Part shown: piece after piece, positions 1 through 64,000 of the stretch
How the letters are laid out: each line of letters opens with the position of its first letter
How positions within the stretch are numbered: the stretch's first letter is position 1
Virus record (IMG/VR): IMGVR_UViG_3300035034_001213
Location: 9,034 to 73,033 of that record
Reading direction: 5' to 3' (one strand)
Origin: a virus
DNA length: 64,000 nt
Notes under the pieces: model-generated
Database searches by the model: none
The model's input: the letters and a program-made list of their open reading frames with translations, nothing else
What the model was told of the DNA's origin: nothing
Program-made: the position numbers and the translations under genes

Positions 1-1818
1 GGTGAGTTGATCAATCTCCTTCAAGCGGGGACTCAGAAAGGTCCGATTCGGGTCTTCTTGTTCAACCTCTATGGTCAGAATGGATTTGTGAACCAAGGGT
101 ACACCGATCTGTATGGCTTTGCGATTGAGTATTACCTGTTCCTACGTGCGTCTGGGCAACCCGATATTCAGCGGGCCGTAGACGACACCGTCAAGTGCGA
201 CATTCCTCGGATAATGGCGCAATACCCAGCATTGCAAGGGCTCTTGAACCAACAGCAGATAAACGATCTCAATCAGTTCGTCCAGCTGTCTCAAGCGATC
301 TCTCAGCACATGCAGGCGTTCTACAGCCAACAGATGAATAACCAGAACGCTGGACCTCCTCAATGGGGCGGTCAGTCAAACACGATGAACTCAAACCAGG
401 GACATCGTCCTGGTCCGGCCATGCAGTTTGGCAGTGGTGGTTTTACGGGACACGGCAATACGAATATGGCGCCTGGTGGTGGTGGCGGTCGTCCAGGTGC
501 TGGCGCTTGGTCACAGCCCAACCAACCGATCCAACAAACCACGCGACGTCCCGGTATGAGTGGTCCAAACGCTGGAAGTATGTTGACTCAGCCGAATGGA
601 CCTACGGGTTCGCCCGGCGGTTCTCGCCGTCCCGCTGTAGGCAGTCCAGCAACATCCAGCCTGAATACCAACCCAGGGGTTATACCAGGTGCAGAACAAA
701 AGGGAGATGACATGAGAGTTGTTACAGAAGAGAATCGCCAAATTGGTCATCTGAGCGCCGTTGCTGAGGTAAGAAACCCCACACCTCCCATCGACCGAGA
801 AGTTGAACTAATCTCTTCTGAATACATCCCGGCCCGCACCAAGTCTCAACGGATCGTCAAGGGCGAGAAGAAAGGTAGAGCCGAATACAAACTTGTCGAG
901 ATTGAAGGAAGCCAAATGGAATACAGCGATCACGAAACCAACCCCGACCTGATAGAACTGTCGAGAAAACAAAAGACAGGACCTAAGGTTGGCCCTATAC
1001 CCTCATGGGAAGGTATCTCAATGCCAAGCGAAATCAGCAAAGACGACACACCTGAAAACGTCGACATCTTGTCAGTAGACGAGCCGCTGTATCTTAAAGA
1101 GACAGTAACCTCGTATTCAGTAATGCACGGCCGGTCTCTGGCGATGGAACAATACGACCGACTGAATCTGAGCGGCGACGAACGAATGATCGAGTATTAC
1201 ATCGATCTTCTGACCCCCATCGGCGACAAGTCCCTGGCGGAAAACATTCAGAAGCTACGTGAGACAGTCACCCTGACTGAGCTGGTGGATGTTTTCAATC
1301 TTATGGCTAAAGAAATCGACGCGCGTGTGTGGTACCGTCTGCACGATTTGCTCACCGACGTGCTGCTGCGTCGCCTTCGCGGCGGCCTTGGCATGCGGAT
1401 CAACGTCGATTCAATTACGGACGACTACGATGATCTGATGGACATGCTGGCTAAAGACTATCACACCAACGCGGTGGACCGGTTCAAGCGAAACACCCAC
1501 ATCGCCATCCTGAAAACTTTGAACATGCGTGAGAAAAACAACACGCTTCTTCTGAGCGAGACAATCAGCGTTACCGAACTTCCTTGGACCAGCAATCACA
1601 TCGAGTTGGTTATGGAAGCAAAGTACGTCATGTTGAGTAAAGGAGTTAACGATCAGATGACAGCGGCTATGCTGAAACTGTTCGAGCGGACAAACGTCAA
1701 AGAGTGTAACATGTCTAGGCGTTACGTCGTCACCTTGGACAACGTAGTGATCGAACTGCATCCTGGTGATATGGGAACCAGCACGTTGCTGATTTCCAAA
1801 GGCAATCTTTGCTGCTAA
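1..1818 (+). CDS. Conserved jumbo-phage hypothetical protein, 5'-truncated by the window edge, with a Q/N/G/P-rich low-complexity linker (possibly phiKZ gp122-like)
   Basis: Frame is open from base 1 for more than 600 aa. A folded N-terminal region and a folded C-terminal region flank a disordered Q/G/P segment. Its position upstream of the gp128/portal block matches recalled phiKZ-like synteny. Confidence 0.5.
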   Translation, partial: GELINLLQAGTQKGPIRVFLFNLYGQNGFVNQGYTDLYGFAIEYYLFLRASGQPDIQRAVDDTVKCDIPRIMAQYPALQGLLNQQQINDLNQFVQLSQAISQHMQAFYSQQMNNQNAGPPQWGGQSNTMNSNQGHRPGPAMQFGSGGFTGHGNTNMAPGGGGGRPGAGAWSQPNQPIQQTTRRPGMSGPNAGSMLTQPNGPTGSPGGSRRPAVGSPATSSLNTNPGVIPGAEQKGDDMRVVTEENRQIGHLSAVAEVRNPTPPIDREVELISSEYIPARTKSQRIVKGEKKGRAEYKLVEIEGSQMEYSDHETNPDLIELSRKQKTGPKVGPIPSWEGISMPSEISKDDTPENVDILSVDEPLYLKETVTSYSVMHGRSLAMEQYDRLNLSGDERMIEYYIDLLTPIGDKSLAENIQKLRETVTLTELVDVFNLMAKEIDARVWYRLHDLLTDVLLRRLRGGLGMRINVDSITDDYDDLMDMLAKDYHTNAVDRFKRNTHIAILKTLNMREKNNTLLLSETISVTELPWTSNHIELVMEAKYVMLSKGVNDQMTAAMLKLFERTNVKECNMSRRYVVTLDNVVIELHPGDMGTSTLLISKGNLCC

Positions 1819-1830
1819 CGCGGTATAACT

Positions 1831-1862
1831 GAGGAGGGGCTTCGGCTCCTCCTCTTTTTTTG
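1831..1862 (+). terminator. Rho-independent terminator
   Basis: GAGGAGGGGC-TTCG-GCTCCTCCTC hairpin (cUUCGg loop) followed by a T7 tract. Confidence 0.9.
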
Positions 1863-1905
1863 TTTACGCTTATACATCATCCCATGACACGAGATAACTA
1901 ATGGG

Positions 1906-2286
1906 TTGAGTATGAGTAATTACATAGGCAACGTAGCCATTGTGCTCGGAGACCACGACACAGACGCTATTAAGACCCACCTGCGACGTAACTACGGTTT
2001 AGAGGTGGATACCGTGCAGCATGTAGCGCCTGATGCGCCCTACCGAGGAGAAATCCGAACTGAAGGCAATACCTTGCTCCATGTAGCCACTGAGATCACC
2101 CTCAAGAAGGAGTTGTACGAGTTGAAGTACATTGACTCAACCTTACCCTTAGAGGCCGTAGAGCTTACGAGAGAGGCTCTCAGGAGGTCTAACCTAATTC
2201 TGGTTTTAATGAAAGACGACGAAGGCAGTCTGTGGTATTATCTATACAGCAACTCGTTGTATTCAGAAGAGGAGGATTACTACTAA
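1906..2286 (+). CDS. Hypothetical protein
   Basis: 126 aa ORF after the terminator; its stop is coupled to the next start (TAATG). Confidence 0.7.
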   Translation: MSMSNYIGNVAIVLGDHDTDAIKTHLRRNYGLEVDTVQHVAPDAPYRGEIRTEGNTLLHVATEITLKKELYELKYIDSTLPLEAVELTREALRRSNLILVLMKDDEGSLWYYLYSNSLYSEEEDYY

Positions 2287-2783
2287 TGACGTTTCGTGTC
2301 TTTTATCTCACCTTGCACCCCACTAACCAACCCAGTGGGACAGCCCTCTTTAAACTGACTGACCCAGAGATGGCTCGGTTGGTATTTCCATCGCCTAAGG
2401 AATCCTTGTCTAAGCTGGAATTACAAACTCGATTCGATGGTCTGATTTCCGCAGCTCGGGCGTTAGACGTCGACGTTGTCGTTGCTAATCCCCCAGAAGA
2501 ATATCGGGAGATGTTTGAGTTGAGTATGGCGGCTGCGGGTTTGATTGTGGTCTATGAAGATCATCAAATCCTCAAAGACGGTACCTTATTTAAAGTGGGG
2601 TATCGACTGGCGTCTGTTGTTCCTGGTTCACCCCCCACCCCTAAGTTGGAAAATCTGTACGACGATTGGATCAACACCGTCTACAGCAAACTCACCGAAC
2701 AGAACTTAGTAAAGGTCGTCGACCCATGGCAAACATACCTGCATCAGAAATTGCGAGAAATGTATCAGCCCCCACTACACTGA
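2286..2783 (+). CDS. Hypothetical protein
   Basis: ATG at 2286 overlaps the previous stop; GGAGG lies upstream. Confidence 0.7.
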   Translation: MTFRVFYLTLHPTNQPSGTALFKLTDPEMARLVFPSPKESLSKLELQTRFDGLISAARALDVDVVVANPPEEYREMFELSMAAAGLIVVYEDHQILKDGTLFKVGYRLASVVPGSPPTPKLENLYDDWINTVYSKLTEQNLVKVVDPWQTYLHQKLREMYQPPLH

Positions 2784-2797
2784 ACGGAACTACCTTT

Positions 2798-3094
2798 ATG
2801 CCGGTGGTGGTTTTACTCCACGTCATCTGTGACAACGTTCTTATCCGTCAACTCAAAGCGCAGTTGAGCGCCGAGAACACCGTCCGTCTTGTTCAAGAAG
2901 ACGACCAAGTTGTTTCTGAACTGGTTTATTTTGTCAACGGGACTCTGAGCAATTTCAATTGGGATTACGTTCAGCTGATCGGTTCTGATGGAAGTCCTCT
3001 GAAACACATCGGTAACCCACAGCGACTTAGAGAAGGGTGCGGACATCCCCGTTTAAAGGCCCGCTTGTTAACTTACTTCCGACCCGCCATATAA
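2798..3094 (+). CDS. Hypothetical protein
   Basis: Fills the gap in the operon; start moved to ATG 2798. Confidence 0.55.
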   Translation: MPVVVLLHVICDNVLIRQLKAQLSAENTVRLVQEDDQVVSELVYFVNGTLSNFNWDYVQLIGSDGSPLKHIGNPQRLREGCGHPRLKARLLTYFRPAI

Positions 3095-3103
3095 GGAAAG
3101 CGT

Positions 3104-3499
3104 ATGACTGCGTTGATTAGAATGTACATTATTCACGCTGATCGCCCTACCGATGAGGTTAAACGCCGCCTGTTTCAGCAAAGTGGCTTCTACCCAGATA
3201 GGACCTATCAAATCTCAGATCAGAACAACGAACCGCCAACGCCATCACTGTGTCGATCGATCATGAGACAACACCTCGAGAAACGACACATTTTGATCCA
3301 CAATAAAGACGTACCGACAAACCTTGGATCGCTTACTCTTAAGGAAGTTCACCAATTGATTCGATATTCCTTTGGGTACAAGAACATTCCAAAGGAGCTG
3401 TTTCACTCAGATCACGTCGAGTTGATTGACGTAGGTCACGTCGATGGTCGCCTGCACGATTGTCGAGAATTCTATAGCAGTAACGTCAAGTCTGAATAA
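3104..3499 (+). CDS. Hypothetical protein
   Basis: 131 aa ORF with an AAGGA RBS. Confidence 0.7.
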   Translation: MTALIRMYIIHADRPTDEVKRRLFQQSGFYPDRTYQISDQNNEPPTPSLCRSIMRQHLEKRHILIHNKDVPTNLGSLTLKEVHQLIRYSFGYKNIPKELFHSDHVELIDVGHVDGRLHDCREFYSSNVKSE

Positions 3500-3534
3500 G
3501 AGGAGGCCAGAAGGCCTCCTCTATATTTTTTTTT
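3499..3534. terminator. Terminator between convergent genes
   Basis: AGAGGAGGCC-AGAA-GGCCTCCTCT hairpin plus a T tract. Confidence 0.85.
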
Positions 3535-3537
3535 GCT

Positions 3538-4368
3538 TTAATTGTAAACAAAAACCAGTCGACCAGCGTACGCCGTACACTCTTCTGACAGTTCAATCAC
3601 ACACACATACGCGTAGGTGTGATCGCCCGTGTAGTAGACGCCGTCGTTCGCTCCGTTATAACTAACGACCGATCCAGCCAGGTTATTGTCCCCTGGAGTT
3701 TGAAGGTCAACATACCAGTAAGGTCGCCGGTTCAAAGTAGGAATGTACTCCCCTTCAACACCGTCGGCCCCTATCACGTCGCCTACTTCGAGTGCCGCCA
3801 GCTTATCCTTTACGTCCGTGGCGTGTATCGATCCAAATCGTATCTCCGCCACCGCTCGGGTGGTATCCAACGACGCCGGATACACCAAGTCTGTGTAGGT
3901 TCCTGACACGATCACTGTATCTAACTCAGCCGGTGGAGTCAGCAGATCAACATAGAGCTGCCCCGTCCACATCAAAGACTCAGGTCGAGTCCGGATTGCG
4001 ATCGGACCGATGTACCCAATGGAAAACGATTCATCGTGAACGTCGTCCTCTGTAAGAGCCAGTCGATACTTGGCGTTCAGCGCAGGAAGCAGTTCGTGAA
4101 CCGACGCCGTCAGTGGTGCTGAGACCTGCATCTCAATGCCCGCTGTCAACGATCCAATGTCCTGACGCCTCACTCGAATCTGAGTGGACCCACTAAATCG
4201 ATCTGGATCGCTGGACTGAACGGTCACCAAAACGTCGTTGCTTCCAGTGATGGTGTCTACAGGACCAAAAATCAGATCGGTAGCCGAAAAGGCCAGTCCT
4301 AACTTGAGATTGAGCTGTCTAGTTAGGTAGGCCTCTGCCTTTTGTTGATAAGGAAAGATGTTAGACAT
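3538..4368 (-). CDS. Putative virion structural protein (phiKZ-like baseplate/tail-associated paralog family)
   Basis: Motifs LPALNAKYRLALTEDDV and PESLMWTGQL resemble a recalled phiKZ-like virion family. Coupled to the upstream structural gene. Confidence 0.55.
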   Translation of the reverse strand: MSNIFPYQQKAEAYLTRQLNLKLGLAFSATDLIFGPVDTITGSNDVLVTVQSSDPDRFSGSTQIRVRRQDIGSLTAGIEMQVSAPLTASVHELLPALNAKYRLALTEDDVHDESFSIGYIGPIAIRTRPESLMWTGQLYVDLLTPPAELDTVIVSGTYTDLVYPASLDTTRAVAEIRFGSIHATDVKDKLAALEVGDVIGADGVEGEYIPTLNRRPYWYVDLQTPGDNNLAGSVVSYNGANDGVYYTGDHTYAYVCVIELSEECTAYAGRLVFVYN

Positions 4369-6448
4369 TACTTGCGTCCTGTCGGATTACACCCGCGCCT
4401 TTAATGTTCACGTTGAAGTGAGCCACCACGTTTTGGGTCATCTCAATAGTTGTACCCAAATCAATAGTGGCTTTTCCAAGTCCTTTAGAGGCACTGAGTC
4501 GGATGGGTCGTACCCCAGCCCGCCGGTCGAAATTGCTACGGTGAGTTTTCATGGCGGTGGTGATAGGTTGCACTCGATGGATGTCGACTGGGAATCCCGT
4601 ACGAGACGTGGAATCTAAGTCCGATACCCTCGGCATAACCGTATCCAAGATACGATACGACGTACTGTTGATGCTTTGTAAATACTGAACGCTGTAGCTT
4701 GAGAGTCTACCCATCAGATCCAACATAGATTCCTGAAGTTGAGCGAGAGCACTGGCGTTTCCTATTTCTTCACCAGTGACGCCCGTCAGGATGTTGTTAG
4801 CCAACAGATCCAGATCCAAGCTGCCCAATTGAGAGAAATCAAATCCCCGCTCTTGAAACCAAACGTCGTACGGTGTTCCTGCGTCCAGATCGCACGGCAC
4901 GTCGTAGTAACAAAAGCTTGCAGCCCCTTCCGCCATACCTCGTGAGGGATGGTCTTCTGGGATTGCATACATTCCCCGCTGGTAGTTCTGAGCGTATTGC
5001 AAGTCACTGCAGAATTCCCGAAACGCAGAGATAGACACGTACACCCCCATGGCTGGTTGGAACTCCAGCAGTTTGGCGAGGTAGACGTCGTTCAACCGAT
5101 CGGAGTTAACCAGAACCCTTAGATCCTGAACCGTCGGTAGAATGGGTTTACGAACCCGGTTGGCCATCAGCATTGGGATGGTAGGGAGGTCAAACCCACG
5201 AGCCTTGTTAAAGGCGTATAGGAAGATCACAAACGCTTCTTTCGCAGTGAGCGGTAGGGCAACCCCAGTGGTTGGATCGGAGACGTTCACAACCGCTAAG
5301 AAGCGATTGGTGGACGCCATGTACAACCAATGATTCAACAGAATGTCTTCCTTGGTGTAAGGCACGCTGTCGGTGGTGTCCAACAGAGCCGATTCAAACA
5401 CCTTAGTGGGCAATCGATTGATCTGTGAGTGTTGCATAGTCCGAACCACGTCGTCTAGAACTTCATAGTGACGATCGTAGTTTGACCGAGCAACCCCGTA
5501 CTGTTTGGTCATGACCTCGTCAACGGTCCGGCGATTACTGCTGCCGTCGCCTGGATGGTCATTCAACGACTCGCGCCGCATTTCAATCTCTGGGTACAGC
5601 GTCTCCAGCTGTTCGAAATCGTCGTGCAGCATGTCGTACCGAGCCAACGGAAGGTTACGTTCGTTGATGATCCGTTCAAGTAGGGTGTTGAACGTCTGCT
5701 GCATCCCAGCGTTGCGTTGCAGGTAGTTGATGTTCCGATACAAGAACAGTGCCTGCTTCAAAGTCATCTGAGGCAGGTAGACGTCCAGTCCACCATGACT
5801 GGCCAAATATTCTCGGATGTGGAAACTGTGCGCTTCTTCAGTCAGACACGCTTCCAGCCGCAGGTTTAGAATCTCAACCGGTAAGTTGACAAACAAGATG
5901 CCCATTTGCGCAGCGGTGTAGTAGTCGTCTGTGACGCCGTACCCAGGCACTGTCCAACGAGACATGAACGCATGCACCCAGCGCTGCAGTTTTGGAATGA
6001 GGCTCATTTCCTGAGATTCAACCAGCAGTTTGTCATAATGCAATATGTCGCCGTCTCTGGCAGCGATCGCTGCGTCCAAGTCCACGGGGTTGAGAATCCC
6101 GAGGATTAAAGATTCTTGTTCAGGATAGCGGGCAACCAAGTCACGATAGTATCGAGAACCGTACACGTAGGCGTTGGCAGTGGCTCGATAAACTTGAAGG
6201 TTTTCTCGAGTAAACTCGATCTCCTCCAACGTGTCCATAGAGATAACTGTCATCATCGTATCTGTAGGATGATACAGCCCTGCTAAATTCCTATAGTACT
6301 TCCACGTTCGTGGATCGCTACTTGAAGCATTGCCAAACACTTCCAGTTCGGCGTTGATGGTTTCGGCAGCGACTTCAGACTTAATCACCATCGTTTTGGC
6401 CAGGGTCATTACCTGACTCACAAAGATACGATAGTAAGTGCTAGACAT
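4361..6448 (-). CDS. Virion structural protein, phiKZ gp128-like
   Basis: 695 aa, divergently transcribed from the portal-like gene. N-terminal WKYYRNLAGLYHPTD motif matches recalled phiKZ-like homologs. Confidence 0.65.
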   Translation of the reverse strand: MSSTYYRIFVSQVMTLAKTMVIKSEVAAETINAELEVFGNASSSDPRTWKYYRNLAGLYHPTDTMMTVISMDTLEEIEFTRENLQVYRATANAYVYGSRYYRDLVARYPEQESLILGILNPVDLDAAIAARDGDILHYDKLLVESQEMSLIPKLQRWVHAFMSRWTVPGYGVTDDYYTAAQMGILFVNLPVEILNLRLEACLTEEAHSFHIREYLASHGGLDVYLPQMTLKQALFLYRNINYLQRNAGMQQTFNTLLERIINERNLPLARYDMLHDDFEQLETLYPEIEMRRESLNDHPGDGSSNRRTVDEVMTKQYGVARSNYDRHYEVLDDVVRTMQHSQINRLPTKVFESALLDTTDSVPYTKEDILLNHWLYMASTNRFLAVVNVSDPTTGVALPLTAKEAFVIFLYAFNKARGFDLPTIPMLMANRVRKPILPTVQDLRVLVNSDRLNDVYLAKLLEFQPAMGVYVSISAFREFCSDLQYAQNYQRGMYAIPEDHPSRGMAEGAASFCYYDVPCDLDAGTPYDVWFQERGFDFSQLGSLDLDLLANNILTGVTGEEIGNASALAQLQESMLDLMGRLSSYSVQYLQSINSTSYRILDTVMPRVSDLDSTSRTGFPVDIHRVQPITTAMKTHRSNFDRRAGVRPIRLSASKGLGKATIDLGTTIEMTQNVVAHFNVNIKGAGVIRQDASNV

Positions 6449-6474
6449 GACAACTCTCCGGAGGATGGGGTTTT

Positions 6475-9165
6475 ATGGAGAAAAATGATAAACAACGCCG
6501 GGTCGACTTCGACTCGCGCGCCAAGCGTCAGCATGCGGTGGTCAGTAAGATTGTTACTGATAAGACCCGGGCGCAAGGATACGATGGAGAAGGTAATCGC
6601 AAGCCGATTACGCCACCACGTTCAGTACTAAACGCGGTTTCCGATAGAACTGCGAGTGTGACCCGAGACATCGAGTCAATGGAACAGTTGCTTCCGGACA
6701 TTGAGCTTGCCGCTCAGATTCTGGTCAGTAGCATTCTGTCACCCAAAGACATGGGTGCACCAAACCTGAACTTCACCTACACGACAACCTTTGAAAACGA
6801 AGACTTGGGCGGCAAACTGTTGAAGGTGGTCTCTGACTACTTCACAGAGGACTATAGGATTAACGAGCAGCTGTCGGAAATTCTACACGACATTTTGTTC
6901 CGTAAAGGGTCCTATCCTCGCATGATCATTCCCGAATCCAGTCTCGATCAGATCATCAACGATCGCGGTCGAGTTTCAATGGAGTCTATCCGGCCGTTTG
7001 TTAACGCAGACGACATGTCGGTTTCGAACTTGGGACTTCTTGGTGACTCCACCAAACAAGGTCGGGAGAAGACGGTCGGCAAAGACGACTCCAAGCTCAG
7101 TATGGAATCTTTGTTTGGAACAATCCACGGTACTGGGAGAAACGTTCCCAAGTACAGCGCGATCATGAGTACTATCACAGTGATCGACAACCCCGATGCG
7201 GTTAAGATGCCGAATCTCTATCGAAAGATCAGCAGCGATAAAACAACCAGTACGCTGGCCAGTCGCTTCATGACGCTCGAAGCCCGTCGTAAAGACGAGA
7301 AAGAGAAGAAGCAGAAGAAACGCAACGAACAAGCGCGGGAAAAAGCGATCGACTACGGAAAAAACGACCGAGCCATCGAGCGAAACATGGATAGCGGTCG
7401 TGCTCACGAAATGGAACCGGTGGTTGAATTGAGAACCAAGTACAACTCAGATCGGGAAATGATTGGTCACCCGATGGTGGTGCATCTGTCTACCGAAGCA
7501 GTCATCCCAGCCCACATCCCATCGAACCCAAAAGAACACATTGGGTACTTCGTGTTGTTGGATCAGTTTGGCAATCCCATCAGTACTTCTACTGCCACAG
7601 ACCACTACCGCGATTTGCAAGCCTCGTTTCAAAGCACCGGTCAAGAAAATCAAGTAACGGCTGTGTTGAAAGAACTGCGTGGTAATGCCGATCTCGGTGA
7701 CGGTGGGCAGTCTACGGTTCAGTCCATTCACGAAGCAACCACCGCGTTCGCTGATGTGATTGAGCGGAACCTCTTGGATCGGATGCGCAAAGGCATGGGT
7801 CACGACTCCATTGAGTTGGCTCGTCCTAATGACGTGTATCAGATCATGTTGTGGCGGACCATGCAGCGTAAGCACACGCAGATGTTGTATGTGCCTGCGG
7901 AACTGATGTCCTACATGGCTTTCTACTACAACAACCAAGGGGTGGGTAAGTCCCTGCTGGAAGAGTCTCGCATTCTGGGCAGTATTCGAGTGATGCTGAT
8001 GTTTGCCAACACCATGGCATCGATCCGTAACTCCACGTCTCGTACCGAGTTGGGCATTCAGTTAGATCCGAACGATACCGATCCCATGAGCACGATCGAT
8101 CAAGTGCGCGACGCGTTCATGCGGTCCCGGTCGGAACAGTACCCTTTAGGCGAGGGCGATCCGGCGGCGGTTGTCAAGTACTTGCAACAGTCGGGGGTAG
8201 ATGTGGTCTACTCAGGTCACCCGGGTTTGCCAGAGATGCGGGTTGAGACCAATGAACGATCACCCGGTAAGGTGTTGATGGATCGAGACCTGGAAGAGAA
8301 CCTAAGACATCAGCACATCATGTCCTTGGGCCTTTCTCCTGAGACGGTCGACACCAGCACGGGGATTGACTTTGCGACCACTTTGGTCAACTCAAGTCTT
8401 CTGTTGTCAAAACGAGTCGCGTTGTATCAGCGCGGGTTTGAAGACATGCAGAACGACTTCGTTCGTAAGTACACGCAGAACTCCGAGACTCTGATCACCA
8501 AACTGTTGGCGGCGATCGACGAACATGGCGACGCCGATGCGAAGAACGAACCCATGGACACGGTGGATGCGTTCATTGCGGCAATGGATGTGGAGTTGCC
8601 GAAGCCAGACTCTGCAACCTTGGAAACTCAGATGGAGTCTTTCCGCTCGTACAGCGATGCGTTGGACATGGCGATGGATGCGTGGATCTCTGACGAGTTT
8701 GCCATCTTGGATGCCGAAGGTGATGTGGCTCAGTATCTGCGGGAAATGCGTTCGGCGGTGAAAGCGCATTACCAGCGTCGTTGGCTGCGTGAGAACAACG
8801 TCTTACCAGAACTCGAAGAGATCACCGAGATGACCGAAGGCGGTGATGCGGTGTACAACTTCGCTGAGTCGCAAGGCAAACACATGGAAGCAGTCTTGAA
8901 GTCCATGCACGACTATCTGGAGAAAGCCAAGACAGCAGCTACCAAGCGGAACGAAAAGCTCGACGACCAGCAGAAAGAACTCGGCGAACACGCACCGGGC
9001 GCTGACGGCATGAGCAGCAGTGGTGGCTTTGGTGACGACTCTGGGGGCTTTGGTGAAGATACATCAGACGACTCTGCAGGATTCGGTGAAGAACCAGCTG
9101 CGGACGATGCGAGTGGATCGGACGACGGACTGGGCGACTTCGGAGACTTCCCAGATATCCCATAA
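6475..9165 (+). CDS. Portal protein, phiKZ gp129-like
   Basis: 896 aa with QLLPDIELAAQILVSSILSPKDM, EAVIPAHIPSNPKEHIGYFVLLD and LGLSPETVD motifs and an acidic Gly-rich tail. Synteny with gp128-like and gp139-like genes fits. Confidence 0.75.
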   Translation: MEKNDKQRRVDFDSRAKRQHAVVSKIVTDKTRAQGYDGEGNRKPITPPRSVLNAVSDRTASVTRDIESMEQLLPDIELAAQILVSSILSPKDMGAPNLNFTYTTTFENEDLGGKLLKVVSDYFTEDYRINEQLSEILHDILFRKGSYPRMIIPESSLDQIINDRGRVSMESIRPFVNADDMSVSNLGLLGDSTKQGREKTVGKDDSKLSMESLFGTIHGTGRNVPKYSAIMSTITVIDNPDAVKMPNLYRKISSDKTTSTLASRFMTLEARRKDEKEKKQKKRNEQAREKAIDYGKNDRAIERNMDSGRAHEMEPVVELRTKYNSDREMIGHPMVVHLSTEAVIPAHIPSNPKEHIGYFVLLDQFGNPISTSTATDHYRDLQASFQSTGQENQVTAVLKELRGNADLGDGGQSTVQSIHEATTAFADVIERNLLDRMRKGMGHDSIELARPNDVYQIMLWRTMQRKHTQMLYVPAELMSYMAFYYNNQGVGKSLLEESRILGSIRVMLMFANTMASIRNSTSRTELGIQLDPNDTDPMSTIDQVRDAFMRSRSEQYPLGEGDPAAVVKYLQQSGVDVVYSGHPGLPEMRVETNERSPGKVLMDRDLEENLRHQHIMSLGLSPETVDTSTGIDFATTLVNSSLLLSKRVALYQRGFEDMQNDFVRKYTQNSETLITKLLAAIDEHGDADAKNEPMDTVDAFIAAMDVELPKPDSATLETQMESFRSYSDALDMAMDAWISDEFAILDAEGDVAQYLREMRSAVKAHYQRRWLRENNVLPELEEITEMTEGGDAVYNFAESQGKHMEAVLKSMHDYLEKAKTAATKRNEKLDDQQKELGEHAPGADGMSSSGGFGDDSGGFGEDTSDDSAGFGEEPAADDASGSDDGLGDFGDFPDIP

Positions 9166-9241
9166 GCGTTAACGTGAAAGGCAGGGTCGAATGTTATGAT
9201 CCTGCCTTTCTTTTCTCTTTTTCAGTAAGGAACACTCACCT

Positions 9242-10093
9242 ATGCGTAATGTAACACGTACCGTGTACGGGGCGGCGATGCAGACCGCGATGTACATCGG
9301 CAAGTCGTATCAAGTTCAGGAAAACAGCACCCTGAACGAGAAGTTTGGTATTCAGGCGAATACCTTACCCAGCGCCGAAGAACGCCACGCGGTCCGTTAC
9401 TTTTGTATCGGTAATGGCGGTCACCGAGCCATCGTTGGTGCGGAAGGTCTCTCGTACACAACCCCCAATCACCACGAAGCCACTGACGCGGCGTGTTTCA
9501 ATCATTTGCCGTTTGTGCTTCGGGAAGTCACTGACGATTTGACCCAAGAACAGCGGGCGAAATACGGCCTGCGCCGGGAAGAGCAACACAACGGTCGTCA
9601 GTACTTTGCTTACTACGGTAAACGCCTGACACTGGACGCCGTTGAAGTGAACATGCAAAAGACTACGGTGGATGGGAACAATCAGACCTCCGAGCCTTTT
9701 GTACCGACCTCGTCTAACCTGAACCCTGAGCCCCTCGCAGGTACAGATCAGGAAACCAACGTCATTGAAGCTTCGGGCGAATACGTGTCGGGCAGTGCGG
9801 TCGTGACGATTGATTTCACAGCCGCCGATGCAGAAGAGCTGCGGAACGTGGCTTTGATCGTCTACGGCGACGAGAAGTACGCGGTCATTTCTGAGATAGC
9901 TCTGGTAGGTGGTGTGGATCGTGTAGTCACAGGCCCAGGCCCAGGCAACAACACCATTAACTACAATGAAGTCATTTCCGCTCAGGCGACCACCTTCATT
10001 GCGTCTTACTATCAATTGGACATGCAGAACAACGGCTTCACCTTCACCGCAGACGTGGGTGTGACGGAACCTCTGTACGCCATCAGCGAGTAA
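9242..10093 (+). CDS. Virion structural protein, phiKZ gp139-like
   Basis: NSTLNEKFGI, YFCIGNGGH and HLPFVLRE motifs; lies just upstream of the RuvC-like gene as in phiKZ-like phages. Confidence 0.7.
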   Translation: MRNVTRTVYGAAMQTAMYIGKSYQVQENSTLNEKFGIQANTLPSAEERHAVRYFCIGNGGHRAIVGAEGLSYTTPNHHEATDAACFNHLPFVLREVTDDLTQEQRAKYGLRREEQHNGRQYFAYYGKRLTLDAVEVNMQKTTVDGNNQTSEPFVPTSSNLNPEPLAGTDQETNVIEASGEYVSGSAVVTIDFTAADAEELRNVALIVYGDEKYAVISEIALVGGVDRVVTGPGPGNNTINYNEVISAQATTFIASYYQLDMQNNGFTFTADVGVTEPLYAISE

Positions 10094-10098
10094 CGCGT

Positions 10099-10704
10099 AT
10101 GTTGATCGTACCCGACAGTGATGATCGGTTACGCATCGTCAGTTTTGATCCTGGCACCGACACCTTAGGCAGTAGTGTTTTAGAACTGAACGTTCGAACA
10201 CTGCAGTTGACGGTGTTGGATGCTCAGACATTTGTGTCACGTCGTCCGATTCGATATCGCCCTGGATATCAACGAATCGAAGAGATCTACGGCGACCGGC
10301 TTGCACGGTTGTCCAGTCATCGACAGGCCGTGATGGGCCACTTGCATCGTTGGCAGCCTCATGTCGTTGCGTGTGAATCTCCGTTCATGGGGATGCGCGC
10401 TCAAGCGTTTGAGGCATTGATCGAATGCGTCAACGTGATACGCTGGGCGGTGCATGACTTTGACCCGACGGTTCCTGTAGAAATGATCACTCCACCTCAG
10501 GCTAAGAAAACGGTGGGGGCGTCTTTTAAAGGGTCCGATAAAAACGACGTTCGATTAGGTATACAAAGTCTCTTCGAGAAATCCAACGGACAACTGGTCT
10601 ATCGGGCGTACCAGCCCTTTGATCAAATCGACGAGCACAGCATCGATGCAATCGCTGTTGGTGTCTGTCATTACCAACAGTGGGTCGAGTTCCTCACCCA
10701 CTGA
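10099..10704 (+). CDS. ruvC: RuvC-like Holliday junction resolvase
   Basis: RNase H-fold acidic motifs: IVSFDPGTDTLG, VACESPF, DEHSIDAIAVG. Confidence 0.85.
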   Translation: MLIVPDSDDRLRIVSFDPGTDTLGSSVLELNVRTLQLTVLDAQTFVSRRPIRYRPGYQRIEEIYGDRLARLSSHRQAVMGHLHRWQPHVVACESPFMGMRAQAFEALIECVNVIRWAVHDFDPTVPVEMITPPQAKKTVGASFKGSDKNDVRLGIQSLFEKSNGQLVYRAYQPFDQIDEHSIDAIAVGVCHYQQWVEFLTH

Positions 10705-10722
10705 TTTAATCAGGGGGTACCG

Positions 10723-11358
10723 ATGGGTATCGGAGCGATTTTAGGAAAACTCAATCCTGTCAAAACCAAAAGTAAACTGATGGTTGCAGCGGGGATCGTG
10801 GTTCTTGTTTTCACCGTCTGGGCATGGACGAAATGGGATGCCTGGAAGATTCTCAACCTGGAAAAAGAAAACCAGGCACTTGAGATTGAAAATCAGTCTT
10901 CCAAAAAAGCGGCTGACGACGCAGAGTCTGTTCGAGCCATTGATGAAACCGCCGTTGTTGGAACTCTTAAACGTCGAGAAGACGCGGAAGATAACAGCAA
11001 CGAGATTCAAGAGCAGGTGAGAAATGATGTACGCCAATTACAACAAGAGTTGGAGAAAGGTCGTCAAGCTCTCGATAAGACTCGCGACGAACTGGCTTCT
11101 TTGGAAAAGCAACGGGATGAGTACAAGCGATCAAAACCAGACGTGGCGAAAGAAACGCCCATCGAAAGGTCTGAGTCACAAACTCCCCGGGTGGTGGTCA
11201 AGACGGTCGAAAGGTCTGTCCCGGCTGTTGACTCTCGGATTGCTCAGCGGATTGTTGACGGCATGTGGGACAACTACTGTGGTCAAGTATCGAACGATCG
11301 CGGTTGTCCCTCCCCTGCCGTTACTGAGGGAGGTGACTCCAGCACCGCCGCCCCCTAA
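10723..11358 (+). CDS. Inner-membrane spanin (Rz-like, i-spanin)
   Basis: N-terminal transmembrane helix (LMVAAGIVVLVFTVWAW), long coiled coil and C-terminal Cys pair; overlaps a lipoprotein gene in another frame. Confidence 0.75.
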   Translation: MGIGAILGKLNPVKTKSKLMVAAGIVVLVFTVWAWTKWDAWKILNLEKENQALEIENQSSKKAADDAESVRAIDETAVVGTLKRREDAEDNSNEIQEQVRNDVRQLQQELEKGRQALDKTRDELASLEKQRDEYKRSKPDVAKETPIERSESQTPRVVVKTVERSVPAVDSRIAQRIVDGMWDNYCGQVSNDRGCPSPAVTEGGDSSTAAP

Positions 11359-11557
11359 GGACGCGTTCGTTTCAGCCAGTGACACAGACCGCTTGTTGAT
11401 GCTGTCAGAGGCGTGGAATAAGCAGACAGATAAGGTGTTGGTTGGTAATGAAGGGATTCGTGGGTTGGTAAGGTGGCGAGAGGCCATCCTTGAATATTAC
11501 GAGGACGACCCCGACGTGGAAGTCGTAGAGAGGAAGAACTTTCGACAAGGACGCTAA
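11117..11557 (+). CDS. Outer-membrane spanin lipoprotein (Rz1-like, o-spanin)
   Basis: Hydrophobic signal with lipobox LLTA-C (Cys codon 11264), then a Pro-rich segment; overlaps the 3' end of the i-spanin. Start codon uncertain. Confidence 0.75.
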   Translation: MSTSDQNQTWRKKRPSKGLSHKLPGWWSRRSKGLSRLLTLGLLSGLLTACGTTTVVKYRTIAVVPPLPLLREVTPAPPPPKDAFVSASDTDRLLMLSEAWNKQTDKVLVGNEGIRGLVRWREAILEYYEDDPDVEVVERKNFRQGR

Positions 11558-11585
11558 GGGTAGGCTTCGGCCTACCTTTATGCTG
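11556..11585 (+). terminator. Hairpin terminator
   Basis: GGTAGGC-TTCG-GCCTACC followed by TTTATGC. Confidence 0.75.
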
Positions 11586-11699
11586 TTTGATGGAGAAGAT
11601 TTGAAGAATATATCATGAAGGTGAATGGATTGGTCTTATAATCTATAACGGCGTCTATGAATGCTATGAGCGAGCCACTGCGTCTTTAAGGAGAATACG

Positions 11700-12050
11700 G
11701 TGAAGGTAGATAGAATAATTAAGAAGCTTCGTAAAGCTGCCGACAAAATTCCAGACATGCACCGGTGCTTAGTTCGAATGAACACGTACAGCGCCGAGTG
11801 GACTGTGTCTGCAAAGAACAAAGTTGCGTTTCGTTTCATTCGGGATCAATTGGAATGTCAGGCGGCAAAAGACGTCAACCATTGTTATGGTATTGGTGGT
11901 AGTATGTCGATTCTCCAAACAGACACGCAACTCATCTTTGTGTTGAGAAATGAAAACCGGAAAGAGTATCGGCGGGTAGTGTTGACCTGCGATCAAAAAT
12001 CTGAAGAAGAAGTACTTGACGACTCTACCAACAACCTCGCCCCGTCTTAA
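11700..12050 (+). CDS. Hypothetical protein
   Basis: AAGGAG RBS before a GTG start. Confidence 0.7.
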   Translation: MKVDRIIKKLRKAADKIPDMHRCLVRMNTYSAEWTVSAKNKVAFRFIRDQLECQAAKDVNHCYGIGGSMSILQTDTQLIFVLRNENRKEYRRVVLTCDQKSEEEVLDDSTNNLAPS

Positions 12051-12100
12051 CGTGACAGGGTTGTTTTATCTTTTACTCACGGAACCGGAGACCGTAGTAC

Positions 12101-12802
12101 ATGTGCCCTCCCTATCACGAAGAATTTACATTGGCCCCAACCCAAAAACCTGAGGTTCGTTCGAAACACTACCTCAACCGCATTGTCGATGGAGAACCCC
12201 TTCCTGTTAGTCGTGCTCTGTTCTTACCGTCTATGATGGAGATGGTCCGAAACTTATGTCACGATGGATTGCAGCGAGATCATCTCGTCCGCGATCTGAA
12301 GCTTCTGACCAATGCGGATCAGAAAGAACTCGATGCCTCAGTAGACTTTCTTTGCAAGCTTTATCGTCGAATGCCGTTCTCGATGCTTGAGCAGATCAGC
12401 GAAGGCGAGTTCTTGCGGATCTTAACAGAGATGAACTCCGGATTCTCTCCTGAAGAAGCCGCCGTGGGACTTTGGGGGATCGAAATACATCTCACAGATC
12501 TGGAGACGCCTTACGAACAACTGGCTTGGGGGTTGGAGTGGCTTCAGAAGAGCGACTACCTACCAGACGTTCCTAAGGACACTGTTCTCACGACCGATCT
12601 AGGAGGTGACTGTCTACTCATTCGCGAAATCGAGAAGTTAGCTGACCGATTCTTAATCACGAGTTCTGGAGGGCATCATACTGGGTTAATTGCCTGGTTA
12701 GCTGATCACCCAGGCGTCGACCACGTCGTTCTTGAGTCCGACAGCTTTGGTCCACTGCGGTGCGGACTGAAGACATCCAAAGGTACCCTGCGTTATGGGT
12801 AA
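12101..12802 (+). CDS. Hypothetical protein
   Basis: 233 aa ORF coupled to the next gene. Confidence 0.7.
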   Translation: MCPPYHEEFTLAPTQKPEVRSKHYLNRIVDGEPLPVSRALFLPSMMEMVRNLCHDGLQRDHLVRDLKLLTNADQKELDASVDFLCKLYRRMPFSMLEQISEGEFLRILTEMNSGFSPEEAAVGLWGIEIHLTDLETPYEQLAWGLEWLQKSDYLPDVPKDTVLTTDLGGDCLLIREIEKLADRFLITSSGGHHTGLIAWLADHPGVDHVVLESDSFGPLRCGLKTSKGTLRYG

Positions 12803-13166
12803 GGTAGGTTCAGACCGTAATCGGGTGAATATAAAAGGCGATGGCCTCGTACACGTTATAAGTCTTCCACAAGGCAATGAGGACGTCATGAACTGGGTTA
12901 AAGACATAGACCCTACCAATGCCAGGGTTTACAAAGTAGACGCTACAATCGACGGTGAGACGTTCTCAGACGCCTTTGCCGTTGGCAACATGATTGTACC
13001 GAAGTTCCCACCGTGGGACAGTCACGGTTCGTTTCATCCAGTCCTTCGATTGACGCTCAGTGCATTTTACCCCAAATTCATTGCTTACGTAATTGATTAC
13101 TACGTTCAAACTAAGAAAGTCAAAGAATACCAAGTCGACCTACACGATCTAACGGTACTGAATTAA
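12795..13166 (+). CDS. Hypothetical protein
   Basis: 123 aa ORF followed by a terminator. Confidence 0.7.
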   Translation: MGKVGSDRNRVNIKGDGLVHVISLPQGNEDVMNWVKDIDPTNARVYKVDATIDGETFSDAFAVGNMIVPKFPPWDSHGSFHPVLRLTLSAFYPKFIAYVIDYYVQTKKVKEYQVDLHDLTVLN

Positions 13167-13168
13167 CC

Positions 13169-13199
13169 AGGGCGACCTTCGGGTCGCCTTTTATGCCGT
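13169..13199 (+). terminator. Hairpin terminator
   Basis: AGGGCGACC-TTCG-GGTCGCCTT followed by TTATGCCG. Confidence 0.8.
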
Positions 13200-13297
13200 C
13201 TGTAATATGTTATTTTTGATCCACTGGACTGATTTAATGGTAGACACCACGTCCAGTTACACTCGTGTTTTACCCGAATTATAACAGGAGCTCAACG

Positions 13298-13594
13298 ATG
13301 TCTAGGTTCAACTTCACGCAGTTTGGCACAGAATCTGAAATCGATGCCAAAGACGTTGGTCAACCTAAGTTTCGAGTCAACAAACCCGGTGATGACTCAG
13401 AGCAGATTTACGTGCTGTTAGGTTCCTTGCATATGCCGCTTGAAGACGAAAATGCAATTAAGGCGGTAGAATCGTACGTAAACTCAGGCTTCACTCGTGA
13501 CCTGTTGAATAAAGCGCTAGGCATTTACTGCAGGCGCACCATTGACAACGACGTTACTTTCGAGTATGTCCCACGACTCAGTGTGGCGTGCTAA
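13298..13594 (+). CDS. Hypothetical protein
   Basis: AGGAG RBS before ATG 13298. Confidence 0.65.
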   Translation: MSRFNFTQFGTESEIDAKDVGQPKFRVNKPGDDSEQIYVLLGSLHMPLEDENAIKAVESYVNSGFTRDLLNKALGIYCRRTIDNDVTFEYVPRLSVAC

Positions 13595-14015
13595 CCCTTC
13601 ACCGGCTTTAAAGGACAACGAGCTGATGATTCATGAAACTTTGATACACCAACTCAGTGTAAAAGCTTTATGTAAAAAACTTGAGTTAAGTCCAAGGGAT
13701 CTCGACGTTTTACTTTTGTTGCAAACCAGCCGCAGTTTGAGTACTCCGAGTATTCATCAATTGCTGAGTATCCGTAAAAGTGAAATGAACCGACGCCTCG
13801 GTCCGAAGTTGATTGAACTTGGGTGGTTGAAATCAGAGCAGGTCAATCATTCTCGAAAATCAGGCTTACCAACGAATCGCTGGTGGGTACCCGAGGACAA
13901 ACAAATGCTTATTAGCAATGCGTTGAATGAGATTCGACGAGACGTCCTTACTGAACTAGGGGCAGTCTACAACGAAGATTTATATTGGTTACCTCATTCC
14001 GAAGAAACCGTTTAA
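13542..14015 (+). CDS. Winged-helix (MarR-like) DNA-binding protein
   Basis: LSPRDLDVLLLL..LSTPSIHQLL..KSEMNRRLGPKLIELGWL is a wHTH pattern. True start may be near 13626. Confidence 0.55.
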   Translation: MTTTLLSSMSHDSVWRANPSPALKDNELMIHETLIHQLSVKALCKKLELSPRDLDVLLLLQTSRSLSTPSIHQLLSIRKSEMNRRLGPKLIELGWLKSEQVNHSRKSGLPTNRWWVPEDKQMLISNALNEIRRDVLTELGAVYNEDLYWLPHSEETV

Positions 14016-14028
14016 CGAAGGATACACA

Positions 14029-14388
14029 ATGGCTACTCCAATAACCAAAGTTGCCCGTCTGATCGAGCAACTGAGTAAAGGGTTGCGAATAACACCACGT
14101 CAAACTGAAATGTTGCTGACGATATACGAGATGAAGTCCATCACGCTAGACGATTTGGCTGCCTTATACAACCTTAAGTCCTCGACCACGTCGACCCATG
14201 TCTTAAAGTTGATTCAGAAAGGATACGTCGAACAAGACGACCACTCTGGCTTTGACGTGTTTGTCGTTGAGAAGAATCATCGACACGAGTTGAACCGCTT
14301 AATCAACTTGTACATGAGGCGTTTGAAGTTCACAACCATGCGACTGATGCAGGAACACACTCACCGAACAGGACGACCGGATGCTTAA
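14029..14388 (+). CDS. Winged-helix (MarR-like) DNA-binding protein
   Basis: ITPRQTEMLLTI..ITLDDLAALYNLKSSTTSTHVLKLIQKGYV is a typical wHTH pattern. Confidence 0.65.
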   Translation: MATPITKVARLIEQLSKGLRITPRQTEMLLTIYEMKSITLDDLAALYNLKSSTTSTHVLKLIQKGYVEQDDHSGFDVFVVEKNHRHELNRLINLYMRRLKFTTMRLMQEHTHRTGRPDA

Positions 14389-14755
14389 GAGTCGGAGCAG
14401 TCTTCCACAGCGCAAGTTCGATCTGATGTGGAATTTCCAAAGAAAGAATCGACGTCACGTTTACTTGATAGCGGGCGACATGTCGCCATCTCAGGTGCTG
14501 ATGTATTTTAAGAACACGTTTGGTCTAGCGGCCGTGGTGGTTCACGTAACCCAGGAAACCACCACCCGGCGAATTGAAGAGGTCATCGATACCTACAGAT
14601 GTTGCGTCTTCTACATAAGTGAGTTTCTTCCTGTGAGTATGCGAGAACTTAGACATCACCTTACCTCTGAGTCGTATTCTCCATCGCTTCTGAACGTGAT
14701 AAATAAAGTGTATAGAGGGAACGATCCCAATCGTCAATGTTGGTTAGCGACATAG
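14381..14755 (+). CDS. Hypothetical protein
   Basis: Coupled ORF, 124 aa. Confidence 0.6.
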   Translation: MLKSRSSLPQRKFDLMWNFQRKNRRHVYLIAGDMSPSQVLMYFKNTFGLAAVVVHVTQETTTRRIEEVIDTYRCCVFYISEFLPVSMRELRHHLTSESYSPSLLNVINKVYRGNDPNRQCWLAT

Positions 14756-14774
14756 GGGACATTTAAACGGGACA

Positions 14775-15167
14775 TTGAACGAAGGCGATGCGTTCAATGT
14801 AGTAAGGATTCTTACAGACATGACTAACTGTGGTATTATAAAAATACACGACGGCACCGCCGGACTTCCATTATTTGTAGTCACCGTCGAGGTCTCTTGT
14901 GGCACTGCTTATTCGTCAATATCGGATATGTTCAGAGACCCCCCGACCTTAGTCGACCTCACTCATTTACCAAACCCACTAGAGATCGTCGAGTCCGAAT
15001 CAAATTCGCAGGACATAGTCTTATGTCTTTTAGCGGTTGATGTATACCTAAGCGATCGAGAAGACTTTAGTAATTGGACGATAAAACATAACTACCCCCC
15101 CAAGCTTCTAAGCCACATAGGCGACATCTACGTCGTCGTGGATATGAAACGGTGGGCTCAAAATTAA
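14775..15167 (+). CDS. Hypothetical protein
   Basis: 130 aa ORF in the plus-strand run. Confidence 0.55.
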   Translation: MNEGDAFNVVRILTDMTNCGIIKIHDGTAGLPLFVVTVEVSCGTAYSSISDMFRDPPTLVDLTHLPNPLEIVESESNSQDIVLCLLAVDVYLSDREDFSNWTIKHNYPPKLLSHIGDIYVVVDMKRWAQN

Positions 15168-15183
15168 TTAATGAGGAATAACC

Positions 15184-15477
15184 ATGGAAGACGAAAACGT
15201 AGTAAAAGCAGTTCCAGTCAGCGACCGTCCTCGCATCAAAGTTGAGATCACTGGAGATCAGAGTAAGATCGGTAAGACTTGCGTGGGTGCGTTGATTGTT
15301 CAAGCGCTGCGGAACGCAGGTTTCGACGACATACGCGTTGACTGTGAAGACGGGGACCTTAAGACTCGGTTCTTGGAAGGAGTTGACATCACCCGGCTCG
15401 TTCCTATGCCTGGAATCGACGTCGTTGATCGAAACGGCTCGCCCACATCGGAAGACGCTGCCATATGGCGCGCGTGA
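15184..15477 (+). CDS. Hypothetical protein with a P-loop-like motif
   Basis: GAGGA RBS; contains ITGDQSKIGKT; only 97 aa. Confidence 0.6.
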   Translation: MEDENVVKAVPVSDRPRIKVEITGDQSKIGKTCVGALIVQALRNAGFDDIRVDCEDGDLKTRFLEGVDITRLVPMPGIDVVDRNGSPTSEDAAIWRA

Positions 15478-15653
15478 TCCAAAATCTGTGTCCTTACTGC
15501 CAACACGAACTTCCCAAGCCTCATCGCATGTACGGTCAGATTTCGTTCAGTTGCAGTAACTGTCGTCGGTGGGGTCCTTGGAAATCAAGACTCCGACGCC
15601 GAGTCACCTCAAACCTACATCCGGTAACACACACAGACGTGAGTGTTCGTTGA
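15465..15653 (+). CDS. Small zinc-ribbon protein
   Basis: CPYC ... CSNC Cys pairs in 62 aa. Confidence 0.5.
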   Translation: MARVIQNLCPYCQHELPKPHRMYGQISFSCSNCRRWGPWKSRLRRRVTSNLHPVTHTDVSVR

Positions 15654-15659
15654 AGAGAA

Positions 15660-16058
15660 TTGTGTATGTCCAACATCAAGCTTCGACCTATGTTTACCGA
15701 CACGTCCCCCAGCGTCGGTAAGTCCTTTCAGGTTCTTGTGGGAGTAGTTCCTTTCTTGCCCTTAGTGCGTTTGTACAACGAGCAAACCGGAAACATCACC
15801 TCGTTCGTTGGTATTGATCCTGAGGACAAATACGATCGCAATGCAATGGACTGGTACCGAACGTTGCCAGACAATGCTGTGTTGTATATCGAAGATAAGA
15901 TCGAGAGCTACCCGGCGTTGGTTGATTATCTATCAAAGTTTCCTTATGGTCCTGAATTGATTCGATCGATTCGGCAGGTACATTACGCTTACATACCACC
16001 AGTGAAACCAAAACCTATACCCATGCCGAATCAGTCAATTAATTTACTGAGGGTATAG
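15660..16058 (+). CDS. Hypothetical protein
   Basis: 132 aa ORF. Confidence 0.65.
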   Translation: MCMSNIKLRPMFTDTSPSVGKSFQVLVGVVPFLPLVRLYNEQTGNITSFVGIDPEDKYDRNAMDWYRTLPDNAVLYIEDKIESYPALVDYLSKFPYGPELIRSIRQVHYAYIPPVKPKPIPMPNQSINLLRV

Positions 16059-16092
16059 ATTATCTCATCGATTCATCCAAACGGAGGACGCT

Positions 16093-16389
16093 ATGCCGAG
16101 TACTTCACAGAAACAACACGACCTGATGGTGGCTGTCAGTAAAGATAAGGACCTGGCTGACAAACTCAAAGTCCAACAAAAGGTAGCAAAGGAGTTTGTT
16201 CAAAAAGACGAAGAGGAAGGCCTATGGCAAGAAGCCCCAGAACTTGATGTAGAAAGTCTCGAAGCAGTTTCCTTTGAAGACAAAAGCATCCTAGAGTTAA
16301 TTCCCGAAGATGCATGGAACCCCGAGGTTAGTGAACCTCCATTCCGTTTAGAAGACCGCTTCGTTAAAGCGGACAACGACCCGACATAG
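16093..16389 (+). CDS. Small acidic protein, possible internal head protein
   Basis: GGAGG RBS; N-terminal MPSTSQKQHDLM motif; SLE and SFE sites resemble phiKZ prohead-protease cleavage motifs. Confidence 0.6.
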   Translation: MPSTSQKQHDLMVAVSKDKDLADKLKVQQKVAKEFVQKDEEEGLWQEAPELDVESLEAVSFEDKSILELIPEDAWNPEVSEPPFRLEDRFVKADNDPT

Positions 16390-16469
16390 ACGTTCCGTTG
16401 TTGTCGTATACCCCCTGACGATACCCGATGTACGCCGACAAGAACCCTGCGTTTAGGTGATCGTTACGA

Positions 16470-16958
16470 TTGAGGAGACATGGGAGTATGGACAAAACCG
16501 TACACACCGTGTTCGATTTTCGAACAGAACTCATGCGCGCCCCAGGCAGCTGTCAAATTCTAATGCGTACGACCGATAAGGGATTGCAAGTCATGCATAT
16601 GAAAGAAGTTAACCGCGGCGGGCGACAGTTCATAATTCTTGAACCAATCGGGGTACCGGATGACTTAGTGTCATTGGCAACCCTAGCTACAGGGAATCGA
16701 TTCCGCTTTCAAGAAATGCTCGACGAGGATTTCGAAGTTGTGAAAGTGGACGTAGAACCAGACCACGAGCTCATTATGGAAATTAGAAGCGTTAAGGACG
16801 GATGGCATGGGCGAGTTGGTCTAATGACTGGTGGCGTCGATTGGGATGTGGGTAAGTACTACGACACTCGGGTATTACCGATGCGTCGAGGGGAAGATCG
16901 AGGTGAGAAGTTTTTCCTCGTCAACGGTCCCATTCCTGAAAGACGTGCAGGGCGATAA
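16470..16958 (+). CDS. Hypothetical protein
   Basis: 162 aa ORF; true start probably ATG 16488. Confidence 0.65.
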   Translation: MRRHGSMDKTVHTVFDFRTELMRAPGSCQILMRTTDKGLQVMHMKEVNRGGRQFIILEPIGVPDDLVSLATLATGNRFRFQEMLDEDFEVVKVDVEPDHELIMEIRSVKDGWHGRVGLMTGGVDWDVGKYYDTRVLPMRRGEDRGEKFFLVNGPIPERRAGR

Positions 16959-17026
16959 TACCATTGAGCAAGTGGGGAGGGTATAGTTCACCTCCCCTAA
17001 TTTTTTACAATAAAACAACCTCTAAC

Positions 17027-17497
17027 ATGGAAGATAAACGTATGTCTGAGAACCGCACCAACTTGACGTCAAACACCTCCTACTCAACGGCGCCCCCTCG
17101 TTCTTCCGTCAGTCGACCGATCTTGTCGTGTGATTTTGACGGGGTACTGCACAGCTACGTCAGTGGATGGCAGGGTGCTGACGTTGTCGGTGACCCGCCC
17201 GTTGATGGTGCTATGCGCTTCTTGACCGACGCTACTGAGAAGTTTGAGGTTCACATCTTCTCGTCGCGTTCAGGAAAACCCGGTGGGATCTCAGCGATGT
17301 ATGGGTTTCTGGCGAAAGGACTTAGACGCTACTGGGCCGACATGCCAGAGGTGGGGGAAAAGGTTCTATCTCGGTTGAAGTTCCCTATGGAAAAACCACA
17401 CGCCGCCGTGAGCATTGACGATCGAGCGGTGACCTTCACAGGAATATTTCCAGACGTGGACGAGTTGTTAAGTTTCCAGCCCTGGAACAAAAAATAG
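17027..17497 (+). CDS. HAD-superfamily hydrolase (phosphatase/nucleotidase-like)
   Basis: Motif I DFDGVL, motif II FSSR, conserved Lys (EKP) and motif IV IDDRA. Start uncertain. Confidence 0.8.
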   Translation: MEDKRMSENRTNLTSNTSYSTAPPRSSVSRPILSCDFDGVLHSYVSGWQGADVVGDPPVDGAMRFLTDATEKFEVHIFSSRSGKPGGISAMYGFLAKGLRRYWADMPEVGEKVLSRLKFPMEKPHAAVSIDDRAVTFTGIFPDVDELLSFQPWNKK

Positions 17498-17509
17498 CGA
17501 TGCGTTCTT

Positions 17510-17884
17510 ATGTCCGAATTAATGATAGTTGCCGCTGTGCTGCTGGTGCTGACGTTCACGATATTGCTTCGTCAGTACGTTATTGCCCAGAAGTCGATTC
17601 AAGTCCGTCTGAGTGATCAGATAGAAGCGTACAAGAACACGTTGTCCTTAGCGTCATTGAACGAGACTCACGCTGAGCTAGAGTTTTGTCGAATCATTCT
17701 AGAAGACGCTCAGAGACGTTCCTCGCTTGAGTTGAGTGACGAAGAACACAAACAACTACTGAGATCGATTTACCTGTGTCTAAAAACAATAGAGACAGCG
17801 TGGTCCCAAGAAGGGGTTTCGTTTTCTTTACCTTACACACATCGTCCTTTGGCTACCAAGTCTCAAGCGACGTCTTCTTCTTAG
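17510..17884 (+). CDS. Membrane-anchored hypothetical protein
   Basis: N-terminal hydrophobic helix LMIVAAVLLVLTFTILL. Confidence 0.65.
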   Translation: MSELMIVAAVLLVLTFTILLRQYVIAQKSIQVRLSDQIEAYKNTLSLASLNETHAELEFCRIILEDAQRRSSLELSDEEHKQLLRSIYLCLKTIETAWSQEGVSFSLPYTHRPLATKSQATSSS

Positions 17885-17915
17885 TAACTTTATTAAAATC
17901 AATAAAGGAGTTTTC

Positions 17916-18308
17916 ATGGACTCGCCCGTCCTTATCCACGATCTCACCCTAGACGCCATGGCCAAGCGCATGGATCATAGCAGACGTACCATACAGGTAC
18001 TCATGTTGATTGCCCATTATGGTGAATTGACCACCGATCAAATCGCAGACATGCTTGACATCACAATCAAGACGCTCAGGAACAGTCACCTTCCAAGACT
18101 GCAAAAAGATCATTGGATCAAGTCTACGAAACTGCTCAACGCGCCCCTGGGCGATGAGAAGTGGAAGATGGAAGCGGTGAAACGAAAACGCGTTGGCTTC
18201 TACTACGCCAGCGCTGAGGTTCAAGTCAAGGCTCGATTGAAAAAGTTTAGACACCTACATTATCCCATTGTACCTAAAGGTCCGGTCCCTTTGGGATCTA
18301 TGGAATAG
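17916..18308 (+). CDS. Winged-helix DNA-binding protein
   Basis: GELTTDQIADMLDITIKTLRNSHLPRLQKDHWI is an HTH pattern; AAGGAG RBS. Confidence 0.65.
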   Translation: MDSPVLIHDLTLDAMAKRMDHSRRTIQVLMLIAHYGELTTDQIADMLDITIKTLRNSHLPRLQKDHWIKSTKLLNAPLGDEKWKMEAVKRKRVGFYYASAEVQVKARLKKFRHLHYPIVPKGPVPLGSME

Positions 18309-18372
18309 TTTTTGTATTTAGGTCCGCGACGATGCGGACCTTTATGCCCATTTCTTAAATAAGGAATTCAAC

Positions 18373-18792
18373 ATGACCGCCAGCAACAATCCCCATAGGA
18401 ACTTCGTGGCGATACTCGATGGTCCTCAAGGCGATCGGGAAGTTCCTCGAATGAAGATCTTGAATAGCCTCAGGGAACTCGGGTACGCCAAAGCCTTGTC
18501 TCATCACTACACCCCACGAGGCGATCTGATCGCAGGGCCAGACGACCCTAAGGAGTTGATCGATATCCATGAGAAACAATACGTCAAAGCCGCGGCGCAT
18601 AAATTAATCGATGGGTCTTGCGTGTTGTTCTTTGAGGCCGAACCCAATGCAGAAGGTCTTACTCCCGACATCGGCATGAAAGTGTGGAAGGAAGCTGACT
18701 TCGCGTACGTGCACGTAGACGGACAGTGGCACTGTCAAAAAGACGCTGAGTTGCAACCGGCAGAACAAATAAAGGAAGGCGACAATGGATAA
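18373..18792 (+). CDS. Hypothetical protein
   Basis: AAGGA RBS, 139 aa. Confidence 0.7.
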   Translation: MTASNNPHRNFVAILDGPQGDREVPRMKILNSLRELGYAKALSHHYTPRGDLIAGPDDPKELIDIHEKQYVKAAAHKLIDGSCVLFFEAEPNAEGLTPDIGMKVWKEADFAYVHVDGQWHCQKDAELQPAEQIKEGDNG

Positions 18793-19189
18793 CGTAGACG
18801 TTAAGTTGGCGATGATCGGTCTGGGTAAAACCCTACTTCGACTGAATCCGGCGACCGAACGGGCGTTGATAACCCGACTGACCTCAGCCCCCGCACATTT
18901 GGTACTTAATCAGGTAGCCAATCCAAAGGCCACTTTGATCTACAACTCGGACGAACGTGTGTGTAGGACTTACTGCTTTGAACTCACCATCGGCGGTATG
19001 ACTATCGGTCTCTCCTTGATGACCAATTACGACAACGCCAAAGACCCCACCAAACGGTTCGTTGAATTCGTGCCGGTGTACGTACTGAGAGGCACCCGAG
19101 TCGACTGGTGGGCGTTTCAAAACGACGAACTGGTCATGGGTCTTCTGATCAATCAAATCAATACCCTAACCCTAACACTTGATCAATAA
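18785..19189 (+). CDS. Hypothetical protein
   Basis: Coupled ORF, 134 aa. Confidence 0.7.
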   Translation: MDNVDVKLAMIGLGKTLLRLNPATERALITRLTSAPAHLVLNQVANPKATLIYNSDERVCRTYCFELTIGGMTIGLSLMTNYDNAKDPTKRFVEFVPVYVLRGTRVDWWAFQNDELVMGLLINQINTLTLTLDQ

Positions 19190-19199
19190 GGAAGTACGC

Positions 19200-19313
19200 A
19201 TGGCCGATCACGTACAGTGCGAAAAATGTTACGAAGTCAAAGAAGTCAAAGAAGTTAGAGACAACGGCAACGATTGTCCTGACTGTGGTGGTAAATCGTT
19301 CAGACCAACCTGA
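19200..19313 (+). CDS. 37-aa CxxC...CPxCG zinc-ribbon/rubredoxin-like mini-protein (not in the ORF track)
   Basis: Hand translation gives MADHVQCEKCYEVKEVKEVRDNGNDCPDCGGKSFRPT*; TAAGGA RBS upstream. Confidence 0.7.
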   Translation: MADHVQCEKCYEVKEVKEVRDNGNDCPDCGGKSFRPT

Positions 19314-19389
19314 GGTCTTTAATTTTGATCAACACGACGTCCTAAGTAATACGGTGACGTTTCTACAAGAAGATAGGGTGGATTGACGT

Positions 19390-20307
19390 ATGAAACCAAA
19401 CGTGGATGTAAACTGGCTACTCTCAGACTCGTTCGAACATAAATACTTGAACGATGTATTGTCGGGTAGTGAATTTCCTCGAACGTGGGAGTCTAAGTTC
19501 TGGCGGGATGAAATCTTCAGGTTCGCCGTCAAAAACGGGAAGTTAACTGAGACTACCATTCCCGAACAGAAAGACGAAACCAAGCGGATAAGGCGTTTCG
19601 GTGTGGTCAAACAGTCGGTGACACTTGTGGGGTCAGATTACCGAGCTAAAGACATTGATGTAAGGGGCCTCGATAATTGGAAGGTTATTCCAATCGGGAT
19701 TAGTCACGTCAAGGCCTTGGTCGGGAATCGAAAGAAACTTCAACTCGGTTCAGTAATAGAGGCAACCAATAATCGCTGGGTTGCTCAAATCCATTTGCAT
19801 CGCGGGATGTGGGAAAGGAAACATCTTGGGGATTATTACAGTCGGATGCTCGTGGAAGTCCTTAAAACCGAGGGGACTTATCGGATCGGAGAGATTATTT
19901 TTGAAAAGCCCGCTGGACGAACCCACGGTCCAAGGTCTATTAGAATTGACCAAGCCGTTCACAAACCCGTTGTTGAACTGGTACTCAACACGCTGATCGT
20001 GGTGATTACGAATAAGCGTCCGCCGAGAGTGGTGAATGCCCGACTTCCTAAGGAGCCCGATAACCTAGGCTACTACGATGGAAAACCGGCTACGAATCTC
20101 TTCTCCGACTCTCTCAAAGGAATAAGAACGTGCGGCTATCGGGACCCAGACCCATTCGTCGAGAACCAAGACGCGCCGTGGCTTCTTCGTCTCAACCCAT
20201 TCTTTGCTATCTTTGGGTGGAAGTTCTGGTGGGAGTATGAGTACGTCTCTGGCCGATTGACCAAATCAAAAACCCACTGGATGCGTGTTGATAACCCCCC
20301 AGAATAA
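19390..20307 (+). CDS. Hypothetical protein
   Basis: 305 aa ORF. Confidence 0.7.
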   Translation: MKPNVDVNWLLSDSFEHKYLNDVLSGSEFPRTWESKFWRDEIFRFAVKNGKLTETTIPEQKDETKRIRRFGVVKQSVTLVGSDYRAKDIDVRGLDNWKVIPIGISHVKALVGNRKKLQLGSVIEATNNRWVAQIHLHRGMWERKHLGDYYSRMLVEVLKTEGTYRIGEIIFEKPAGRTHGPRSIRIDQAVHKPVVELVLNTLIVVITNKRPPRVVNARLPKEPDNLGYYDGKPATNLFSDSLKGIRTCGYRDPDPFVENQDAPWLLRLNPFFAIFGWKFWWEYEYVSGRLTKSKTHWMRVDNPPE

Positions 20308-20679
20308 ATAAGGACGCAGCGGTATGAAAGACTATCAATCTCTATTGCGAACCTCCAATCGTTTGGTGGCCGATGCTAGACCCGCTGAATTTTGGACAGA
20401 CGACTCGACGGCAGTTATCTCTGCTGAAGAAATGTCGATAGCAATACAATGCTTACCGGTGGACGTTGAGATCGGAACGCTTTAAGAACCACCCGAAGTA
20501 CGGTGTTCACAAAGGTGTACTGGTCAGTCAGTCGTGGTGCGGTCCTAAGACCTACGTCCATCGCAAGAAGACATACCGTCTGTGGGAACCGCCTGAAATA
20601 GACGTAGGGTAACTGCGTCAGGATAACGAATCCTCTTATCAAACAGACAGCAATCACTTTAACCTATAAAGGATCTTTT

Positions 20680-21135
20680 ATGTTTAAGCTTCAACTGTCT
20701 AAACACGATGTCACTCGCCGACTGTCATCTGAGACTCGAGATGAAGTTGAAAAGGTAGCCGAGCGTTTGAACGGCTTGCCCGAAGAGAATAATCTTTTCG
20801 ACTTCACGTTGTATTCAGCGGATGGCGATAAAGGTGTCTTTGTGATATCGGGGGTGGTGGTCAACTTCAAGCACGACCAAAGTAAGAACCATATCCATCG
20901 AGACAATCGGTTCATCATCGACTGTCTACACCTCGAAGGTTCAGCTATGGATCTAGATGGGATGGACGAATCCTTGGCTGAGTTTGTTCGTCTTTGGCAC
21001 GAAGGTCGCAGTGTCTCCTACGAGAATCTCATCGGGTACTTTAAAGGTCTGGACGATCGTACGGTTGTGATTTTATCGACCGAAGCTGACGAACCGGACC
21101 GCGATCTGAAGGCACCTGACTTGGAACGCGTTTGA
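20680..21135 (+). CDS. Hypothetical protein
   Basis: AAGGA RBS, 151 aa. Confidence 0.7.
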   Translation: MFKLQLSKHDVTRRLSSETRDEVEKVAERLNGLPEENNLFDFTLYSADGDKGVFVISGVVVNFKHDQSKNHIHRDNRFIIDCLHLEGSAMDLDGMDESLAEFVRLWHEGRSVSYENLIGYFKGLDDRTVVILSTEADEPDRDLKAPDLERV

Positions 21136-21235
21136 GAAACGTACGACCCCCCACCCCAAAAAAAAAATCAAAGCAGTAAATGAAGTAGGACCAACCCCGC
21201 AAGGACGCGATTCGATAACTAAGAGGAATGTCATT

Positions 21236-22147
21236 ATGACACAATTCAACCCCCCACGTCGTCAAGCGACTGAAACAATCGTCAGGGCACTTACGTCTTT
21301 AACCGAAGAGATTGCGATTGACCTCGTCAAAGCGATCGGTCTGGAGAAGCTGTCTGACACACCAATCAGCTATCCCCATCGTAAGTTCAGTAAGAACTAT
21401 GTCGGTCTCCCTGAAAAGGTCAGACTCTTTACACGCGTCTTCCACGCCATTGGAGTAGAAGGTCGGAAGTCCCTTGATAAGGCATTTCGTTTTGAGGTTG
21501 TTTCCAACGACCCCACTTGTTGGTCAGTCGTTATTAAGAAGGTTGCCTCGTTTGATTCCGCCAAAACAATCTGCGTAGCGATCCACGCCAAAGAGAATTC
21601 GGACACCAAGAAACCGATGATTGCGTTCGACGTCATGGCCGTAGACGACGAAGACGTACCATCGACCGAGGTTGCTAAGGCAGACCGTAAGAACCTGACC
21701 GTCGAACAACTGCGCCGAGCCTACACCGCGTATTTGAAATGGGGGGGCTGGCTACTGCCGCACGAACCTACGATGGGTATGATCGGTCTACCCAATCGCA
21801 TGCACGAGATGACCATCGTGTTGTCAGGATTAGGTACGGCTTCTCTGTCAGCGCTGATTGTGGAGTTGAATGCCCAAGTCATGGTTGAAGAATACGAGTT
21901 GATTCTAGGTGACGTTCCTGTGAAAGGCGAGAACGGCAGGGACGATGATGTAGAGTGGACGTTAACGCACTATCGTGCGATCGGCAGAAACTACTTCGAC
22001 GTTCACTACGTACTGTGTCATCGGTCTGGTCCAAAAGAATTCACGCAGTTATCAGTACTAGAACGTATGAATAGGTTCTCAGAGAACTGCCGACTTAGAG
22101 CAAACAAGTACGACAACGTCCTAACTCTGAATCGTCGATCCCAATAA
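21236..22147 (+). CDS. Hypothetical protein
   Basis: GAGGA RBS, 303 aa. Confidence 0.75.
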   Translation: MTQFNPPRRQATETIVRALTSLTEEIAIDLVKAIGLEKLSDTPISYPHRKFSKNYVGLPEKVRLFTRVFHAIGVEGRKSLDKAFRFEVVSNDPTCWSVVIKKVASFDSAKTICVAIHAKENSDTKKPMIAFDVMAVDDEDVPSTEVAKADRKNLTVEQLRRAYTAYLKWGGWLLPHEPTMGMIGLPNRMHEMTIVLSGLGTASLSALIVELNAQVMVEEYELILGDVPVKGENGRDDDVEWTLTHYRAIGRNYFDVHYVLCHRSGPKEFTQLSVLERMNRFSENCRLRANKYDNVLTLNRRSQ

Positions 22148-22157
22148 GGAGCTTCCT

Positions 22158-22535
22158 GTGATTGAACATCCATCATTAATGTTTGCCTATGAAGTGGTTG
22201 ACCACATCGCCGAGTTGGACGATGAAGAACAAAGTGCTAAGGCCGATCTTTTGGTTGAGACGTTTCGTGATCACGAAATCAGTGGATTGATGGTCACTAA
22301 CGTCATGACCAATAATCGAGTCACGATATCGATACGCGCGTCAGATCGACGACCTAAGATCGTCTACGGTTCGGTGGCGCACTTCGATCCAGTTTCCGGC
22401 CGCGTTCTGGGCGGTGGTGTGACGGTGGTCTATCGACACAAAGACCCAGAGACCATTGCGTCTTTGTGTATGGACTTCTTGATCCGCAGTCGACCAGTGT
22501 GGATAATCGGACATAACGAAGAAGAAAGCGAATAA
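22158..22535 (+). CDS. Hypothetical protein
   Basis: AAGGAG RBS before a GTG start. Confidence 0.7.
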   Translation: MIEHPSLMFAYEVVDHIAELDDEEQSAKADLLVETFRDHEISGLMVTNVMTNNRVTISIRASDRRPKIVYGSVAHFDPVSGRVLGGGVTVVYRHKDPETIASLCMDFLIRSRPVWIIGHNEEESE

Positions 22536-22536
22536 T

Positions 22537-22570
22537 GAGGAGGACCTTCGGGTCCTCCTTTTATTTTTTT
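22537..22570 (+). terminator. Rho-independent terminator
   Basis: GAGGAGGACC-TTCG-GGTCCTCCTT followed by a T-rich tract. Confidence 0.9.
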
Positions 22571-22620
22571 GTCTATAGACGACTATGGACCTCTGTGGAT
22601 CTATACGGACATCTGTCGAA
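22571..22620. repeat. Five degenerate tandem 10-mers (consensus close to nnCTATGGAC)
   Basis: gtctatagac/gactatggac/ctctgtggat/ctatacggac/atctgtcgaa. Confidence 0.45.
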
Positions 22621-22686
22621 AATTAAAGGTTACAGACGAGAAAAATCCAATGAAAGCAACCAATCATTACAGAAGGAATACCCCCA

Positions 22687-23145
22687 ATGAATACTAATGA
22701 GACGTGGAACATTGAGTGTCGTTCATACGGACGAGTAGCTATAGATCAACTCAAAACTAAACCTGATCTCGATCCCAATACTGCACCGTTAGAAGAAATG
22801 CTGGCACACGCCATGGTGTTCAGTTACTTCACGTTTGCACTGATCGAAGAAATTCAGGATCTGTTGGTTAGACACCACACATTCAAGATGGGCCTGATTG
22901 ACTTTGATCAGTCCGTTAAACTGGCTGCAACGATGTTGGGTCATGAACATCCGGAGTTTGGTCAATACAGCATTCCGATGGCCGAGGACGCGCTAAGGGA
23001 TAAGTTCGACCCAAGTACTCCGGCACCCATGGTTATGGCGATGGGATTTGGATTTGAACAAGACGATGGTAGTTTTTTGGAAGGTCAGATGGACGCGGAC
23101 GGTAACTACTCAGAGAGTGTCACAGATACTCCTACCAGACATTGA
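22687..23145 (+). CDS. Hypothetical protein
   Basis: 152 aa ORF with an AAGGA RBS. Confidence 0.7.
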   Translation: MNTNETWNIECRSYGRVAIDQLKTKPDLDPNTAPLEEMLAHAMVFSYFTFALIEEIQDLLVRHHTFKMGLIDFDQSVKLAATMLGHEHPEFGQYSIPMAEDALRDKFDPSTPAPMVMAMGFGFEQDDGSFLEGQMDADGNYSESVTDTPTRH

Positions 23146-23153
23146 TAGTACAT

Positions 23154-23177
23154 AGAGGGGTTCGTCCCCTCTTTTTT
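23154..23177 (+). terminator. Rho-independent terminator
   Basis: AGAGGGG-TTCGT-CCCCTCT followed by a T tract. Confidence 0.8.
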
Positions 23178-23194
23178 GTTGATTCTACACAATC

Positions 23195-23210
23195 ACAGAC
23201 CTATATCACA
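23195..23210 (+). promoter_or_regulatory. Putative phage early promoter (TATATCAC core)
   Basis: ACAGACCTATATCACA, 15/16 identical to 24865-24880; resembles the phiKZ-type early promoter core TATATTAC. Confidence 0.6.
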
Positions 23211-23250
23211 CAGGTGAAGTACACAACCTAACCTTTAAAGGAACGTGATT

Positions 23251-24807
23251 ATGAAAACTGTAAACAACATTGCATCTGTATCTATCCTGGTTATGGCAAT
23301 TGCAGGCTGCGGTGGAGGTGGAGGCGACAGTTCTAACGACACCACTACTCCAGTCTCACCAGATACCGGCGATACACCCACAACCACCAACGTCATGACT
23401 CCAACGTCTGAACTGAAAGGCGTTCAGACAGGCAGCTTTCAAGACGCGGCCGTTAAAGGTCTGACGTATTGGACCGCTTCCAACGGTCTGGGTGTTACTG
23501 GCGACGCTGGTAGTTTCAGCTTTGTCCCAGGTGAAGTCATTGCGTTGTACATCGGTAACGAGCTGCTCATCCTCACGGACGCTGAGCTGTACTCTACGCC
23601 TATGGACACGTTGTCTGTACGTAGTATCACCGAACCGGGTGAAGGCCACCCACACCAGTCTCTGAACGTTCTGAGGCTACTCCAGACCATCGACACCACT
23701 CCCGATCAAGATCTGATCGCTATTCCCGAAAGCTTTCACAACGATCGCAACGGTAATGTGGTTGGACTGAACTTCGCTCAAGACACCGAAGCCTTCGCCA
23801 ACTCGGCGGAAGTGGCGGCGATCTTGACTGAAGCGGGTAAGCAAGGCGAGCAACTGATCGATCGCAGTGTGGCGGCCGCGCACCTCAAAGCGACTCTGGA
23901 AGGTCTTGACAATAACGTCATCGATCTGCGGGGTACTTGGGTGGCGAACTCGTCTTACCTGGATCGCTTTGGTGAGACGCCCGAGTCTTCTTGTATGGAA
24001 GTGGGTCCAGCTACGTGGGTCGTGGGTGATAACGACGTGTTTCTGTACGGCGATGAGCTGAACAGCGACAGCAACGGGTCCACCACTACCTGTAACGGTG
24101 AGGATTACGGTCAGGCCGACATCAGCGATTGGCCGGGTGTCAACAACGCGACCCGTGACGGCAACGCCGGTGTTGAGTGGTTGATTGCCGATAATGGTGC
24201 CCTGGACTTCAACTGTGGTCCGGAATGCACCTTAGCTGAGCTGCGCGGTACGATCGACGATTGGGAAGAGCGTTGCTTAGCCAACGATTTCTACACCTAC
24301 AAGAACGAAGGTTCTATCATCGATCAAAGCGACACAGATTACTGTGCAGAAAGTGAGGACCACAACGGTCCAGTCGTAGGCTACTCTGAAATCACTTACG
24401 CCGATCGGCTGGGCGGTGATCGTATCCTGCGAGTCAAGCGTGACTTCTATGCCATCACCGCGCCTGCGTCTACCGCCGAGCGCGCTGACGACTTTGTCGA
24501 AAGTGGATTGGGGTTGGATATCATGAACCGTGAAGAGGCGCTGGCAGGGACGTTGGATCTGACTCAGGGTGAATGGGTTGAAAAGGTAATCTCCTCAACC
24601 GATACCCAAACGGTTGACGGTGGTACCTACGTCTTCCCGTTGGACAATGGCAACGTGGACTTGAAGTGTGCAGCAGGCTTTAACGCATGCACTTGGGAAG
24701 AACTGAACGACAGCTACAACGACGTCCAGTACATCCACGTCAGAGGCACTAACGTCATCAACTGGGTAGACGGCGACACAGTCGGTACGCTGACACGAGT
24801 CGAGTAA
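23251..24807 (+). CDS. Acidic lipoprotein of bacterial type
   Basis: Signal peptide with lipobox IAG-C followed by GGGGG and a Thr/Pro linker. The GSFQDAAVKGLTY..GVTGDAGSFSF domain resembles gammaproteobacterial surface lipoproteins. Has its own promoter-like motif and terminator. Confidence 0.8.
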   Translation: MKTVNNIASVSILVMAIAGCGGGGGDSSNDTTTPVSPDTGDTPTTTNVMTPTSELKGVQTGSFQDAAVKGLTYWTASNGLGVTGDAGSFSFVPGEVIALYIGNELLILTDAELYSTPMDTLSVRSITEPGEGHPHQSLNVLRLLQTIDTTPDQDLIAIPESFHNDRNGNVVGLNFAQDTEAFANSAEVAAILTEAGKQGEQLIDRSVAAAHLKATLEGLDNNVIDLRGTWVANSSYLDRFGETPESSCMEVGPATWVVGDNDVFLYGDELNSDSNGSTTTCNGEDYGQADISDWPGVNNATRDGNAGVEWLIADNGALDFNCGPECTLAELRGTIDDWEERCLANDFYTYKNEGSIIDQSDTDYCAESEDHNGPVVGYSEITYADRLGGDRILRVKRDFYAITAPASTAERADDFVESGLGLDIMNREEALAGTLDLTQGEWVEKVISSTDTQTVDGGTYVFPLDNGNVDLKCAAGFNACTWEELNDSYNDVQYIHVRGTNVINWVDGDTVGTLTRVE

Positions 24808-24814
24808 GTAGATT

Positions 24815-24848
24815 GAGGAGGGCAGAACACCGCCCTCCTTATTTTTTG
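24815..24848 (+). terminator. Rho-independent terminator
   Basis: GAGGAGGGC...GCCCTCCTT followed by ATTTTTT. Confidence 0.8.
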
Positions 24849-24864
24849 TTCACTCCATTAAAAT

Positions 24865-24880
24865 ACAAACCTATATCACA
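24865..24880 (+). promoter_or_regulatory. Putative phage early promoter (TATATCAC core)
   Basis: ACAAACCTATATCACA located just after a terminator. Confidence 0.6.
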
Positions 24881-24918
24881 GTAATGCATTGAACATACAA
24901 ACCTTTAGGAGAATACTC

Positions 24919-25182
24919 ATGGACCGTGAAATCAAAGCAATCAAGAACACCATCAGTTCAGTGAAGAAAATCAGCACGTCAACCGACCGTGCCTTAGAGC
25001 AACTCAAGATATTAGATTCTGAGATCCAAGCGCAAAGTCAGCGGATCTTTCAAGACTGGACCACGGGGGCCACCGATCAAGATGAGTACAATCGTCAGAT
25101 GGACGAACTCGCCGATCGGCAGCGTCGGGAGGGTAATCTCATCGAAGAGACTTACCTTAAACTCACTCGCAACACCGGGTGA
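24919..25182 (+). CDS. Hypothetical coiled-coil protein
   Basis: AGGAG RBS before ATG 24919. Confidence 0.65.
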   Translation: MDREIKAIKNTISSVKKISTSTDRALEQLKILDSEIQAQSQRIFQDWTTGATDQDEYNRQMDELADRQRREGNLIEETYLKLTRNTG

Positions 25183-25535
25183 TCGACATGACTGTACCCA
25201 AGAAAAGACGACCTCGGTCTAAAGCCGAGTTCGTTCGCTTACTGTGGACAAGTCCCCAGGCCGAGTTTGACGACGACATACCCACGGCGTTGTCGTACCT
25301 GATCATCCCGAGGGATAAGTACCACACTCTAATCGTCTCTATGGACAGTGCTCTGGGCGATGTCACAATCCCAGACTGGGTATGGTGGCCCTGTTACCTG
25401 ACCGACAGAGACGAAGTTGAAAAGCTTGTGAACAAGTCTCAAGTTCAATACCTACCGATCGATGAATTGAGAAACACCAGCCAGCGATATCTAGACAACC
25501 TGTACGACAACCCGAACGACACGCCGTTCACCTAA
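25179..25535 (+). CDS. Hypothetical protein
   Basis: Coupled to the previous stop (GTGA). Confidence 0.65.
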   Translation: MIDMTVPKKRRPRSKAEFVRLLWTSPQAEFDDDIPTALSYLIIPRDKYHTLIVSMDSALGDVTIPDWVWWPCYLTDRDEVEKLVNKSQVQYLPIDELRNTSQRYLDNLYDNPNDTPFT

Positions 25536-25552
25536 CCTTTAGGAGTACTACT

Positions 25553-25720
25553 ATGAATTTCTTTCAATCCGTATCTGCAAACGATATCAGTTGGATGGTT
25601 ATAGTCTTTTTGATTTGGGCCGCTGTCGATTTCGCCATCGTTAAACGCGTCGATAAGAAAAAGACTAAGCAAGTTGAAGCCAAGCGTTTTGAAAACCGTA
25701 AACCCACAATTCTTTACTAA
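25553..25720 (+). CDS. 55-aa single-pass membrane protein (not in the ORF track)
   Basis: Hand translation gives MNFFQSVSANDISWMVIVFLIWAAVDFAIVKRVDKKKTKQVEAKRFENRKPTILY*; AGGAG RBS. Confidence 0.7.
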   Translation: MNFFQSVSANDISWMVIVFLIWAAVDFAIVKRVDKKKTKQVEAKRFENRKPTILY

Positions 25721-25730
25721 GGAACGCACC

Positions 25731-26147
25731 ATGAGTCAACCGCAGTACTTCGCCTACGGGGTCAGTGGCTACATCGACTCGAACGGACTCTCGTTTACCC
25801 CTAAGGTAACCGCGTCTACGGATCTGAATGTCATTCTGGAAAGAGCTACACCGGTCTTGACCGACATACTTGACGAAGTTACAGGGGAGGATCATGACGA
25901 AGACCACATCAAGTCTATGATTCTAGGTCACCTATTGGGGATGGAGTTGATGGACCCTGTAGAGTTGTTCAGTGAGATGAACACCGACGGGCAGTACGAC
26001 GGTGCCCCAAAGTTCTATGTCGCCATTGGCATGGACGAAGCAGATCTGGAAGATCTCTTGATCGGAATGGTTGGTGACCCCGACGACGATGAAGAGGACT
26101 ATCTGGAAGAAGAAGACGAAGAACCTGAAGACGACACCGAGCTGTAA
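25731..26147 (+). CDS. Highly acidic hypothetical protein
   Basis: TAAGGA RBS before ATG 25731; D/E-rich C-terminus. Confidence 0.7.
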   Translation: MSQPQYFAYGVSGYIDSNGLSFTPKVTASTDLNVILERATPVLTDILDEVTGEDHDEDHIKSMILGHLLGMELMDPVELFSEMNTDGQYDGAPKFYVAIGMDEADLEDLLIGMVGDPDDDEEDYLEEEDEEPEDDTEL

Positions 26148-26214
26148 CCCAAAGCGATGAGACCAGTCGGTCTTGTCGTTTATTCTGATTTAAAACTTTA
26201 GAAGGAAACGTGTA

Positions 26215-27375
26215 ATGACTAGAACAACTACGATTATCGTCCACCCAGGAGAACAGTACCTGTCATCGTCGTGTGTGGATTCGGCAGATGAGTTGGCTCA
26301 GAAGCTTTTGGACCATCCGTTTACCGATCTCAGAACCATCAATAGCGAAGAGAGGCGTGCCTTGATGGATGTTTATCACATGACGCCTTTAGACTTCCGC
26401 GACTACTACGCGGGTAAAAGCAAATATAAGGTAAGTTACGTCGAATCGGTTATCGAGTTCAGTAAAGACAGCAAATCAGTTGACTTGTTAAAGCTTGCTG
26501 GACTCGACGGTCGCGGTAAGGTCGTCAATGTTTCGATATCAGGACAGATAGCTCTGGTACAGACCGGAGGACACGTCAACGATCTTAATCTAATCCAACA
26601 CAGCGACGACCTGGATGTGGTGTCTTTTTCCACGAGTTGGAATGACGTCGTCATTAACTGTAAACAGGTAGGCAACAAATTGATTGTAAAGCCGCTCACC
26701 AATTATTTAGCCGTAAATCCTTGGGAGCTCAAAACAACAGTGATACTCCATTGTATCATTCCAGAATCCTCAGAACCTGCACACAAGGAGATTAAAACAG
26801 TGAAACCTGAGAGTTTGAAAAAGTCTTCAATTCAGCGGGCCCAGGAAAACCACACCTGGCAAGAAGAGATCACCTACCCAGTCCACCGCATGGGACTGAG
26901 AGTCGGCGATACACTGTTTGCCATTGAAGGCGAACCAGACGTGGGTCAGTTGAGAGAAGAGTGGTTTGGCCGTCATGACACCCGCACGACTCAACTGAAG
27001 GTTTGTTACTTGACGCCTGAGTTGGCGGTACTTCGTCAGAATGAACTGATCGAGGTGGCTAACAGCTTCGTTGGTCGAGTGACTTACACCACTACCGTTA
27101 AGAACGGTACCTACTACGCGTTGGTAGTGAATGAAGGCGATCCGATGGATCTGATCATGCAGTTGGACACCGGTTTCTGGAAGACGCGTAAGGTTGCTCA
27201 CCCTACGGTGATCGAACGTTGGCAGGACGCTGACATTGTGGAAGTCGTTGACTGGACGCGCGCGCTGTTGCTTCAGGCCAACTGGAGGATGGCTACGGAA
27301 GTTAAAACCAAATCAAAGGCTAAGGCGACCGTCACCTGGCAGAAACCGCCAAAGAAAGAAAGTGCTGCTAAGTAA
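26215..27375 (+). CDS. Hypothetical protein with a degenerate AraC-like HTH segment
   Basis: 386 aa; RRALMDVYHMTPLDFRDYY resembles the AraC motif F.x.x.x.x.G.x.T.P. Confidence 0.6.
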   Translation: MTRTTTIIVHPGEQYLSSSCVDSADELAQKLLDHPFTDLRTINSEERRALMDVYHMTPLDFRDYYAGKSKYKVSYVESVIEFSKDSKSVDLLKLAGLDGRGKVVNVSISGQIALVQTGGHVNDLNLIQHSDDLDVVSFSTSWNDVVINCKQVGNKLIVKPLTNYLAVNPWELKTTVILHCIIPESSEPAHKEIKTVKPESLKKSSIQRAQENHTWQEEITYPVHRMGLRVGDTLFAIEGEPDVGQLREEWFGRHDTRTTQLKVCYLTPELAVLRQNELIEVANSFVGRVTYTTTVKNGTYYALVVNEGDPMDLIMQLDTGFWKTRKVAHPTVIERWQDADIVEVVDWTRALLLQANWRMATEVKTKSKAKATVTWQKPPKKESAAK

Positions 27376-27538
27376 ATAGGATGGGTGCAGGTTTGTTATT
27401 TTGTACAGGCCTGTACCATCTATTGACCTTAAACGGCGGCTTCTGGAGTGATCCAGCGGTGAGACATCTGAGCTCACCGAATACCCAGACTTTATGCTGT
27501 TTTGATTTTTTATTGCAACCTTTATAAGGATACTGATC

Positions 27539-28639
27539 ATGAGATCAACTGGAATGGTAGTCGATTTAAATGAAGCTGTGTTCACGCGGGCCTTGGACGT
27601 CCCGGCTTCGGTCATGGACCTTGTCACCACCACAGATTCAATCCATAGGGTGATAAAACGACACAATCTCAACTCCAAAACGTTCTACCGTGAGTTTTAT
27701 AGCGTCTTTGGTGTGACCGTCTCTTCCTTTAGACACTTGGCGGGAGGAATGTTTATACCTAAGAAGTCAAGAGAGGTGCGGTACCTTGAGGTATGCTTAC
27801 CAACGCAAACGGTTACGACTGATCAACGTTTTGACTTCTCGGCTAGGTTACCTAGCGATCACCTGGAAAAGATTCAAGGCGCTTGTCGAATCTTAGGTAC
27901 ACGGCTCGCTGAGGTGGAAGTTACTACGCCTACGGGAAAAGTTTATCGGGAGTCAAACATAGAGTTGGACGTGAAAGGTACCAGTAAATTTCATCTAGAA
28001 TCCGAGTGTATTACTGTATCTCTCGATCAAGGTAAAATCGCAATCGCCAATCTCGAGCCAGGCACGACAACGTTCTTTAATGAAGACGACGTTCAACTGT
28101 CCGGTTGGGCGAGCGGAATCGATCATTGTCCAACCCAAGCAGGGTTCCTGGTTTGCGTAAAGATCAAAATCCCATATATCACCGGGGAAACGTGTCAGGG
28201 AGTTGACGGGCGGTGGAGGTCCTTGGAAGGACCAATTTGGACGTTTGTCGAAGACCTTGTTTCACATCCGATTCAATCGGTCACAAATAAGACCGTAGAA
28301 GATGAGTCGAGTAAAGAAGAAGTTCCTGACGAGTACTTCGTCACGGTCAATCCGGTGTCTCACAATGGAGGACTGTCTCCATTGGAGCCTGGATTTTCTG
28401 TGTTGGTGGTGATGAACAATCAGTTCCGCTTCTTAGCGCATATGTCAGCGAAAAATAGCGATGCGCCTTACAAAACCGTGAAAGAACTGATGATGTCAAA
28501 ACACGGACCTTGGTTTAAGGCTCAGGTGCGTGAAATTCTTGAACGGTACGTTGATGGTGAAATGACGTTGGTCTTTGGATTCCCGTTAGAATCTATTACA
28601 CCGCCCAACTTGCAATGGCGTCCAAGCCCGAGGGCATAG
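27539..28639 (+). CDS. Hypothetical protein with an N-terminal AraC-like HTH
   Basis: SIHRVIKRHNLNSKTFYREFYSVFGVTVSSFR. Confidence 0.6.
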   Translation: MRSTGMVVDLNEAVFTRALDVPASVMDLVTTTDSIHRVIKRHNLNSKTFYREFYSVFGVTVSSFRHLAGGMFIPKKSREVRYLEVCLPTQTVTTDQRFDFSARLPSDHLEKIQGACRILGTRLAEVEVTTPTGKVYRESNIELDVKGTSKFHLESECITVSLDQGKIAIANLEPGTTTFFNEDDVQLSGWASGIDHCPTQAGFLVCVKIKIPYITGETCQGVDGRWRSLEGPIWTFVEDLVSHPIQSVTNKTVEDESSKEEVPDEYFVTVNPVSHNGGLSPLEPGFSVLVVMNNQFRFLAHMSAKNSDAPYKTVKELMMSKHGPWFKAQVREILERYVDGEMTLVFGFPLESITPPNLQWRPSPRA

Positions 28640-28647
28640 CGTCGACT

Positions 28648-28673
28648 GGGGAGCATAATGCTCCCCTTTTTTT
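28648..28673 (+). terminator. Rho-independent terminator
   Basis: GGGGAGCAT-A-ATGCTCCCC followed by a T tract. Confidence 0.8.
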
Positions 28674-28691
28674 ATTCTCTGAGGAACCTTT

Positions 28692-29156
28692 ATGTTTAAT
28701 CCAGAATATGCAGACGCGATTGTCGAGAACATGCCAGTCACCATGTTGCGATGTTGGGGATTGGTGTTGTCTGACTACCCTAACGTTCTTAAACAGACGG
28801 TGGAGACCATGGCAACCGAAGACCCACGAATTGTCACTCGCTACACTGAACAGGTAGACATCAAAGACGCTGCGCTTTTGGTGGAGCTCCAGATCGACGT
28901 CTTAGAACCTGAGATGGCCGAAGTAACGGGGCCAGAGATTGCTGTAGTACCCAAAGGCCATTGGATCGGTAAACGAGAGTGGACCGTTCACGACGTGACG
29001 TTAAGTACCTCTAGCGACGACGGACGTGGGGAGATCACTTGCGATGTGGTCATTACCTATAACGATTATCTTGCAAGAGATTGTGAGACCTACGAAGACA
29101 CTGACAACCTCAAATACGAGCGATCTGCTCAGGTGGTGTTCTACGTAAAAGCCTAG
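28692..29156 (+). CDS. Hypothetical protein
   Basis: GAGGA RBS, 154 aa. Confidence 0.7.
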   Translation: MFNPEYADAIVENMPVTMLRCWGLVLSDYPNVLKQTVETMATEDPRIVTRYTEQVDIKDAALLVELQIDVLEPEMAEVTGPEIAVVPKGHWIGKREWTVHDVTLSTSSDDGRGEITCDVVITYNDYLARDCETYEDTDNLKYERSAQVVFYVKA

Positions 29157-29165
29157 GAGTTTGAT

Positions 29166-30260
29166 ATGCCTTCGACATGGCGACTTCAAGTCATTAAAGA
29201 CAACCTGTTATTACAACTGATCAACTACCATCATCTAACGATTGATGACTTGGTGGAACGTCATCTGGTATCTAAGACTCGGCTGTACGAGCACTTTCGA
29301 GACGTCTTTCGTACAACCCCCGGTGCTTGGCGTAAACGGTATTGGCGTGGGTGTCATTGGGCAGCTCGCTTCTACTACAACGCCTTTGAGTTGACGGTGT
29401 GTCACGAGTTCCAAGATCAACGCATCGACGATACGTGTTACATAGACCCGATACTGGACGACGAAGACACGCCCATGACGTGGGACGTCATCCGAGTAAA
29501 AGCAACGATCGAGGGGCGCGTTCACGATTTTCGAACCAACCGTCCGATCTACGTGGGGCAATGGGAGGACATCCATTCTTCGGACAACAAGTTCACGCTG
29601 TCTATCCGTCTCTCTCGGGGGGGACGACACCCAGTGGTTACGGCGTACCTGAGTTTGGGCGGTCATCTTAGCGGTCAGATCTCTAAGTCGTACGACCTGG
29701 ATGTGACGGTGCGTACCCACATGGTTGGGTATGACGTGAATCAGTTAAAGCCTGCTCCTGTGGAACTGGCTCTACCCAAACCTATCTACATGAAGTTGGT
29801 GGATACCGGAGCTGAGTTTGACTTGAACCTAAGATCGGTCTACCTGTTGAAACTGGGCCCACAGACTTTGATCTTAGGGCTCTATGAAGGGTTAGATGAA
29901 ACCGACGTGAATCGTCTTCACCCTCAATGGACAATGACGCCGTTAAACAACGCTCTGAGACGAAAGTTGAGGACGGCGTTCCACACGAGCGAGTACGTGG
30001 AGGTCACGATGAGAACCGCTATCGAGATGCAAAAGCGGGTCGGTGCAGTAATGGATCAGATGGTAGGGGTGCCGGTGTGCTTCTTTAAGAAGAACGATCG
30101 GAATTACCTAGTTAAGTTCGACGGAGACTCGGACCTAACCTTGTTGACGAAACTGTATCCTTACATGGAGTCTTCCCCCACCCGGATTGCTGAGTCGGCC
30201 ATACCGACCCTAGCCAATCGGTACCAGGCTAAGGTGATTCACTTAAACGACTTATCCTGA
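29166..30260 (+). CDS. Hypothetical protein with an N-terminal AraC-like HTH
   Basis: LTIDDLVERHLVSKTRLYEHFRDVFRTTPGAWRK; AGGAG RBS. Confidence 0.65.
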   Translation: MPSTWRLQVIKDNLLLQLINYHHLTIDDLVERHLVSKTRLYEHFRDVFRTTPGAWRKRYWRGCHWAARFYYNAFELTVCHEFQDQRIDDTCYIDPILDDEDTPMTWDVIRVKATIEGRVHDFRTNRPIYVGQWEDIHSSDNKFTLSIRLSRGGRHPVVTAYLSLGGHLSGQISKSYDLDVTVRTHMVGYDVNQLKPAPVELALPKPIYMKLVDTGAEFDLNLRSVYLLKLGPQTLILGLYEGLDETDVNRLHPQWTMTPLNNALRRKLRTAFHTSEYVEVTMRTAIEMQKRVGAVMDQMVGVPVCFFKKNDRNYLVKFDGDSDLTLLTKLYPYMESSPTRIAESAIPTLANRYQAKVIHLNDLS

Positions 30261-30279
30261 AAAGCAGTTAAAACGACAT

Positions 30280-30314
30280 AAGAGGAGGTCCGAAGGCCTC
30301 CTCTATTTTTTTTG
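30280..30314. terminator. Bidirectional terminator at the strand switch
   Basis: AGAGGAGGTC-CGAA-GGCCTCCTCT plus a T tract, between the plus-strand and minus-strand blocks. Confidence 0.85.
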
Positions 30315-30349
30315 TCTTATCGTTTTAAATCACGATACCTATCTACTCA

Positions 30350-30604
30350 TCACTTGCCCATGATCTCGTCGTATCGGTTATTCGATTGAACGATGTAAGC
30401 CGCTCCGTATTTCAGAGGCGCGTGTTCTCCTGGGTGGACGATGCCTGCCAGTAGAGGCCCTGCCGAATACAGGATTACCGGCAAGTCTTCGATCTCTCGA
30501 CCGGCCAGCCGACACAAGGTCCCATAACTCACGGTTCGGTCGTATTTTACTTTACAATCCACCCCGTTAATGCTGATGGTCATCTTTACCGTGGGTTCTG
30601 ACAC
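30350..30604 (-). CDS. Small beta-grasp (multi-ubiquitin-domain-like) protein
   Basis: ISINGVDCKV..VSYGTLCRLAG..ILYSAG..GIVHPGEHAPLKYGAAYIV matches the recalled PF14452 Multi_ubiq pattern; GGAGG RBS. Confidence 0.55.
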   Translation of the reverse strand: MSEPTVKMTISINGVDCKVKYDRTVSYGTLCRLAGREIEDLPVILYSAGPLLAGIVHPGEHAPLKYGAAYIVQSNNRYDEIMGK

Positions 30605-30660
30605 AACTTACCTCCACGTTGGTTGATCGTACAAACAAGATATCTTTACGGGCTTTAGAG

Positions 30661-30894
30661 TTAGTCTCGCCCGGTCAACATGACCGTGTAAGACGCACCT
30701 TCCACCAACGGTACATCGTCGCCGCATTTGATGGTTTTTAATTTATCACCCGGATAGAGCGTGCATGTAACCTTGGGTCGGTATTCTACTGGCTGTACAG
30801 CCAGGGTACACAGTTTAGCGTAGTTGATGCTTTCAGCGGATATAATGTCGTGTTTTAGACCATTAACGGTAATACCAATGGTTTTCTGTGTCAC
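30661..30894 (-). CDS. Small beta-grasp (multi-ubiquitin-domain-like) protein, paralog of the neighbouring gene
   Basis: ITVNGLKHDI..INYAKLCTLA..IKCGDDVPLVEGASYTVMLTG; AAGGA RBS. Confidence 0.6.
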   Translation of the reverse strand: MTQKTIGITVNGLKHDIISAESINYAKLCTLAVQPVEYRPKVTCTLYPGDKLKTIKCGDDVPLVEGASYTVMLTGRD

Positions 30895-30910
30895 AGAGTG
30901 ATTTTTCCTT

Positions 30911-31714
30911 CTAGTTGAGTGTGTGTCTTTCGTAGGCCGCGGCCATTTTTTGGTCGTACTTATTTTTTGCGTAAGCAGGACCGTTGTACACCCTTGCGAA
31001 CGTTGGCCAGTCTTTCGACTTCAAGGCCTTCAGTAATCTGGCGTCGGCCAAGATAAACTTAACAAACCCATCCAACTGATGGCCTTCATTTGTGGAGTGC
31101 TTCTCCACGAAGTCTTGTATTGATGGGTAACCCAAGTTGTCCCAATGGAATCCCATTAACTGATATCGCCCGTAGGATGCGCTTTCTAAAGCAGCCTCGT
31201 CAGACAGCTTTCTAGCTGTCTGTAAGCGCGTCCATTCGTGAGAGCCACCACGGTAGCCCCCAGTGCTCGTATTGACGATGTCTGGTCTCTCAGAGCGTCC
31301 TAGATCCGCTGCCAGAGTCAGTCCCCGACTATTGAGTCGACGATTCATCCAGTGGCGCTCAAACAGCACTTTGGGTTGGCCTTCTTTGACAAACCCCCCA
31401 CCAGAGGACTCCACTTCAGAGACGGCTTTGATGGCTGCGATCTCCACGCCTAACGTGTCGGCTGCGCGGGCGATGTCCTGTGCGGTTAACTGCCAGGGGT
31501 CAACGTGATTTCCTCTGAGTTGTTCCCAGGTCCGTTTACCTGCGATACCATCGTCCAATAGGTTGTTCGCCTTTTGAAAGCTTACTAACGCTGCGTGGGT
31601 ACCGGGACCGAAGGCGCCGTCGGCCATTCCAGTAAGAAACCCTTTGTCTCTGAGGAGACGCTGAAGCTTCATAACGACTTTACCACTAGAACCTATCTTA
31701 ATCATCCGGGACAT
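30911..31714 (-). CDS. Modular endolysin: PG-binding domain plus DUF3380 N-acetylmuramidase
   Basis: DGAFGPGT..FQKANNLLDDGIAGKRTW (PG_binding_1); AVSEVES, LFERH, SASYGRYQLMGFH and YNGPAY (DUF3380). Confidence 0.92.
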   Translation of the reverse strand: MSRMIKIGSSGKVVMKLQRLLRDKGFLTGMADGAFGPGTHAALVSFQKANNLLDDGIAGKRTWEQLRGNHVDPWQLTAQDIARAADTLGVEIAAIKAVSEVESSGGGFVKEGQPKVLFERHWMNRRLNSRGLTLAADLGRSERPDIVNTSTGGYRGGSHEWTRLQTARKLSDEAALESASYGRYQLMGFHWDNLGYPSIQDFVEKHSTNEGHQLDGFVKFILADARLLKALKSKDWPTFARVYNGPAYAKNKYDQKMAAAYERHTLN

Positions 31715-32056
31715 ACATAACACCTACTTAGAACGGATTGTTTAGAAATTTCGTAAGAGGAGGGCATTTAACCCTCCTCTATATTCGGTTTTTAGAATGG
31801 ACTGTTAGCTGGTGTTAACGCGCTGCCTGATGAGAAGCCTGAGCTACTGGTGACAGCCGAGACGTTCCATCCAGTGCCGTTTGATCGATAGTCGATGACT
31901 GGAAGTCTAGGATGGCTTGTTTGTACGCATCGATCGCGGTATTCAGCTCTGTACGCTTGGTATTTAAGTCTGCAATGGTGCTCGTGCGTTTCCCCAGTCT
32001 TTTTAAACGATGTCATAAGATAAAGCCGAAATACAGGAGAGCCTAAGCCCTCCTTT

Positions 32057-32821
32057 TTATTTCGTTGATTTAAAGAACGTCTCACCCATCCAACCGATAG
32101 GATCGTACTTGTGAAAACGCACGGCCCCAGGTTTCTCATGATGATTGGCGTGCCAACAGTCTCCTAGAACAAAAGGAAACATCAACACGCTGTTGTGCGG
32201 TTCGTCGATGTGGTCTCTACCCCAATTGTGACCCCAAGTATTGGCGAGTGATTGGAGCTGCCAAGTTAAGGCCACGGGCGCCCAAACTAATGCAAGGGCC
32301 CAGACCGGCGGCAATAGAAACAACGCCCCAAAGAAGATAGGGCCGTAGATGTGCCAGTAGTGATTGTGGAACCACACGTGCCACTTCGATCGAAGAAGTC
32401 GTCCTGCGTGTCGGCCGCTGACCTTACGAAACGTGTACCCCAACAACTGAACCGACAACCAATGACTCCTCGCTGGGCTGTGAGGGTCACCAGAGAGCCC
32501 CTGATGCTTGTGGTGAGCATTATGAGTCGCTACCCATCCGAGTGTACTCCCCTGAAGAGACAGGCCGCCTATGAAGGTCAAGAGCGCTTCTATTGGCCAT
32601 GGGACGTTGACTGCGTTGTGAGTCAACACCCGATGGTACATGAAACTGATGCCCAACTGACTGATCACGTACCCCAACAACAACGACACACCCAACGGGC
32701 CCCAGGCACCTTGGATCATCAGTGCCAGAATCGATAGGTGACACAGAACGATCATAGCGTAGTGCATCACTCGGTTCATTGGCAGCGTTTCAATGTTCAG
32801 CGTTTGTAATAAGGTACTCAT
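32057..32821 (-). CDS. Membrane fatty-acid desaturase (delta-9/DesC-like), copy 6
   Basis: His boxes HRVLTH, HNAHH and HANHH; DPHSP motif; transmembrane segments. Confidence 0.9.
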   Translation of the reverse strand: MSTLLQTLNIETLPMNRVMHYAMIVLCHLSILALMIQGAWGPLGVSLLLGYVISQLGISFMYHRVLTHNAVNVPWPIEALLTFIGGLSLQGSTLGWVATHNAHHKHQGLSGDPHSPARSHWLSVQLLGYTFRKVSGRHAGRLLRSKWHVWFHNHYWHIYGPIFFGALFLLPPVWALALVWAPVALTWQLQSLANTWGHNWGRDHIDEPHNSVLMFPFVLGDCWHANHHEKPGAVRFHKYDPIGWMGETFFKSTK

Positions 32822-32848
32822 ACTGCTTCCTCGTTTATAGAGTCGGCC

Positions 32849-33772
32849 TTACAACACCGCAACGTTGTAGGCTTTCTCAAAGATCTTATCTAGATCGCCG
32901 TACCGATCCAGCTGTCGTTTTACGTTCGCCCGGATCTGAGTCACAAAGGCATCGTCCAGATGTTCAGAAACCATCATCGCTCGATTGTAATACATCCGGT
33001 AAGGTATCTGAATGAACAGTCGGTCGATTTTATCAATAGGTAACCATGGGGCTTTCTTACTTGAGAAATCCGTGATGGTAGCGTGTAACATACGAACTTG
33101 ATGTCGCATGCATTGCGACGACGAAAAGATTTCGCACATCACCTCTTCAGGCTTTACCAACATTCGACCAAGCAACAGACCCTTCTTCAGATCGCCCATC
33201 ACCCGATTGAGGTAATGTTTCGGCATACCGCGATCCAAACAGTCACCGCTCATGTAGTGACTCAGAAGCGTTTCACAGTTCAGGACGTCTCTTAAGACCG
33301 TCAGATTGAACACCACGGTACCCATAGAGAAATAGCTACGCGACCGCATGTAACGATCCAAGTACCTCGGGTCGTATTTAGGGTATGCCTTTCCCCAAGT
33401 TGTCAATTCAAACGGGCGATCTGGACGCATAACAACGGCCTGATCTTTAAGGTCCACGTTCGCAATGTCAAGAAGCGGTCTGTTACACAGAGTCGTCACA
33501 TTAAACAAAACCATCACCGACTGATCGGTCTGGTTTAAAGCGTGGTCCAACGCCGATACTGAGTTAGCGTCATTTAACTGAATGTACTCCAGATCGGTGA
33601 ACGCATTTTCGAGACGCTGACGAGTCAAGACGTCGTCGTAGAAAACCGTGAGAGTCCAACTCGGATTTTTTCGACGGTAGGTACTGATCGAAACAATCGC
33701 TTGATTGATACTTTCCCACGGAACCACAAATCCAGAGATGACCATAGTTCCTCCGTTAGAACGTTCGTTCAC
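32849..33772 (-). CDS. Glycosyltransferase family 8-like protein (degenerate DxD)
   Basis: GT8-like layout: VSISTY..N, YFSMGTVVFNL (like YFNSGV), LNRVM and DFSSKKAPW (like HF.G..KPW). The DxD position reads NVT. Confidence 0.6.
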   Translation of the reverse strand: MNERSNGGTMVISGFVVPWESINQAIVSISTYRRKNPSWTLTVFYDDVLTRQRLENAFTDLEYIQLNDANSVSALDHALNQTDQSVMVLFNVTTLCNRPLLDIANVDLKDQAVVMRPDRPFELTTWGKAYPKYDPRYLDRYMRSRSYFSMGTVVFNLTVLRDVLNCETLLSHYMSGDCLDRGMPKHYLNRVMGDLKKGLLLGRMLVKPEEVMCEIFSSSQCMRHQVRMLHATITDFSSKKAPWLPIDKIDRLFIQIPYRMYYNRAMMVSEHLDDAFVTQIRANVKRQLDRYGDLDKIFEKAYNVAVL

Positions 33773-34049
33773 GTAGCTGAATTTTGAGATCAGTCGTGAA
33801 ATCGGGTAATTCCGTTATACTCGGTCCCATGTCAAGACCTTTTTCAACCAACGACCTTAACTGCGGTGTCAGCAGGTTCACGTTAGGAGGCGTCGGCTCA
33901 AGCTTTGCAATTTCTGCACGCATTTGATCTACGGGCATTTCTGGATTATCAACGATCGTCTGAGGCAAAGGATGACTCGATTGCATCCACCCCCAATCCA
34001 CCAAAACCGTCTGACTTGCCAGATCCAGATCTTTCACTTTGAATTTCAT
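33756..34049 (-). CDS. Hypothetical protein
   Basis: GGAG RBS before ATG 34049; overlaps both neighbours. Confidence 0.55.
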   Translation of the reverse strand: MKFKVKDLDLASQTVLVDWGWMQSSHPLPQTIVDNPEMPVDQMRAEIAKLEPTPPNVNLLTPQLRSLVEKGLDMGPSITELPDFTTDLKIQLRERTF

Positions 34050-34923
34050 AAGGCGCTCCAAGTCCTGACTTACTTTCGTTAGAATACCGTTGTCGGTGCA
34101 GCGTGTCCATCACCTCTAAAACTTGATCCAGTTTGCTAGAGGGGTCGTTAACCCAAACGACCCCACTGTACGGACTGGCCAACAGACGACAGAGTGCTTC
34201 GTAAGGATCGGATTGAATTTTGATGACTTCGTACAACTGCCTATAGATGTTTCTGTTCACGCATTCGTGTTGGACGTCGATCAACCCTACTGGTTTTTTC
34301 ATCAACTTACCAAGCAAACCTAGTTCGCTGGCGGACGTACAGTAAACGACCTCAGATCGCCTAAGCAGATCGTGGCCGCTGACATGATTCCCGTAGACCG
34401 CCTCTGGAAAACTCTGTTCGATGCGAATCAACCAATCGTCCAGAGTAATGGGGTGCGGTTTGATCTTAGCGCCTTTCTTATATAGTTCATACACAAAGTG
34501 CCAATCGACCGCATGTTCCAATAGATTAGACCCAGGGAGAAAAATGACCGCTGGGATAGACTCGGTATCAAACTGAGGGATCAGTCGATACTTGTCCAAA
34601 CGCTTGGATAACAGTTCGGTAGGATCGATTGGCGTTACGGTTTGATCGTTGACTCCGTTAATAACGGACTCGTACCGCAACGCGTCGTCGCAGTGTGTGA
34701 TCAACAACGCGTGAGAAAAAAGTTCGGTGTAATGAATGCTCTTGAACTTGGGGTCGTGACTGTAGTAAACGTCGTAGAGAACTTCCTTATCCGTTTTACG
34801 TTCTAACGCCGTTGATAGGTCCACTAAATCGTTCAACTGGTCCGATCGTCCCACCGTACCTGTTTTTTGAATCTTCGTATACCCATCCCCTAACCGATCG
34901 TCAGCAAAGTTAGGTCGTGTCAT
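33949..34923 (-). CDS. GT-B fold glycosyltransferase-like protein (KpsS/capsule-biosynthesis-like)
   Basis: VIFLPGSN, KIKPHP and LLRRSEVVYCTSASELGLLGKLMKKPV resemble the KxHP and S(T)xGxEAxxxGKPV motifs of KpsC/KpsS-type transferases. Confidence 0.6.
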   Translation of the reverse strand: MTRPNFADDRLGDGYTKIQKTGTVGRSDQLNDLVDLSTALERKTDKEVLYDVYYSHDPKFKSIHYTELFSHALLITHCDDALRYESVINGVNDQTVTPIDPTELLSKRLDKYRLIPQFDTESIPAVIFLPGSNLLEHAVDWHFVYELYKKGAKIKPHPITLDDWLIRIEQSFPEAVYGNHVSGHDLLRRSEVVYCTSASELGLLGKLMKKPVGLIDVQHECVNRNIYRQLYEVIKIQSDPYEALCRLLASPYSGVVWVNDPSSKLDQVLEVMDTLHRQRYSNESKSGLGAPYEIQSERSGSGKSDGFGGLGVDAIESSFASDDR

Positions 34924-34925
34924 AA

Positions 34926-35174
34926 CTAGCTTCCTTCGAGTACGTTCCCCTCAGTTGGGGTAATCCCACACTTAGCCAGCTCGTCCTTAACTCTCGCTTC
35001 GATCCGAGCGTTCATGGTAGCTTCCAGCTGTTGCATGGTTTGTTCAAGTCGATTGTCGAACGTTGTCAAATGTTCAAGCAACGCGTCCGTTAAGGTCTCT
35101 GCTTTTGTAAGCGCTTGTGTCGCTCGCTCATGAACTGACTGTTCAGATTCATTCTCTATATCCGCCATGGTCAA
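34926..35174 (-). CDS. Small coiled-coil protein
   Basis: 82 aa, heptad-like; GAGGA RBS. Confidence 0.65.
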   Translation of the reverse strand: MTMADIENESEQSVHERATQALTKAETLTDALLEHLTTFDNRLEQTMQQLEATMNARIEARVKDELAKCGITPTEGNVLEGS

Positions 35175-35180
35175 TTCCTC

Positions 35181-35894
35181 TTAGTAAGTATACGTTGTAA
35201 GTCTCAAACTGGTCCGCGTCGTGTTAAACGTGGTGTTGATATTAATCGTCGTTGTTGTGTTTCTAGACATCGCAGTGTCTCTGGACGTCACTCGATCGGT
35301 TATCACTGACGTGGTAATGGTAGTACTGCGGTCAGTTGTTCTCGACGTGGGAACGCTTGTGATTCTCGACGTCGTTGCGGAGGTTGACCTTGATGTAGTT
35401 CGATTAAACCCAGCTGAAACGAGCGTACTGTAGGTCGTGGTTTCGGTGATAGTTCCGCCTTTGCTATCGGTGTAACTTGTGCTTCTACTCGTCGTTCTGT
35501 ACGTTGGGGGAACGGAGGTCGAGAACGACGTTGTGTAGGTTGTCGTAAATGCGGTTGAGTATGAGGACGTGTACGAGGTCGTAAATTGTGTGTTTACCGT
35601 TGTGTCTCTGAGGGTTGAAAACGAGGTCGTAAACGAGGTCGCTGCCACCCACTCGGTGGTTGTAGTTTCTGAAACCGACGTTGATCTTGACGTGCTCTGA
35701 ATAATCGGGACACTGGTGGTGATTGTCCTCTGATAGGTTACCCCGGCTAACATACTGAAGCTGATTGGGGCAACGCTTGGCAACGCAGGAAACCCACGCC
35801 CAAGTAAAGAGGACAATTGGTTACTACTCAGAGTCCCTTGAAACTCAGACACTACGTCGGAAAAGGTAATGGGGGGAAGTGCCGGTAGAGCCAT
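35181..35894 (-). CDS. Ser/Thr-rich (mucin-like) protein with a tail-fibre-tip-type N-terminal anchor
   Basis: N-terminus MALP..PITFSDVVSEFQG..PISFSMLAG, then about 180 aa dominated by T/S with TSRST and TTSF repeats; directly downstream of a tail fibre gene. Confidence 0.75.
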   Translation of the reverse strand: MALPALPPITFSDVVSEFQGTLSSNQLSSLLGRGFPALPSVAPISFSMLAGVTYQRTITTSVPIIQSTSRSTSVSETTTTEWVAATSFTTSFSTLRDTTVNTQFTTSYTSSYSTAFTTTYTTSFSTSVPPTYRTTSRSTSYTDSKGGTITETTTYSTLVSAGFNRTTSRSTSATTSRITSVPTSRTTDRSTTITTSVITDRVTSRDTAMSRNTTTTININTTFNTTRTSLRLTTYTY

Positions 35895-35937
35895 CGGTCT
35901 CTCCTAGGATAAGGGACGTCCGTGTCCATTGACGGCG

Positions 35938-38295
35938 CTATTGACGATTGGTTAGCAAATCAAAGAGTTGATCAATTTGATTCTGCATCCCAGCCATCTC
36001 GACTTTCATCTCATCCAGTTCAGTGGATTTCTCATTGAAACCTTGAACCAATAGAGGTATGATGTCGGTATACGCCAGTGCTTTCTTATCATCTTCACGG
36101 TAACGCAGCAGCTCTGGAAAAACCTCCGCCGCCTCATGCGCCAGGAAACCAAAGCGTACCCGCCGCTCAGGGTCATCCTTGAAGATGTATTGCTTGGCCA
36201 ACAGTCGGGTCAATTTCTCACTGACCGGACCAATCGACTCGATCGCTTCTTTTAACGACTCATCTGACGAGTAGACAAAGTCCGCTGCCGTGATGATACC
36301 GGTAACCGTACTGTCTCCAGACTTCGTCACGTATTGAGAATCGTGATCGCCGCTCGTACGGTGGTCATTCATCGCTTTGGCTTGCAAGATAGTCGTTGTC
36401 GCACTCGACGTACGTGACGCGGTGGTCGGTTGATTTACTTCAGCACCAGTCTCTATGCCGTTAAGTTTCGACTTGTCACCGATGCTTTGGAAACCAGCGT
36501 CAGTCGTACTGGCCACAGGAACCGTAGCCGCAACGCCAGTCGACGACGTTATTGTTCGGTTATTGCCTGAGCCCCCAACCGCCAGATCCGTATTCACGTT
36601 CACTTCAGCGCCAGCTTCAACGCCGTCCAACTTGGTTTTATCGGACGAAGACATCCAACCTGCCAAGGTAACCGTTGCACTACCGATGCTGGTATTGCTA
36701 CCCGTCGACGACGTGATGGTCACTGATCCGGCAGCTCGATTCACCCCCAGATCAGTGCCAACGTTCACTTGGGCACCAGCGGCGATTCCGTTAAGTTTCG
36801 ACTTGTCGCCGATACTCATAAAACCAGCGTCTGTTGTCGTAACAACCGGTACTGCAACGTTACTGCCGGTGCTGGAGGCGAGCGTTAAGCTGTCGCCGGT
36901 TCCCGTCAACGAAAGGTTTGTGTCAACGTTGGGTTGCGCACCAGACTGAACGCTGTTTAACTTGGTTTTGTCCGCCGAAGTTAAAAGTCCAGCGGCAGCG
37001 GTTGTTGCCGAAGGGAGAACAACGTTCGTACCGTTGCTGTTGGTGATTGTAATGGTGCCTGAAGAGACCGACTTGTCAAGGTTCGTTGAAACGTTGACTT
37101 GTGCTCCGACTTCAACCCCAATTAACTTATCGTAGTTAGCAATCGACATCAAACCCGCTGTGGTGCTGGACGACACAGGTAACGCGACATTCGACCCGGT
37201 GGAAGATACGATAGTCCTGGCGTTGCCACTGCCACCTAAGGACAAGTTTGTGTTGACGTTAACTTGTGCTCCGGCAGCGATGCCTGAGAGTTTGGTTTTC
37301 TCAGCCGCGGTGTAGTCCTCGCTGGACAGTCCTTTACCAGAAATCTTATCGACCTTGCCGTTCAAAGACGCGTCGAGTTGGGTCTGCGTGTAATACCGTG
37401 CGTCGTGGTCGGCACTCTGGCGGTGGTTGTTCATCCCCGCTGCTTGAAGTACCGATGTGGTACTGGTACTGGTTCGAGACGCCGTAGTGGTTGGGTTTAC
37501 CTGTGCCCCAGCGGCAATGCCCGACAACTTGGTAAATTGAGCGGGGGACATCAACCCTGCGTCGACTGCATCTGCCAAGTCTAAGACAAACCCAGTACCG
37601 TTGCTGTTGGTGATAACGTACGAGGTGGCACTGCGAGTAACCGATAGATTACTATTAATGTTGCTTTCAGCACCTGGCTGGATGCTGTTTAGCTTAGTCA
37701 ACAGGGCGTCGGTAAAGTCGTTCTCGGACAAGGCCTTGCCCGTTACCTTATCGACTTTGTCGTTCAAAGCGGTCCCCAACCCTGAGATTGAGGCGATCGA
37801 CAGATTGTCTAGGTCTGCCCGGTTGAGCTTGATGTAATCGACAATTTCTTGCAACTCATTCAGCGTTGTATCGTCACTGTTGATGAGTGCGTTGATTTGA
37901 TCGACCGCATCTTTAAGAACCTTGCCCTGGGCGGCAGACAGGGGTACGTCTGTGCTGGTGCTGGTGAGGTTGTCGACGATGGACGAAATATCGACCTTCA
38001 AAGCCAAGGCCGCGTCCGCCAGCGTCTTCGTGTAGTATCGAGCGTCGTGGTCGTCGCTGGCGACGTGATCAAAAATACCCTTAGCCGTCAACAGACTGCC
38101 TTCGCTATTGATGGTTCTCAACGAAGTAATGGCGTTTGGCAATTCACCGAGGCCTACTTGGGCCTTAGTGACAGCGTGTGGATTCGACGTATCGGCGATG
38201 TGCGTGTCTGTTGAGACGAGGAGAGTATCGAGCTTCTCCTTCAATGCAGCAAAGACGGCATCGATCGACGACTTAAGCTGAACGTTATCGGTCAT
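35938..38295 (-). CDS. Tail fibre protein with C-terminal intramolecular chaperone (peptidase S74)
   Basis: NPHAVTKAQVGLG motif, roughly 55-aa AGxMSxxDKxKLxGIxxGAxVN repeats, and the chaperone motif SSDESLKEAI..FGFLAHEAAEVFPELL..LAYTDIIPLLV. Confidence 0.9.
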   Translation of the reverse strand: MTDNVQLKSSIDAVFAALKEKLDTLLVSTDTHIADTSNPHAVTKAQVGLGELPNAITSLRTINSEGSLLTAKGIFDHVASDDHDARYYTKTLADAALALKVDISSIVDNLTSTSTDVPLSAAQGKVLKDAVDQINALINSDDTTLNELQEIVDYIKLNRADLDNLSIASISGLGTALNDKVDKVTGKALSENDFTDALLTKLNSIQPGAESNINSNLSVTRSATSYVITNSNGTGFVLDLADAVDAGLMSPAQFTKLSGIAAGAQVNPTTTASRTSTSTTSVLQAAGMNNHRQSADHDARYYTQTQLDASLNGKVDKISGKGLSSEDYTAAEKTKLSGIAAGAQVNVNTNLSLGGSGNARTIVSSTGSNVALPVSSSTTAGLMSIANYDKLIGVEVGAQVNVSTNLDKSVSSGTITITNSNGTNVVLPSATTAAAGLLTSADKTKLNSVQSGAQPNVDTNLSLTGTGDSLTLASSTGSNVAVPVVTTTDAGFMSIGDKSKLNGIAAGAQVNVGTDLGVNRAAGSVTITSSTGSNTSIGSATVTLAGWMSSSDKTKLDGVEAGAEVNVNTDLAVGGSGNNRTITSSTGVAATVPVASTTDAGFQSIGDKSKLNGIETGAEVNQPTTASRTSSATTTILQAKAMNDHRTSGDHDSQYVTKSGDSTVTGIITAADFVYSSDESLKEAIESIGPVSEKLTRLLAKQYIFKDDPERRVRFGFLAHEAAEVFPELLRYREDDKKALAYTDIIPLLVQGFNEKSTELDEMKVEMAGMQNQIDQLFDLLTNRQ

Positions 38296-38371
38296 AGCGG
38301 TAATTCCCCGTACCCAAAAATAATAAGACGAGGGCGCCCTGGTCTCAGGAGCCCTCGTTGGTGATCCAAAC

Positions 38372-38842
38372 TCAACTCGCCGGTGACGTACTGCAAAGTC
38401 CGGGAAACGATAACGTTTCCCATAACGCAGTTAAGGTGAGTTCCGACTCCGTCCACGCAATGACCGACCCAGCCTTGCTAAGCGCCGAAGCTATAAGCGC
38501 CGGACTCGACCACTCGTTACGTACCTCACCTTGGTAAAGGACGCTTTGAGGCAGATTGGTCTCTGGCTTTGAAAGCTGCTGTTGCAAGAACTTTCTTAGG
38601 GCACTCGTGTCGAGTACCCTTGTCATGGTGACGGCTCGGTCTGGATACCGTGAATCAAAATTATCCAGGGTCATGAACATCACCCCAGCTTTCGAATCGA
38701 TCATGCACACTCGGTCGTTTAACTGAATGGCCACACGATCGCCTGGGCGGTTCGTTAGGGTGCGGCGAATCTTAGCCAACCACCCAAAATCACTGATGAA
38801 CCACACTTTGACCCAAGTCTGTTTTCTACCCTTCTTTGTCAT
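38372..38842 (-). CDS. Hypothetical protein, possibly an inactive permuted papain-like (YiiX/YaeF) fold
   Basis: Start moved to ATG 38842. Layout resembles permuted NlpC/P60, but the expected His and Cys read DRVAI and WSSPALI. Confidence 0.45.
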   Translation of the reverse strand: MTKKGRKQTWVKVWFISDFGWLAKIRRTLTNRPGDRVAIQLNDRVCMIDSKAGVMFMTLDNFDSRYPDRAVTMTRVLDTSALRKFLQQQLSKPETNLPQSVLYQGEVRNEWSSPALIASALSKAGSVIAWTESELTLTALWETLSFPGLCSTSPAS

Positions 38843-39077
38843 CGATTTTCTTCCCTGACCACTTCTCATAGATGTCCTTGACCGCCTCAACGTCCTTAGT
38901 GTTGTTGAATGCGTTACCGATGAGCTTAACGATTTTGTCGTCGATTTCGTTGTCGGTCTTAGCAGCCATCTTAACCAAAAGAGAAACGATGATCTGCTTA
39001 ACGGCCTTGTTGCCAAGAAGACTCACGATAACAACGCCAATTTTACCGAGGATGCTGTCTTTCTGTTGTTCGCTCAT
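38826..39077 (-). CDS. Small amphipathic or membrane protein
   Basis: AGGAG RBS; hydrophobic IGVVIVSLLG segment and a KTDNEIDD motif. Confidence 0.65.
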   Translation of the reverse strand: MSEQQKDSILGKIGVVIVSLLGNKAVKQIIVSLLVKMAAKTDNEIDDKIVKLIGNAFNNTKDVEAVKDIYEKWSGKKIDDKEG

Positions 39078-39148
39078 TGCTTAGCTCCTGTTTTTCGAAA
39101 AAAGAAATACTGTCATATCATTTCCAAGGTTTGGGGACTACCACAGAC

Positions 39149-40024
39149 CTAAGGGGTAAGTGTGGGTAATTGGGAAGGATTGATGTCGCTGTTCAGAGCA
39201 AAGTCAGACACTGCGTTCTCATCAATCGCTCTGGATAGATCCCACGTGCTGAGGTCGTCTGTCATACCGGTACTGTTGGCAAAGAATGAGTTTGCATTAG
39301 CGATGTTGGTGGTCGTCCAATGCGCCAGCCGCAAGGGTTCAACCAATGACGTCCCACGGAACATATTCGAGGCATCGGAAGCGGTTCTGAAATGAGGCTC
39401 GTCTGTGGCCGTGACGCTGAAGTTTCTCTTGGCGTCGAACGCGTTGGCCCAATTGTCCATAATGAACTCAGCACCCCACGCCTCGATATCCACCAACCAA
39501 TCTCGGTCGTCTATCAAGCTGCCGCTGGAGTCGTAAGAGCCTTCGGCAGTGCCTGTGACTCGAACTCGGTAACTCCCAGGCTCCTCGTACGTGTGTGAGG
39601 GTTTGGCGCCATTAACGAAATCCTCCATGCTACCGTCGCCCCACTTGATCGTACCGGTGAAGTTAATAAAGCTTAACTCCACAGTAGCGTTCTCAGCATC
39701 GACCTTATCGGTCTTCACCAGCCAGACCATTGGATTGCCCAAGATACCGGTCATCAAAATAGCGGCAATCTCACTGCGTCTCAACTCGCCCATCAATTCT
39801 GGGTTTGAGAAGAACTCGTCGGTGAACATCGATGGGTTGTCCCGTTTAGCTTGAAGTACTACCCACGCAAAAGCATCGCCTTCGTTTTGCGCTAAGGATA
39901 GAGCCGAATCAAGATTCGCTCGAGTAATAAGACCGTCAGCAAAATCGAGAACGGCCTGCTTGTAGGCATCGATCGCTGAGTTCATCTCGGTACATTTAAC
40001 GTTTACATCTGCCAGCGTTGCCAT
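39149..40024 (-). CDS. Putative virion surface protein: PKD/Ig-like domain plus DUF285/BspA-like repeats
   Basis: IKWGDGS..SHTYEEPGSYRVRVTG (PKD); NMFRG..LAHWTTTNI..DDLSTWDLS (DUF285-like). Confidence 0.7.
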   Translation of the reverse strand: MATLADVNVKCTEMNSAIDAYKQAVLDFADGLITRANLDSALSLAQNEGDAFAWVVLQAKRDNPSMFTDEFFSNPELMGELRRSEIAAILMTGILGNPMVWLVKTDKVDAENATVELSFINFTGTIKWGDGSMEDFVNGAKPSHTYEEPGSYRVRVTGTAEGSYDSSGSLIDDRDWLVDIEAWGAEFIMDNWANAFDAKRNFSVTATDEPHFRTASDASNMFRGTSLVEPLRLAHWTTTNIANANSFFANSTGMTDDLSTWDLSRAIDENAVSDFALNSDINPSQLPTLTP

Positions 40025-40065
40025 CGGGTTACCTTAATAAAGACGTGGATTCATAAAATGGGAAT

Positions 40066-40097
40066 AAGAGGAGGCCCGAAGGCCTCCTCTATTTTTT
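40066..40097 (-). terminator. Hairpin terminator after the desaturase array
   Basis: AGAGGAGGCC-CGAA-GGCCTCCTCT; on the minus strand the loop is TTCG. Confidence 0.75.
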
Positions 40098-40901
40098 CGT
40101 CGCGGCTTTCAAAACATCGCTCAAATCGCAGGCGTCGTGGCCACGTCTAGGTTTCTTTATCAACCAAATTACCCAAGCGGCTGGATCGATCTCCCACCAT
40201 TTTATTTGCGTGTTCCAACGAGTTGGATACATGTGATGGTTGTTGTGCAGTCCATCGCCTAAAGTCATTACGTGCATAAACCAACTGTTTCTACTTTCAT
40301 CGGTTGTGTCGTAGTTACGGTACCCCCACTGATGTCCAGCAACATTGAACAGTCCTTTCAGATGAAACATACACGCAGCCGGAATGCAGTATGCGTAAGC
40401 TGCGATCTTCCAATCAATCAAAGTCAGGACAAGGCTGAACATCAATAGAATAGGTACGTAGTATTTATGCGTAAACTTGAAGAAGGGGTCTTTCAGTTCT
40501 TTCTTGATCAACCTGAGTTCAAGGTGCGGTACGTAATCGGTCCAGTCGCTGAACCACGACGTTAAAACCCCTCGACCAACAGGACTGTGAGGGTCCTTCT
40601 CAGTGTCTGTGTGCTTATGATGCGATCGATGGACCAACGTGTTGGTCAACGGTGAGGCGATGGTGCACAACATACCACAGAAGATTAGAAGATACCGAAT
40701 AGGTGCGTAGGTCTCAAACGAGTTGTGGGCAAGCATGCGGTGGTAGCCTATCGTGACTCCTAAGAATCCGTATGTTAAATAGGCGATCAACGAGACCTGA
40801 AGCCAAAACCACCAACCATTATACACTGCCGCAGAAATGAACGACAATGCTCCAATCTGCAACGCGAGCTGCAAGTACTTCAGTTGTCGAACTTCAGACA
40901 T
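40089..40901 (-). CDS. Membrane fatty-acid desaturase, copy 5
   Basis: His boxes HRMLAH, HRSHH and HNNHH; WWEIDP. Confidence 0.92.
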   Translation of the reverse strand: MSEVRQLKYLQLALQIGALSFISAAVYNGWWFWLQVSLIAYLTYGFLGVTIGYHRMLAHNSFETYAPIRYLLIFCGMLCTIASPLTNTLVHRSHHKHTDTEKDPHSPVGRGVLTSWFSDWTDYVPHLELRLIKKELKDPFFKFTHKYYVPILLMFSLVLTLIDWKIAAYAYCIPAACMFHLKGLFNVAGHQWGYRNYDTTDESRNSWFMHVMTLGDGLHNNHHMYPTRWNTQIKWWEIDPAAWVIWLIKKPRRGHDACDLSDVLKAATKK

Positions 40902-40913
40902 TAGTCTTCTCCA

Positions 40914-41672
40914 CTATGTCGGTTTTTTGATAAGCCAGATTATCCAAGCCGCTGGGTCTAGTTCCCACCAGCGAATTTGAGTGTTCCAACGACCGGGGTA
41001 TTTATGGTGGTTGTTGTGCCACCCGTCGCCGAACGACAATATGTGCATTGGCCAACAGTTGCGACTATCCTCGTCAGTATCAAACGATCGATACCCCCAG
41101 GAGTGACCGAAGACGTTTGAAAACCCTTTGTAATGATAAAAGAACAAAGCCGGTACGCAGTACAAGTACACAGCTACTTTCCAATCAACCAATGCCAGCA
41201 TTACCACAAACAACAATAAGATTGTAGCGTAATGTTGATGCGTGAACTTAAAGAAGGGGTCTTTCAACTCCTTTCTAGCGGTTCGAAGATCTAACTTCAA
41301 ATCAATGCCCATCCAGTCTCCAAACCAAGTTCCTTTGTATCCCATTACGCTTGGACTGTGTGGGTCCCTAGCTCGGTCTGTGTGTTTGTGATGCGATCGG
41401 TGAACCAGTACGCCAGTCAACGGTGAGGATACCGAACACAGCATTCCACAGAAGATCAGCAGATACCGAATGGGAGCGTAGGTCTCAAACGAGTTGTGGG
41501 CAAGCATGCGGTGGTAGCCTATCGTCGTTCCAAGAACACCCACAACAAAATACACCAATAGTGCCCAACCAAACCACGACCACATCTCTTGATAGATCCC
41601 ATAAGGAATGGCCACAATCGCAATCGCGTGTGTGGCGATTTGAAAATATTTCAATTTGGTTGACGGTTGCAT
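40914..41672 (-). CDS. Membrane fatty-acid desaturase, copy 4
   Basis: His boxes HRMLAH, HRSHH and HNNHH; start ATG 41672 overlaps the upstream stop. Confidence 0.92.
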   Translation of the reverse strand: MQPSTKLKYFQIATHAIAIVAIPYGIYQEMWSWFGWALLVYFVVGVLGTTIGYHRMLAHNSFETYAPIRYLLIFCGMLCSVSSPLTGVLVHRSHHKHTDRARDPHSPSVMGYKGTWFGDWMGIDLKLDLRTARKELKDPFFKFTHQHYATILLLFVVMLALVDWKVAVYLYCVPALFFYHYKGFSNVFGHSWGYRSFDTDEDSRNCWPMHILSFGDGWHNNHHKYPGRWNTQIRWWELDPAAWIIWLIKKPT

Positions 41673-42430
41673 TAGTACCTCGGTTTCTTTATCAAACGGA
41701 TAACGACGGTTGGAATATCGACTTCCCACCAACGATCCCAGTTGTTCCAGTCGTTAGGGCGTGCATGATGATTGTTGTGAAATCCTTCACCGCCTAATAA
41801 CCAAGACACTAGCAACGAGTTGACTGACGCATCGTCCGTATCGTAGTTTCGATAGCCCGACGTATGGATCCACGCGTTTGCAAAACCAAAGAGGATTCTT
41901 AGTAATGCAATCGGTAGTGCATACGCAAACAAAAACAAACGCCAATCGATGACTAACAGCAACGCTACCCAACTGTAGATGATCTTAAAGTACTGGCGGT
42001 GAAAGAACAACATGTCTGGATCTCGAGTCAGATCCCGTATCGAACGAGGCGAACACTTCGACGTATCCATACCGATCGAGAACCAGGCTCTGAAGAACCC
42101 CATTGTCTTAGGACTGTGTGGATCTCCAGGTTTATCTGGGTACATGTGATGGGTTCTGTGTACCATGGCCCAAGTGACTGGTGAACCAAGACACATCAAT
42201 GTACCACAGAACAGTAGAAACCACCGAACCGGAGTGTACGTAACAAAGCTGCGGTGCGATACGTATCGATGAAAGCCAACCGCGTTACCAAAGACGCTGA
42301 GAGTCAAGTAAACTCCCAACGTCCACCACAGCCAATGCCATTGCTGACTGTGGATTAGGTAAGTAACCGCGACTATTCCAAAGACCGCATTGAACATCGT
42401 CAGTATGTTCGACTTGCGAGCTTCAGTCAT
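41672..42430 (-). CDS. Membrane fatty-acid desaturase, copy 3
   Basis: His boxes HRYVSH, HRTHH and GEGFHNNHH; GGAG RBS before ATG 42430. Confidence 0.92.
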   Translation of the reverse strand: MTEARKSNILTMFNAVFGIVAVTYLIHSQQWHWLWWTLGVYLTLSVFGNAVGFHRYVSHRSFVTYTPVRWFLLFCGTLMCLGSPVTWAMVHRTHHMYPDKPGDPHSPKTMGFFRAWFSIGMDTSKCSPRSIRDLTRDPDMLFFHRQYFKIIYSWVALLLVIDWRLFLFAYALPIALLRILFGFANAWIHTSGYRNYDTDDASVNSLLVSWLLGGEGFHNNHHARPNDWNNWDRWWEVDIPTVVIRLIKKPRY

Positions 42431-42440
42431 AGAGGTTCTC

Positions 42441-43238
42441 CTAGGCGGTTCTGTGTTTGGGCAAAGGATGACCACGATGATGAATCAACTTAATGACCTG
42501 AGCCGGAATGTCCCATTCCCACCAACGTTCACGTGTATTCCACCGCGACGGATGCGCGTGATGATTGTTATGCCAACCTTCACCCATGGTCATGACGTTA
42601 GCGATCCAACTGTTCAAGCTGGTGTCGCCTTCCAACTGATGGTTACGATACCCATGAAGATGTGGGATGACCACGATACCGCTGGCGCTGTGTAATGACA
42701 ACACGGCCGGTAAAGCGTAGACGAAAGCTACCCCTTGCCAACCCAAGGTCAGGAACAGCAAGAGCGTCCAACCTGCCAACACATGGAAGTAGTAGTTATG
42801 CGTCCAGATGTATAAGGGATCCCGTCTCATCGTCTTCGAGACTCGACCAGCTTGTCGAAATCCTGAAGTATTCCAAGCACCGAACCATGCTTTCAATGGT
42901 CCTATGGCGTGTGGACTGTGCGGGTCGTGTTCACCATCCGTGTGAATGTGGTGGATGCGATGCACAATGGACCAGGCCATCGGAGAACCCACGGTAGTGA
43001 TGATGCCACAGAACATCAAAACGTATTCAACCGGTCGGTATGTCTTAAACGCCCCGTGCGCTAAGAAACGATGAAACCCAACATTGATTCCTAGGATACC
43101 GATTACCCAATAGGTCAACCATGCGGTCAACAACCACATCCATTCACCCATGTAGATCGCCCAGCCCACTGCAGGAATGGCAATTAGATGCGTGACTACT
43201 TGGAGCAGTCGTACACCGTTGTTGTGTGTCAATTTCAT
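42441..43238 (-). CDS. Membrane fatty-acid desaturase, copy 2
   Basis: His boxes HRFLAH, HRIHH and GEGWHNNHH. Confidence 0.92.
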   Translation of the reverse strand: MKLTHNNGVRLLQVVTHLIAIPAVGWAIYMGEWMWLLTAWLTYWVIGILGINVGFHRFLAHGAFKTYRPVEYVLMFCGIITTVGSPMAWSIVHRIHHIHTDGEHDPHSPHAIGPLKAWFGAWNTSGFRQAGRVSKTMRRDPLYIWTHNYYFHVLAGWTLLLFLTLGWQGVAFVYALPAVLSLHSASGIVVIPHLHGYRNHQLEGDTSLNSWIANVMTMGEGWHNNHHAHPSRWNTRERWWEWDIPAQVIKLIHHRGHPLPKHRTA

Positions 43239-43240
43239 TA

Positions 43241-44002
43241 CTACCCTCTCTTCTTGATAAGTCGAATAAACATTGCGGTAGGATCAAGTTCCCACCATCT
43301 ATGTTGAAGATTCCATTGACTGGGAAACGTGTGATGGTTGTTGTGCCACCCTTCGCCAACCGATAAGATGTTGCAAAGCCAGCTGTTCTTTGAATGATCG
43401 TTATCTGGGTAGTTTTGATACCCCCAAGAATGACTCATAATCGATAGACAGAAGCCTACTACGAACGAATGCAGCGCCGCTGGAACGATGTACACGGCCA
43501 GAAGCCACTCAGGCCCTCCGAACAATAACAGTCCAAGACCATAAAGCGCATTCAATAAAAAATAATGCGTGTGAACCCAAAACATGATCGGATCACGAAC
43601 CACGTCTCTGACGGAAACCCGCCGGTCTTGCATGTCGACGTATTTCAAACACAGAAGCGCTTTCCAGAAACCCATGTGACGATGACAATGTGGGTCCTTA
43701 GGCGTCTCGGTATAACGATGATGAACTCGATGCATCCAGGCCCAACTGATGGGAGTTCCCATCGCCAAAGGCACACTCATCAACGCCATGATCAATTCAA
43801 TGGGTCGGTACGTCTTGTAGCTTCGATGCGAAACGTATCGATGCATGTACGCGTTGAACCCAATGCATTGTTGAACACAATAGACACCGAGGGTTACCCA
43901 GAGCAACTCAGGGAAGGCCACCGCCAAGTAGATAACACTTGGAATAAACGCTAACCATAACCCGTTTCTAAAGACGTTCAATCGTTGTACGCTATACTCC
44001 AT
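43241..44002 (-). CDS. Membrane fatty-acid desaturase, copy 1
   Basis: His boxes HRYVSH, HRVHH and GEGWHNNHH. Confidence 0.92.
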   Translation of the reverse strand: MEYSVQRLNVFRNGLWLAFIPSVIYLAVAFPELLWVTLGVYCVQQCIGFNAYMHRYVSHRSYKTYRPIELIMALMSVPLAMGTPISWAWMHRVHHRYTETPKDPHCHRHMGFWKALLCLKYVDMQDRRVSVRDVVRDPIMFWVHTHYFLLNALYGLGLLLFGGPEWLLAVYIVPAALHSFVVGFCLSIMSHSWGYQNYPDNDHSKNSWLCNILSVGEGWHNNHHTFPSQWNLQHRWWELDPTAMFIRLIKKRG

Positions 44003-45188
44003 ATCTGGTGACTCCTAAAACACTGTTCAATCCACCAAAGCCAAATGCGTTCTTGATAAACGAATTGACTGGACCAGTAACTTGGTGTTTGGGAAGGTTA
44101 ATCGGTTTTATGTCGGGGTCAGCTTCGAATTTACCGTTTGAGATGATAAACTCATACTTCATTTGATACAAGCTGTAGATCAACTCAATAATGCCAGACG
44201 CCGTGAGGGTGTGACCAATCAAACGTTTAAACGCAACGACTGGAATCTCATTGCCAATCACGTTTGAGATTGCTTCTGCTTCAACGACATCGCCATTAGG
44301 GGTTGAGGTCGCGTGTGCTGAGATGAAATCCGGACGGTGTCCCAACATAGCCATCTTACCTAAAACCTCAGACATGGACGCTGAGGCCCCCTCACCGGAA
44401 GGGTTCGTCATGTCTTCGCCGTCTGAATAATCAGCGTAGGCTATAGGCTGACCATACGCTTTAGTACCACCACGTTGACGGAAGTATTCTTCCGATTCGA
44501 GAATAACACACCCGCCACCTTCACCATGTGTAAACCCACCACGATGTTTGACAAACGGCACACTGGCGTACGCTAGGTCGTCGCCTCGATAGAGTGCTCT
44601 CATGGCATCAAAGCCACGCATACCCTCATCGATGTATTTTTCAGTACTTACACAAATAACCACATCTGCACGACCAAGTTCGATCAGATCCATACCTTGG
44701 GTCACCGCGCGTAGTCCTGTAGCACACGCGTGTTGCACTGTGTGCGTTGGGCCTTTCAACTTAAGAACGGTAGAGAGAGGTCCAGTTACAACCGTCGGAA
44801 GAGTCTTCATGAGATCAAACGGTTTGACCCGTGGGAAGTCCTTCTGAACAATACTACGCATGGAAGGCATGTCGCCAGCACCGCTGCCTGAGCACAAGGC
44901 TACTCGTCGAGTATTTATGTCGTCTAAACACAACCCCGCGTCCGCTAATGCGTCTAGTACTACTGCGTAGGAGATGTTTAAATGATCCATTTGATAACTA
45001 CGAGGAATCCCGGGCGCCAGTAACCGTGAGTCGTCAATGCATTTGGAAACACTGCTCGCCTTGTTCCTGGGATCGTTACTTTCGTACCGTTGGATCGAAA
45101 CTGTCTCTTGTTTCAGATTGCCAACAATTTCTCCCTCCCAACGTCCAATTGAGGTAATACACCCCACACCCGTTATTACACAACTCAT
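43992..45188 (-). CDS. Beta-ketoacyl-ACP synthase (FabB/FabF-type ketosynthase)
   Basis: VITGVGCITSIG, catalytic HAC(ATG), GEGGG, SAHATST, KRLIGHT and NAFGFGG; the Cys-His-His triad is intact. Confidence 0.92.
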   Translation of the reverse strand: MSCVITGVGCITSIGRWEGEIVGNLKQETVSIQRYESNDPRNKASSVSKCIDDSRLLAPGIPRSYQMDHLNISYAVVLDALADAGLCLDDINTRRVALCSGSGAGDMPSMRSIVQKDFPRVKPFDLMKTLPTVVTGPLSTVLKLKGPTHTVQHACATGLRAVTQGMDLIELGRADVVICVSTEKYIDEGMRGFDAMRALYRGDDLAYASVPFVKHRGGFTHGEGGGCVILESEEYFRQRGGTKAYGQPIAYADYSDGEDMTNPSGEGASASMSEVLGKMAMLGHRPDFISAHATSTPNGDVVEAEAISNVIGNEIPVVAFKRLIGHTLTASGIIELIYSLYQMKYEFIISNGKFEADPDIKPINLPKHQVTGPVNSFIKNAFGFGGLNSVLGVTRYGV

Positions 45189-45245
45189 ACCGATGTCCTA
45201 TCTCAAGATGAGGTGTCTCCGATGAAACACCCATCGATTGGTTTA

Positions 45246-45773
45246 CTAGATGTACTCGATCTCGATAGCCCCGACCTGCGCGCCATTGGACCCAGCATTG
45301 ATCGTAACCGGTGTACCGCTTAGGGTAATGATTTCAACACCCACAACCGGCTGGCCATCGATATCGATATCACCCTCGGCTACAGAGAGAAATCCCAATA
45401 TCGACAGAGTCGTAGATTCGTTGGGACCGAGGATTAGGCGATGCGGTGCCAGCTGTCGATGGTTGGTGTTAAACGTATCTAGACAATACCCAACGGTTCC
45501 GTCTTCCTGAATGGTCATTCGACTCCAATGTGCATTGTGGGTTGTTTGGAAAGGGGTCGATGAGGTGATCAAGTCTTCTCTGAACGTGTTTGTCTTTAAA
45601 ATACTACCAGAGACTATGAACCGACAGTCGTTCGTGGGGACGTAGTCATCAGCTTCCACTTCTACGTGAGTCGGCTGTTCACCGAAAATAATAGATTCCC
45701 CAGTGTCGCCAATAAAGAAAGCAACCGCCACATCACCATCTGGCAGTTTTAAACGATTTAGACGCGTTCTCAT
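45246..45773 (-). CDS. Hypothetical beta-rich protein (possibly cupin-like)
   Basis: 175 aa, beta-strand-like pattern, inside the cluster. Confidence 0.6.
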   Translation of the reverse strand: MRTRLNRLKLPDGDVAVAFFIGDTGESIIFGEQPTHVEVEADDYVPTNDCRFIVSGSILKTNTFREDLITSSTPFQTTHNAHWSRMTIQEDGTVGYCLDTFNTNHRQLAPHRLILGPNESTTLSILGFLSVAEGDIDIDGQPVVGVEIITLSGTPVTINAGSNGAQVGAIEIEYI

Positions 45774-45783
45774 TATAACCCCT

Positions 45784-46338
45784 TCATTCTTTTAAATAAA
45801 CATCAATAGGTATCGCAAGTCTAAGTCCAGGCTCGTGATTCTCAACGCTGTGCTGTAAGTACGATGGAAAGATAACCAGACCGCCGTGTTCGGTTTTGTA
45901 TTTGTACGGCTGAAAGTGATTGTTGATCACATCCGTTGGGTATCCTCGAGACGCCAGTCCTCTTGGGTCAAACAAAGTTAAATACCCTTCCCTTGCCTCC
46001 AAGTAATAAATTGCAGAAACGTGGGCACCGCTGTGGTGGTGGATTGGTGTCCCGCACCCGTCGCTGCTGTTTCTTACCCAGCCAGTCCAGCTGTCTAGTA
46101 AAGGTTCGTAATTAAACTGATCCCAGGCGTACTGCATGATCTTGGGGATCAAGGTCTCCTCTACAAACTCTTTCAGGTTCGGGTACTGTCTTAGATGCAA
46201 ACTTCTGGTGTCGTCGATTGGAAGTCCGTCGGTACTCCTCGGTTGCATCATCGCTTCGTAAATCAACGTTTCGTGCTGTTTAGAGACGACCGAATCTTCA
46301 CGTATCGCGACAGTCCATGGATGAACGTCAATTGTCAT
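45784..46338 (-). CDS. 2OG-Fe(II) oxygenase (TIGR02466/PF13759-like)
   Basis: HHHSGAHVSAIYY, FDPRG, VIFPSYLQHSV and RLAI. Confidence 0.85.
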   Translation of the reverse strand: MTIDVHPWTVAIREDSVVSKQHETLIYEAMMQPRSTDGLPIDDTRSLHLRQYPNLKEFVEETLIPKIMQYAWDQFNYEPLLDSWTGWVRNSSDGCGTPIHHHSGAHVSAIYYLEAREGYLTLFDPRGLASRGYPTDVINNHFQPYKYKTEHGGLVIFPSYLQHSVENHEPGLRLAIPIDVYLKE

Positions 46339-46347
46339 GGAATATCC

Positions 46348-46914
46348 TTACTTAGGTTTACTCAAGTACAAATCGACTGGAATAGAAATTCTCATCTTTT
46401 TATCATGTCCGTCAACGTAGTGTTGAAGATACGACGGGAATACAAGAAGCAATCCTTCTTTTGGATCTTCGCTGAACAAATTAAAAAATTCATTCCGAAC
46501 CACCGTCGGGTATCCTCGGCACGCAGACCCTCGGGGGTCGACCAGATTGAGTGCGCCGCCATTGGTAGTTAATGGATAGTAGATCGCTGACAGAACGGCC
46601 CCACTGTGTTCGTGAAGTTTCATACCTTCGCCACCGGTCGTTACTCGGACCCAAGCGTTGTATGTGTACTCCACGGCTTCTAATTCCCAGTGCTCGTAAA
46701 GATACGACAGCAGCGCTGGGAGAACTCGATCTTCAAGCATCCGATGGATCTGTGGAAACGTCTTTAATGAAACGGTGTTGTCATCCAGATCCAGATCGTC
46801 GAAGTTTCGGTTTGTAGACCGTATCAGCGCTTCGGTTATCAATTCGTCGTTGTCTACGTTTTCGAGTATCTCCCGACGGACCACTGTCCGCCATGGTTCT
46901 ATATCTTGAAACAT
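46348..46914 (-). CDS. 2OG-Fe(II) oxygenase (TIGR02466/PF13759-like), paralog
   Basis: HEHSGAVLSAIYY, VDPRG, VFPSYLQHYV and RISI; GGAGG RBS before ATG 46914. Confidence 0.85.
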   Translation of the reverse strand: MFQDIEPWRTVVRREILENVDNDELITEALIRSTNRNFDDLDLDDNTVSLKTFPQIHRMLEDRVLPALLSYLYEHWELEAVEYTYNAWVRVTTGGEGMKLHEHSGAVLSAIYYPLTTNGGALNLVDPRGSACRGYPTVVRNEFFNLFSEDPKEGLLLVFPSYLQHYVDGHDKKMRISIPVDLYLSKPK

Positions 46915-47324
46915 GCGGCCTCCGCCATACACTCGTCTTTGAAATATTGGACCGTGAAATCCACCCACCGACCTTTTAGGGGAATGTTCTCAATGCCCCC
47001 TAAGGCCTCCAATATGATGTCGTACGATTCCTTGTCTTGGGTGTAGGGTACAAAGTATTCATCAGTTCCGTATAAAAGCATGGGGTCGTTTAAGACCTCA
47101 TAGAACGGTTCGTTGAAGTGTTCCCAAAGTAACCGAGAATAAATCAAAGCAACCGCGTATGACTTTCCTGGATAAACCGATTCTTCCCGAGGGTCTAACA
47201 AATACTCCAAAGCCGGACCTACGACGTCTTCTCGATCAATGATCGTCTCAAAGTTTTCGACAGCGTCGGTGTGGACTTGGGTCATAAGGTGATATAGCTT
47301 CTGATTGGCTTTCCATTCTTTCAT
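46899..47324 (-). CDS. Hypothetical protein in the radical SAM cluster
   Basis: 141 aa, translationally coupled on both sides. Confidence 0.7.
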   Translation of the reverse strand: MKEWKANQKLYHLMTQVHTDAVENFETIIDREDVVGPALEYLLDPREESVYPGKSYAVALIYSRLLWEHFNEPFYEVLNDPMLLYGTDEYFVPYTQDKESYDIILEALGGIENIPLKGRWVDFTVQYFKDECMAEAACFKI

Positions 47325-48409
47325 GAAGCACGCCGCTCCCAGTTAAACTCTTCACGCATCTCCCTTGCGGTTGAAATACAGTGTTCGGAGTCGGTAATGG
47401 TCATCACTTTCTGGACTCCCCGCTCAGCGCACTTGGCAATGAACTCACACCCGTCACAGATGCCGTTGGTTTGCGCCAACGACAGACACTCGATCATACC
47501 GTCCTCTTCTTGACGAAAGATGTTCTCGAAGGTCCAGGGACCGTCCACTCGATGCTCCGGTTCAAAGGAGGAGAAGGCTTCCACAATGAACGGAGGCACA
47601 AACATCTCACCGTTGCGGTACACCACGTCCCAGTCTTCCCCTTCGTTCATCTGCAACTCAACGATTTCGAAATGTTCCTGACGCTCGTTCGCAGCCATCC
47701 GTGACTGGATAAGCAACCGGTTTAGGTGTTCAAGACTGGACAGGAAATTTTCTTGATTGACGGGATCTCTGAGGCTCTCTCGACCGTGAGGAAGAATGAA
47801 ATCGCTGTGCGACGTCGGATGGAGATTGACGTGGTACGCTCGAGTAAGGATGTCCTTAGTCAGAGTGAAGCCGCGTTTATGATCGTTGGCGATCGACTCC
47901 TCAAAGTTAACGACGCTGTAGACTCGAGTGATCTTAACGGTACTTAAGCAGCTTTCGAAATACGCCACCCTGTTACGAATGCCTTCGATGTACGCTGGGT
48001 TGTCAATGTGACGCACCTCAAACGGCACCGTAAACTTCAGAAGACCGTTAGGAATCAACGCTTCGACTTGTTCCGCCAACTTTTCATAGACCTCAGGTTT
48101 CGGATCTAGGAACGCACAGTTCAAGGTGGTCTTGAGAAACCGCTGAGCAATCTGCTTGATCCTCGGGTGTTCCAAGATCAAGTTTTTGTTCTCGGAGCTG
48201 AGGATGTCTGTGGGACCCAAGATAAAGTTGAGGACCTCCAACTCAGCGGTTTCAAAGGTATCGATCATTCGATCAATGCGATCAAACTCTTCAAGGGTTG
48301 GGAATCGATTGTCTTCTTTCTCAACCATACATCCCGAACAATTGTGTCGACAGCCACTTGCGATTTCCATAGTGAAGTCGATTAACTTATTAACTTGTGA
48401 CTTGTGCAT
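47321..48409 (-). CDS. Divergent radical SAM protein with a C-terminal Cys cluster
   Basis: CRHNCSGC (CxxxCxxC); C-terminal CDGC..KC..C; no GGE motif. Start moved to ATG 48409. Confidence 0.75.
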   Translation of the reverse strand: MHKSQVNKLIDFTMEIASGCRHNCSGCMVEKEDNRFPTLEEFDRIDRMIDTFETAELEVLNFILGPTDILSSENKNLILEHPRIKQIAQRFLKTTLNCAFLDPKPEVYEKLAEQVEALIPNGLLKFTVPFEVRHIDNPAYIEGIRNRVAYFESCLSTVKITRVYSVVNFEESIANDHKRGFTLTKDILTRAYHVNLHPTSHSDFILPHGRESLRDPVNQENFLSSLEHLNRLLIQSRMAANERQEHFEIVELQMNEGEDWDVVYRNGEMFVPPFIVEAFSSFEPEHRVDGPWTFENIFRQEEDGMIECLSLAQTNGICDGCEFIAKCAERGVQKVMTITDSEHCISTAREMREEFNWERRAS

Positions 48410-48413
48410 AATT

Positions 48414-49469
48414 TCACCAACTGCATTTATAGCTGAGTTTACCGAGCACCGACAAACACTCATGCGTTCCTAATAACCTCTGTACTCGATGTACCCCTCG
48501 AGTTGCGCACTTGCTGACAAACCGACACCGAGAACATTCGTTAGATTCACCAGCACGGGTGATGGATTCGAAAAAGGTCTCTTGATCGGCCTGTTGGATC
48601 TTGTCAAGTGTCCAGGGTTTCTTGAATTTGAAGTCGTCGTGAAAAATGGTGATCGGACTGTTAATAAGGGGGGCTATATACAGGTCGCCATTGCGATACG
48701 CCAGATGATAATCGCACCCAACGTGCTCACCCAGATCGTCGATCTTAAACTCGTACCCTTTGTCCACCTGATTGGCAAACATTTCGTTTTGCTTCAAGAT
48801 GGTTCTTAAGAACTCTTCTCGGTCTTCGTTAACCGACAGGTCACGGCGGCCGTAATGAAACACAAACGTGGTGGTGTCTGACTTTTCAAACAACTCGATG
48901 TGTCGGGTCTTATGGAGCGTCTCTTCACTGACAACGCCTTTGTCCATCAGCGACTCGGTCATATTCACGATCGCGGTAACACTCCCGATCCCCACCGACT
49001 TCAGATTTTCATTCAACCAGTTGATGCGACCCCGGAGCTTTTCAACGTACCCCAAGTTGTCGTGATGCTTTAATTCGAAGGGTACCAGAAACTCCGCGTT
49101 CAACCCTGGCATAAACGCCTCGAGCTCTTCAGCAAACTGAACGTACGCGTCCGGATCGGGGTTCAAGAAGGAGCAGTTGAACACCACCGACTTAAACCCT
49201 TTTAACATCTTTCGAACCGCAGGGTGAGTTAATACGTCTTGTCGATTGCTGGCGGACATGATGTCTACCGGTGCAAACTCCATCCAAGACATCTCCCATC
49301 CACGACTGCGTACGTCGTCAATAATCTCACTGAGCGCTGCGAGATCGGCTTCTGTGTATGGGGTAATGTCTTTGGTGTTAACGCTGCACCCAGAACACCC
49401 GTAGTCACAGTCTTTTAACAACTCCAGCGCTAGATTGCCGATGTTGTCCCCTCGAACCATGGTTGTCAT
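48414..49469 (-). CDS. Divergent radical SAM protein, paralog of 47321-48409
   Basis: CDYGCSGC; C-terminal CSRC..KC..C; shares (C)xFLxP.P..Y and VPFE motifs with its neighbour. Confidence 0.75.
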   Translation of the reverse strand: MTTMVRGDNIGNLALELLKDCDYGCSGCSVNTKDITPYTEADLAALSEIIDDVRSRGWEMSWMEFAPVDIMSASNRQDVLTHPAVRKMLKGFKSVVFNCSFLNPDPDAYVQFAEELEAFMPGLNAEFLVPFELKHHDNLGYVEKLRGRINWLNENLKSVGIGSVTAIVNMTESLMDKGVVSEETLHKTRHIELFEKSDTTTFVFHYGRRDLSVNEDREEFLRTILKQNEMFANQVDKGYEFKIDDLGEHVGCDYHLAYRNGDLYIAPLINSPITIFHDDFKFKKPWTLDKIQQADQETFFESITRAGESNECSRCRFVSKCATRGVHRVQRLLGTHECLSVLGKLSYKCSW

Positions 49470-50422
49470 TGCGATTCAGCCCATTTTAACAAATGTAGAA
49501 ACCCGTTGCACGAGTGCGTCGTATCGGTGACTTTACGAAGATGTTCAGACAAACACTTACCGGCGTAGTCACATTCCGAACACTTGGAATCAAGTACCTT
49601 GAGCTTCTCTCCTGCACACCAACCAAAGTATTCCTCGATACTGTCCAACTCCAAAAAGTATTCGTTGTCTTGTTCATCAAAGTCCAAGACGCCGAACTTC
49701 CCAGTTGGGGTGATGTAGACGTGGTCGTCGGAGAACGAATGTCCCCGACCTTCCAAACAATCTTGTATGTTCAACGCGTTCACAAAATCAAACTTCATCT
49801 TATCTTGGCGCTTGTACAACACCTTGATAAACGCCTCGTAGTCGTGATAACTCACCGGCAGTTGATTGGCTTGATTAGGACTGTACGGCTTGATCTCTAC
49901 CGACGTGAGATTTGACAACAGGTTTAACGTGTTGATGATCTCATCTGGGTCTTTCGCCATTACTTCGGGAGTAGCCAACATCAAAATCGAAAAGTCGCGT
50001 TCCATTTTTAACATCTGCTGAAAGACGTGGTCGTGCTTTTCTCGAGCCTCAAAGTCGTAGCTCACTGAGATGCCCCAGCTCACGTCGTGGACCGCAGGAT
50101 TGTTCATGGATAGATTGGTGATGATGTTAAGATCGTCAATCCCACGATCGTGTAACCCGTCCTTCAGTGCGCCGATGTATTCCGGTGGCAACAACAAAGG
50201 TTCGCCACCGTACAGATCCACCATCTCTACCTTCCGGTGAATCATTACCTCATCGATCCGATCAAACAACCGATGCAACGTCAAGCGCTTCTTGTCGCCG
50301 AGTTGTTCTGACGTGAGATAACAAAACCCACATCGGAAATTACAGAAGTACGAAGGATTAATGCTAAGATTAATCGGAATCTCAGGTAACGTCAAAGAGT
50401 TTGAGTTCATCGTTACTCTCAT
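49466..50422 (-). CDS. Radical SAM protein with a C-terminal Cys cluster
   Basis: CNFRCGFC, YGGEP, TNLS; C-terminal CSEC..C..C. Confidence 0.9.
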   Translation of the reverse strand: MRVTMNSNSLTLPEIPINLSINPSYFCNFRCGFCYLTSEQLGDKKRLTLHRLFDRIDEVMIHRKVEMVDLYGGEPLLLPPEYIGALKDGLHDRGIDDLNIITNLSMNNPAVHDVSWGISVSYDFEAREKHDHVFQQMLKMERDFSILMLATPEVMAKDPDEIINTLNLLSNLTSVEIKPYSPNQANQLPVSYHDYEAFIKVLYKRQDKMKFDFVNALNIQDCLEGRGHSFSDDHVYITPTGKFGVLDFDEQDNEYFLELDSIEEYFGWCAGEKLKVLDSKCSECDYAGKCLSEHLRKVTDTTHSCNGFLHLLKWAESQ

Positions 50423-51479
50423 CTACGTAGGGGGTGGGAATCAATTGCCCAGTCAATCCATTGGCCTCGATGATCTCTGGGGCAAGAGCTTTCATCTTAC
50501 GACAGTGCTCTTCAACACGACCTGTCTTTTTAGCGTCGCGTATGCTCTTCTTACACCCATTGCATATAGAGAACATTGGACAGAAGAAACAGTCTTTCTT
50601 CAGACTTTGCAGTTCATAGACTTGAAGCGGCAGTTTCATCTCCCCTTCCATCTCCTCGTTAAAGTCGATGGGGTATTCTCGATCGTCCCCAAACGACCCA
50701 CAAGAATAATAGCCACCATTGGGTTGCATGGTGCGAATACCAGAGTCGCAGTTACGAGACAAAGGACAAGCGTCAGAACCTTTGGCTAAAACTTGAAGCA
50801 TCTGCTTAGTGCTGTACTCCCAGGGTGCCAGACCTTCCCGCCACACCGCCAAATACGCTTTGTACATATCGGCGACTAAGAAATGTTGATCTTCACTGCC
50901 CATGGTGCCTTTACGGGTTTGTATTACCGGACCCGAAGCGTTGGTGTAGTTGATCTTACATTCCACATCCATCGCTTTGGCTAAACGTACTGTCTTCACC
51001 ACATCGTCGACGTTCGTTTCATCGATTACTGAGATGAACGATGGGCGATACCCCACCAGCTCCAACATGAGGTCTGAGACGGCCCAGAACTCCTCTTCGG
51101 TGAAAGGGGTATAATCACCCTTCAAACGCTTGTTACCGTACTGGAAGCTCGTAGCAACGCCCACACGAGGGTGTTTGAACAACTCCAGCCACATCTGAGG
51201 TTTCTTGTAGAACGGCCAGAGGTTGGTCGTCAGTGAAATGGACGTGTGGGGCATATCCAACTCATCCAGAATCTCAATCATTTCCCAGTAGTACGACACG
51301 GGCATCATAAGGGGATCGCCGCCGTTGATGATGATCGTATCGGTTTGTGGGAATCGTTGAAGAAACCGTTTGATGTCCGGAAGCTCAACGATGTCGTTGC
51401 TGTCCTCAGCGATGTCGGTGCTTGAGCAGAAGGTGCACTTAAAGTTACACTTCTCAGTTGGCTTAATTATCAAATCGAT
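50382..51479 (-). CDS. Radical SAM/SPASM-domain protein
   Basis: KPTEKCNFKCTFC, NGGDP; SPASM-like CPLSRNC..C..CFFC..CNGC..C. Start is either ATC 51479 or TTG 51473. Confidence 0.9.
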   Translation of the reverse strand: MDLIIKPTEKCNFKCTFCSSTDIAEDSNDIVELPDIKRFLQRFPQTDTIIINGGDPLMMPVSYYWEMIEILDELDMPHTSISLTTNLWPFYKKPQMWLELFKHPRVGVATSFQYGNKRLKGDYTPFTEEEFWAVSDLMLELVGYRPSFISVIDETNVDDVVKTVRLAKAMDVECKINYTNASGPVIQTRKGTMGSEDQHFLVADMYKAYLAVWREGLAPWEYSTKQMLQVLAKGSDACPLSRNCDSGIRTMQPNGGYYSCGSFGDDREYPIDFNEEMEGEMKLPLQVYELQSLKKDCFFCPMFSICNGCKKSIRDAKKTGRVEEHCRKMKALAPEIIEANGLTGQLIPTPYVDESNDELKLFDVT

Positions 51480-51510
51480 TTTACTACCCTCCTAGCCGTT
51501 AAGGGCTCGT

Positions 51511-52569
51511 TTAAACATTCATGGCAGGAATGCGTTTATCCGGTCCTTCGACGACCGAGTCAATGTACCGATGCGTGACTTTGTAGACACACTCATCCAT
51601 CTCTTCCCGGAACCGGTAATTGTGTTGCATGAAACAACCCAACTCACAACGCTGGAAATACTCACAGGTCAAGCACCCATATTTCTCCATGAAGTGCTCT
51701 TCAATCGCCGAGTTGTCGGTTTTGTCCAACGGCACCTCGTAAATCTCTTCCGCCACCTTGGGATCGATCAGATTACCGCAGCCGCACGTGGTCCCGTCTT
51801 CTAAGACCAGTTTACTCGACCGACACGACAGTGCCGAAGGCTGACGTCTTAACCACCCGGCGACCGGCTCACAGTTCGGGTAGTGGTCAATCAAAAACTT
51901 GAACATGCGTAACAAGTCATGATCGCTTGGGGCTGCGTTGGTTTTCTCATCCGGCATGAGGTAATCGAAGTACAACTTAAACCCTTGATCGTACGCCCAA
52001 CTAAAGAACTCGTCTTGGTCTTTGACGAAGTGTTCGATGTTTTGCTTGGTCATCAAAAGACTGACGCTTCGAACCACGCGCGGTCCATAGTAAGCCAGGT
52101 TCTTCTTGAAGATCTCTAACTGCGCTCGATTGAATCTTCCTTTTGGATCGTAGGACACCGTCACTGTGGTGCTTCCGCCCAAGGTTCTTGCTCTTTCTAA
52201 GAAGTCGTCCAGTAGCGGGCGGTCCTCCGTGACCAGATTTGTCACCCAGTTCAACGTCACCGCTATGTTCTTCGCCCGACATTGATCGATAATCGCTTCA
52301 CTGAACCGAACGTAGGTGTCGGCCAATTCGGGGGTAAAGACCTCTGGTGCAAAGACCTCACCCCCCATAATGTTAAACACCACTTTGCGTTTGGTTTCTT
52401 TTTGCAGAAGCGCTTCAACAGAAGAGAGCTTGCCCATGACATCATCGACCCCCACTAAGGAGTCGTGATCCTGCCAACAGAAACTGCATGACAGGTTACA
52501 GTAGGTGAACAGATGTAACGTGTACTCCTGCTCTTCATCGCGCTTGTTCTGTAAAAAGACGTCCATCAT
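51511..52569 (-). CDS. Radical SAM/SPASM-like protein
   Basis: CNLSCSFC, MGGEV; C-terminal C..CGC..CLTC..CELGC..C. Confidence 0.9.
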   Translation of the reverse strand: MMDVFLQNKRDEEQEYTLHLFTYCNLSCSFCWQDHDSLVGVDDVMGKLSSVEALLQKETKRKVVFNIMGGEVFAPEVFTPELADTYVRFSEAIIDQCRAKNIAVTLNWVTNLVTEDRPLLDDFLERARTLGGSTTVTVSYDPKGRFNRAQLEIFKKNLAYYGPRVVRSVSLLMTKQNIEHFVKDQDEFFSWAYDQGFKLYFDYLMPDEKTNAAPSDHDLLRMFKFLIDHYPNCEPVAGWLRRQPSALSCRSSKLVLEDGTTCGCGNLIDPKVAEEIYEVPLDKTDNSAIEEHFMEKYGCLTCEYFQRCELGCFMQHNYRFREEMDECVYKVTHRYIDSVVEGPDKRIPAMNV

Positions 52570-53582
52570 AATTCAAAGCCTTTACAGTCCTCCGCTGTCA
52601 ACGTCACGGCCCAATGGATCACGTGGACTTTGAGTTTGTCCATGTCGGCCCAGTCGAGGTAGTCCGTGTGTTCGGTGCTTGTGCGGAGCATGGAAATGAA
52701 TTGAGTCACCACTTCGTCATCGCTCAAAGGCGCTAACGTGTCGATGATCTTCAACTTGGCGCGTTCGCCTGCGATTTGCGTTTTCTCGATCTGAACTTCC
52801 TGATCCAGATACACCGCCATGTCTCGCAGCACCGCCTCTTGAGCCGGTTCTTTTAAACGAGTGATGCGAAGACTCAGGTTCGGGTCGTTCAAAAAATTGA
52901 GTCTGGGTATCTTACGCAGTATGTCGAAATCACCCAGGTACTTAGCAGCGGTGTATCCGTACTTCTTCTGCATGTTCTCAGAAAAGAACAGAGACACCAG
53001 GTTCCGCTGTATCTCATCGATGTGATTGTGCATCGATCGTAACGCAAATACTCGAATCGGATCGGCTAAGTTCGCACGTTTGTTCCCAGACAAATGGTCC
53101 AAGAGTTTGTATTCCAACGACACTCGTTCTGGCATGTCTCGAACCAAAGCCCTCAGTTCTGGATCTTGCTCCACGATTGAGAGACCAACCAACGTTTCTT
53201 TCAGCACGTCGGTCTTTGGCAGCGGTACGCCTTGAGTGCTGAGTGACAGAAACTCCAGATTCAGTAGCTGAAGCAATTGTTCTGAACTGGCGTTTGGAAA
53301 CAACGCTTTGAGCCACTTAGCCACTAATTGCCCGTAGGACTCGACACTGGTGTAGATAACTACCTTCTTGTCACCCAGTCCTTTGTACTTAGCAATCAGA
53401 TCGGAGAAACCGCTTTTAACGAATTTCTCTTCGTCAGGCTCCACCCCCATGACAAAGGGACCAGAGATTAAAGTTTCATCAAAATTCTCACCTAAGGCCT
53501 TTGAAGCCAGGAAGAACGTGTTCTGCTCGTCTTTGAGTACGTCCACACCTAGGTAGATGCGATTAAACAAATGATACATCAC
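52566..53582 (-). CDS. Hypothetical protein in the radical SAM cluster
   Basis: 338 aa, coupled by ATGA overlaps. Confidence 0.75.
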   Translation of the reverse strand: MMYHLFNRIYLGVDVLKDEQNTFFLASKALGENFDETLISGPFVMGVEPDEEKFVKSGFSDLIAKYKGLGDKKVVIYTSVESYGQLVAKWLKALFPNASSEQLLQLLNLEFLSLSTQGVPLPKTDVLKETLVGLSIVEQDPELRALVRDMPERVSLEYKLLDHLSGNKRANLADPIRVFALRSMHNHIDEIQRNLVSLFFSENMQKKYGYTAAKYLGDFDILRKIPRLNFLNDPNLSLRITRLKEPAQEAVLRDMAVYLDQEVQIEKTQIAGERAKLKIIDTLAPLSDDEVVTQFISMLRTSTEHTDYLDWADMDKLKVHVIHWAVTLTAEDCKGFEL

Positions 53583-54304
53583 GTTTCCTTAAGCGACTCT
53601 TGCTGTTTTTGTAAGACTGCAACCGCCGACTGAAATTCATCGTCGGATATCATGTGGCCGTCGGCCAGTGCCGTCGTTAACACGTGCACGTCGTTCTCAG
53701 GAATTGACCAGTATGCGAACAGGTTCTTACCTTTGAACATGTAGTCGTTGAAGTACTTGGTGTAGTTCTTGACCAAGTTCTCACTGATTACGTTCATTGT
53801 CAATGGAAACAATGGGTTGTCGAACAAATGTACGAAGTTGATGCCTTTTGTATCAGCGGTTTCATCTAGGGGGAAGTGCTCCACCACCGATGAGATTGTT
53901 TCATCGTTGATCGTGGTCATCATGTACAGACTCATGGAGTCGATCAACGACAACCATTTACCAAGGATCTCGGTGTGGTCTTTGATCCACTTATCCGTAA
54001 TCCAATTGCATTCAGCAATGCCTTTGATGTGCAAGATGACCTCAAGCACCATGGTCTCAAGGGTTGGGCATTTCAGCAACGTTGGTAGTGTGAGGTAGGC
54101 TTCAAGTACGTCCCACGCTTCGTCGCCATTGAACGTGACGTCCACTGGGAGTTCCAAGTTACTTAGATACACCAACGCTTGATACGGACTGACCCTTTCT
54201 CGGGAAGCGCTAAGATCAACCAAAAGCGAGACTTCTTTATCGCCAATGATTTCTCTGAGAGTTTCAACCGGAATAGGCACGGTGGTTTCTATTACTCTAC
54301 TCAT
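53579..54304 (-). CDS. Hypothetical protein in the radical SAM cluster
   Basis: 241 aa; start overlaps the stop of the precursor-like gene. Confidence 0.75.
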   Translation of the reverse strand: MSRVIETTVPIPVETLREIIGDKEVSLLVDLSASRERVSPYQALVYLSNLELPVDVTFNGDEAWDVLEAYLTLPTLLKCPTLETMVLEVILHIKGIAECNWITDKWIKDHTEILGKWLSLIDSMSLYMMTTINDETISSVVEHFPLDETADTKGINFVHLFDNPLFPLTMNVISENLVKNYTKYFNDYMFKGKNLFAYWSIPENDVHVLTTALADGHMISDDEFQSAVAVLQKQQESLKET

Positions 54305-54855
54305 TATCGCCGACCTCTTGAGTTATGGCACCGAGAGTGACATCGAGTGTGACAGACATCTCGAGTTAATAACGTAGCCCCTCCCCGAGCGAATGCTAAA
54401 TAGTTGTTTCTTAGAGACTCGATGAAGTCATACGTATCCGATTGATCAACGTCGTTTCCGGCGATAACGGTGGTTATATCCGGAAATCCAGTGTCGGCAG
54501 CGTATTGAGGGGCCAAATGAGCCACCGCTGTGACGTTGTAAATCAATCTTTTGCTGTTGTTGTAATACCCAGATCGGGTTCGATAAATAGTGATCTGCGT
54601 GTTACGAACATTGAAATACCCTTGTGCAACCCCGATCAAACTGCTCCTACATCTCAATGCGTCCAATTCCCCATCGGTGCCTCGTATTGAAGCATATGAA
54701 GGCATCGTGTAATCGCCACCAGTGCTTCCACCAAACCATCCCAGAAGGGAACCGGAAGGGTAATTGTTGGTGCCCCACGAAATACCACTTCTTTGCAGCT
54801 CTCTTACCCGGGTTAGAAACCGGTTGTAGACGTCGTATACCCTAATGTCAGCCAT
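54304..54855 (-). CDS. Putative radical SAM substrate (RiPP-precursor-like or virion protein) with a C-terminal CHxx repeat
   Basis: Ends in VCHTRCHSRCHNSRGRR*; flanked by radical SAM genes. Confidence 0.65.
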   Translation of the reverse strand: MADIRVYDVYNRFLTRVRELQRSGISWGTNNYPSGSLLGWFGGSTGGDYTMPSYASIRGTDGELDALRCRSSLIGVAQGYFNVRNTQITIYRTRSGYYNNSKRLIYNVTAVAHLAPQYAADTGFPDITTVIAGNDVDQSDTYDFIESLRNNYLAFARGGATLLTRDVCHTRCHSRCHNSRGRR

Positions 54856-54901
54856 GTCAAGCTTCCTATATATTTAAATGTCCATACGATCTAACGTTCC
54901 T

Positions 54902-55963
54902 CTATCCCACGTTCAAAGCAGGGATGATCTCTGTCTCTCCGTACTTAAAATGAGAGAGTAACATTCTCAATCCAGGACACGAATTTCCTTGCCAAACAAG
55001 TCGATGACAGTCTCCACCACACACATCGAGTAGGTGACAACTTAAACAATTGGGGTTTAAGTCCAGTTCCTTGGTGATGCGGTCCATTCTACCTTCGCTG
55101 GTTAGGAACTCTTCCACGGTGTCGTCCAAGGTACCGTTGGCTTCGACTTGTGCGCCGTTAGCACATCCACCAATACTGCCTGCCCCATCGATAGTGAACA
55201 AGTTCTGTTCGCAGTCCCGACAGTTGGTGTCAACTCTATAATTGTTGGTAGTGAACTTGGTTTCTATGGTGTCTAGCGTACCGATCTGGTAATTCGGCTT
55301 TAGCCGTTTGTAGGCAAAGTACAAGTCGTAATAGAACTTATCGACCGCCCGGTTGTCTGGGAACATGTGAGGGTTGTCTACCGCGTTACCGTCTGAGGTC
55401 AAGCGTTCTACAGCGATCTCAGTCACCCCAAAGGTGTCCCACAGTTTAATCAACTCGTCCACGTCGTAGTTCAAGATCTGATCGGTGACGGTCACAAACA
55501 TCTTGACCTCGATGTTGAGGTCGTTCATGGTCTTCAAGTTACCCAGCCATTGATTGTACATGCGCTCGGTTTTGAAACGGTACACCGGGTCCCAACTCGT
55601 GCCGATCAAACTCCCCATGATCTTTTCAAAGAAATGAAGGTGTTTGTCGGTCAGCTTGTAAATCAGATTGGTGGTGGCCCCAATGGTAATGTCTTCCCAT
55701 ACTTCTTCGCCGACCAGACGTTCCACTTCCAACGCGAATTCCCAGTGCTCGTGGATGGGTCGTAGAAAGGGTTCGCCCCCGTGGAGTTCCAGATGTACGT
55801 GCTCGCCTGGAAACCGTAAAGCCAGATCACTGACCCACCGTGCCACCTTTCTCGGGTCCCAGGCCGTCTTAGCGCCCTTAGAGCCGGAGGTAAAACAATG
55901 ATCGCAATCTAGGTTGCATGTGTCGGTTGGTTTAACGTAAACAACCTTAGTCATAATTTCCAC
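54902..55963 (-). CDS. Radical SAM/SPASM peptide-maturase-like protein
   Basis: KPTDTCNLDCDHC, HGGEP; SPASM CRDC..GC..CLSC..CGGDC..C. Confidence 0.92.
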   Translation of the reverse strand: MEIMTKVVYVKPTDTCNLDCDHCFTSGSKGAKTAWDPRKVARWVSDLALRFPGEHVHLELHGGEPFLRPIHEHWEFALEVERLVGEEVWEDITIGATTNLIYKLTDKHLHFFEKIMGSLIGTSWDPVYRFKTERMYNQWLGNLKTMNDLNIEVKMFVTVTDQILNYDVDELIKLWDTFGVTEIAVERLTSDGNAVDNPHMFPDNRAVDKFYYDLYFAYKRLKPNYQIGTLDTIETKFTTNNYRVDTNCRDCEQNLFTIDGAGSIGGCANGAQVEANGTLDDTVEEFLTSEGRMDRITKELDLNPNCLSCHLLDVCGGDCHRLVWQGNSCPGLRMLLSHFKYGETEIIPALNVG

Positions 55964-56433
55964 CTATCCTCAAGGAAGCGCTCATTACCAAAGCTGATCA
56001 TGATGCTCTCCTCGATGTTAACGCCTCGATGTGGGGTGCCTGCTGGTACCCAAACCCCTGGGTTGTCGGCATTCAACGTAATCACTTCCCCATCGATCTC
56101 AATGGTCTTCGTCCCCCACATCCATTTTAAATAAATGTCGTAAGGGTCTTCGTGTCGGACAAAGCTTGGGCCGTTTGCAGGTGCCCAGAACAGATGAGCG
56201 TTGCAAGGACCGTTATGATCGGCTTCTCGTTTCACGTTCAGGGTTTCAAGGTAGACCCACTCAAACACCTTTTCCAATTCTTCGATCTTAATCGTCTTAA
56301 GTTTATTGTCAAAGGCTTCGGCCATGGACTCCACTGGACGAATCATGTGGTCTTCGTCGATTCTGGAAACCATTCCCTCCAGATATAAATCTGGAAACGT
56401 GAGCAGCATTTCCACTTTGTCTTTGAAATCCAT
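55951..56433 (-). CDS. JmjC/cupin-like oxygenase (ROX/YcfD-like fragment)
   Basis: SFVRHEDPYD (HxD) ... GTK ... VPAGTPHRG; GAGGAG RBS. Confidence 0.75.
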   Translation of the reverse strand: MDFKDKVEMLLTFPDLYLEGMVSRIDEDHMIRPVESMAEAFDNKLKTIKIEELEKVFEWVYLETLNVKREADHNGPCNAHLFWAPANGPSFVRHEDPYDIYLKWMWGTKTIEIDGEVITLNADNPGVWVPAGTPHRGVNIEESIMISFGNERFLEDRWKL

Positions 56434-56490
56434 GCACCATTCTCCTCAATTATCTCATATGGTGAGAGACTGACGTATTGCTTTACACGG

Positions 56491-56523
56491 AAAAAAGAGA
56501 GAGGACCCGAAGGACCTCTCTCT
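56491..56523 (-). terminator. Rho-independent terminator between the tail fibre gene and the modification cluster
   Basis: Minus strand reads AGAGAGAGGTCC-TTCG-GGTCCTCTCTCT-TTTTT. Confidence 0.85.
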
Positions 56524-56533
56524 GGTTATAGAC

Positions 56534-58177
56534 TTACTGCCACTGTGGTGGCCACACGGTTCTCCATCCTCCACTAACAAACGCTTGAAGGTTACCCCCA
56601 ATCTCACGAAGAGACAAAGACTCGGCGGTGTTCTTCTGAACGTAACCACCCAGTCTATTTGTAAATTCAGCATTGAGTTTATTGGAAACCAACAGTGGGG
56701 TCATGTAAACGTCACCACGCGTACCCGCAACTGCTTCTGAGGTAAGCGCGACACGATAGTTCTCGACGGAACCCAGACCCACCTGGGCCTTTGTAACTTG
56801 ATGAGGATTGCTTAGATCGCCCACGTGGGCACTTAACTGATCCCCGGCAATGGATTCAATGGCGTCCCGAACCTTAGACGGAGTCATGTATCGGTTGTTC
56901 GCCGTTCCAGCCTCCGCTTCTGCAGTGTTGGCCACTGGGAAATTATCAACGGAACCAAGACCCACCTGGCCCTTTGTAACTTGATGAGGATTGTTTGTAG
57001 CCGTTGCGTGCGCTGTGAACGCATCGGTGATTTGAACCTGAATCGCTTCAGCCACTGACGATGGGGACATGTACCGATCCCCTCGAGTGCCTTCACGTGC
57101 CTCCACCACACTCGACATTGAATAGTTCTGCACATTACCAAGACCCGTCTGGGCTTTAGTCACATTGTGCGGATTTGATTCGTTGTCGATGTGCGCCGTC
57201 ATGGTCACACCAAAGAGCGCTTCCACTCCAGCATTCAGTGTCGCTGGGGTGATAAACCGATTGGTCACCGATCCACCTTCCGCTTCTGCAACTGAGGCGT
57301 CTGGGTAGTTTGACACCTGACTCAAACCCACTTGGGCTTTTGTCACGGAATGGGGGTTATCGATTCTTGCCGTGTGAGAGTTCAAGGGCGTCAGAGCTTG
57401 GGTCTCAATAGCCTCAGCCACACGAAGCGACGTCATGAACCGAGCGTTCGACGTCCCAGCCCTCGCCTCAGCCTCGGTAGAGGTGCTATAGTTGCTGACC
57501 AACCCTAGGCCTACCTGAGCTTTGGTGACCACGTGTGGGTTGTCTGTACGCGCTTCATGCGCATTCAACTCATCACGCACTTCTTCAGCTCGGTCCAACG
57601 CCTTCTGATATCGGTCTTCAATCATGGCCTTGAGTTCGTCGTGAGACGCTATGTCGCCCAAGAGGATCGCTTCCCGGACTTCATTCAACGCTTGAACAAC
57701 AAATTCAAACCCATAGATGTCGCCGATGTCATGTAAGTGCTGAGCAGGCGGAAAGGCGTCTGGTCGACCCAGAAGATCGCCCCACATGACTTCCCGATCG
57801 TCGAGATTCAGATTGTTGATAAGATCGATGATGACCTGAGTGATGTTAGCGTAATCACCACCCACTACTTGATAGTCGATCGAAATCTCACTGGAGACGG
57901 TTCCGTCGGTGACGATGACGCCTGCGCAGACTTCCTTGCCTGACCGCTCAGAGGGGTCGGCGTAATACATGATCGGAACGTATTGGTCGTTCTTAACAAG
58001 AACGCTTCCGTCGATGGTGTCTCTGACAACCAACGATTCTGTGTAGAACGCACCATAACGAGGAACGGCTGCTCGATTGATGCCAGGTTCCAGTGCGTGC
58101 AATTCACCTAAGACGTTGTTCTCAGGTGAGGTCCCCGTAAGATCAAGGGGATACTTGATGATGTAATTTTCGCTCAT
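56534..58177 (-). CDS. Tail fibre protein (phiKZ gp145/146-like) with roughly 61-aa repeats
   Basis: N-terminal YPLDLTG..P.N.V.GELH domain; five NPHxVTK(A/G)Q(V/T)GL repeats; ends WRTVWPPQWQ. Confidence 0.8.
   Translation of the reverse strand: MSENYIIKYPLDLTGTSPENNVLGELHALEPGINRAAVPRYGAFYTESLVVRDTIDGSVLVKNDQYVPIMYYADPSERSGKEVCAGVIVTDGTVSSEISIDYQVVGGDYANITQVIIDLINNLNLDDREVMWGDLLGRPDAFPPAQHLHDIGDIYGFEFVVQALNEVREAILLGDIASHDELKAMIEDRYQKALDRAEEVRDELNAHEARTDNPHVVTKAQVGLGLVSNYSTSTEAEARAGTSNARFMTSLRVAEAIETQALTPLNSHTARIDNPHSVTKAQVGLSQVSNYPDASVAEAEGGSVTNRFITPATLNAGVEALFGVTMTAHIDNESNPHNVTKAQTGLGNVQNYSMSSVVEAREGTRGDRYMSPSSVAEAIQVQITDAFTAHATATNNPHQVTKGQVGLGSVDNFPVANTAEAEAGTANNRYMTPSKVRDAIESIAGDQLSAHVGDLSNPHQVTKAQVGLGSVENYRVALTSEAVAGTRGDVYMTPLLVSNKLNAEFTNRLGGYVQKNTAESLSLREIGGNLQAFVSGGWRTVWPPQWQ
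56766..56993. repeat. 45-bp direct repeat (2 mismatches) at 183-bp spacing inside the fibre gene
   Basis: 56766-56810 matches 56949-56993. Confidence 0.85.
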
Positions 58178-58205
58178 GGCAGCAACCTTTTAAAACGATC
58201 GGTAG

Positions 58206-58646
58206 TCAGGAAATCGACTCATTATTAAAGCAGGAGGCGTTGCCGGTATAGTCGGCTATACGGCGTCTGAGTCTATCGTCCGCTGGTATTTTACGCTTCT
58301 TGTTGTATTTTCTCCAACCTAGCGCCCTCACCGCATAATACATAGACTTAGCCAATGTCGATGGTACGCCTTCCTCCAACATAGCTCTAAGAAACAACAA
58401 ATCCGCCAGCTTACGAGTTACCGATGTTCCTGAATATAGGAAGTCGTGCAACAGCGCAGCCCAACGGGCCCAACCCTTTACCAACACGAAGATAATTGGT
58501 ACGTGTGGAACGCTGTCCAGATCGGTAACAAACCCACGAGGAATGACGTATCCATAACAGTCCCAATCTTCGTTGACGATCCAAAAGCCGCGTTTGGGCA
58601 GAGGACTTATCGACGGTAGCTTTAGGTACACCTGAGCATCAGACAT
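58206..58646 (-). CDS. DUF1353-family protein
   Basis: IPRGFVTDLDSVP..AALLHDFLY..RKLADLLFLRAM..MYYAVR. Confidence 0.85.
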   Translation of the reverse strand: MSDAQVYLKLPSISPLPKRGFWIVNEDWDCYGYVIPRGFVTDLDSVPHVPIIFVLVKGWARWAALLHDFLYSGTSVTRKLADLLFLRAMLEEGVPSTLAKSMYYAVRALGWRKYNKKRKIPADDRLRRRIADYTGNASCFNNESIS

Positions 58647-58743
58647 GTGACACGACCCTTACTCAATTTGATGTAAAATATCAATAGCACTCATAAAGAT
58701 ATCGCCGATCCCAGGGCTCTAGCCTAGGGATCAAACGATATCT

Positions 58744-59322
58744 TTATATATCAGGATCGTTGGACGAACCTCGCATGGACTCTAACTGAACAAGGACGTT
58801 GGCGTAAACCGCCTCCAATTGATCATCGGGGGCGTCTCTCAATGCTTTCTTACCCGTCAAACGAGCGCGTCTAATTCCACTCAAGACCATTTTATACCCT
58901 TGAATCTGAGTAGAGATGTCGTTGACTACCCATTCCAAAGTTTGTCCAGTAACGTCTTTCCAAATCAGGAGATCCTCAGGTATGTCGTTTGGATCAGATC
59001 CAGCGGCTTGCCACTCGTTTAATGTCTGTTCAACCTGACGATACTCTAAATCAATGGTATTGGTACCGACTTCTAACCACGACTGTCTGATGGAATCGGC
59101 CAATTGATCGATCGCAAGTATATGCTGCTCTCGTTTATCGTACCAGACGCCTGGCGAATGTTTCTTTACTAAACGGATTTCATCGGCGGACAATACGACC
59201 ATGTCGTCATCGAGTTCGACGACTTGACTGTACGCTACTTCTTGAGATTGAGCGTTTCTAACCACCAACTTAACGTGACCTCGATAGTCACTGTTGTCAA
59301 CCATGACGTATTTAACGAACAC
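58744..59322 (-). CDS. Tail fibre assembly/chaperone-like protein
   Basis: AIDQLADSIRQ..LEY..IRRARLTGK resembles tail-assembly helical domains; located among fibre genes. Confidence 0.5.
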   Translation of the reverse strand: MFVKYVMVDNSDYRGHVKLVVRNAQSQEVAYSQVVELDDDMVVLSADEIRLVKKHSPGVWYDKREQHILAIDQLADSIRQSWLEVGTNTIDLEYRQVEQTLNEWQAAGSDPNDIPEDLLIWKDVTGQTLEWVVNDISTQIQGYKMVLSGIRRARLTGKKALRDAPDDQLEAVYANVLVQLESMRGSSNDPDI

Positions 59323-59335
59323 GTTATCACCTCAG

Positions 59336-59989
59336 TTAATTGGGGGCTTGTATGTAATTTATCGCGATAACAGCTTCGAAACTTAAACGATTGGTGGTGG
59401 TTCTAACTACGACCATTCCACTATCGATATAAAGTTCGATGACCTCAGTTTCACCACCTTTCAATGGTATGTCGGCTTCATCCAGTGGACCGAGATCCGT
59501 CCACGCTTCGTATTGATCGCCGTTCTTCTCCGGTTTAACGTCTACGGTATACCGGTTTGCCTCGTAGGCGTTTCCCTTATGAGAAACCATATTGCCTTCA
59601 ACGTAAACGTCATTCTTATTCCATTTCGGTAAGTCTGGCGTACCTCCCAACAACGTTGTATACGGAAGGGGAACCGTTACATCGATTTCGGAGTCGTGTG
59701 CAAATGACTGAGCGGTGTCTATCCAGTAGTTTCCCGAACCACCCCAGACAGAAGTAATCTCAGTAGGAATTGTTAACATCTTAGTTGTCGCATTTGGAAG
59801 GGCTCCAAAGTCTAACAACACAGCCCATACTTCTTGATCGCCAATCGTTACGCCGGTAAAATACGGAATACCAAAGCTGGCTTCTATCAAATTAGAGGAT
59901 GACGACCTCAACTCGGTTTTAACTAAAGACGTCCAGGACCGGATAGTTGCGATCAATGCGTCAAGGTTCTCATCGTACCGACCGGTCAT
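59336..59989 (-). CDS. Tail-associated protein with an inserted CBM5/12 (chitin-binding-type) module
   Basis: DFGALPNATTK..VPLPY domain interrupted by WNKNDVYVEGNMVSHKGNAYEANRYT..P..W; GGAG RBS before ATG 59989. Confidence 0.65.
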   Translation of the reverse strand: MTGRYDENLDALIATIRSWTSLVKTELRSSSSNLIEASFGIPYFTGVTIGDQEVWAVLLDFGALPNATTKMLTIPTEITSVWGGSGNYWIDTAQSFAHDSEIDVTVPLPYTTLLGGTPDLPKWNKNDVYVEGNMVSHKGNAYEANRYTVDVKPEKNGDQYEAWTDLGPLDEADIPLKGGETEVIELYIDSGMVVVRTTTNRLSFEAVIAINYIQAPN

Positions 59990-60003
59990 ACTACGACTCC
60001 TAA

Positions 60004-60031
60004 TAAAAAGGCAGGGGGAATTCCCCCTGCC
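60004..60031 (-). terminator. Rho-independent terminator
   Basis: GGCAGGGGG-AATT-CCCCCTGCC with an A tract on the plus strand (U tract on minus). Confidence 0.8.
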
Positions 60032-60052
60032 CATGTTCTACTCTAACGGCAA

Positions 60053-61198
60053 TTACTGAGCCGATTGCAGATCGGCCAGCGCGTCGTTGAATGCAGTTTC
60101 AATCGCTGTGAAGGCGGCGCTGGTGTCAGCTTCCATCACGTCCCGGACGCCTTTCACACCAGCTGGTGTTACAAACAGGTTCGTGGCAGTACCAGTCACG
60201 GTCTCTGGAACCGTAGCGGTGGCGTAGTTGTCAACACTGGCAAGACCAACGTCCGATTTGGTCAGAGCACCCGTCGCAGAATCGATATCGGCTTGAGTTG
60301 CCTTAGCGTCGATCTGAGACTGGAGACCAGAAGCTACCGCATCGGTATGCGCTTTGGTCAGAGCCGGGGTCATGTACTTGTCAGTAGCAAGACCGTCAAG
60401 CGCTTCTTGGTTGGTTGCAACGCCATAGTTCTGAACGTTGGAAAGGCCAACGTCAGCTTTGGTCAAGGCGGCCAGAGACGCGTCGATGTCGGCCTGGTCA
60501 GCTTTGGCACCGATCTGGGAAATCAGGTTATCGACGATGTCAGGATTGCCGTCAAGCGCGGCGGCCAATTCGGCAATGGTGTCCAGAGTTGCCGGTGCAC
60601 CACCAACCTTCTGAGCCCAGAACGCGTCCATGACGTGCCAGAGGACCTGAGTGGTCATGAATTTATCAGAAGACACCACCCGGATCACAACCTTATCGCC
60701 CACGGAGGCGGCTGTGTTCAAGGTTACCGTATCGGTGGGGACGTCGAACGTATAGTTGGCTTCACCAACCCGACTGTCGTTCAATTCAACGTAAACGACG
60801 GCGCTGTCTTCCAGCTCAAGCGTTTCTGCGTTGTCGTCGCTTCCTGAGAATGCAGTTTGACCTGCCGTCGCAGTGTAGACATAACCGATACCGGCCGCTT
60901 CAAGTTCGGTGGCTGTACCAAAGTTATCAACCAGACCCAGGCCGACCTGAGTAGCCGTAACGTTGTGTGGGTTGTCTTGACGTGCAATAAACGCGTCGAG
61001 AGAATCTTGAACGTCTTGAATGGTGAGACCGGTAGTACCGGCGATCAGTTCAACCACTTCGTTCAGCGTCAGGCCTTCAAGTTGACCAGCGTTGGTGGCG
61101 AAATCAGCGGTTGACGCGTTTTGGAGCTGGGTTTTCAGTTCCGTTGCAAACGCCAGGATTGCTGTGCGTACTGCAGTGTTCTCAGTTTCATAAGACAT
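60053..61198 (-). CDS. Tail fibre-like protein
   Basis: NPHNVTATQVGLG, GAPATLDTIAELAAAL and LTKADVGL repeats, plus an Ig-like YTATAGQTAF insert. Confidence 0.8.
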   Translation of the reverse strand: MSYETENTAVRTAILAFATELKTQLQNASTADFATNAGQLEGLTLNEVVELIAGTTGLTIQDVQDSLDAFIARQDNPHNVTATQVGLGLVDNFGTATELEAAGIGYVYTATAGQTAFSGSDDNAETLELEDSAVVYVELNDSRVGEANYTFDVPTDTVTLNTAASVGDKVVIRVVSSDKFMTTQVLWHVMDAFWAQKVGGAPATLDTIAELAAALDGNPDIVDNLISQIGAKADQADIDASLAALTKADVGLSNVQNYGVATNQEALDGLATDKYMTPALTKAHTDAVASGLQSQIDAKATQADIDSATGALTKSDVGLASVDNYATATVPETVTGTATNLFVTPAGVKGVRDVMEADTSAAFTAIETAFNDALADLQSAQ

Positions 61199-61316
61199 AG
61201 GTATCTTACCTTTTCGTTTAAGTTAAATGATAAATCGGCCACGAGACAGAATTTAAATGTAAGCGTTAAATAAACGCAGAATCAATTAGACTGTCTTCCA
61301 TACCATGTGTCTGTTT

Positions 61317-62006
61317 TTACATGGGTCCGATGGACGTTTCGTTAATGATCCGAGACTGCACGTCTGGGTTCTTGAAATGGTCAACTGCCTTACTCAACAA
61401 CCAACGACCGTTGACATAGTCGTGATCTGTTGAGATGTAGTTCCCATTGTAATTTAAATCGTACACAGGTTCACCACGCCGATCCAATATGGCGCCTCGA
61501 TACCTCGTGACTGCCTTTACCTCGATGTGTTCGAGAGCTTGATCCAGATCGATGATTCGACAATGGTGAACGTCGAAGACCGACAACAACGTCGTGTCGT
61601 TCATCACGTATCGCCTAGTTGCCGTGTTCATGTTCATGAGTCGATTAAAGGCTTCCGTTCGAGTTGGACTCTCTTTCCCCTTTAAGACGACGTTATAGAA
61701 GTGTCGTCGGATTAGAGTAAACAGCTCGTCCATGGATATTTTCAACGTTCCTGTTGTAAAGCTAAACGTAGTGTTCCCCGAAAACGGAGATTGATACGTT
61801 TTTATCTGTTGTTTCCAATACTCGGTTACCGATGGCTGTTCCGTGCCTTCAATAAACCGAACGTCGTACGTAACGACGCGCATCCTTACGGGTGGGGGTG
61901 CTGAATACATCCTGATGTTTACGGGTTTTATGAAAGCATTGGTCGCTGTTGATCGCCTTGCCTTAAATCCCGTACACAAGAACACCCCTGAGAAGGGGTC
62001 ACTCAT
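61317..62006 (-). CDS. Hypothetical protein
   Basis: GAGGAG RBS before ATG 62006. Confidence 0.7.
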   Translation of the reverse strand: MSDPFSGVFLCTGFKARRSTATNAFIKPVNIRMYSAPPPVRMRVVTYDVRFIEGTEQPSVTEYWKQQIKTYQSPFSGNTTFSFTTGTLKISMDELFTLIRRHFYNVVLKGKESPTRTEAFNRLMNMNTATRRYVMNDTTLLSVFDVHHCRIIDLDQALEHIEVKAVTRYRGAILDRRGEPVYDLNYNGNYISTDHDYVNGRWLLSKAVDHFKNPDVQSRIINETSIGPM

Positions 62007-62038
62007 AGTCAACTCCTCATTTCGTCTTAGTAACAAAA

Positions 62039-62064
62039 CTCGGGTGAGGAGACCCCTCACCCGA
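62039..62064 (-). terminator. Hairpin, probable terminator
   Basis: CGGGTGAGG-AGACC-CCTCACCCG downstream of the fibre gene. Confidence 0.6.
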
Positions 62065-62074
62065 TGCGTCTAGA

Positions 62075-64000
62075 TCAGTCGATAGACAAATACAACAATC
62101 CACCGTCGCCACCAACAAGCCAACCGGTTTCACCAGACCCAATGCTCCACAACGTTTCTCCTTCTGGAGAGGTTGGTGCCTTAGCCCAGAATCGACCGCC
62201 ATCGATACTTCGGACAATTTCATTATCCACAGTGATGGCTGCCCAAAGGTTGTACTTATCGACCGACAATTCTTTTAGCTGTCGAGTGTGATCGATCTGT
62301 TGCCAAGCCAGGTTAATGGCACTGTACCGATGATGGATACCGCTTTGTTCCACCGCAACGACATGACCGTCGGAATCCAATTCCACATGCTCAATGACCA
62401 CAGTGTCCGGCACAGCGGTGACCAACGCTTCGGTTCCGTTACCAGTCCATTGGTAGAGACCTAGATCGGTGGCTAGGTAAACTTCCTGAGATTGACTGAG
62501 CGCCGCGTCATTGATCGATGGTAAGGTGCTCAAGTCGATAATAGCCGACCAGGTGACTCCCCCGTCAGAACTCTCTGTCATACCAGAGACGCCTACCACC
62601 AGAACGTAAGCCGCTCCGATGTTTTCGACAGACACAACGGCCTGACCAAAGGACGACTCTAGACTCCAGTTTACACCACCATTACTCGAACGATAGATAT
62701 CACCGCCGGTTGTCACAAAGACCCACTGCTGACCGTTCAGATGTCGAACGAACGCAATGTCCTCAGTTATTCCGGTTACAATCTCTGTCCAGTTAATGCC
62801 GTTGTCTGTGCTGTATCCTGCCAAACCACCAGAACCAACGGCGACCCAACGACTGTTAGGATCTCCATCAAAATCCAGGATTCGATCGGTTGTCTGAGTG
62901 TAGATCGAACTCAAACTACCAGACTGCAAGCGGATAACGTTACCCCCATTCAAATCCCACATACCGTCTTCGAACGACGTCGTCAGGTTGTTGGTCAGGG
63001 TGGTTATTTCGATGTTGGTCACATACGTATCGGCGGCTTCTACCTCAATGCTTTCAACCAACTCAACCCGCGTCAGACCATCGAGACGTACCGTGTCTGC
63101 CGCTGTACCGTCCACGTCCAACTTTTGAAGAAGGAAGTCATCGACTTGACCACGCGTGTATCCGTCCAACTGGTCCAAAGACACACCGTGTGGATTGTTA
63201 AAATCCGAGATGTGATCAGTGATCGTGGTGTCCTGAGTTTCCTGGGTCGTCTCGAGACTGTTCAGTCGGTTTGACAGGTTACCATAGTTACCGGTAACGA
63301 ACGCGTCGATCGCCCACTTAGCGCCCTGAGGCGTGATGAACAAATCGCTGCGGGTGCCAGCTCGAGCATCGACTTCATTGGACGTCGAGAAGTTATCGAC
63401 GTTCCCCAACCCCACCTGTGCGCTGGTCACGTCGTGTGGATTGTTGATGTCTTGAATGTGAGTGGTCAGATCAGTCGATACTCCATTGGCGACGTAATCG
63501 ACCACCCGTTTCGGACTGACGTAATGCGTAAGCGACGTACCCGTCTCCATGATCGCCGAGGTGGCCATCGTGAAGTTCCCAACGTTACTTAAACCGATTT
63601 GGGCCTTGGTCACGTTGTGTGGGTTGTTTGTCTCACCAGGGTGTGCTGCCAGACTGCCGCCCACCAATTCGTTGATCGCCAATCGGACTGCGTACGGTGT
63701 CATGTACTTGTCCGCCGCCACTGCCTCCTGAGCGTCGGTTTCGCTAGCAATCCCGAAGTTCTGAAGGTTACCTAACCCAACCTGACCCTTTGTTACTGAG
63801 TGTGGGTTGTTAAAATCCGAGATGTGGTCGGATAATGGACCACCAACGATTTCATTGATCAGGAGCTTGGTGTGGTATGGCGACATGAAATAGTCAGGCG
63901 CATTACCGGTTGTGGCAACAGATACCGTCGCCATCGGGAAGTTGGGTACTGACCCTAACCCGACTTGAGCTTGTGTGACCTGATGCGGGTTGTCTTGACG
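62075..64000 (-). CDS. Long tail fibre protein, 5'-truncated by the window edge, with a C-terminal BNR/Asp-box beta-propeller
   Basis: Frame is open to base 64000 (RQDNPHQVTQAQVGLG...). NPHxVT repeats are followed by STDNGINW, SSNGGVNW, SSDGGVTW and SIDGGRFW Asp-boxes. Confidence 0.85.
   Translation of the reverse strand, partial: RQDNPHQVTQAQVGLGSVPNFPMATVSVATTGNAPDYFMSPYHTKLLINEIVGGPLSDHISDFNNPHSVTKGQVGLGNLQNFGIASETDAQEAVAADKYMTPYAVRLAINELVGGSLAAHPGETNNPHNVTKAQIGLSNVGNFTMATSAIMETGTSLTHYVSPKRVVDYVANGVSTDLTTHIQDINNPHDVTSAQVGLGNVDNFSTSNEVDARAGTRSDLFITPQGAKWAIDAFVTGNYGNLSNRLNSLETTQETQDTTITDHISDFNNPHGVSLDQLDGYTRGQVDDFLLQKLDVDGTAADTVRLDGLTRVELVESIEVEAADTYVTNIEITTLTNNLTTSFEDGMWDLNGGNVIRLQSGSLSSIYTQTTDRILDFDGDPNSRWVAVGSGGLAGYSTDNGINWTEIVTGITEDIAFVRHLNGQQWVFVTTGGDIYRSSNGGVNWSLESSFGQAVVSVENIGAAYVLVVGVSGMTESSDGGVTWSAIIDLSTLPSINDAALSQSQEVYLATDLGLYQWTGNGTEALVTAVPDTVVIEHVELDSDGHVVAVEQSGIHHRYSAINLAWQQIDHTRQLKELSVDKYNLWAAITVDNEIVRSIDGGRFWAKAPTSPEGETLWSIGSGETGWLVGGDGGLLYLSID

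Follow-up and report, generated by a model that had tools for sequence, protein, structure and literature searches.

Two small neighbouring genes in a fragment of a phage genome, UblA and UblB, very probably encode real Multi_ubiq-like beta-grasp proteins, relatives of the ubiquitin-like proteins (Ubls) of the bacterial Bub and Bil conjugation systems. Our data strongly support the presence in each protein of a single soluble Multi_ubiq-type beta-grasp domain, and as a second point the lack of any activating, conjugating or trimming enzyme nearby. The reading that we prefer is that UblA and UblB are orphan Ubls acting as decoys or dominant-negatives of Bub or Bil systems of the host; it is a plausible one, to which we give a probability of roughly 0.35, and the evidence that bears on it, and on its rivals, is set out below.

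The window, by which we mean the whole stretch of DNA analysed, is 64,000 nucleotides long and comprises bases 9034-73033 of a 73,033-bp IMG/VR virus record. CheckV estimates this record to be ~27% complete, so that the phage is probably large and most of its genome unseen. Comparison by megablast of the 4 kb around the genes with 50,697 phage records revealed no near relatives; seven of ten large ORFs of the record that were tested have no Pfam match; and the public runs that contain the stretch are all DNA and all from lake-water metagenomes. The features to which the text refers are these:

30281..30304, no strand assigned: GC-rich hairpin found by a terminator scan, 45 nt past the UblB stop codon
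30350..30604, minus strand: UblB, an ORF of 84 aa with a GTG start and the C-terminus ...NNRYDEIMGK
30610..30615, minus strand: GGAGGT Shine-Dalgarno sequence, recognized by reading the sequence, 5 nt 5' of the UblB GTG
30661..30894, minus strand: UblA, an ORF of 77 aa with a GTG start and the C-terminus ...LTGRD
30911..31723, minus strand: endolysin gene (PG_binding_1 and N-acetylmuramidase), directly 5' of UblA with a 16-nt gap
35938..38295, minus strand, as for UblA and UblB: tail-fibre gene
54902..55963: radical SAM gene, 24 kb from UblA and UblB

The initial annotation had described two paralogous mini-genes of 77-84 aa, sharing the pattern I.VNG...Y..LC.LA...G..PL..GA.Y.V and situated downstream of the endolysin gene, and this description proved accurate throughout. 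The ORFs are of these lengths and are matched to each other by BLASTP (E 1e-7 in a single comparison over ~80 columns, with 29% identity); the pattern corresponds to conserved columns of the family alignment, in which N11, G12, C29, P40, G58, P62, L63, Y69 and V71 stand out; and the gene preceding UblA is identified as an endolysin gene both by Pfam (PF11860 Muramidase, E 4.8e-65; PF01471 PG_binding_1, E 2.1e-15) and by PHROGs (phrog_1224 endolysin, E 2.9e-103), its best matches being those of Erwinia and Ralstonia phages, at 47% identity. UblA and UblB are apparently co-transcribed behind it. The Shine-Dalgarno sequence of UblA, AAGGA, lies 11 nt 5' of its GTG and is weaker than that of UblB. 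Past the end of UblB, the hairpin at 30281..30304 sits between convergent plus- and minus-strand gene blocks and is terminator-like on both strands, with a strong T-run on the plus strand and a weak one on the minus. We take the UblA/UblB block to be late because of the genes that neighbour it, those of the endolysin and the tail fibre.

Conserved homologues of UblA and UblB, at 35-67% identity, rule out chance ORFs and mark the two as real, conserved genes. Recent tandem duplication is also ruled out as the origin of the pair, since UblB is nearer to two of these homologues, P0004 (39% identity) and P0002 (36%), than it is to UblA (26%); a search of the window with the family HMM turned up no further copy. 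Holins and spanins, the small proteins to be expected beside an endolysin, were considered and rejected because neither UblA nor UblB has a transmembrane segment or a lipobox-type signal: the maximal 19-residue Kyte-Doolittle mean is 0.72 for UblA and 1.45 for UblB, and GRAVY is about -0.05.

The initial annotation had further likened the pair to the beta-grasp domains of PF14452 and named structure prediction and Foldseek as the means of checking this; on both counts the likeness holds for UblA. Its AF2 model, built on an alignment of 13 sequences (mean pLDDT 86.5, pTM 0.69), has strands at 5-10, 13-18 and 22-24, a helix at 25-31, and strands at 41-45, 53-55, 60-62 and 68-72, and is thus a predicted beta-grasp with an extra pair of strands (22-24 and 60-62), one of them preceding the helix and the other lying in the S4-S5 loop. 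Bacterial Ubl3/Multi_ubiq proteins have been described as possessing such a strand pair in their domains 2 and 3, and in the solved structures of these Ubl3 domains the additional two-stranded sheet buttresses the helix (Gong et al.). When the UblA model was compared by VIA-align with 48,161 chains, only four were found at Z >= 8, all of them multi-ubiquitin/BubA proteins: 9cd2_B, residues 140-220, the C-terminal domain of an E. coli Type II Bub Ubl3 (Z 10.0); 9d5b_A, a Type II Bil Ubl3 of M. brachiatum (Z 9.8); 9eav_C, residues 155-229 of Citrobacter BubA in complex with its E1 (Z 8.7); and 9d59_A, also Citrobacter BubA (Z 8.6). Other ubiquitin-like domains begin at Z 7.0. Foldseek, on which the VIA-align search does not depend, gave the same result: its first five ranks in the PDB (9d59, 9cd2 A and B, 9d5a and 8u38; E 8.3e-4 to 5.2e-3, TMq 0.65-0.76) are all occupied by bacterial multi-ubiquitin proteins, with ThiS (3cwi, E 9.8e-3, VIA Z 6.2) following at rank 6. 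The model obtained for UblB from its single sequence was poor (pLDDT 55); a beta-grasp is predicted for it from its homology to UblA and the family.

From the sequence comparisons we conclude that UblA and UblB are divergent relatives of Multi_ubiq, neither of which satisfies Pfam's own rule directly. Pfam Multi_ubiq (PF14452) aligns with residues 9-65 of UblB at 13.6 bits (E 0.079; 13.1 bits in a six-frame search), against a cut-off of 24.5, and leaves UblA unmatched. At E <= 1 it matches eight of the 13 family members, and six of ten homologues when these are scanned singly; P0002 scores 24.0 bits, and P0011, which is 52% identical to UblA, scores 24.8, just over the cut-off. It is since P0011 passes this threshold and UblA and UblB do not that we regard their membership as transitive rather than direct. 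Phmmer searches of PDB sequences with UblA and UblB gave no match, and the best PDB sequence match of the family profile was to residues 145-219 of the 222 of 9cd2_A (E 0.033), an end-to-end alignment that covers the third, C-terminal domain of the E. coli Type II Bub Ubl3, the one that is conjugated. Alignment of the family by hhalign with a bona fide BubA, the multiubiquitin of the Synechocystis plasmid pSYSX, places 60 columns of domain 1 in their proper register but is weak (P 0.0059, probability 6%) and to that extent speaks against the kinship; the single-sequence template makes this a weak test. In the ESM Atlas, 28 of 30 feature matches of UblA belong to the Multi_ubiq set, with scores of 0.91-0.92 and 196-201 features in common, and two of its three top clusters are labelled 'commonest Uroviricota'; UblB reached a best score of 0.80, which provided no lead.

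The family formed by these relatives is tiny. An exhaustive phmmer search of 1.84 billion representatives with UblA returned eight matches at E <= 0.001, five of them full-length (71-79 aa, E 1.2e-13 to 5.6e-5); the remaining three, of 825, 867 and 320 aa, are repetitive proteins with short, partial alignments and were excluded. A profile word search among 5.8 billion proteins found 12 of 55-84 aa, a number that includes UblA and UblB themselves or near-identical copies, and none of the 12 bears a functional name. A word search for fused longer forms, for which the method is weak, brought up none, and one with UblB alone yielded solely a 96%-identical copy. The resulting alignment, A6, comprises 13 distinct sequences, P0001 and P0010 having been left out as near-identical to UblA/UblB. 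No relatives appeared in 50,697 phage records searched by tblastn with UblA and UblB at E <= 1, in IMG/VR scans queried with UblA, UblB and P0011, or in two metagenome-contig scans; NCBIfam offered a single match for UblA/UblB, at chance level, and the PADLOC models none.

The initial annotation had drawn attention to a Gly placed 1-2 residues before the end of each protein. As a statement of position this is correct (TGRD in UblA, IMGK in UblB), but the two glycines occupy non-homologous columns, and that of UblA, while certainly present, is not the terminal residue: it belongs to a TG motif that closes the last strand. The Gly of this motif is kept in 10 of the 13 sequences of A6. Eight of these ten tails continue for exactly two residues beyond it, the final residue being Gly (3) or Ala (4) in seven of the eight, and in six of the ten the TG Gly is followed immediately by Asn. 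The family consensus is thus a tail of four residues with a small last residue, ...T-G-N-Gly/Ala-COOH, resembling in this the tails of conjugated Ubls. Its retention in most relatives tells against an inert, plug-like protein, and so against a decoy, and suggests that the family really does serve as a substrate for conjugation. The UblA clade deviates from the consensus (TGRD in UblA itself, TGR in P0013, RSAK in P0011), and UblB has an unrelated tail of 11 residues ending in IMGK. In pSYSX BubA, F-T-G occupies the equivalent point and is followed by seven residues, the last of them Gly.

The family could be placed in its genomic context at three loci, the present record and two others, all of them late, packaging or head-neck modules of phages. 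One (L003) is a 15-kb IMG/VR contig, its record ~25% complete, on which the Ubl domain is flanked by terS-like and terL-like genes, with genes for a primase and a ribonucleotide reductase nearby; the first two strands of the domain are encoded in a different reading frame, where they close a 124-aa ORF on the far side of a GC-repeat, a split attributable either to a frameshift or to misassembly within a would-be fusion of an N-terminal domain to the Ubl. The other (L008) is a 9.6-kb contig filed in a Patescibacteria metagenome-assembled genome (MAG), but with a GC content of 59% as against 41% in another contig of the MAG; here a 161-aa ORF between Neck1 and head-protein genes has the Ubl domain as its C-terminal 75 residues. 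An N-terminal extension of ~85-105 aa is found in two relatives. The neighbouring genes differ at each of the three loci, and the Ubl gene is missing from two phages whose endolysins are related to the present one (51% and 41% identity). Since related-endolysin phages do without it and its neighbours vary, the UblA/UblB family behaves like a mobile accessory gene.

These settings bring into consideration the rival that survives best, namely that UblA and UblB are adaptors of the late programme and are not conjugated at all, serving for example as virion assembly or chaperone factors, or by cooperating with the endolysin or regulating it; the ubiquitin fold would then be no more than a small module for binding. 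The consistency of position speaks for it, all three loci being late, structural or packaging ones (after the endolysin gene, between the terminase subunits, beside Neck1 and head genes), as do the ~85-105 aa N-terminal extensions of two relatives, which are frequent among adaptor proteins, and the variation of C-termini within the UblA clade. The tail assembly protein I of lambda, moreover, has a ubiquitin-like fold. We nevertheless hold this explanation to be somewhat unlikely: with neighbours that differ at all three loci no conserved partner gene is evident; a role with the endolysin sits poorly with the two phages whose related endolysins come without the genes; the absence of TM and lipobox-type signals removes holins and spanins from the possible late functions; none of the 13 members has a PHROG match at E < 0.05, so that it does not count among the core structural families already known; and the nearest structures are conjugation Ubls (Z 8.6-10), generic beta-grasps attaining Z 7 at most.

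If the structures point to conjugation, no apparatus for it was found in the record itself. The initial annotation had seen no E1 or E2 in the window, and the finding can be extended to the whole 73,033-bp record, which gave no match to ThiF, Prok-JAB, JAB, Prok-E2_B or DUF6527 (E <= 1-10; the E2 search covered the Prok-E2_B family) and in which none of 244 ORFs of at least 80 aa contains a JAMM motif. The 520-aa ORF at 23245..24807 was examined as a possible hidden E1 on account of its two GxGxxG motifs and was rejected, having neither a Pfam nor a PDB sequence match. The layout of Bub and Bil operons, in which the Ubl gene adjoins those of E1, E2 and peptidase, does not occur within the 73,033 bp; on plasmid pSYSX, by contrast, BubA is accompanied by a full operon. 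The L003 contig, too, has no ThiF, JAB, Prok-E2_B or DUF6527. The MAG to which L008 belongs has a sole ThiF above the family cut-off, situated not on L008 but on the low-GC contig, beside ORFs that appear transporter-like by sequence, and with no JAMM motif or Ubl nearby; the separate contig, its GC content and these neighbours rule it out as the partner cassette of L008.

As only ~27% of the phage genome is represented in the record, the missing E1 and E2 are weak evidence, for the enzymes may lie elsewhere. Were E1, E2 and peptidase encoded in the ~73% that is missing, UblA and UblB would be genuine tags of a conjugation system belonging to the phage, the peptidase trimming the residues past the tail Gly and the Ubls becoming conjugated to host or virion proteins. 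Such a system would be in keeping with the incompleteness of the record and with the precise T-G-N-Gly/Ala C-terminus of most relatives, as in real Ubl tags, and even the overhangs have precedents: BubAB is trimmed by BubCD, and short overhangs past the reactive Gly have been reported in 12 BilA proteins (Hor et al.). What makes it decidedly unlikely in our view is the arrangement of the described Bil and Bub operons, in which the Ubl gene adjoins its enzymes, whereas at none of the three loci, with flanks contained in 73 kb, 15 kb and 9.6 kb, is there a ThiF, and the one ThiF above cut-off in the L008 MAG resides beside transporter-like ORFs on a contig of different GC.

A last alternative, that UblA and UblB are ThiS/MoaD-like sulfur carriers for phage metabolism, working for instance with the radical SAM enzyme encoded at 54902..55963, is highly improbable, in that ThiS does figure among the fold matches (3cwi, Foldseek rank 6, VIA Z 6.2) but ThiS/MoaD stands well below the Multi_ubiq structures (Z 6.2 vs 8.6-10), the Pfam ThiS model is unmatched at E <= 1, the tails contain no Gly-Gly, the 73,033-bp record has no ThiF/MoeB-type enzyme, and 24 kb separate the radical SAM gene from UblA and UblB.

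The reading of UblA and UblB as decoys, put forward in the initial annotation as a means of titrating host E1/E2/JAB enzymes and protecting the tail fibres and here refined by the tail data, accounts for the kinship with conjugation Ubls, the absence of enzymes, the accessory behaviour of the family and the degenerate tails. The two proteins would act in trans on E1 and E2 enzymes of the Bub or Bil type (and a peptidase) supplied by the host, and would sit in the site at which the host E1 binds its Ubl. With TGRD in UblA and the 11-residue tail in UblB replacing T-G-N-Gly/Ala, their adenylation or transfer would probably be inefficient, and through these altered tails they would become competitive, non-productive ligands that blunt conjugation of the host's Ubl. 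This blunting would fall late in infection, as the parts of the virion are being made. The timing counts against a decoy in one respect, known anti-defence genes being more often early than late. In another it may count for it: the Ubl of Bil is conjugated onto a phage tail protein (Ye et al.), so late expression would fit a defence directed at virion parts. For Bub, and this too tells against a decoy, those who characterised the system write in their Discussion that a Bub operon able to defend E. coli against phage has so far eluded them (Ye et al.). A broader version of the idea, a dedicated phage family of orphan BubA/BilA-like Ubls, standalone or N-terminally fused, which would be expressed late and poison or hijack host Bub/Bil conjugation, for example by blocking E1 or by capping Ubl filaments, seems to us rather doubtful.

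Ubl conjugation in bacteria (Bil, Bub, Type II CBASS) has only lately opened up as a field of study, and UblA and UblB provide a concrete reagent for work on Bub and Bil. Poisoning of host conjugation, if true, would be the first viral counter-measure to prokaryotic ubiquitin-like immunity, and would furnish indirect evidence of conflict between Bub operons and phages. As decoys the two proteins would open a class of counter-defence not seen before and indicate a natural conflict in which Bub/Bil pathways act; should they not be decoys, one would be led instead to a novel task for the ubiquitin fold, in lysis or in the assembly of virions.

Operons of the Bil and Bub types have already been described, as has the variety of architectures among their Ubls (Ye et al., Gong et al., Hor et al.). 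The literature searched, a body that did not take in supplementary operon tables, contained no phage-encoded Multi_ubiq protein and no viral Bil/Bub inhibitor. Among known proteins, BubA of Type I/II Bub, from 6E/DUF6527 operons (9cd2, 9d59, 9eav/9ea8), has the beta-grasp with an extra strand pair that the UblA model shares, and its structures are the best fold matches of UblA (Z 10.0, 8.7 and 8.6); the E. coli example is Ubl3 of strain ZDHYS365 (PDB 9cd2). UblA and UblB have one domain per gene, as do 40% of Bub Ubls in the survey of Gong et al., 53% there having three. They differ from BubA in being encoded by a phage, in having no E2, E1, JAB or BubE nearby and in a C-terminus that is not Gly, and they are known from their genes alone.

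The Type II Bil Ubl of Methylobacterium brachiatum, Ubl3 (9d5b, 8u38), has the same Multi_ubiq-type fold as UblA (Z 9.8), and 78% of Type II Bil Ubls are, like UblA and UblB, single-domain proteins (Gong et al.). According to Ye et al., Bil acts late in infection, on phage tail proteins, and the operons they describe always have E2, JAB and E1 beside BilA; none of these is found near UblA and UblB. BilA ends in Gly or is trimmed to it (Hor et al.), and here too the tails of UblA and UblB differ.

ThiS and MoaD are small single beta-grasps, as is UblA (3cwi, Z 6.2); what separates UblA and UblB from them is the lower structural similarity, the lack of a Gly-Gly tail and the lack of a ThiF/MoeB partner in the record. 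The ubiquitins of eukaryotic viruses (baculovirus v-ubi and those of giant viruses) came top in a viral structure library, though weakly, with a best E of 0.022; they resemble UblA and UblB as virus-encoded tags of a host type, and the matches reflect the shared fold only. These ubiquitins are near copies of that of the host, have a Gly-Gly tail and use the ubiquitin enzymes of the host. The protein family to which UblA and UblB belong is a known one; what is new, as an undescribed setting for it, is a pair of genes borne by a phage, devoid of enzymes and located in a late operon, with a function that is putative.

The entry for UblB, one of the two paralogous ubiquitin-like proteins (30350-30604, -), in the ESM Atlas begins at residue 8, a Met, giving an alternative 77-aa form; because a strong Shine-Dalgarno sequence is present at the upstream GTG, the sequence favours that start over Met 8. 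The annotated GTG start of the endolysin has no Shine-Dalgarno sequence, and for this reason the true start may be a Met further downstream. Between the endolysin and the desaturase gene on its upstream side lie some 330 nt (31724-32056) that contain no convincing ORF, and a scan with the sigma-70 consensus found no promoter-like site in 29900-32200.

The genes beyond this gap, and those that close the convergent plus-strand block, include the following:

27539-28639, +, ORF of about 365 aa, one of two closing the plus-strand block
29166-30260, +, ORF of about 365 aa, the other of the two
32057-32821, -, fatty-acid desaturase gene (PF00487, E 9.6e-12)
39149-40024, -, 291-aa ORF with PKD and DUF285 matches
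54902-55963, -, radical SAM enzyme gene, within the phage's minus-strand block (PF04055, E 1.4e-8)
62075-63934, -, 619-aa ORF with BNR/Asp-box repeats

The desaturase gene, flanked by the endolysin on one side and the tail-fibre region on the other, is possibly an auxiliary metabolic gene; the 307-aa ORF adjoining it (32849-33772) found no match in Pfam or PHROG searches. The 291-aa and 619-aa ORFs probably encode accessory proteins of the surface or the fibres. Also in the minus-strand block are tandem paralogue pairs, at 40089-41732 (-) and 47321-49469 (-): both ORFs of one pair, about 270 aa each, match phrog_35201, and both of the other, about 350-380 aa, match phrog_31457, each a PHROG of unknown function. 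The two plus-strand ORFs may be paralogous regulators; the N-terminal helix-turn-helix matches found in both by Pfam are weak and all sub-threshold (HTH_AraC, E 0.23; HTH_18, E 0.052, and TetR_N, E 0.071).

Two further loci of the ubiquitin-like (Ubl) family lie on other contigs. In L003, a 15-kb IMG/VR phage contig, the reading frame of the domain (3287-3825, +) changes at a GC-repeat (about 3643-3651), its first two strands being encoded by an upstream 124-aa ORF. Either the locus is a pseudogene, or it holds a fusion, frameshifted or mis-assembled, that joins an N-terminal domain of some 100 aa to the Ubl. In L008 a 161-aa ORF, next to a homing endonuclease gene, has the Ubl as its C-terminal part. 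The whole of this contig (9625 bp) is a phage head-neck module, though filed in a Patescibacteria MAG, and was probably mis-binned there: its GC content is 59%, as against 41% in another contig from the same MAG.

Follow-up and report, generated by a model that had tools for sequence, protein, structure and literature searches.

Six diverged delta9-type desaturases and a ketosynthase in a phiKZ-type jumbo phage: a possible module for remodelling host acyl chains

Why would a bacteriophage carry six membrane desaturases together with a condensing enzyme of fatty-acid synthesis? These genes lie in a window of 64,000 nucleotides, the whole stretch of DNA analysed here, which is part of a 73-kb contig (estimated 27% complete) from a phage of lake water. 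An earlier note on this DNA had proposed that the desaturases act in sequence on one acyl chain to give a polyene or polyyne or, alternatively, that they remodel the host membrane or the lipid vesicle used early in phiKZ-type infection. It had set them against the single DesC-type desaturases of cyanophages, which are indeed the published state (PMC5776448). The cyanophage vFAD (Roitman et al. 2017, PMC5776448) is likewise a phage-borne delta9/DesC membrane desaturase with three His boxes, with a presumed role in changing the membrane lipids of the host; the only phage desaturases known to have been tested for function are of this kind, delta9 acyl-lipid desaturases acting on C16. By the description given there, vFAD is one gene in T4-like cyanomyophages, whereas here six copies from five ancient paralogue groups accompany a ketosynthase, in a jumbo phage of the probable chimallin type. 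Only single cyanophage desaturases were found in print, and our search of the literature returned no conserved multi-gene desaturase set in phages.

All seven genes proved to be intact and on the minus strand, at the positions first assigned to them. The block opens with a beta-ketoacyl-ACP synthase of the KAS I/II type (398 aa, 43992..45188), in which PF00109 and PF02801 are above cut-off. It is followed by Des5, a delta9/SCD-type membrane desaturase (253 aa, 43241..44002; PF00487 63.1 bits, His boxes intact); Des4 (265 aa, 42441..43238; 56.7 bits), a member of a widespread viral core clade with 1413 metagenomic relatives at E<=1e-10; Des3 (252 aa, 41672..42430; 59.8 bits); Des2 (252 aa, 40914..41672; 63.8 bits); and, last in the block, Des1 (270 aa, 40089..40901; 70 bits). 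The sixth and most diverged desaturase, Des6 (254 aa, 32057..32821; 45.6 bits, His boxes intact), lies about 7 kb off, near the endolysin, and adjoins a lead for a GT8-like glycosyltransferase. Between the ketosynthase and Des1, neighbouring genes overlap or are spaced by no more than about 12 nt, the Des5 start overlapping the ketosynthase stop by 11 nt. The start codons listed for Des2 (TTG at 41732) and Des3 (GTG at 42475, ORF 41672-42475) overlap their upstream genes; a better alignment fit was obtained with the ATG at 41672 for Des2, which forms a TAATG overlap with the Des3 stop, and with the ATG at 42430 for Des3, which is preceded by AGGAG. Directly after the Des1 stop lies a palindromic GC-rich hairpin with a 10-bp stem (40067..40090), followed on the plus strand side by ATTTTTT and on the minus strand side by a weaker T-rich stretch; it is the likely terminator of the desaturase block. 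Among RNA runs, none was found to contain this region. Several other families are tandemly expanded in this phage, namely tail-fibre-like genes, radical SAM genes and 2OG oxygenases.

By family membership, the six proteins are predicted membrane desaturases of the delta9 (SCD/OLE1/DesC) family. All of them exceeded the gathering score of PF00487 (29.7 bits), at 45.6-70 bits, and each has hydrophobic stretches of transmembrane length in its hydropathy profile. In a six-way alignment the three His boxes (HxxxxH, HxxHH and HxxHH; H54/H59, H91/H94/H95 and H219/H222/H223 in Des1 numbering) are invariant, as are H105, H145, H190 and N205, so that the eight box histidines and the TM4 histidine (H190) are kept in every copy. 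A profile of the six proteins matched the solved structures of SCD1 (4ymk_A, E 6.5e-31; 4zyo_A, E 7.6e-30). The phage proteins thus resemble SCD1, DesC and DesA in fold family, as judged from sequence matches of E about 1e-30, and in their box and TM4 histidines, but with about 250-270 aa they are minimal in size. Their closest cellular relatives, at 29-38% identity, are found in Cyanobacteria, Planctomycetota and Acidobacteriota, where the DesC-like gene is present as a single copy. The best NCBIfam model was the DesA delta9 family; its equivalog model NF049918 scored 38.4-89.5 bits, below the cut-off of 400 bits, with alignments spanning only about the first 230 of 385 model positions.

One residue near the metal site sets two copies apart. 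The Asn four residues before the TM4 histidine is kept in Des1, Des2, Des3 and Des6 and is replaced by Val in Des4 and by Ser in Des5. It aligns with the N of the SCD1 stretch LVNSAAH, which we take to be a water-mediated metal ligand. This Asn is found in all 73 cellular DesC-like rows of the alignment as opposed to 44 of the 90 other viral rows (absent in 46); its loss from Des4 and Des5 implies that the chemistry of these two enzymes may differ. Conversely, the His in the column of Des1-145 is typical of viral rows only.

The earlier note had described the copies as mostly well diverged, and all pairs have 26.5-41% identity except Des1 and Des2, at 60.6%. Des1 and Des2 are jointly sister to one gene in each of two sister phages (loci L001 and L002; genomes G001, complete at 222 kb, and G002), and on this basis they are, as judged by sequence, a younger duplicate. 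The sister phages carry the same block in synteny, and the desaturases fall into five ancient paralogue groups, each with one-to-one orthologues in both, which agrees with the view of retained, diverged paralogues. Identity between orthologues is 56-59% for Des5, 74-79% for Des4, 50-71% for Des3 and 67-76% for Des6, whose clade also includes L015, L036, L039 and L043. Orthologue dN was 0.16-0.46 and dS was saturated; in the three of eight pairs with a computable dS, dN/dS was about 0.06-0.11. The copies are thus more than simple dosage duplicates. The set is, however, not one strict operon, since in G001 a tail-fibre gene parts one desaturase from the rest and Des6 is always about 7 kb off. 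The phiKZ-type assignment of the phage was also borne out: the virion protein at 6475-9165 has a 30-34% match to phiKZ-like phages, and homologues of the phiKZ nuclear shell protein gp54 were detected in G001 (E 2.2e-37) and G002 (E 9.7e-36), none being found in the phage's own 73-kb fragment, which is 27% complete.

The ketosynthase is a diverged FabB/FabF-type condensing enzyme that is predicted to be catalytically intact. It scored 90.3 bits with PF00109 and 69 bits with PF02801 (cut-off 20.8). On alignment with E. coli FabF and FabB, its C155, H292, H326, K321 and F384 match C163, H298, H333, K328 and F392 of FabB, which we take to be the active-site columns; hence the Cys-His-His triad reported earlier is present, as Cys155/His292/His326. 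The two-domain KAS I/II architecture, the triad, the Lys and the gating Phe are common to this protein and FabB/FabF, but its identity is only 29% to E. coli FabF and 34% to E. coli FabB, and full-length bacterial relatives are at 34% or lower. Its best NCBIfam matches, fabF (236.8; cut-off 493.75) and FabB (208.5; cut-off 630), are below threshold, as are its scores for all NCBIfam equivalogs. In the tree a long branch sets it apart from both FabB and FabF, and it forms a clade of its own (support 100) with L001, L002 and 15 metagenomic relatives; only phage-like metagenomic relatives, at 43-72% identity, are found there. Unlike FabB/FabF systems, no phage ACP was found alongside it.

Does this block make a polyyne, as in the bacterial cay, pgn, ccn and collimonin pathways? 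The bacterial polyyne/alkyne cassette consists of jamABC plus two desaturases, a thioesterase and a rubredoxin (PMC8406139, PMC9828172), and three or more co-located delta9-type desaturases are given as its hallmark (PMC8406139). The phage, with five desaturases in tandem and one more nearby, likewise has several such enzymes side by side, and these are homologous to those of the cassette: in tblastn searches with canonical cassette proteins only the desaturases matched, with 23-35% identity over at least 174 aa. Nevertheless, neither the contig nor the complete genome of the sister phage G001 yielded four of the seven cassette genes. The earlier note had seen no ACP, acyl-AMP ligase or thioesterase in the window, an impression confirmed with Pfam models and tblastn, and its suggestion that an ACP might be encoded elsewhere in the genome received no support from the sister genomes: PF00550 had no match in the contig, in G001 or in G002, and five ACPs used as tblastn queries gave no hit. 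PF00501, the model for acyl-AMP ligases, matched nothing, whether in the contig (E<=1) or in G001 and G002 (E<=0.1), and the FAALs of S. goshikiensis and B. gladioli gave no hit by tblastn. Thioesterase (PF00975) and rubredoxin (PF00301) had no match in G000, G001 and G002, nor did the thioesterase-family protein, the rubredoxin and the alpha/beta hydrolases of the cassette give a hit as tblastn queries, the hydrolases being covered by tblastn. More broadly, no PP-binding, AMP-binding, thioesterase, rubredoxin, FabA, 2Fe-2S ferredoxin or cytochrome b5 family exceeded its cut-off in either the 73-kb contig or G001.

The phylogeny called for in the earlier note points the same way, as it placed the phage enzymes outside the polyyne (JamB) desaturases. 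Six cassette desaturases from the B. gladioli and S. goshikiensis plasmids group with an unannotated copy on a Ralstonia plasmid (L164) in a clade (support 99) that includes no viral sequence, and a branch with support 95 divides it from all 40 viral rows; FastTree on 189 rows gave the same separation. The viral, cassette and DesC-like groups are separated by the tree without their order being settled, the branch joining viral and cassette sequences having a support of only 75. Moreover, the cassette as described has no ketosynthase, whereas the phage block does. Polyyne assembly therefore seems to us scarcely credible.

Tandem desaturase arrays are, on the other hand, common in uncultivated jumbo phages. 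Two or more desaturases were present at 30 of 79 viral loci compared with 1 of 80 cellular loci, and copy number at related viral loci ranged from 1 to 11. The arrays of L060, L057, L038, L044 and L012/L056, for which we found no description in the literature, also line up diverged delta9-type desaturases in tandem, and some of them include a ketosynthase. Of the 79 viral records with a desaturase, five also had a ketosynthase gene, and all five belong to the 30 loci where desaturases are multiple. These ketosynthases fall on at least two unrelated branches of the tree, those of the other arrays being unrelated to the clade of the enzyme at 43992-45188, so a ketosynthase joined such arrays at least twice independently. 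Several of these phages also encode an ACP, FabA, SDR, PP-loop ATPase-like, ATP-grasp, Rieske or rubrerythrin protein of their own. In L012 two desaturases adjoin a ketosynthase, an ACP, a FabA-type dehydratase and an SDR reductase, the last four being components of a type II fatty-acid synthase. ACPs lie in or adjoin the arrays of L060 (embedded among 11 desaturases), L044 and L012/L056, and near arrays in 7 of the 35 records tested, suggesting that the substrate is ACP-bound at least in those named, as in dedicated pathways. In the sisters of the present phage a chimallin homologue is present, but not in any of the 21 other viral records with these desaturases, among them two with a length of about 355-360 kb and a completeness of 91-100%; remodelling of the early phiKZ-type vesicle thus fails as a general reason for the arrays.

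With moderate confidence, we propose that the block is a phage-encoded module that remodels host acyl chains by means of paralogues of different specificity. The ketosynthase would have to use host acyl-ACP and malonyl-ACP, given that no phage ACP was found. The six di-iron, four-helix desaturases would insert into the host inner membrane and probably receive electrons from host carriers, a dependence suggested by the failure to find a phage electron carrier. Each of the five groups most likely has its own specificity, be it for double-bond position, chain length, sn-position or head group. Their joint effect would be to raise and diversify the acyl unsaturation of the host membrane during the long jumbo-phage infection, the products remaining in membrane lipids; what the phage might gain from this is a matter of conjecture. 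Several points weigh against this reading. Since a single desaturase suffices for cyanophages, six conserved, non-redundant copies call for more than simple fluidisation; at the arrays with an ACP the substrate looks ACP-bound; and the loss of the near-metal Asn may mean a different chemistry.

The same genes could instead serve a dedicated product, the ketosynthase and the ordered desaturases working in series on one chain held by a host ACP to give a polyene or otherwise oxidised speciality lipid (a natural product, a signalling or a toxic lipid) and not bulk membrane. The conservation of five anciently diverged, ordered groups in three phages favours this, as do the second lineage, L057/L060, with pairwise orthologues in the same order, the repeated recruitment of ketosynthases and the ACPs at the arrays. 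Three delta9-type desaturases have been reported to cooperate on one ACP-bound chain (PMC9828172), and the near-metal Asn that is lost from Des4 and Des5 is also lost in two of the six cassette desaturases. Yet no ACP, loading ligase, thioesterase or release enzyme was matched in this lineage, even in the complete sister genome, the set is interrupted as noted above, and the genes next to the L012 desaturases are those of an ordinary fatty-acid synthase. We regard such a product as unlikely, although by no means negligible. To its bolder extension we lend a similarly minor credence: several jumbo-phage lineages would build multiply unsaturated acyl chains, possibly conjugated or otherwise oxidised, by a pathway of their own, in which an ordered series of 5-11 diverged delta9-family desaturases and a ketosynthase act on an ACP-bound chain. 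If true, some lineages would encode the complete pathway, with an ACP, a dehydratase, a reductase and, as a possible loader of the carrier, a PP-loop enzyme; in the chimallin-type lineage studied here it would be pared down and run on host ACP; and the virus would be making a speciality lipid, as opposed to fluidising membranes in the ordinary way.

It seems improbable that the paralogues all perform the same reaction, tuned to different hosts, electron donors, temperatures or lipid compositions, with only some mattering in any one infection, as in a host-range or bet-hedging family comparable to the tail-fibre paralogues. The tandem expansion of other families in this phage, the variable copy number among related loci and the apparent reliance on host electron donors are consistent with such a set, but the same five groups persist one-to-one in three phages at 50-79% protein identity, which fits fixed distinct roles better than turnover. 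Enzymes of the PF00487 type include hydroxylases and enzymes for other lipids. This breadth, the unusual near-metal substitutions and the glycosyltransferase lead beside Des6 leave a slight chance, which we rate as very low, of hydroxylase activity or of substrates such as lipid A acyl chains, hopanoids, carotenoids, quinone tails or sphingolipid-like bases; against it, all sequence evidence leads to the delta9 acyl desaturase subfamily, and the co-occurring ketosynthase, ACP, FabA and SDR genes point to fatty acids.

Directly upstream of the block, on the same strand (45246..46968), lie genes for a 175-aa protein of unknown function and for two paralogous PF13759 2OG-Fe(II) oxygenases. They are neighbours of the block and at most candidate members of the functional unit; they are syntenic in L001 and L002, except that the 175-aa gene is placed elsewhere in L001.

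The window covers bases 9034-73033 of a linear viral contig of 73,033 bp, whose completeness was estimated at 27% by CheckV. The genes under study lie on the minus strand. In the order of transcription, a series of radical-SAM-like genes (from 55963 to 47321) and a gene for 141 aa are followed by two 2OG-Fe(II) oxygenase genes of the PF13759/TIGR02466 type (46348-46968 and 45784-46338, just upstream of the ketosynthase), a gene for a 175-aa protein without family (45246-45773, directly upstream of it), the ketosynthase (45188-43992) and five desaturases in the order Des5, Des4, Des3, Des2 and Des1, ending at 40089 and followed by a GC-rich hairpin with a 10-bp stem (40067-40090). The sixth desaturase, Des6 (32821-32057, minus strand), is located about 7 kb beyond this block, between a 307-aa gene and an endolysin gene.

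The earlier note had placed these seven enzymes from the sequence alone, describing an intact Cys-His-His triad in the ketosynthase and three intact His boxes in each of the five tandem desaturases, most copies being well diverged from each other. A six-frame search of the whole contig found exactly six PF00487 matches, all above the cut-off and free of internal stops (45.6-70 bits against a Pfam cut-off of 29.7). In the six-way alignment the eight box histidines were invariant in 6/6 copies, as were H105, H145, H190 and N205 (Des1 numbering), and except for Des1 and Des2, which are 60.6% identical, all pairs shared 26.5-41% identity. The ketosynthase has both KAS domains, and its Cys155, His292, His326, Lys321 and Phe384 fall at the active-site columns when aligned with FabF and FabB as given in the E. 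coli K-12 record, the columns being marked by what we take to be the catalytic positions of these two enzymes. With intact domains, invariant histidines and the active-site residues in place, the observation is therefore confirmed. The tabulated starts of Des2 (TTG) and Des3 (GTG) probably lie too far upstream: ATG codons at 41672 and 42430 agree with the alignment, and starting there the genes either overlap the preceding stop or have a Shine-Dalgarno-like spacing.

The same block was present in two sister phages, at locus L001 of record G001 (222,493 bp, direct terminal repeats, 100% complete) and locus L002 of record G002 (170,557 bp, 62% complete). All three have in common the radical-SAM genes and those for the 2OG oxygenases, the ketosynthase, Des5, Des4, Des3 and one protein of the Des1/2 type, together with a tail-fibre gene, 324-aa and 307-aa genes, Des6 and the endolysin; the block proteins of the window share 33-81% identity with those of the sister phages. 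In both desaturase trees each paralogue of the window grouped with one L001 and one L002 gene (support 98-100), so that the part of the earlier interpretation which regarded the copies as distinct, retained paralogues stood. Des1 and Des2 formed a pair, with one counterpart per sister phage as its sister group, a topology that identifies them as a lineage-specific duplicate. In G001 the tail-fibre gene separates the Des1/2-type gene from Des3, and therefore the desaturase set is conserved, though not as one indivisible operon. Orthologue dN was 0.16-0.46; as dS was saturated in five of eight pairs, only three dN/dS ratios were usable (0.06-0.11).

The assignment of the window to the phiKZ-type phages, also made in the earlier note, was upheld on two counts. 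The virion protein encoded at 6475-9165 is 30-34% identical over 85-92% of its length to proteins of phiKZ-like jumbo phages (LucasX, FLC9, Xoo-sp14, Noxifer, KTN4 and others), and both sister phages encode near full-length homologues of chimallin, the phiKZ nuclear shell protein, with 25-26% identity (G001:C1:6391-8142, E 2e-37; G002:C1:167444-169003, E 1e-35). No chimallin homologue was found in the window's own fragment; the homologues of the sister phages suggest that the clade of the three is probably nucleus-forming.

A profile of the six desaturases matched the mammalian stearoyl-CoA desaturases (SCD) 4ymk and 4zyo at E ~1e-30, and no other PDB entry at E<=0.001. The top NCBIfam model was the DesA delta9 family, with a score far under the equivalog cut-off, and among the PHROGs only a single weak, unannotated family was matched. 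The closest genes among 185,579 species genomes were DesC-like, from Cyanobacteria, Planctomycetota, Acidobacteriota and related phyla (29-38% identity), and the closest proteins overall were metagenomic proteins of about 250 aa, mostly from short contigs (for Des4, 1413 relatives at E<=1e-10 among 1913 candidates); where their source names them, they are fatty-acid or stearoyl-CoA delta9 desaturases. Together, the structure matches, the DesA model, the DesC-like nearest genes and the names of the metagenomic relatives place the phage enzymes in the delta9 ("first desaturase") family, as compact representatives. The cyanophage vFADs, which belong to this family and are the published case of the single DesC-type desaturases mentioned in the earlier note, were reported as C16 delta9 lipid desaturases in the study of Roitman et al. 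(PMC5776448).

Two alignment columns vary among these enzymes. Asn186 of Des1, four residues ahead of the TM4 His (H190), aligns with the N of the SCD1 stretch LVNSAAH; an Asn was found here in 73/73 cellular DesC-like rows versus 44/90 other viral rows, and the residue is Val in Des4, Ser in Des5 and Thr or Gly in two of six desaturases from polyyne-type clusters. At the column of Des1 H145 a His is characteristic of the viral copies alone: it was present in all six window copies and in 65/90 viral rows, and the commonest cellular rows have Asp, Glu, Asn or Gln. The codons of Des1 N186 and H145 are at 40346-40344 and 40469-40467 of the window (minus strand).

In bacteria, polyynes are made by a seven-gene cassette comprising jamA (acyl-AMP ligase), jamB (desaturase), jamC (ACP), two further desaturases, a thioesterase and a rubredoxin (Mullins et al., PMC8406139), in a thiotemplated pathway in which three desaturases cooperate (Kim et al., PMC9828172). 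Searches with the AMP-binding, PP-binding, thioesterase and rubredoxin families of Pfam, which responded in control genomes, gave no match in the window's contig, G001 or G002. As comparators we used three plasmid clusters. One, from the linear plasmid NZ_CP108769.1 of Streptomyces goshikiensis (L163:4205-12718), is a textbook polyyne cassette with the annotated order thioesterase, FAAL (fatty acyl-AMP ligase), desaturase, desaturase, ACP, desaturase, alpha/beta hydrolase, rubredoxin and P450; the other two, from Burkholderia gladioli BSR3, contain FAAL, desaturases and ACP. A tblastn search of 327,321 bases (the contig, the whole of G001, and L002) with the cluster proteins matched the desaturases alone. 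The same bases gave no hit with any of five ACPs or with FabG, one FabA, one SDR and one PP-loop protein, taken from E. coli or other phages. The absence of ACP, acyl-AMP ligase and thioesterase remarked on in the earlier note thus extends from the window to the whole contig and to the complete sister genome.

Phylogeny pointed the same way. The cluster desaturases and one unannotated Ralstonia plasmid copy (L164) formed a clade of their own (support 99) in both a 189-row FastTree and a 67-row IQ-TREE phylogeny, each computed by fast methods, and all viral rows lay across a branch from it (support 83 and 95, respectively); the branch uniting viral and cluster rows had a support of 75, and the order of the viral, cluster-type and DesC-like groups was not resolved. 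The FastTree set was reduced from 237 rows by removing sequences shorter than 200 aa, L080 (a duplicate of L060) and any row with 85% or more identity to one that was retained; the IQ-TREE set comprised all window, sister and plasmid rows except the very long third desaturase of L163, plus 24 hand-picked viral and 18 randomly drawn cellular rows. With no ligase, ACP, thioesterase or rubredoxin found in the contig, G001 or G002, and with the desaturases outside the cluster clade, the array does not belong to the polyyne/alkyne cassette family, and the polyyne assembly proposed in the earlier note is not borne out. The chemistry of the desaturases themselves cannot be read from homology alone.

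A scan of viral contigs gave at least 589 confirmed relatives, of which the best 79 loci were kept (80 counting the window). Desaturase genes were counted over about 10 kb on each side at these 79 loci and within 8 kb at the 80 nearest cellular loci: a single copy was present at 49 viral and 79 cellular loci and two copies at 19 and one, respectively, and three, four, five, six and eleven copies were found at two, five, two, one and one viral loci and at no cellular locus. The viral loci are not independent, as 62 of the 80 (window counted) join one broad group through common neighbour genes, for which CheckV estimates imply genomes of about 350 kb; within it, the desaturases of L057 can be paired off with orthologues in L060, and their order agrees. 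The window stands in a group apart, with L001 and L002. Chimallin was sought in 21 desaturase-bearing records of other viral groups, G052 (354,959 bp, with terminal repeats) and G032 (360,469 bp, 91% complete) among them, and no homologue was found; this rules out, as a general explanation of the arrays, a link to the early vesicle, the alternative raised in the earlier note, or to the phage nucleus.

KAS-type ketosynthases were detected in five of these 79 best records (G001, G002, G015/L012, G058/L056 and G004/L060), all five with two or more desaturases, and PP-binding (ACP) genes in 7 of 35 records tested. The largest array, at L060:3782-19109, holds eleven desaturase genes in about 15 kb of one contig. 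Interspersed with them or flanking them are a ketosynthase (10732-11892), an ACP that is located between two desaturases (16504-16746), Rieske and ATP-grasp proteins, a rubrerythrin and a PP-loop protein like QueC, whose 305-aa family recurs in eight loci. At L012:8442-17957, to which L056 is related, two desaturases are followed by an SDR reductase, and a ketosynthase, an ACP and a FabA-like dehydratase stand in a row about 5 kb away; by gene content this jumbo-phage contig has a large share of a type II fatty-acid synthase. No ACP, FabA, SDR, Rieske, ATP-grasp, rubrerythrin or PP-loop companion was found in the window's lineage.

In the ketosynthase tree the window enzyme belonged to an 18-row clade (support 100) made up of the window, L001, L002 and 15 metagenomic relatives (43-72% identity). 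This clade has a single long branch and falls outside both the FabB clade (support 96) and the FabF group. The ketosynthases of L012, L056 and L060 were on a separate, very long branch, a topology indicating that ketosynthases joined desaturase arrays at least twice. A viral-contig search with the ketosynthase alone gave no match, the query patterns being too specific, and a metagenome scan with the alignment of its clade returned only two close loci, L184 and L185; as these have 100% DNA identity to L002 and L001, they add no independent lineage.

The window's lineage thus has seven intact enzymes of known families, which are retained as separate orthologue groups, and no partner of its own for carriage, loading, release or electron transfer was found. 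We consider bulk acyl-chain remodelling the most economical reading, and give it an even chance, because parts of a fatty-acid synthase accompany the arrays of other phages and the cyanophage enzymes have tested delta9 lipid activity. The ketosynthase would condense host acyl-ACP with malonyl-ACP, and the desaturases, residing in the host inner membrane and supplied with oxygen and with electrons from host ferredoxin-type donors, would introduce double bonds into the acyl chains; the five old paralogue groups may be distinguished by double-bond position, by the length of the chain, by sn-position or by the class of lipid.

The strongest rival holds that the ordered paralogues act serially on one chain, yielding a polyunsaturated speciality lipid. 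In its favour are the conserved paralogue order, the fact that ketosynthases were recruited more than once and the presence of ACPs within the arrays of other phages, but no carrier or release enzyme was found in the window's lineage, and we rate serial action as unlikely, at roughly one in five. Somewhat less probable still is that the copies are a compatibility or host-range set of desaturases, and action on non-fatty-acyl substrates seems improbable. True polyyne synthesis is the least credible of all.

We found no description in the literature of multi-desaturase tandem arrays or of ketosynthase-desaturase sets in phages. The phage desaturases found there are single copies, namely the cyanophage vFADs and one on a pelagiphage scaffold (PMC11480375); the sterol-type desaturases described for giant viruses (bioRxiv 10.64898/2026.03.26.714578) are not comparable. 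The DNA of 40089-45188 had no similarity match among cultured phages, and Des1 searched by tblastn against 50,697 phage records (E<=1e-5) hit three, two Acinetobacter phage MD-2021a assemblies and Pelagibacter phage Mosig. We rate as new the expansion of a viral auxiliary desaturase gene, known so far as the single genes of marine cyanophages, to a conserved module of several paralogues (six in the window) with a condensing enzyme in a jumbo phage of a chimallin-encoding, probably nucleus-forming clade. Tandem arrays of old, non-redundant paralogues, at times with carrier protein or fatty-acid synthase parts, are recurrent in many uncultivated jumbo phages and nearly absent from the closest cellular genomes, and point to lipid chemistry as a substantial, unexplored side of jumbo-phage infection. 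The array also provides a set of di-iron desaturases of very small size (about 250 aa), directly testable for specificity with E. coli or yeast as host; should their regiochemistry differ, the paralogues would be a natural series for how delta9-type enzymes shift position or reaction outcome.

As for expression, a sigma-70 promoter scan, which does not cover phiKZ-type promoters, gave 18 sites against 18.2 in shuffles, that is, no excess; no tRNA was found in the window. Six DNA sequencing runs contain the region or part of it, only one of them, which may be the source sample, with half or more of its words, and no RNA sequencing run containing it was listed.

The 175-aa protein encoded at 45246-45773 had no Pfam, NCBIfam or PHROG match. 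In the protein atlas it led only to unnamed viral clusters at 0.90 and to cupin-like proteins at 0.85, and its single-sequence AlphaFold model was unusable (mean pLDDT 30.4); its gene adjoins the ketosynthase in L002 and the 307-aa gene in L001. The 307-aa gene (32849-33772, minus strand) adjoins Des6, and the two stay together in both sister phages; Pfam gave no match for its product, and the atlas lead is to GT8 glycosyltransferases (0.95, with 175 features shared). The two 2OG-Fe(II) oxygenases (45784-46338 and 46348-46968) are 36% identical, and related genes occur in eight other viral loci besides the sister phages. Upstream, nine co-directional genes (47321-55963, minus strand) are syntenic in both sister phages; five have radical-SAM matches, weak in three of them, and a sixth is a paralogue of one. 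Two members resemble SPASM/twitch peptide or protein maturases, all under family cut-offs, and nothing indicates an action on lipids.

Just downstream of the desaturase block, a protein encoded at 39149-40024 (minus strand) has weak PKD and DUF285 matches, and the endolysin (30911-31723, minus strand) combines PG_binding_1 and N-acetylmuramidase domains. Finally, four tail-fibre-like proteins (35938-38295, 56534-58177, 60053-61198 and 62075-63934, minus strand) have repeat motifs in common, one of them with a Peptidase_S74 intramolecular chaperone domain, and represent another tandemly expanded family in this phage.

What the first reader, a model, noticed from the sequence alone, without database searches (positions are those of the whole stretch)
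46899..56433. Six radical SAM enzymes around a CHxx-repeat substrate: a phage RiPP-like maturation system
Seen: 54304-54855 ends VCHTRCHSRCHNSRGRR, i.e. three C-H-x-x units and a basic tail. Six neighbours carry CxxxCxxC, and several have SPASM-like Cys clusters. Known: radical SAM/SPASM maturases act on Cys-rich CXXX-repeat targets (thioether bridges) and on His-Xaa-Ser or aromatic-X-X motifs (three-residue cyclophanes). H-T-R, H-S-R and H-N-S fit the second pattern. Inference: at 183 aa the protein is long for a leader peptide, so it may be a folded virion or fibre-tip protein with a crosslinked or metal-binding C-terminus. From recall (unverified), similar radical SAM arrays exist in other jumbo phages with only generic annotation.
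Basis: partly seen in the sequence, partly recalled or inferred. Interest (0 to 1): 0.9.

Follow-up and report, generated by a model that had tools for sequence, protein, structure and literature searches.

The report
Phage radical-SAM cassette around Cys-His-tailed protein
A tightly packed phage operon of four to seven radical SAM enzymes plus iron oxygenases always accompanies one small folded protein ending in an almost invariant Cys-His repeat tail, which points to an undescribed way for viruses to chemically modify one of their own proteins.

Summary
The 183-aa protein at 54304-54855 (-) ends VCHTRCHSRCHNSRGRR. Six neighbours carry CxxxCxxC plus C-terminal SPASM- or twitch-like Cys clusters.

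The tail is the most conserved part of a large family: 131 of 149 relatives end exactly CHxxCHxxCHxxRxRR. The family is almost only viral.

Gene order is fixed: cupin, rSAM-A, X, p241, p338, rSAM-B, -C, -D, (-E, -F), p141, 2OG oxygenase. It holds in IMG/VR contigs and in Pseudomonas, Ralstonia and Agrobacterium phage isolates. All 80 p241-anchored loci also carry a CH-tail ORF.

X is a confidently folded domain with no PDB fold match and a floppy tail. Two relatives carry a Peptidase_S74 fibre-chaperone domain after the CH units, and two carry an N-terminal glycine-rich domain. The cassette lies among tail-fibre genes.

Best reading (0.55): a folded, probably fibre-associated phage protein whose Cys/His tail is modified by the co-encoded enzymes. 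The chemistry is untested. No rSAM reaches the cut-off of any known maturase family. The papers I found list these genes only generically.

The parts
55951..56433 (-). Cupin / JmjC-like Fe(II) oxygenase candidate, the first gene of the cassette
   Evidence: Pfam JmjC_2 is weak (E 0.0038, below cut-off). A profile of 27 orthologs hits cupin_2 structures (quercetin dioxygenase YxaG, E 7e-10) and the histidyl hydroxylase MINA (E 5.6e-5). H80, H94, D96 and H135 are invariant. The gene is present in 57 of 59 complete loci.
54902..55963 (-). rsA: radical SAM enzyme with a full SPASM domain, always directly upstream of X
   Evidence: Pfam Radical_SAM 35.5 bits. SPASM TIGR04085 30.8 bits against a cut-off of 27. 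The best equivalog hits (anSME, DynA, PapB, YhhB, HxsB) are all far below their cut-offs. CX3CX2C starts at C16 and there are 8 C-terminal Cys. Found in 76 of 76 and 59 of 59 loci.
54304..54855 (-). X: 183-aa folded protein carrying the Cys-His repeat tail, the presumed substrate
   Evidence: No Pfam, NCBIfam or PHROG family. 146 cluster representatives match at E<=1e-3. The AF2 model has pLDDT 91.1 and pTM 0.84. No PDB fold match.
54307..54354 (-). The tail itself: residues 168-183, CHTR-CHSR-CHNS-RGRR, followed by the stop codon
   Evidence: 131 of 149 family proteins end CH..CH..CH..R.RR. The tail blocks have pLDDT about 56-58.
53579..54304 (-). p241: conserved partner of unknown function; its start overlaps the stop of X by 1 nt
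   Evidence: phrog_20767, unknown function. Present in 59 of 59 complete loci. 80 of 80 p241-anchored loci carry a CH-tail ORF. The AF2 model has pLDDT 90.9. No significant fold match.
52566..53582 (-). p338: conserved protein of unknown function
   Evidence: No family hit. Present in 59 of 59 complete loci. Its profile finds nothing significant in the PDB.
51511..52569 (-). rsB: radical SAM/SPASM enzyme
   Evidence: phrog_1802 radical SAM, E 2.7e-47. Pfam Radical_SAM is below cut-off at 17.7 bits. CX3CX2C at C24 plus CX2CX5CX3C. Present in 57 of 59 loci.
50382..51473 (-). rsC: radical SAM/SPASM-like enzyme (TTG start in the ORF list)
   Evidence: Pfam Radical_SAM 41 bits. Weak hits to DynA, anSME and HxsC, all below cut-offs. 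CX3CX2C at C9 and CX2CX5CX2C. Present in 59 of 59 loci.
49466..50422 (-). rsD: radical SAM enzyme with a shorter C-terminal Cys cluster
   Evidence: Pfam Radical_SAM 39.4 bits. CX3CX2C at C27 and CX2CX5C...C. Present in 57 of 59 loci.
48414..49469 (-). rsE: radical-SAM-like paralog, found mainly in jumbo-type loci
   Evidence: CDYGCSGC at C21 and CX2CX5C...C. phrog_31457. No Pfam hit. Present in 18 of 59 loci.
47321..48463 (-). rsF: radical-SAM-like paralog of rsE
   Evidence: phmmer against rsE gives E 2e-58. CRHNCSGC at C38. Pfam Radical_SAM 22 bits, below cut-off. Present in 21 of 59 loci.
46899..47324 (-). p141: conserved small protein of unknown function
   Evidence: phrog_20737, E 1.7e-38. 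Present in 56 of 59 loci. 15 columns are invariant among 30 orthologs.
46348..46968 (-). 2OG-Fe(II) oxygenase (PF13759)
   Evidence: Pfam 2OG-FeII_Oxy_5, 54.4 bits. At least one such gene is present in 53 of 59 complete loci.
45784..46338 (-). Second 2OG-Fe(II) oxygenase (PF13759)
   Evidence: Pfam 2OG-FeII_Oxy_5, 49.3 bits.

Best explanation
This is a conserved, horizontally mobile phage operon that post-translationally matures one of the phage's own proteins.

X (54304-54855) is a folded domain of about 165 aa with a flexible 16-residue C-terminus, (Cys-His-x-Ser/Asn)x3-Arg-x-Arg-Arg. I infer that this tail is the substrate of the co-encoded enzymes. rsA and rsC are the minimal pair of radical SAM/SPASM enzymes. 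rsB and rsD are nearly always present too, and rsE and rsF are extras in jumbo phages. The cupin/JmjC-like and 2OG-Fe(II) oxygenases would add hydroxylations. p241, p338 and p141 would act as non-catalytic or unknown helpers.

The most likely chemistry is radical cross-linking within the tail. One option is His-C2 to C-beta of the conserved Ser/Asn, as in three-residue cyclophanes. Another is Cys thioether formation or Cys oxidation. The product would be a rigid, possibly metal-binding C-terminal knot. I further infer that the mature protein is a component of a virion fibre, probably trimeric.

Shown here: the motif, its conservation, the obligatory two-way gene linkage, the folded domain and the fibre-type fusions. 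Inferred: that X is the substrate, the chemistry, and the virion location.
For: 1. The tail is the most conserved part of a diverse family. 131 of 149 proteins end exactly CH..CH..CH..R.RR at 23-55% overall identity. C168, H169, R180, R182 and R183 are invariant in 97 aligned sequences.

2. The conservation pattern is C and H invariant, third position variable, fourth position Ser or Asn: 126, 122 and 121 of 131 in the three units. This is the aromatic-x-acceptor pattern of triceptide motifs. His-containing HTK, HAA and HNR motifs are cross-linked His-C2 to residue-3 C-beta by rSAM enzymes (PMC11499958, passages read).

3. Cys is otherwise rare in X, with a mean of 0.74 outside the last 20 residues.

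4. The linkage runs both ways. 76 of 76 viral loci have rsA directly upstream of X. Of 59 complete loci, 59 have rsA, p241, p338 and rsC, and 57 have rsB and rsD. 80 of 80 loci fetched with p241 carry a CH-tail ORF on the same strand. The order is the same in Pseudomonas phage pPa_SNUABM_DT01, Ralstonia phage RSF1 and Agrobacterium phage Atu_ph07, which belong to different phage lineages.

5. Start and stop codons overlap through the operon.

6. The rSAMs' best family hits are all peptide- or protein-modifying SPASM enzymes: anSME, DynA, PapB, YhhB, HxsB and HxsC. Their CX3CX2C lies within the first 40 residues. That leaves no room for an N-terminal recognition domain, as in enzymes that act on whole proteins (the comparison is from my knowledge).

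7. The cupin profile resembles protein histidyl and arginyl hydroxylases (MINA, E 5.6e-5) and has an invariant H-x-D...H.

8. Fibre link, from domain fusions. P0053 and P0058 are the X domain, then four CH units, then GDGPGDG, then Peptidase_S74 (E 1e-9 and 1.5e-11). From my knowledge, that chaperone is a hallmark of trimeric phage fibres and spikes. P0138 and P0153 are Gly_rich_2 fused to X.

9. Fibre link, from gene context. The cassette is flanked by fibre-repeat and tail-fibre genes in the window and in a contig of another size class (156,657 bp).

10. In Atu_ph07, X is CDS 170 by my count from named anchor genes. The paper states that virion proteins found by ESI-MS/MS cluster in CDS 170-215 (PMC6102473, passages).
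Against: - No modification has been observed.
- None of the six rSAMs reaches the curated cut-off of any NCBIfam maturase family. The best is 47 bits against 349. rsE has no Pfam hit, and rsB and rsF are below the Pfam cut-off.
- Four to seven different rSAMs for a 16-residue tail exceeds what known pathways need, so some may act on other substrates.
- X, p241, p338 and p141 have no recognisable family or fold, so their roles are guesses.
- The S74 fusion occurs in only 2 of 149 family proteins and the Gly-rich fusion in 2 clusters.
- X is annotated 'hypothetical protein', not virion protein, in the RSF1, DT01 and Atu_ph07 records.
- The structural-protein lists in the FLC6 and S13 papers stop at gp68 and gp69, next to the cupin (gp70) and rSAM (gp71), and name no gene between the rSAMs.
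- The Atu_ph07 inference rests on my own gene count and on a cluster boundary. Supplementary Table S5 could not be read.
Confidence: 0.55

Rival explanations
1. True RiPP or cofactor pathway. The 165-aa domain of X is an oversized leader or scaffold. The 16-residue tail is the core peptide. After modification it is cut off and acts as a free small molecule, such as a metallophore, antibiotic or redox cofactor, in the manner of PQQ or mycofactocin.
For: - The modified-looking segment sits at the extreme C-terminus, as in RiPP cores.
- One locus (L087) has two tandem X genes with canonical tails.
- P0052 and L041 have expanded arrays, with 13 CH dipeptides in the last 90 residues of P0052. Multiple precursors and repeated cores are typical of RiPP loci (my knowledge).
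- The rSAMs resemble RiPP maturases more than anything else.
Against: - No protease, exporter or immunity gene is recognisable in the cassette.
- The N-terminal domain is well folded (pLDDT 91) and has its own conserved motifs, including P33, G43 and G47.
- Fusion to a fibre chaperone domain and to a glycine-rich domain makes little sense for a leader.
- The cassette sits in tail-fibre modules.
Confidence: 0.15
2. X is not a substrate but a metal protein. The three Cys and three His bind Zn, Fe, Cu or an Fe-S cluster. X then serves either as an unmodified metal-stapled fibre tip or as a cluster or electron donor for the neighbouring rSAM enzymes. Their real substrate would lie elsewhere, in fibre proteins, lipids or nucleotides.
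For: - Cys and His are concentrated in the tail and are invariant.
- Phage fibre and spike tips are known to bind Fe or Zn through His motifs (my knowledge: T4 gp37 and gp12, P2 gpV).
- rSAM/SPASM enzymes need several 4Fe-4S clusters each.
- Marine T4-like viral genomes with many rSAM genes also carry Fe-S assembly genes (PMC5332604, passage read).
- The window carries unusual lipid genes just downstream: a ketoacyl synthase and five tandem desaturases.
Against: - The fourth position of each unit (Ser or Asn) and the terminal R-x-R-R are as conserved as a ligand set would be, which a simple metal site does not require.
- There is no match to ferredoxin, Isc, Nfu or other carrier families.
- The lipid genes are not part of the conserved cassette in other loci.
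- The strict two-way linkage of X with four distinct rSAM orthologs, across phage lineages that share little else, is most simply read as an enzyme-substrate relation.
Confidence: 0.2
3. The rSAM genes are general auxiliary metabolic or DNA-repair genes, as the isolate papers suggest, and their position next to X is incidental.
For: [quoted passage not shown] The N-terminal cores give weak hits to viperin models.
Against: - The adjacency holds in 76 of 76 and 80 of 80 loci, across 68 distinct X sequences and several phage lineages.
- The viperin hits cover only the cluster-binding core (27-36 bits against a cut-off of 180).
- The operon is translationally packed.
Confidence: 0.03

Closest known systems
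HXS anti-phage system (HxsA with His-Xaa-Ser repeats, rSAM enzymes HxsB and HxsC, small protein HxsD)
   Same: A whole protein, not a short peptide, carries tandem H-x-S units and is matured by two different radical SAM enzymes plus a small helper. A +8 Da change was mapped to an SHRSS motif, and basic residues surround the repeats (PMC13128918, abstract and section 9 read). rsA and rsC give weak hits to HxsB and HxsC.
   Different: - HXS is bacterial and defensive, whereas this cassette is viral.
- X has no NCBIfam HxsA hit, and no peptidoglycan-binding domain or signal peptide was found.
- Every unit of X has a Cys before the His.
- The HxsB and HxsC scores are 38 and 31 bits against cut-offs of 370 and 268.
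- The phage cassette has 4-7 rSAMs plus oxygenases.
Triceptides: three-residue cyclophane RiPPs made by rSAM/SPASM 3-CyFE enzymes (HaaB, HtkB, YhhB)
   Same: The aromatic-x-acceptor motif, including His as the aromatic residue (HAA, HTK, HNR; PMC11499958). The conservation pattern in X matches it: H invariant, next residue free, third residue Ser or Asn. The motifs are repeated in tandem.
   Different: - The substrate is a 183-aa folded protein.
- The maturase family models (YhhB, XyeB, FxsB, GrrM, AmcB) score far below their cut-offs.
- The invariant Cys and the R-x-R-R end have no counterpart.
- No -2 Da product has been shown.
Anaerobic sulfatase-maturating enzyme acting on the C/S-x-P/A-x-R motif of sulfatases (motif from my knowledge, not from a call)
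   Same: It is the top NCBIfam hit of rsA (E 1.5e-12) and a top-three hit of rsC. It is a SPASM enzyme without an N-terminal recognition domain and it acts on a full-size protein. The last unit of X, C-H-[GSN]-S-R, shares C, S(+3) and R(+4) with that motif.
   Different: - The score is 47 bits against a cut-off of 349.
- X has no sulfatase domain.
- The Pro or Ala at +2 is replaced by Gly, Ser or Asn.
- The first two units end in Cys, not Arg.
Phage fibres and spikes with a C-terminal Peptidase_S74 intramolecular chaperone, and metal-binding His motifs in fibre tips (T4 gp37, P2 gpV; from my knowledge)
   Same: Two X relatives carry PF13884 directly after the CH units. The gene context is the tail-fibre module.
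   Different: The window's X has no S74 domain. Known fibre metal sites use HxH motifs and need no maturation enzymes. No rSAM-modified virion protein is known to me, and none turned up in the searches.

Membership tests
HXS system (HxsABCD) | An HxsA-type effector (NCBIfam His-Xaa-Ser repeat protein) with a peptidoglycan-binding domain | tested here: not met
   X has 0 NCBIfam and 0 Pfam families at E<=0.01.
HXS system (HxsABCD) | HxsB (TIGR03978) and HxsC (TIGR03977) equivalogs | tested here: not met
   rsA against HxsB scores 38.3 bits (cut-off 370). rsC against HxsC scores 31.0 bits (cut-off 267.9).
Triceptide (3-CyFE) RiPP | Aromatic-X-X motifs in the substrate | tested here: met
   There are three H-x-[S/N] units. 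The third residue is Ser or Asn in 126, 122 and 121 of 131 sequences.
Triceptide (3-CyFE) RiPP | A maturase belonging to a characterised cyclophane-synthase family (YhhB, XyeB, FxsB, GrrM/OscB, AmcB) | tested here: not met
   The best is rsA against YhhB at 38.5 bits (cut-off 445). All others are lower.
Triceptide (3-CyFE) RiPP | A C-C cross-link (-2 Da per motif) in the product | not testable with these tools
   This needs mass spectrometry or NMR of X produced together with the cassette.
Sactipeptide / ranthipeptide RiPP | An rSAM/SPASM maturase of a known thioether-forming family, with an N-terminal RiPP recognition element | tested here: not met
   PapB scores 40 bits (cut-off 340). SCIFF, StsB and others score 20-23 bits. 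CX3CX2C begins at residues 9-38, so there is no N-terminal domain.
Radical SAM superfamily with SPASM/twitch extension | CX3CX2C plus a C-terminal auxiliary-cluster Cys motif | tested here: met
   All six have both motifs by sequence. Pfam Radical_SAM is above cut-off in 3 of 6. TIGR04085 is above cut-off in rsA only.
Anaerobic sulfatase maturase with sulfatase substrate | An anSME equivalog (TIGR03942) and a sulfatase-domain substrate with C/S-x-P/A-x-R | tested here: not met
   rsA scores 47.3 bits and rsC 38.8 bits (cut-off 349.45). X has no sulfatase domain. Only the last unit resembles the motif.
Peptidase_S74-type phage fibre or spike | A C-terminal PF13884 chaperone domain | tested here: not met
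   It is absent from the window's X. It is present in the relatives P0053 and P0058 only.
Fe(II)/2OG oxygenase (cupin gene and the PF13759 genes) | An H-x-D/E...H metal triad and a family model hit | tested here: met
   PF13759 scores 54.4 and 49.3 bits. For the cupin gene, H94, D96 and H135 are invariant and its profile hits cupin_2 and MINA structures. Its Pfam JmjC_2 hit alone is below cut-off.

The most novel reading that the evidence does not exclude
Phages of several unrelated lineages build a covalently cross-linked, possibly metal-loaded Cys/His knot at the C-terminus of a fibre protein, using a dedicated set of four to seven radical SAM enzymes and iron oxygenases. This would be the first radical-SAM-matured structural protein of a virus. 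A bolder version is that the modified (C)HxS tail is the viral counterpart of the bacterial HxsA effector, acting at the cell envelope during DNA entry to mimic or counter that defence.
Probability: 0.35. Interest if true: 0.9.

Novelty: new variant of a known kind. Interest (0 to 1): 0.82.

Why it matters
Radical SAM/SPASM maturation is known for short bacterial peptides and a handful of cellular proteins. This finding is a widespread viral operon with at least 177 IMG/VR loci and 146 protein clusters at 50% identity. It devotes 9-11 kb to modifying one 16-residue tail of a folded phage protein.

It offers a defined, testable substrate-enzyme set with four mutually distant rSAM orthologs, and therefore probably several new reactions on Cys, His, Ser and Arg. 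It raises the question of why phages, many of them infecting aerobes, invest in oxygen-sensitive chemistry for a probable fibre component. It also gives a possible viral mirror of the recently described HXS defence. Cultured carriers exist (Atu_ph07, pPa_SNUABM_DT01, Burkholderia and Sinorhizobium phages), so experiments can start at once.

Tried and rejected
**DNA similarity.** Megablast of 46899-56433 against 50,697 phage records found no match. tblastn with X found only pPa_SNUABM_DT01, although RSF1 and Atu_ph07 do carry X. That search was therefore insensitive, and I did not use its count.

**Fold of X.** Foldseek against the PDB gave a best E of 0.7. VIA-align wide gave a best Z of 4.4. 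BFVD returned only uncharacterised relatives. A PDB profile search found nothing below E 0.4.

**Fold of p241.** Foldseek gave a best E of 0.08. VIA gave a best Z of 5.1 over 58 residues of a generic beta-alpha-beta unit. I draw no conclusion from this.

**Profiles of p338 and p141.** Only chance-level rows appeared. The designed pentatricopeptide hits for p141 have no stretch that passes on its own.

**ESM Atlas.** The look-ups for p241 and p338 were uninformative: the Atlas models have pLDDT 0.39 and 0.41, and feature scores are <=0.90 to unnamed clusters.

**Complex prediction.** Complex prediction with three copies of X plus three Zn gave 'no answer', score 0.00, and the controls were not run. 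This is no evidence either way.

**More S74 or GDGPG variants.** A smaller one (A3) recovered only L030 and L090, the same contig as L068. The four loci that matched only the S74 part (L091, L092, L106, L116) are ordinary fibre proteins with no CH run in that ORF.

**Minimal cassette.** The idea that rsB, rsD, the cupin and p141 go with the R-x-R-R end rests on only two related loci, L030 and L068. The ORF upstream of rsA in L030 is not a cupin by hhalign (probability 0.15).

**Other searches.**
- PADLOC gave only weak pVip hits to the rSAM cores.
- No RNA holder was listed for the region. The best DNA holder is a lake-water metagenome. I did not lay reads.
- Supplementary files were not read, so Table S5 of PMC6102473, which would say whether Atu_ph07 CDS 170 is in the virion, was not seen.

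**Literature.** I found no paper that analyses the cassette or the motif. The library lacks most subscription journals, including the original RSL2/RSF1 paper, so this is not proof of absence.

**Rows dropped.**
- A1 holds 97 of the 149 family proteins. I chose them by eye and left out fragments, long fusions, variant tails and P0001.
- The counts use only the 80 IMG/VR loci L002-L081, which hold 68 distinct X sequences. 59 of them had >=9 kb downstream and >=1.7 kb upstream.
- Labels come from the best jackhmmer score, so rsE and rsF may be interchanged.
- In one search the script looked for any same-strand ORF ending in a CH run. I printed the position for nine loci only; there the stop lies 0-23 nt before the p241 match.

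Full report
**What is there.** The window is part of a 73-kb IMG/VR virus record estimated 27% complete, which fits a jumbo phage. No near-identical DNA exists among 50,697 phage records.

On the minus strand, 13 genes between 56433 and 45784 form one packed operon. Nine of its 12 junctions overlap. The genes are:
- a cupin (55951-56433);
- rsA (54902-55963);
- X (54304-54855);
- p241 (53579-54304);
- p338 (52566-53582);
- rsB (51511-52569);
- rsC (50382-51473);
- rsD (49466-50422);
- rsE (48414-49469);
- rsF (47321-48463);
- p141 (46899-47324);
- two PF13759 2OG-Fe(II) oxygenases (46348-46968 and 45784-46338).

X ends VCHTRCHSRCHNSRGRR. This is the only CH..CH..CH in the 127,996 six-frame residues of the window, where about 6e-6 are expected.

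All six 'rs' proteins have CX3CX2C within their first 45 residues, and all have C-terminal Cys clusters. rsA and rsB have the full SPASM pattern. rsC has a near-SPASM pattern. rsD, rsE and rsF have a shorter CX2CX5C...C. Pfam Radical_SAM is above cut-off for rsA, rsC and rsD only. The SPASM model passes in rsA only. rsE and rsF are close paralogs (E 2e-58). The other four are mutually very distant, with E 1e-8 or no hit.

**The tail is the point of the protein.** An exhaustive phmmer search of 1.84 billion cluster representatives found 146 relatives at E<=1e-3, mostly 170-200 aa and aligned to their very last residue. I pooled these with three proteins from the word-index search.
- 131 of the 149 end exactly CH..CH..CH..R.RR, and 136 of 149 end in at least two CH units followed by at most six residues.
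- Within the 131, C and H are invariant by construction and the third position varies (S, A, T, N, Y, D...).
- The fourth position is Ser or Asn in 126, 122 and 121 cases for the three units. The end is R-[G 97, S 19, I 7...]-R-R.
- In a 97-sequence alignment with 25% mean column identity, the only invariant columns are C168, H169, R180, R182 and R183.
- Outside the last 20 residues these proteins have on average 0.74 Cys.

Variants exist:
- two units (7 of 149);
- four units with a GDGPGxGGGV end instead of RxRR (P0023, P0045, P0078, P0130);
- an expanded array of 13 CH dipeptides (P0052);
- two forms in which four CH units are followed by a Peptidase_S74 domain (P0053, P0058).

**The linkage is obligatory in both directions.** Scanning IMG/VR for X relatives gave 177 confirmed loci, of which 80 were kept, holding 68 distinct X sequences. 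I labelled the ORFs with jackhmmer profiles seeded from the window's proteins.
- 76 of the 76 loci with >=1.2 kb upstream have rsA directly upstream of X.
- Of the 59 loci with >=9 kb downstream, 59 have rsA, p241, p338 and rsC. 57 have rsB, rsD and the cupin. 56 have p141, and 53 have at least one PF13759 oxygenase.
- The gene order is always the same.
- The number of rSAM genes is 4 in 36 loci, 6 in 18, 7 in 2, 5 in 1 and 2 in 2.
- rsE and rsF occur mainly in loci that also have two fibre-repeat genes upstream, which is the jumbo-phage type.
- The two loci with only rsA and rsC (L030, L068) are exactly the GDGPG/S74 variants that lack the RxRR end. They keep p241 and p338.

In the reverse direction, a scan with p241 gave 168 loci. 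All 80 kept loci have a same-strand ORF ending in a CH run, and 79 are canonical.

Among 185,579 prokaryotic species genomes, only 4 loci were confirmed. All are MAG contigs carrying the same cassette. One of them has two tandem X genes.

Cultured carriers show the same order. In Pseudomonas phage pPa_SNUABM_DT01, X ends ICHTSCHTSCHSARGRR. In Ralstonia phage RSF1, ORF071 ends VCHSSCHSSCHGSRGRR. In Agrobacterium phage Atu_ph07, a 296-aa form ends FCHSSCHASCHNSRSRR. p241 also matches Burkholderia, Sinorhizobium and further Ralstonia phages: 15 records and 12 phage names, with X checked by me in three. The DT01 paper describes virion and non-virion RNA polymerase subunits and phiKZ-type internal head proteins. 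Atu_ph07 is a Rak2-like phage with T4 core genes. The module has therefore moved between lineages.

**What X and its partners look like.** AlphaFold2 on the 97-row alignment gives a confident alpha/beta domain (mean pLDDT 91.1, pTM 0.84). The last two 10-residue blocks score 56-58, so the tail is flexible or context-dependent. Neither Foldseek (best E 0.7), VIA-align against 48,161 chains (best Z 4.4) nor a PDB profile search finds a relative. p241 also folds confidently (pLDDT 90.9) without a significant match. p338 and p141 have no family or PDB match.

The cupin's ortholog profile hits cupin_2 dioxygenases (E 7e-10). More weakly, it hits the JmjC-type protein histidyl hydroxylase MINA (E 5.6e-5) and a 'cupin 4' protein (E 0.022). 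H80, H94, D96 and H135 are invariant. That is an H-x-D...H iron triad, and the similarity hints at side-chain hydroxylation of a protein.

**Why I think X is the substrate.**
1. Four mutually distant rSAM orthologs stay with X, and with nothing else, across phage lineages.
2. Their only family resemblances are to SPASM enzymes that modify peptides or proteins: anSME, DynA, PapB, YhhB, HxsB and HxsC.
3. They lack room for an N-terminal recognition domain. From my knowledge, this is typical of enzymes such as anSME that take whole proteins.
4. The conservation pattern C-H-x-[S/N] is more than a ligand set. H-x-[S/N] is the aromatic-X-acceptor pattern of three-residue cyclophanes, for which His-C2 to residue-3 C-beta links are proven on HTK, HAA and HNR motifs (PMC11499958).
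5. A bacterial precedent now exists for a whole protein with HxS repeats matured by two rSAM enzymes, namely HxsA with a +8 Da change on SHRSS (PMC13128918).

The last unit, C-H-[GSN]-S-R, also recalls the C-x-P-x-R target of anSME (motif recalled). Cys oxidation is therefore a further option. I cannot decide between these chemistries, and with four to seven enzymes several may occur.

**Why I think it is fibre-associated.**
- The Peptidase_S74 'chaperone of endosialidase' domain follows the CH units in P0053 and P0058 (E 1e-9 and 1.5e-11). From my knowledge, that domain assists trimerisation of phage fibres and spikes and then cuts itself off. That would leave a CH-repeat C-terminus like the free-standing GDGPG forms.
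- P0138 and P0153 fuse a Gly_rich_2 domain to the front of X.
- In the window the cassette lies between fibre-repeat proteins (56534-58177, 60053-61198, 62075-63934) and a tail-fibre protein (35938-38295).
- In L008, a 156-kb contig, it lies between tail-fibre- or baseplate-like genes and a fibre-assembly gene.
- In Atu_ph07, X is CDS 170. I counted forward from the RNR subunits (gp122/123), head completion (gp125), Clp-like protease (gp128), tail sheath (gp132, gp140) and lysin (gp141). The paper says the 131 virion proteins found by ESI-MS/MS cluster in CDS 31-76, 170-215 and 284-329. This is suggestive only, because I could not read Table S5 and one paper-named gene (gp155) does not fit my count.

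**Against.**
- No modification has been seen.
- All maturase-family scores are far below cut-off.
- The fibre-type fusions are rare.
- The GenBank records call X hypothetical.
- The homology-based structural-protein lists for FLC6 and S13 do not include the gene after the first rSAM.

**Rivals.** The rivals are a released RiPP or cofactor with X as a giant leader (0.15), a purely metal-binding X that serves the rSAMs or staples a fibre (0.20), and incidental adjacency (0.03). They are set out with their evidence in the Rival explanations section.

**Known or new.** The isolate papers only list 'cupin, Fe-S oxidoreductase/radical SAM, 2OG-Fe(II) oxygenase' or propose DNA repair. A marine virome paper notes T4-like genomes with up to 12 rSAM genes without analysing them. 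My ten literature searches found nothing on the motif or the cassette as a unit. The library is incomplete.

I file this as a new variant of a known kind, rSAM/SPASM maturation of a ribosomal product. It differs in several ways:
- it is viral;
- the substrate is protein-sized;
- the CHxS-RxRR motif has not been described;
- it uses an unusually large and conserved enzyme set;
- its probable destination is structural.

It is not a member of the HXS, triceptide, sacti-/ranthipeptide or anSME families by their model cut-offs.

**Verdict.** Interest 0.82.

Noticed in passing
window 40089-45188 (-) and 32057-32821 (-): There are five tandem fatty-acid desaturase paralogs: 40089-40901, 40914-41732, 41672-42475, 42441-43238 and 43241-44002. 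A beta-ketoacyl synthase lies at 43992-45188, directly downstream of the cassette, and a sixth desaturase lies at 32057-32821. This is an unusual lipid-gene array for a phage. It is not part of the conserved cassette in the other loci I looked at.
   Followed up: partly
window 56534-58177, 60053-61198, 62075-63934 (-): Three proteins carry the repeated fibre motif (NPHxVTKAQVGLGxVxNY-like) and match phrog_2163 and many tail-fibre PHROGs. Two such genes precede the cassette in all jumbo-type loci.
   Followed up: partly
L087 6062-6879 (MAG contig): Two tandem short X genes (137 and 134 aa), both with canonical CH tails, sit in a cassette with a rearranged gene order.
   Followed up: no
P0052; L041 10001-10684: These X forms have expanded CH arrays broken by NV(P)V spacers, with 13 CH dipeptides in the last 90 residues of P0052. 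They still end ARGRR.
   Followed up: no
L084 and L086 (Bdellovibrio-labelled MAG contigs): This cassette version has seven rSAM genes. A second rsA-like gene lies between X and p241, and p338 is moved upstream.
   Followed up: no
window 30911-31723 (-): An N-acetylmuramidase with a PG_binding_1 domain, a likely endolysin.
   Followed up: no
window 39149-40024 (-) and 58206-58646 (-): A protein with weak PKD and DUF285 hits, and a DUF1353 protein (71.6 bits), both next to the fibre genes.
   Followed up: no
L082 (Ralstonia phage RSF1) 12611-13727: In RSF1, two genes annotated as dihydrofolate reductase are inserted inside the cassette between rSAM genes. A GIY-YIG nuclease gene sits just upstream of the cupin.
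   Followed up: no
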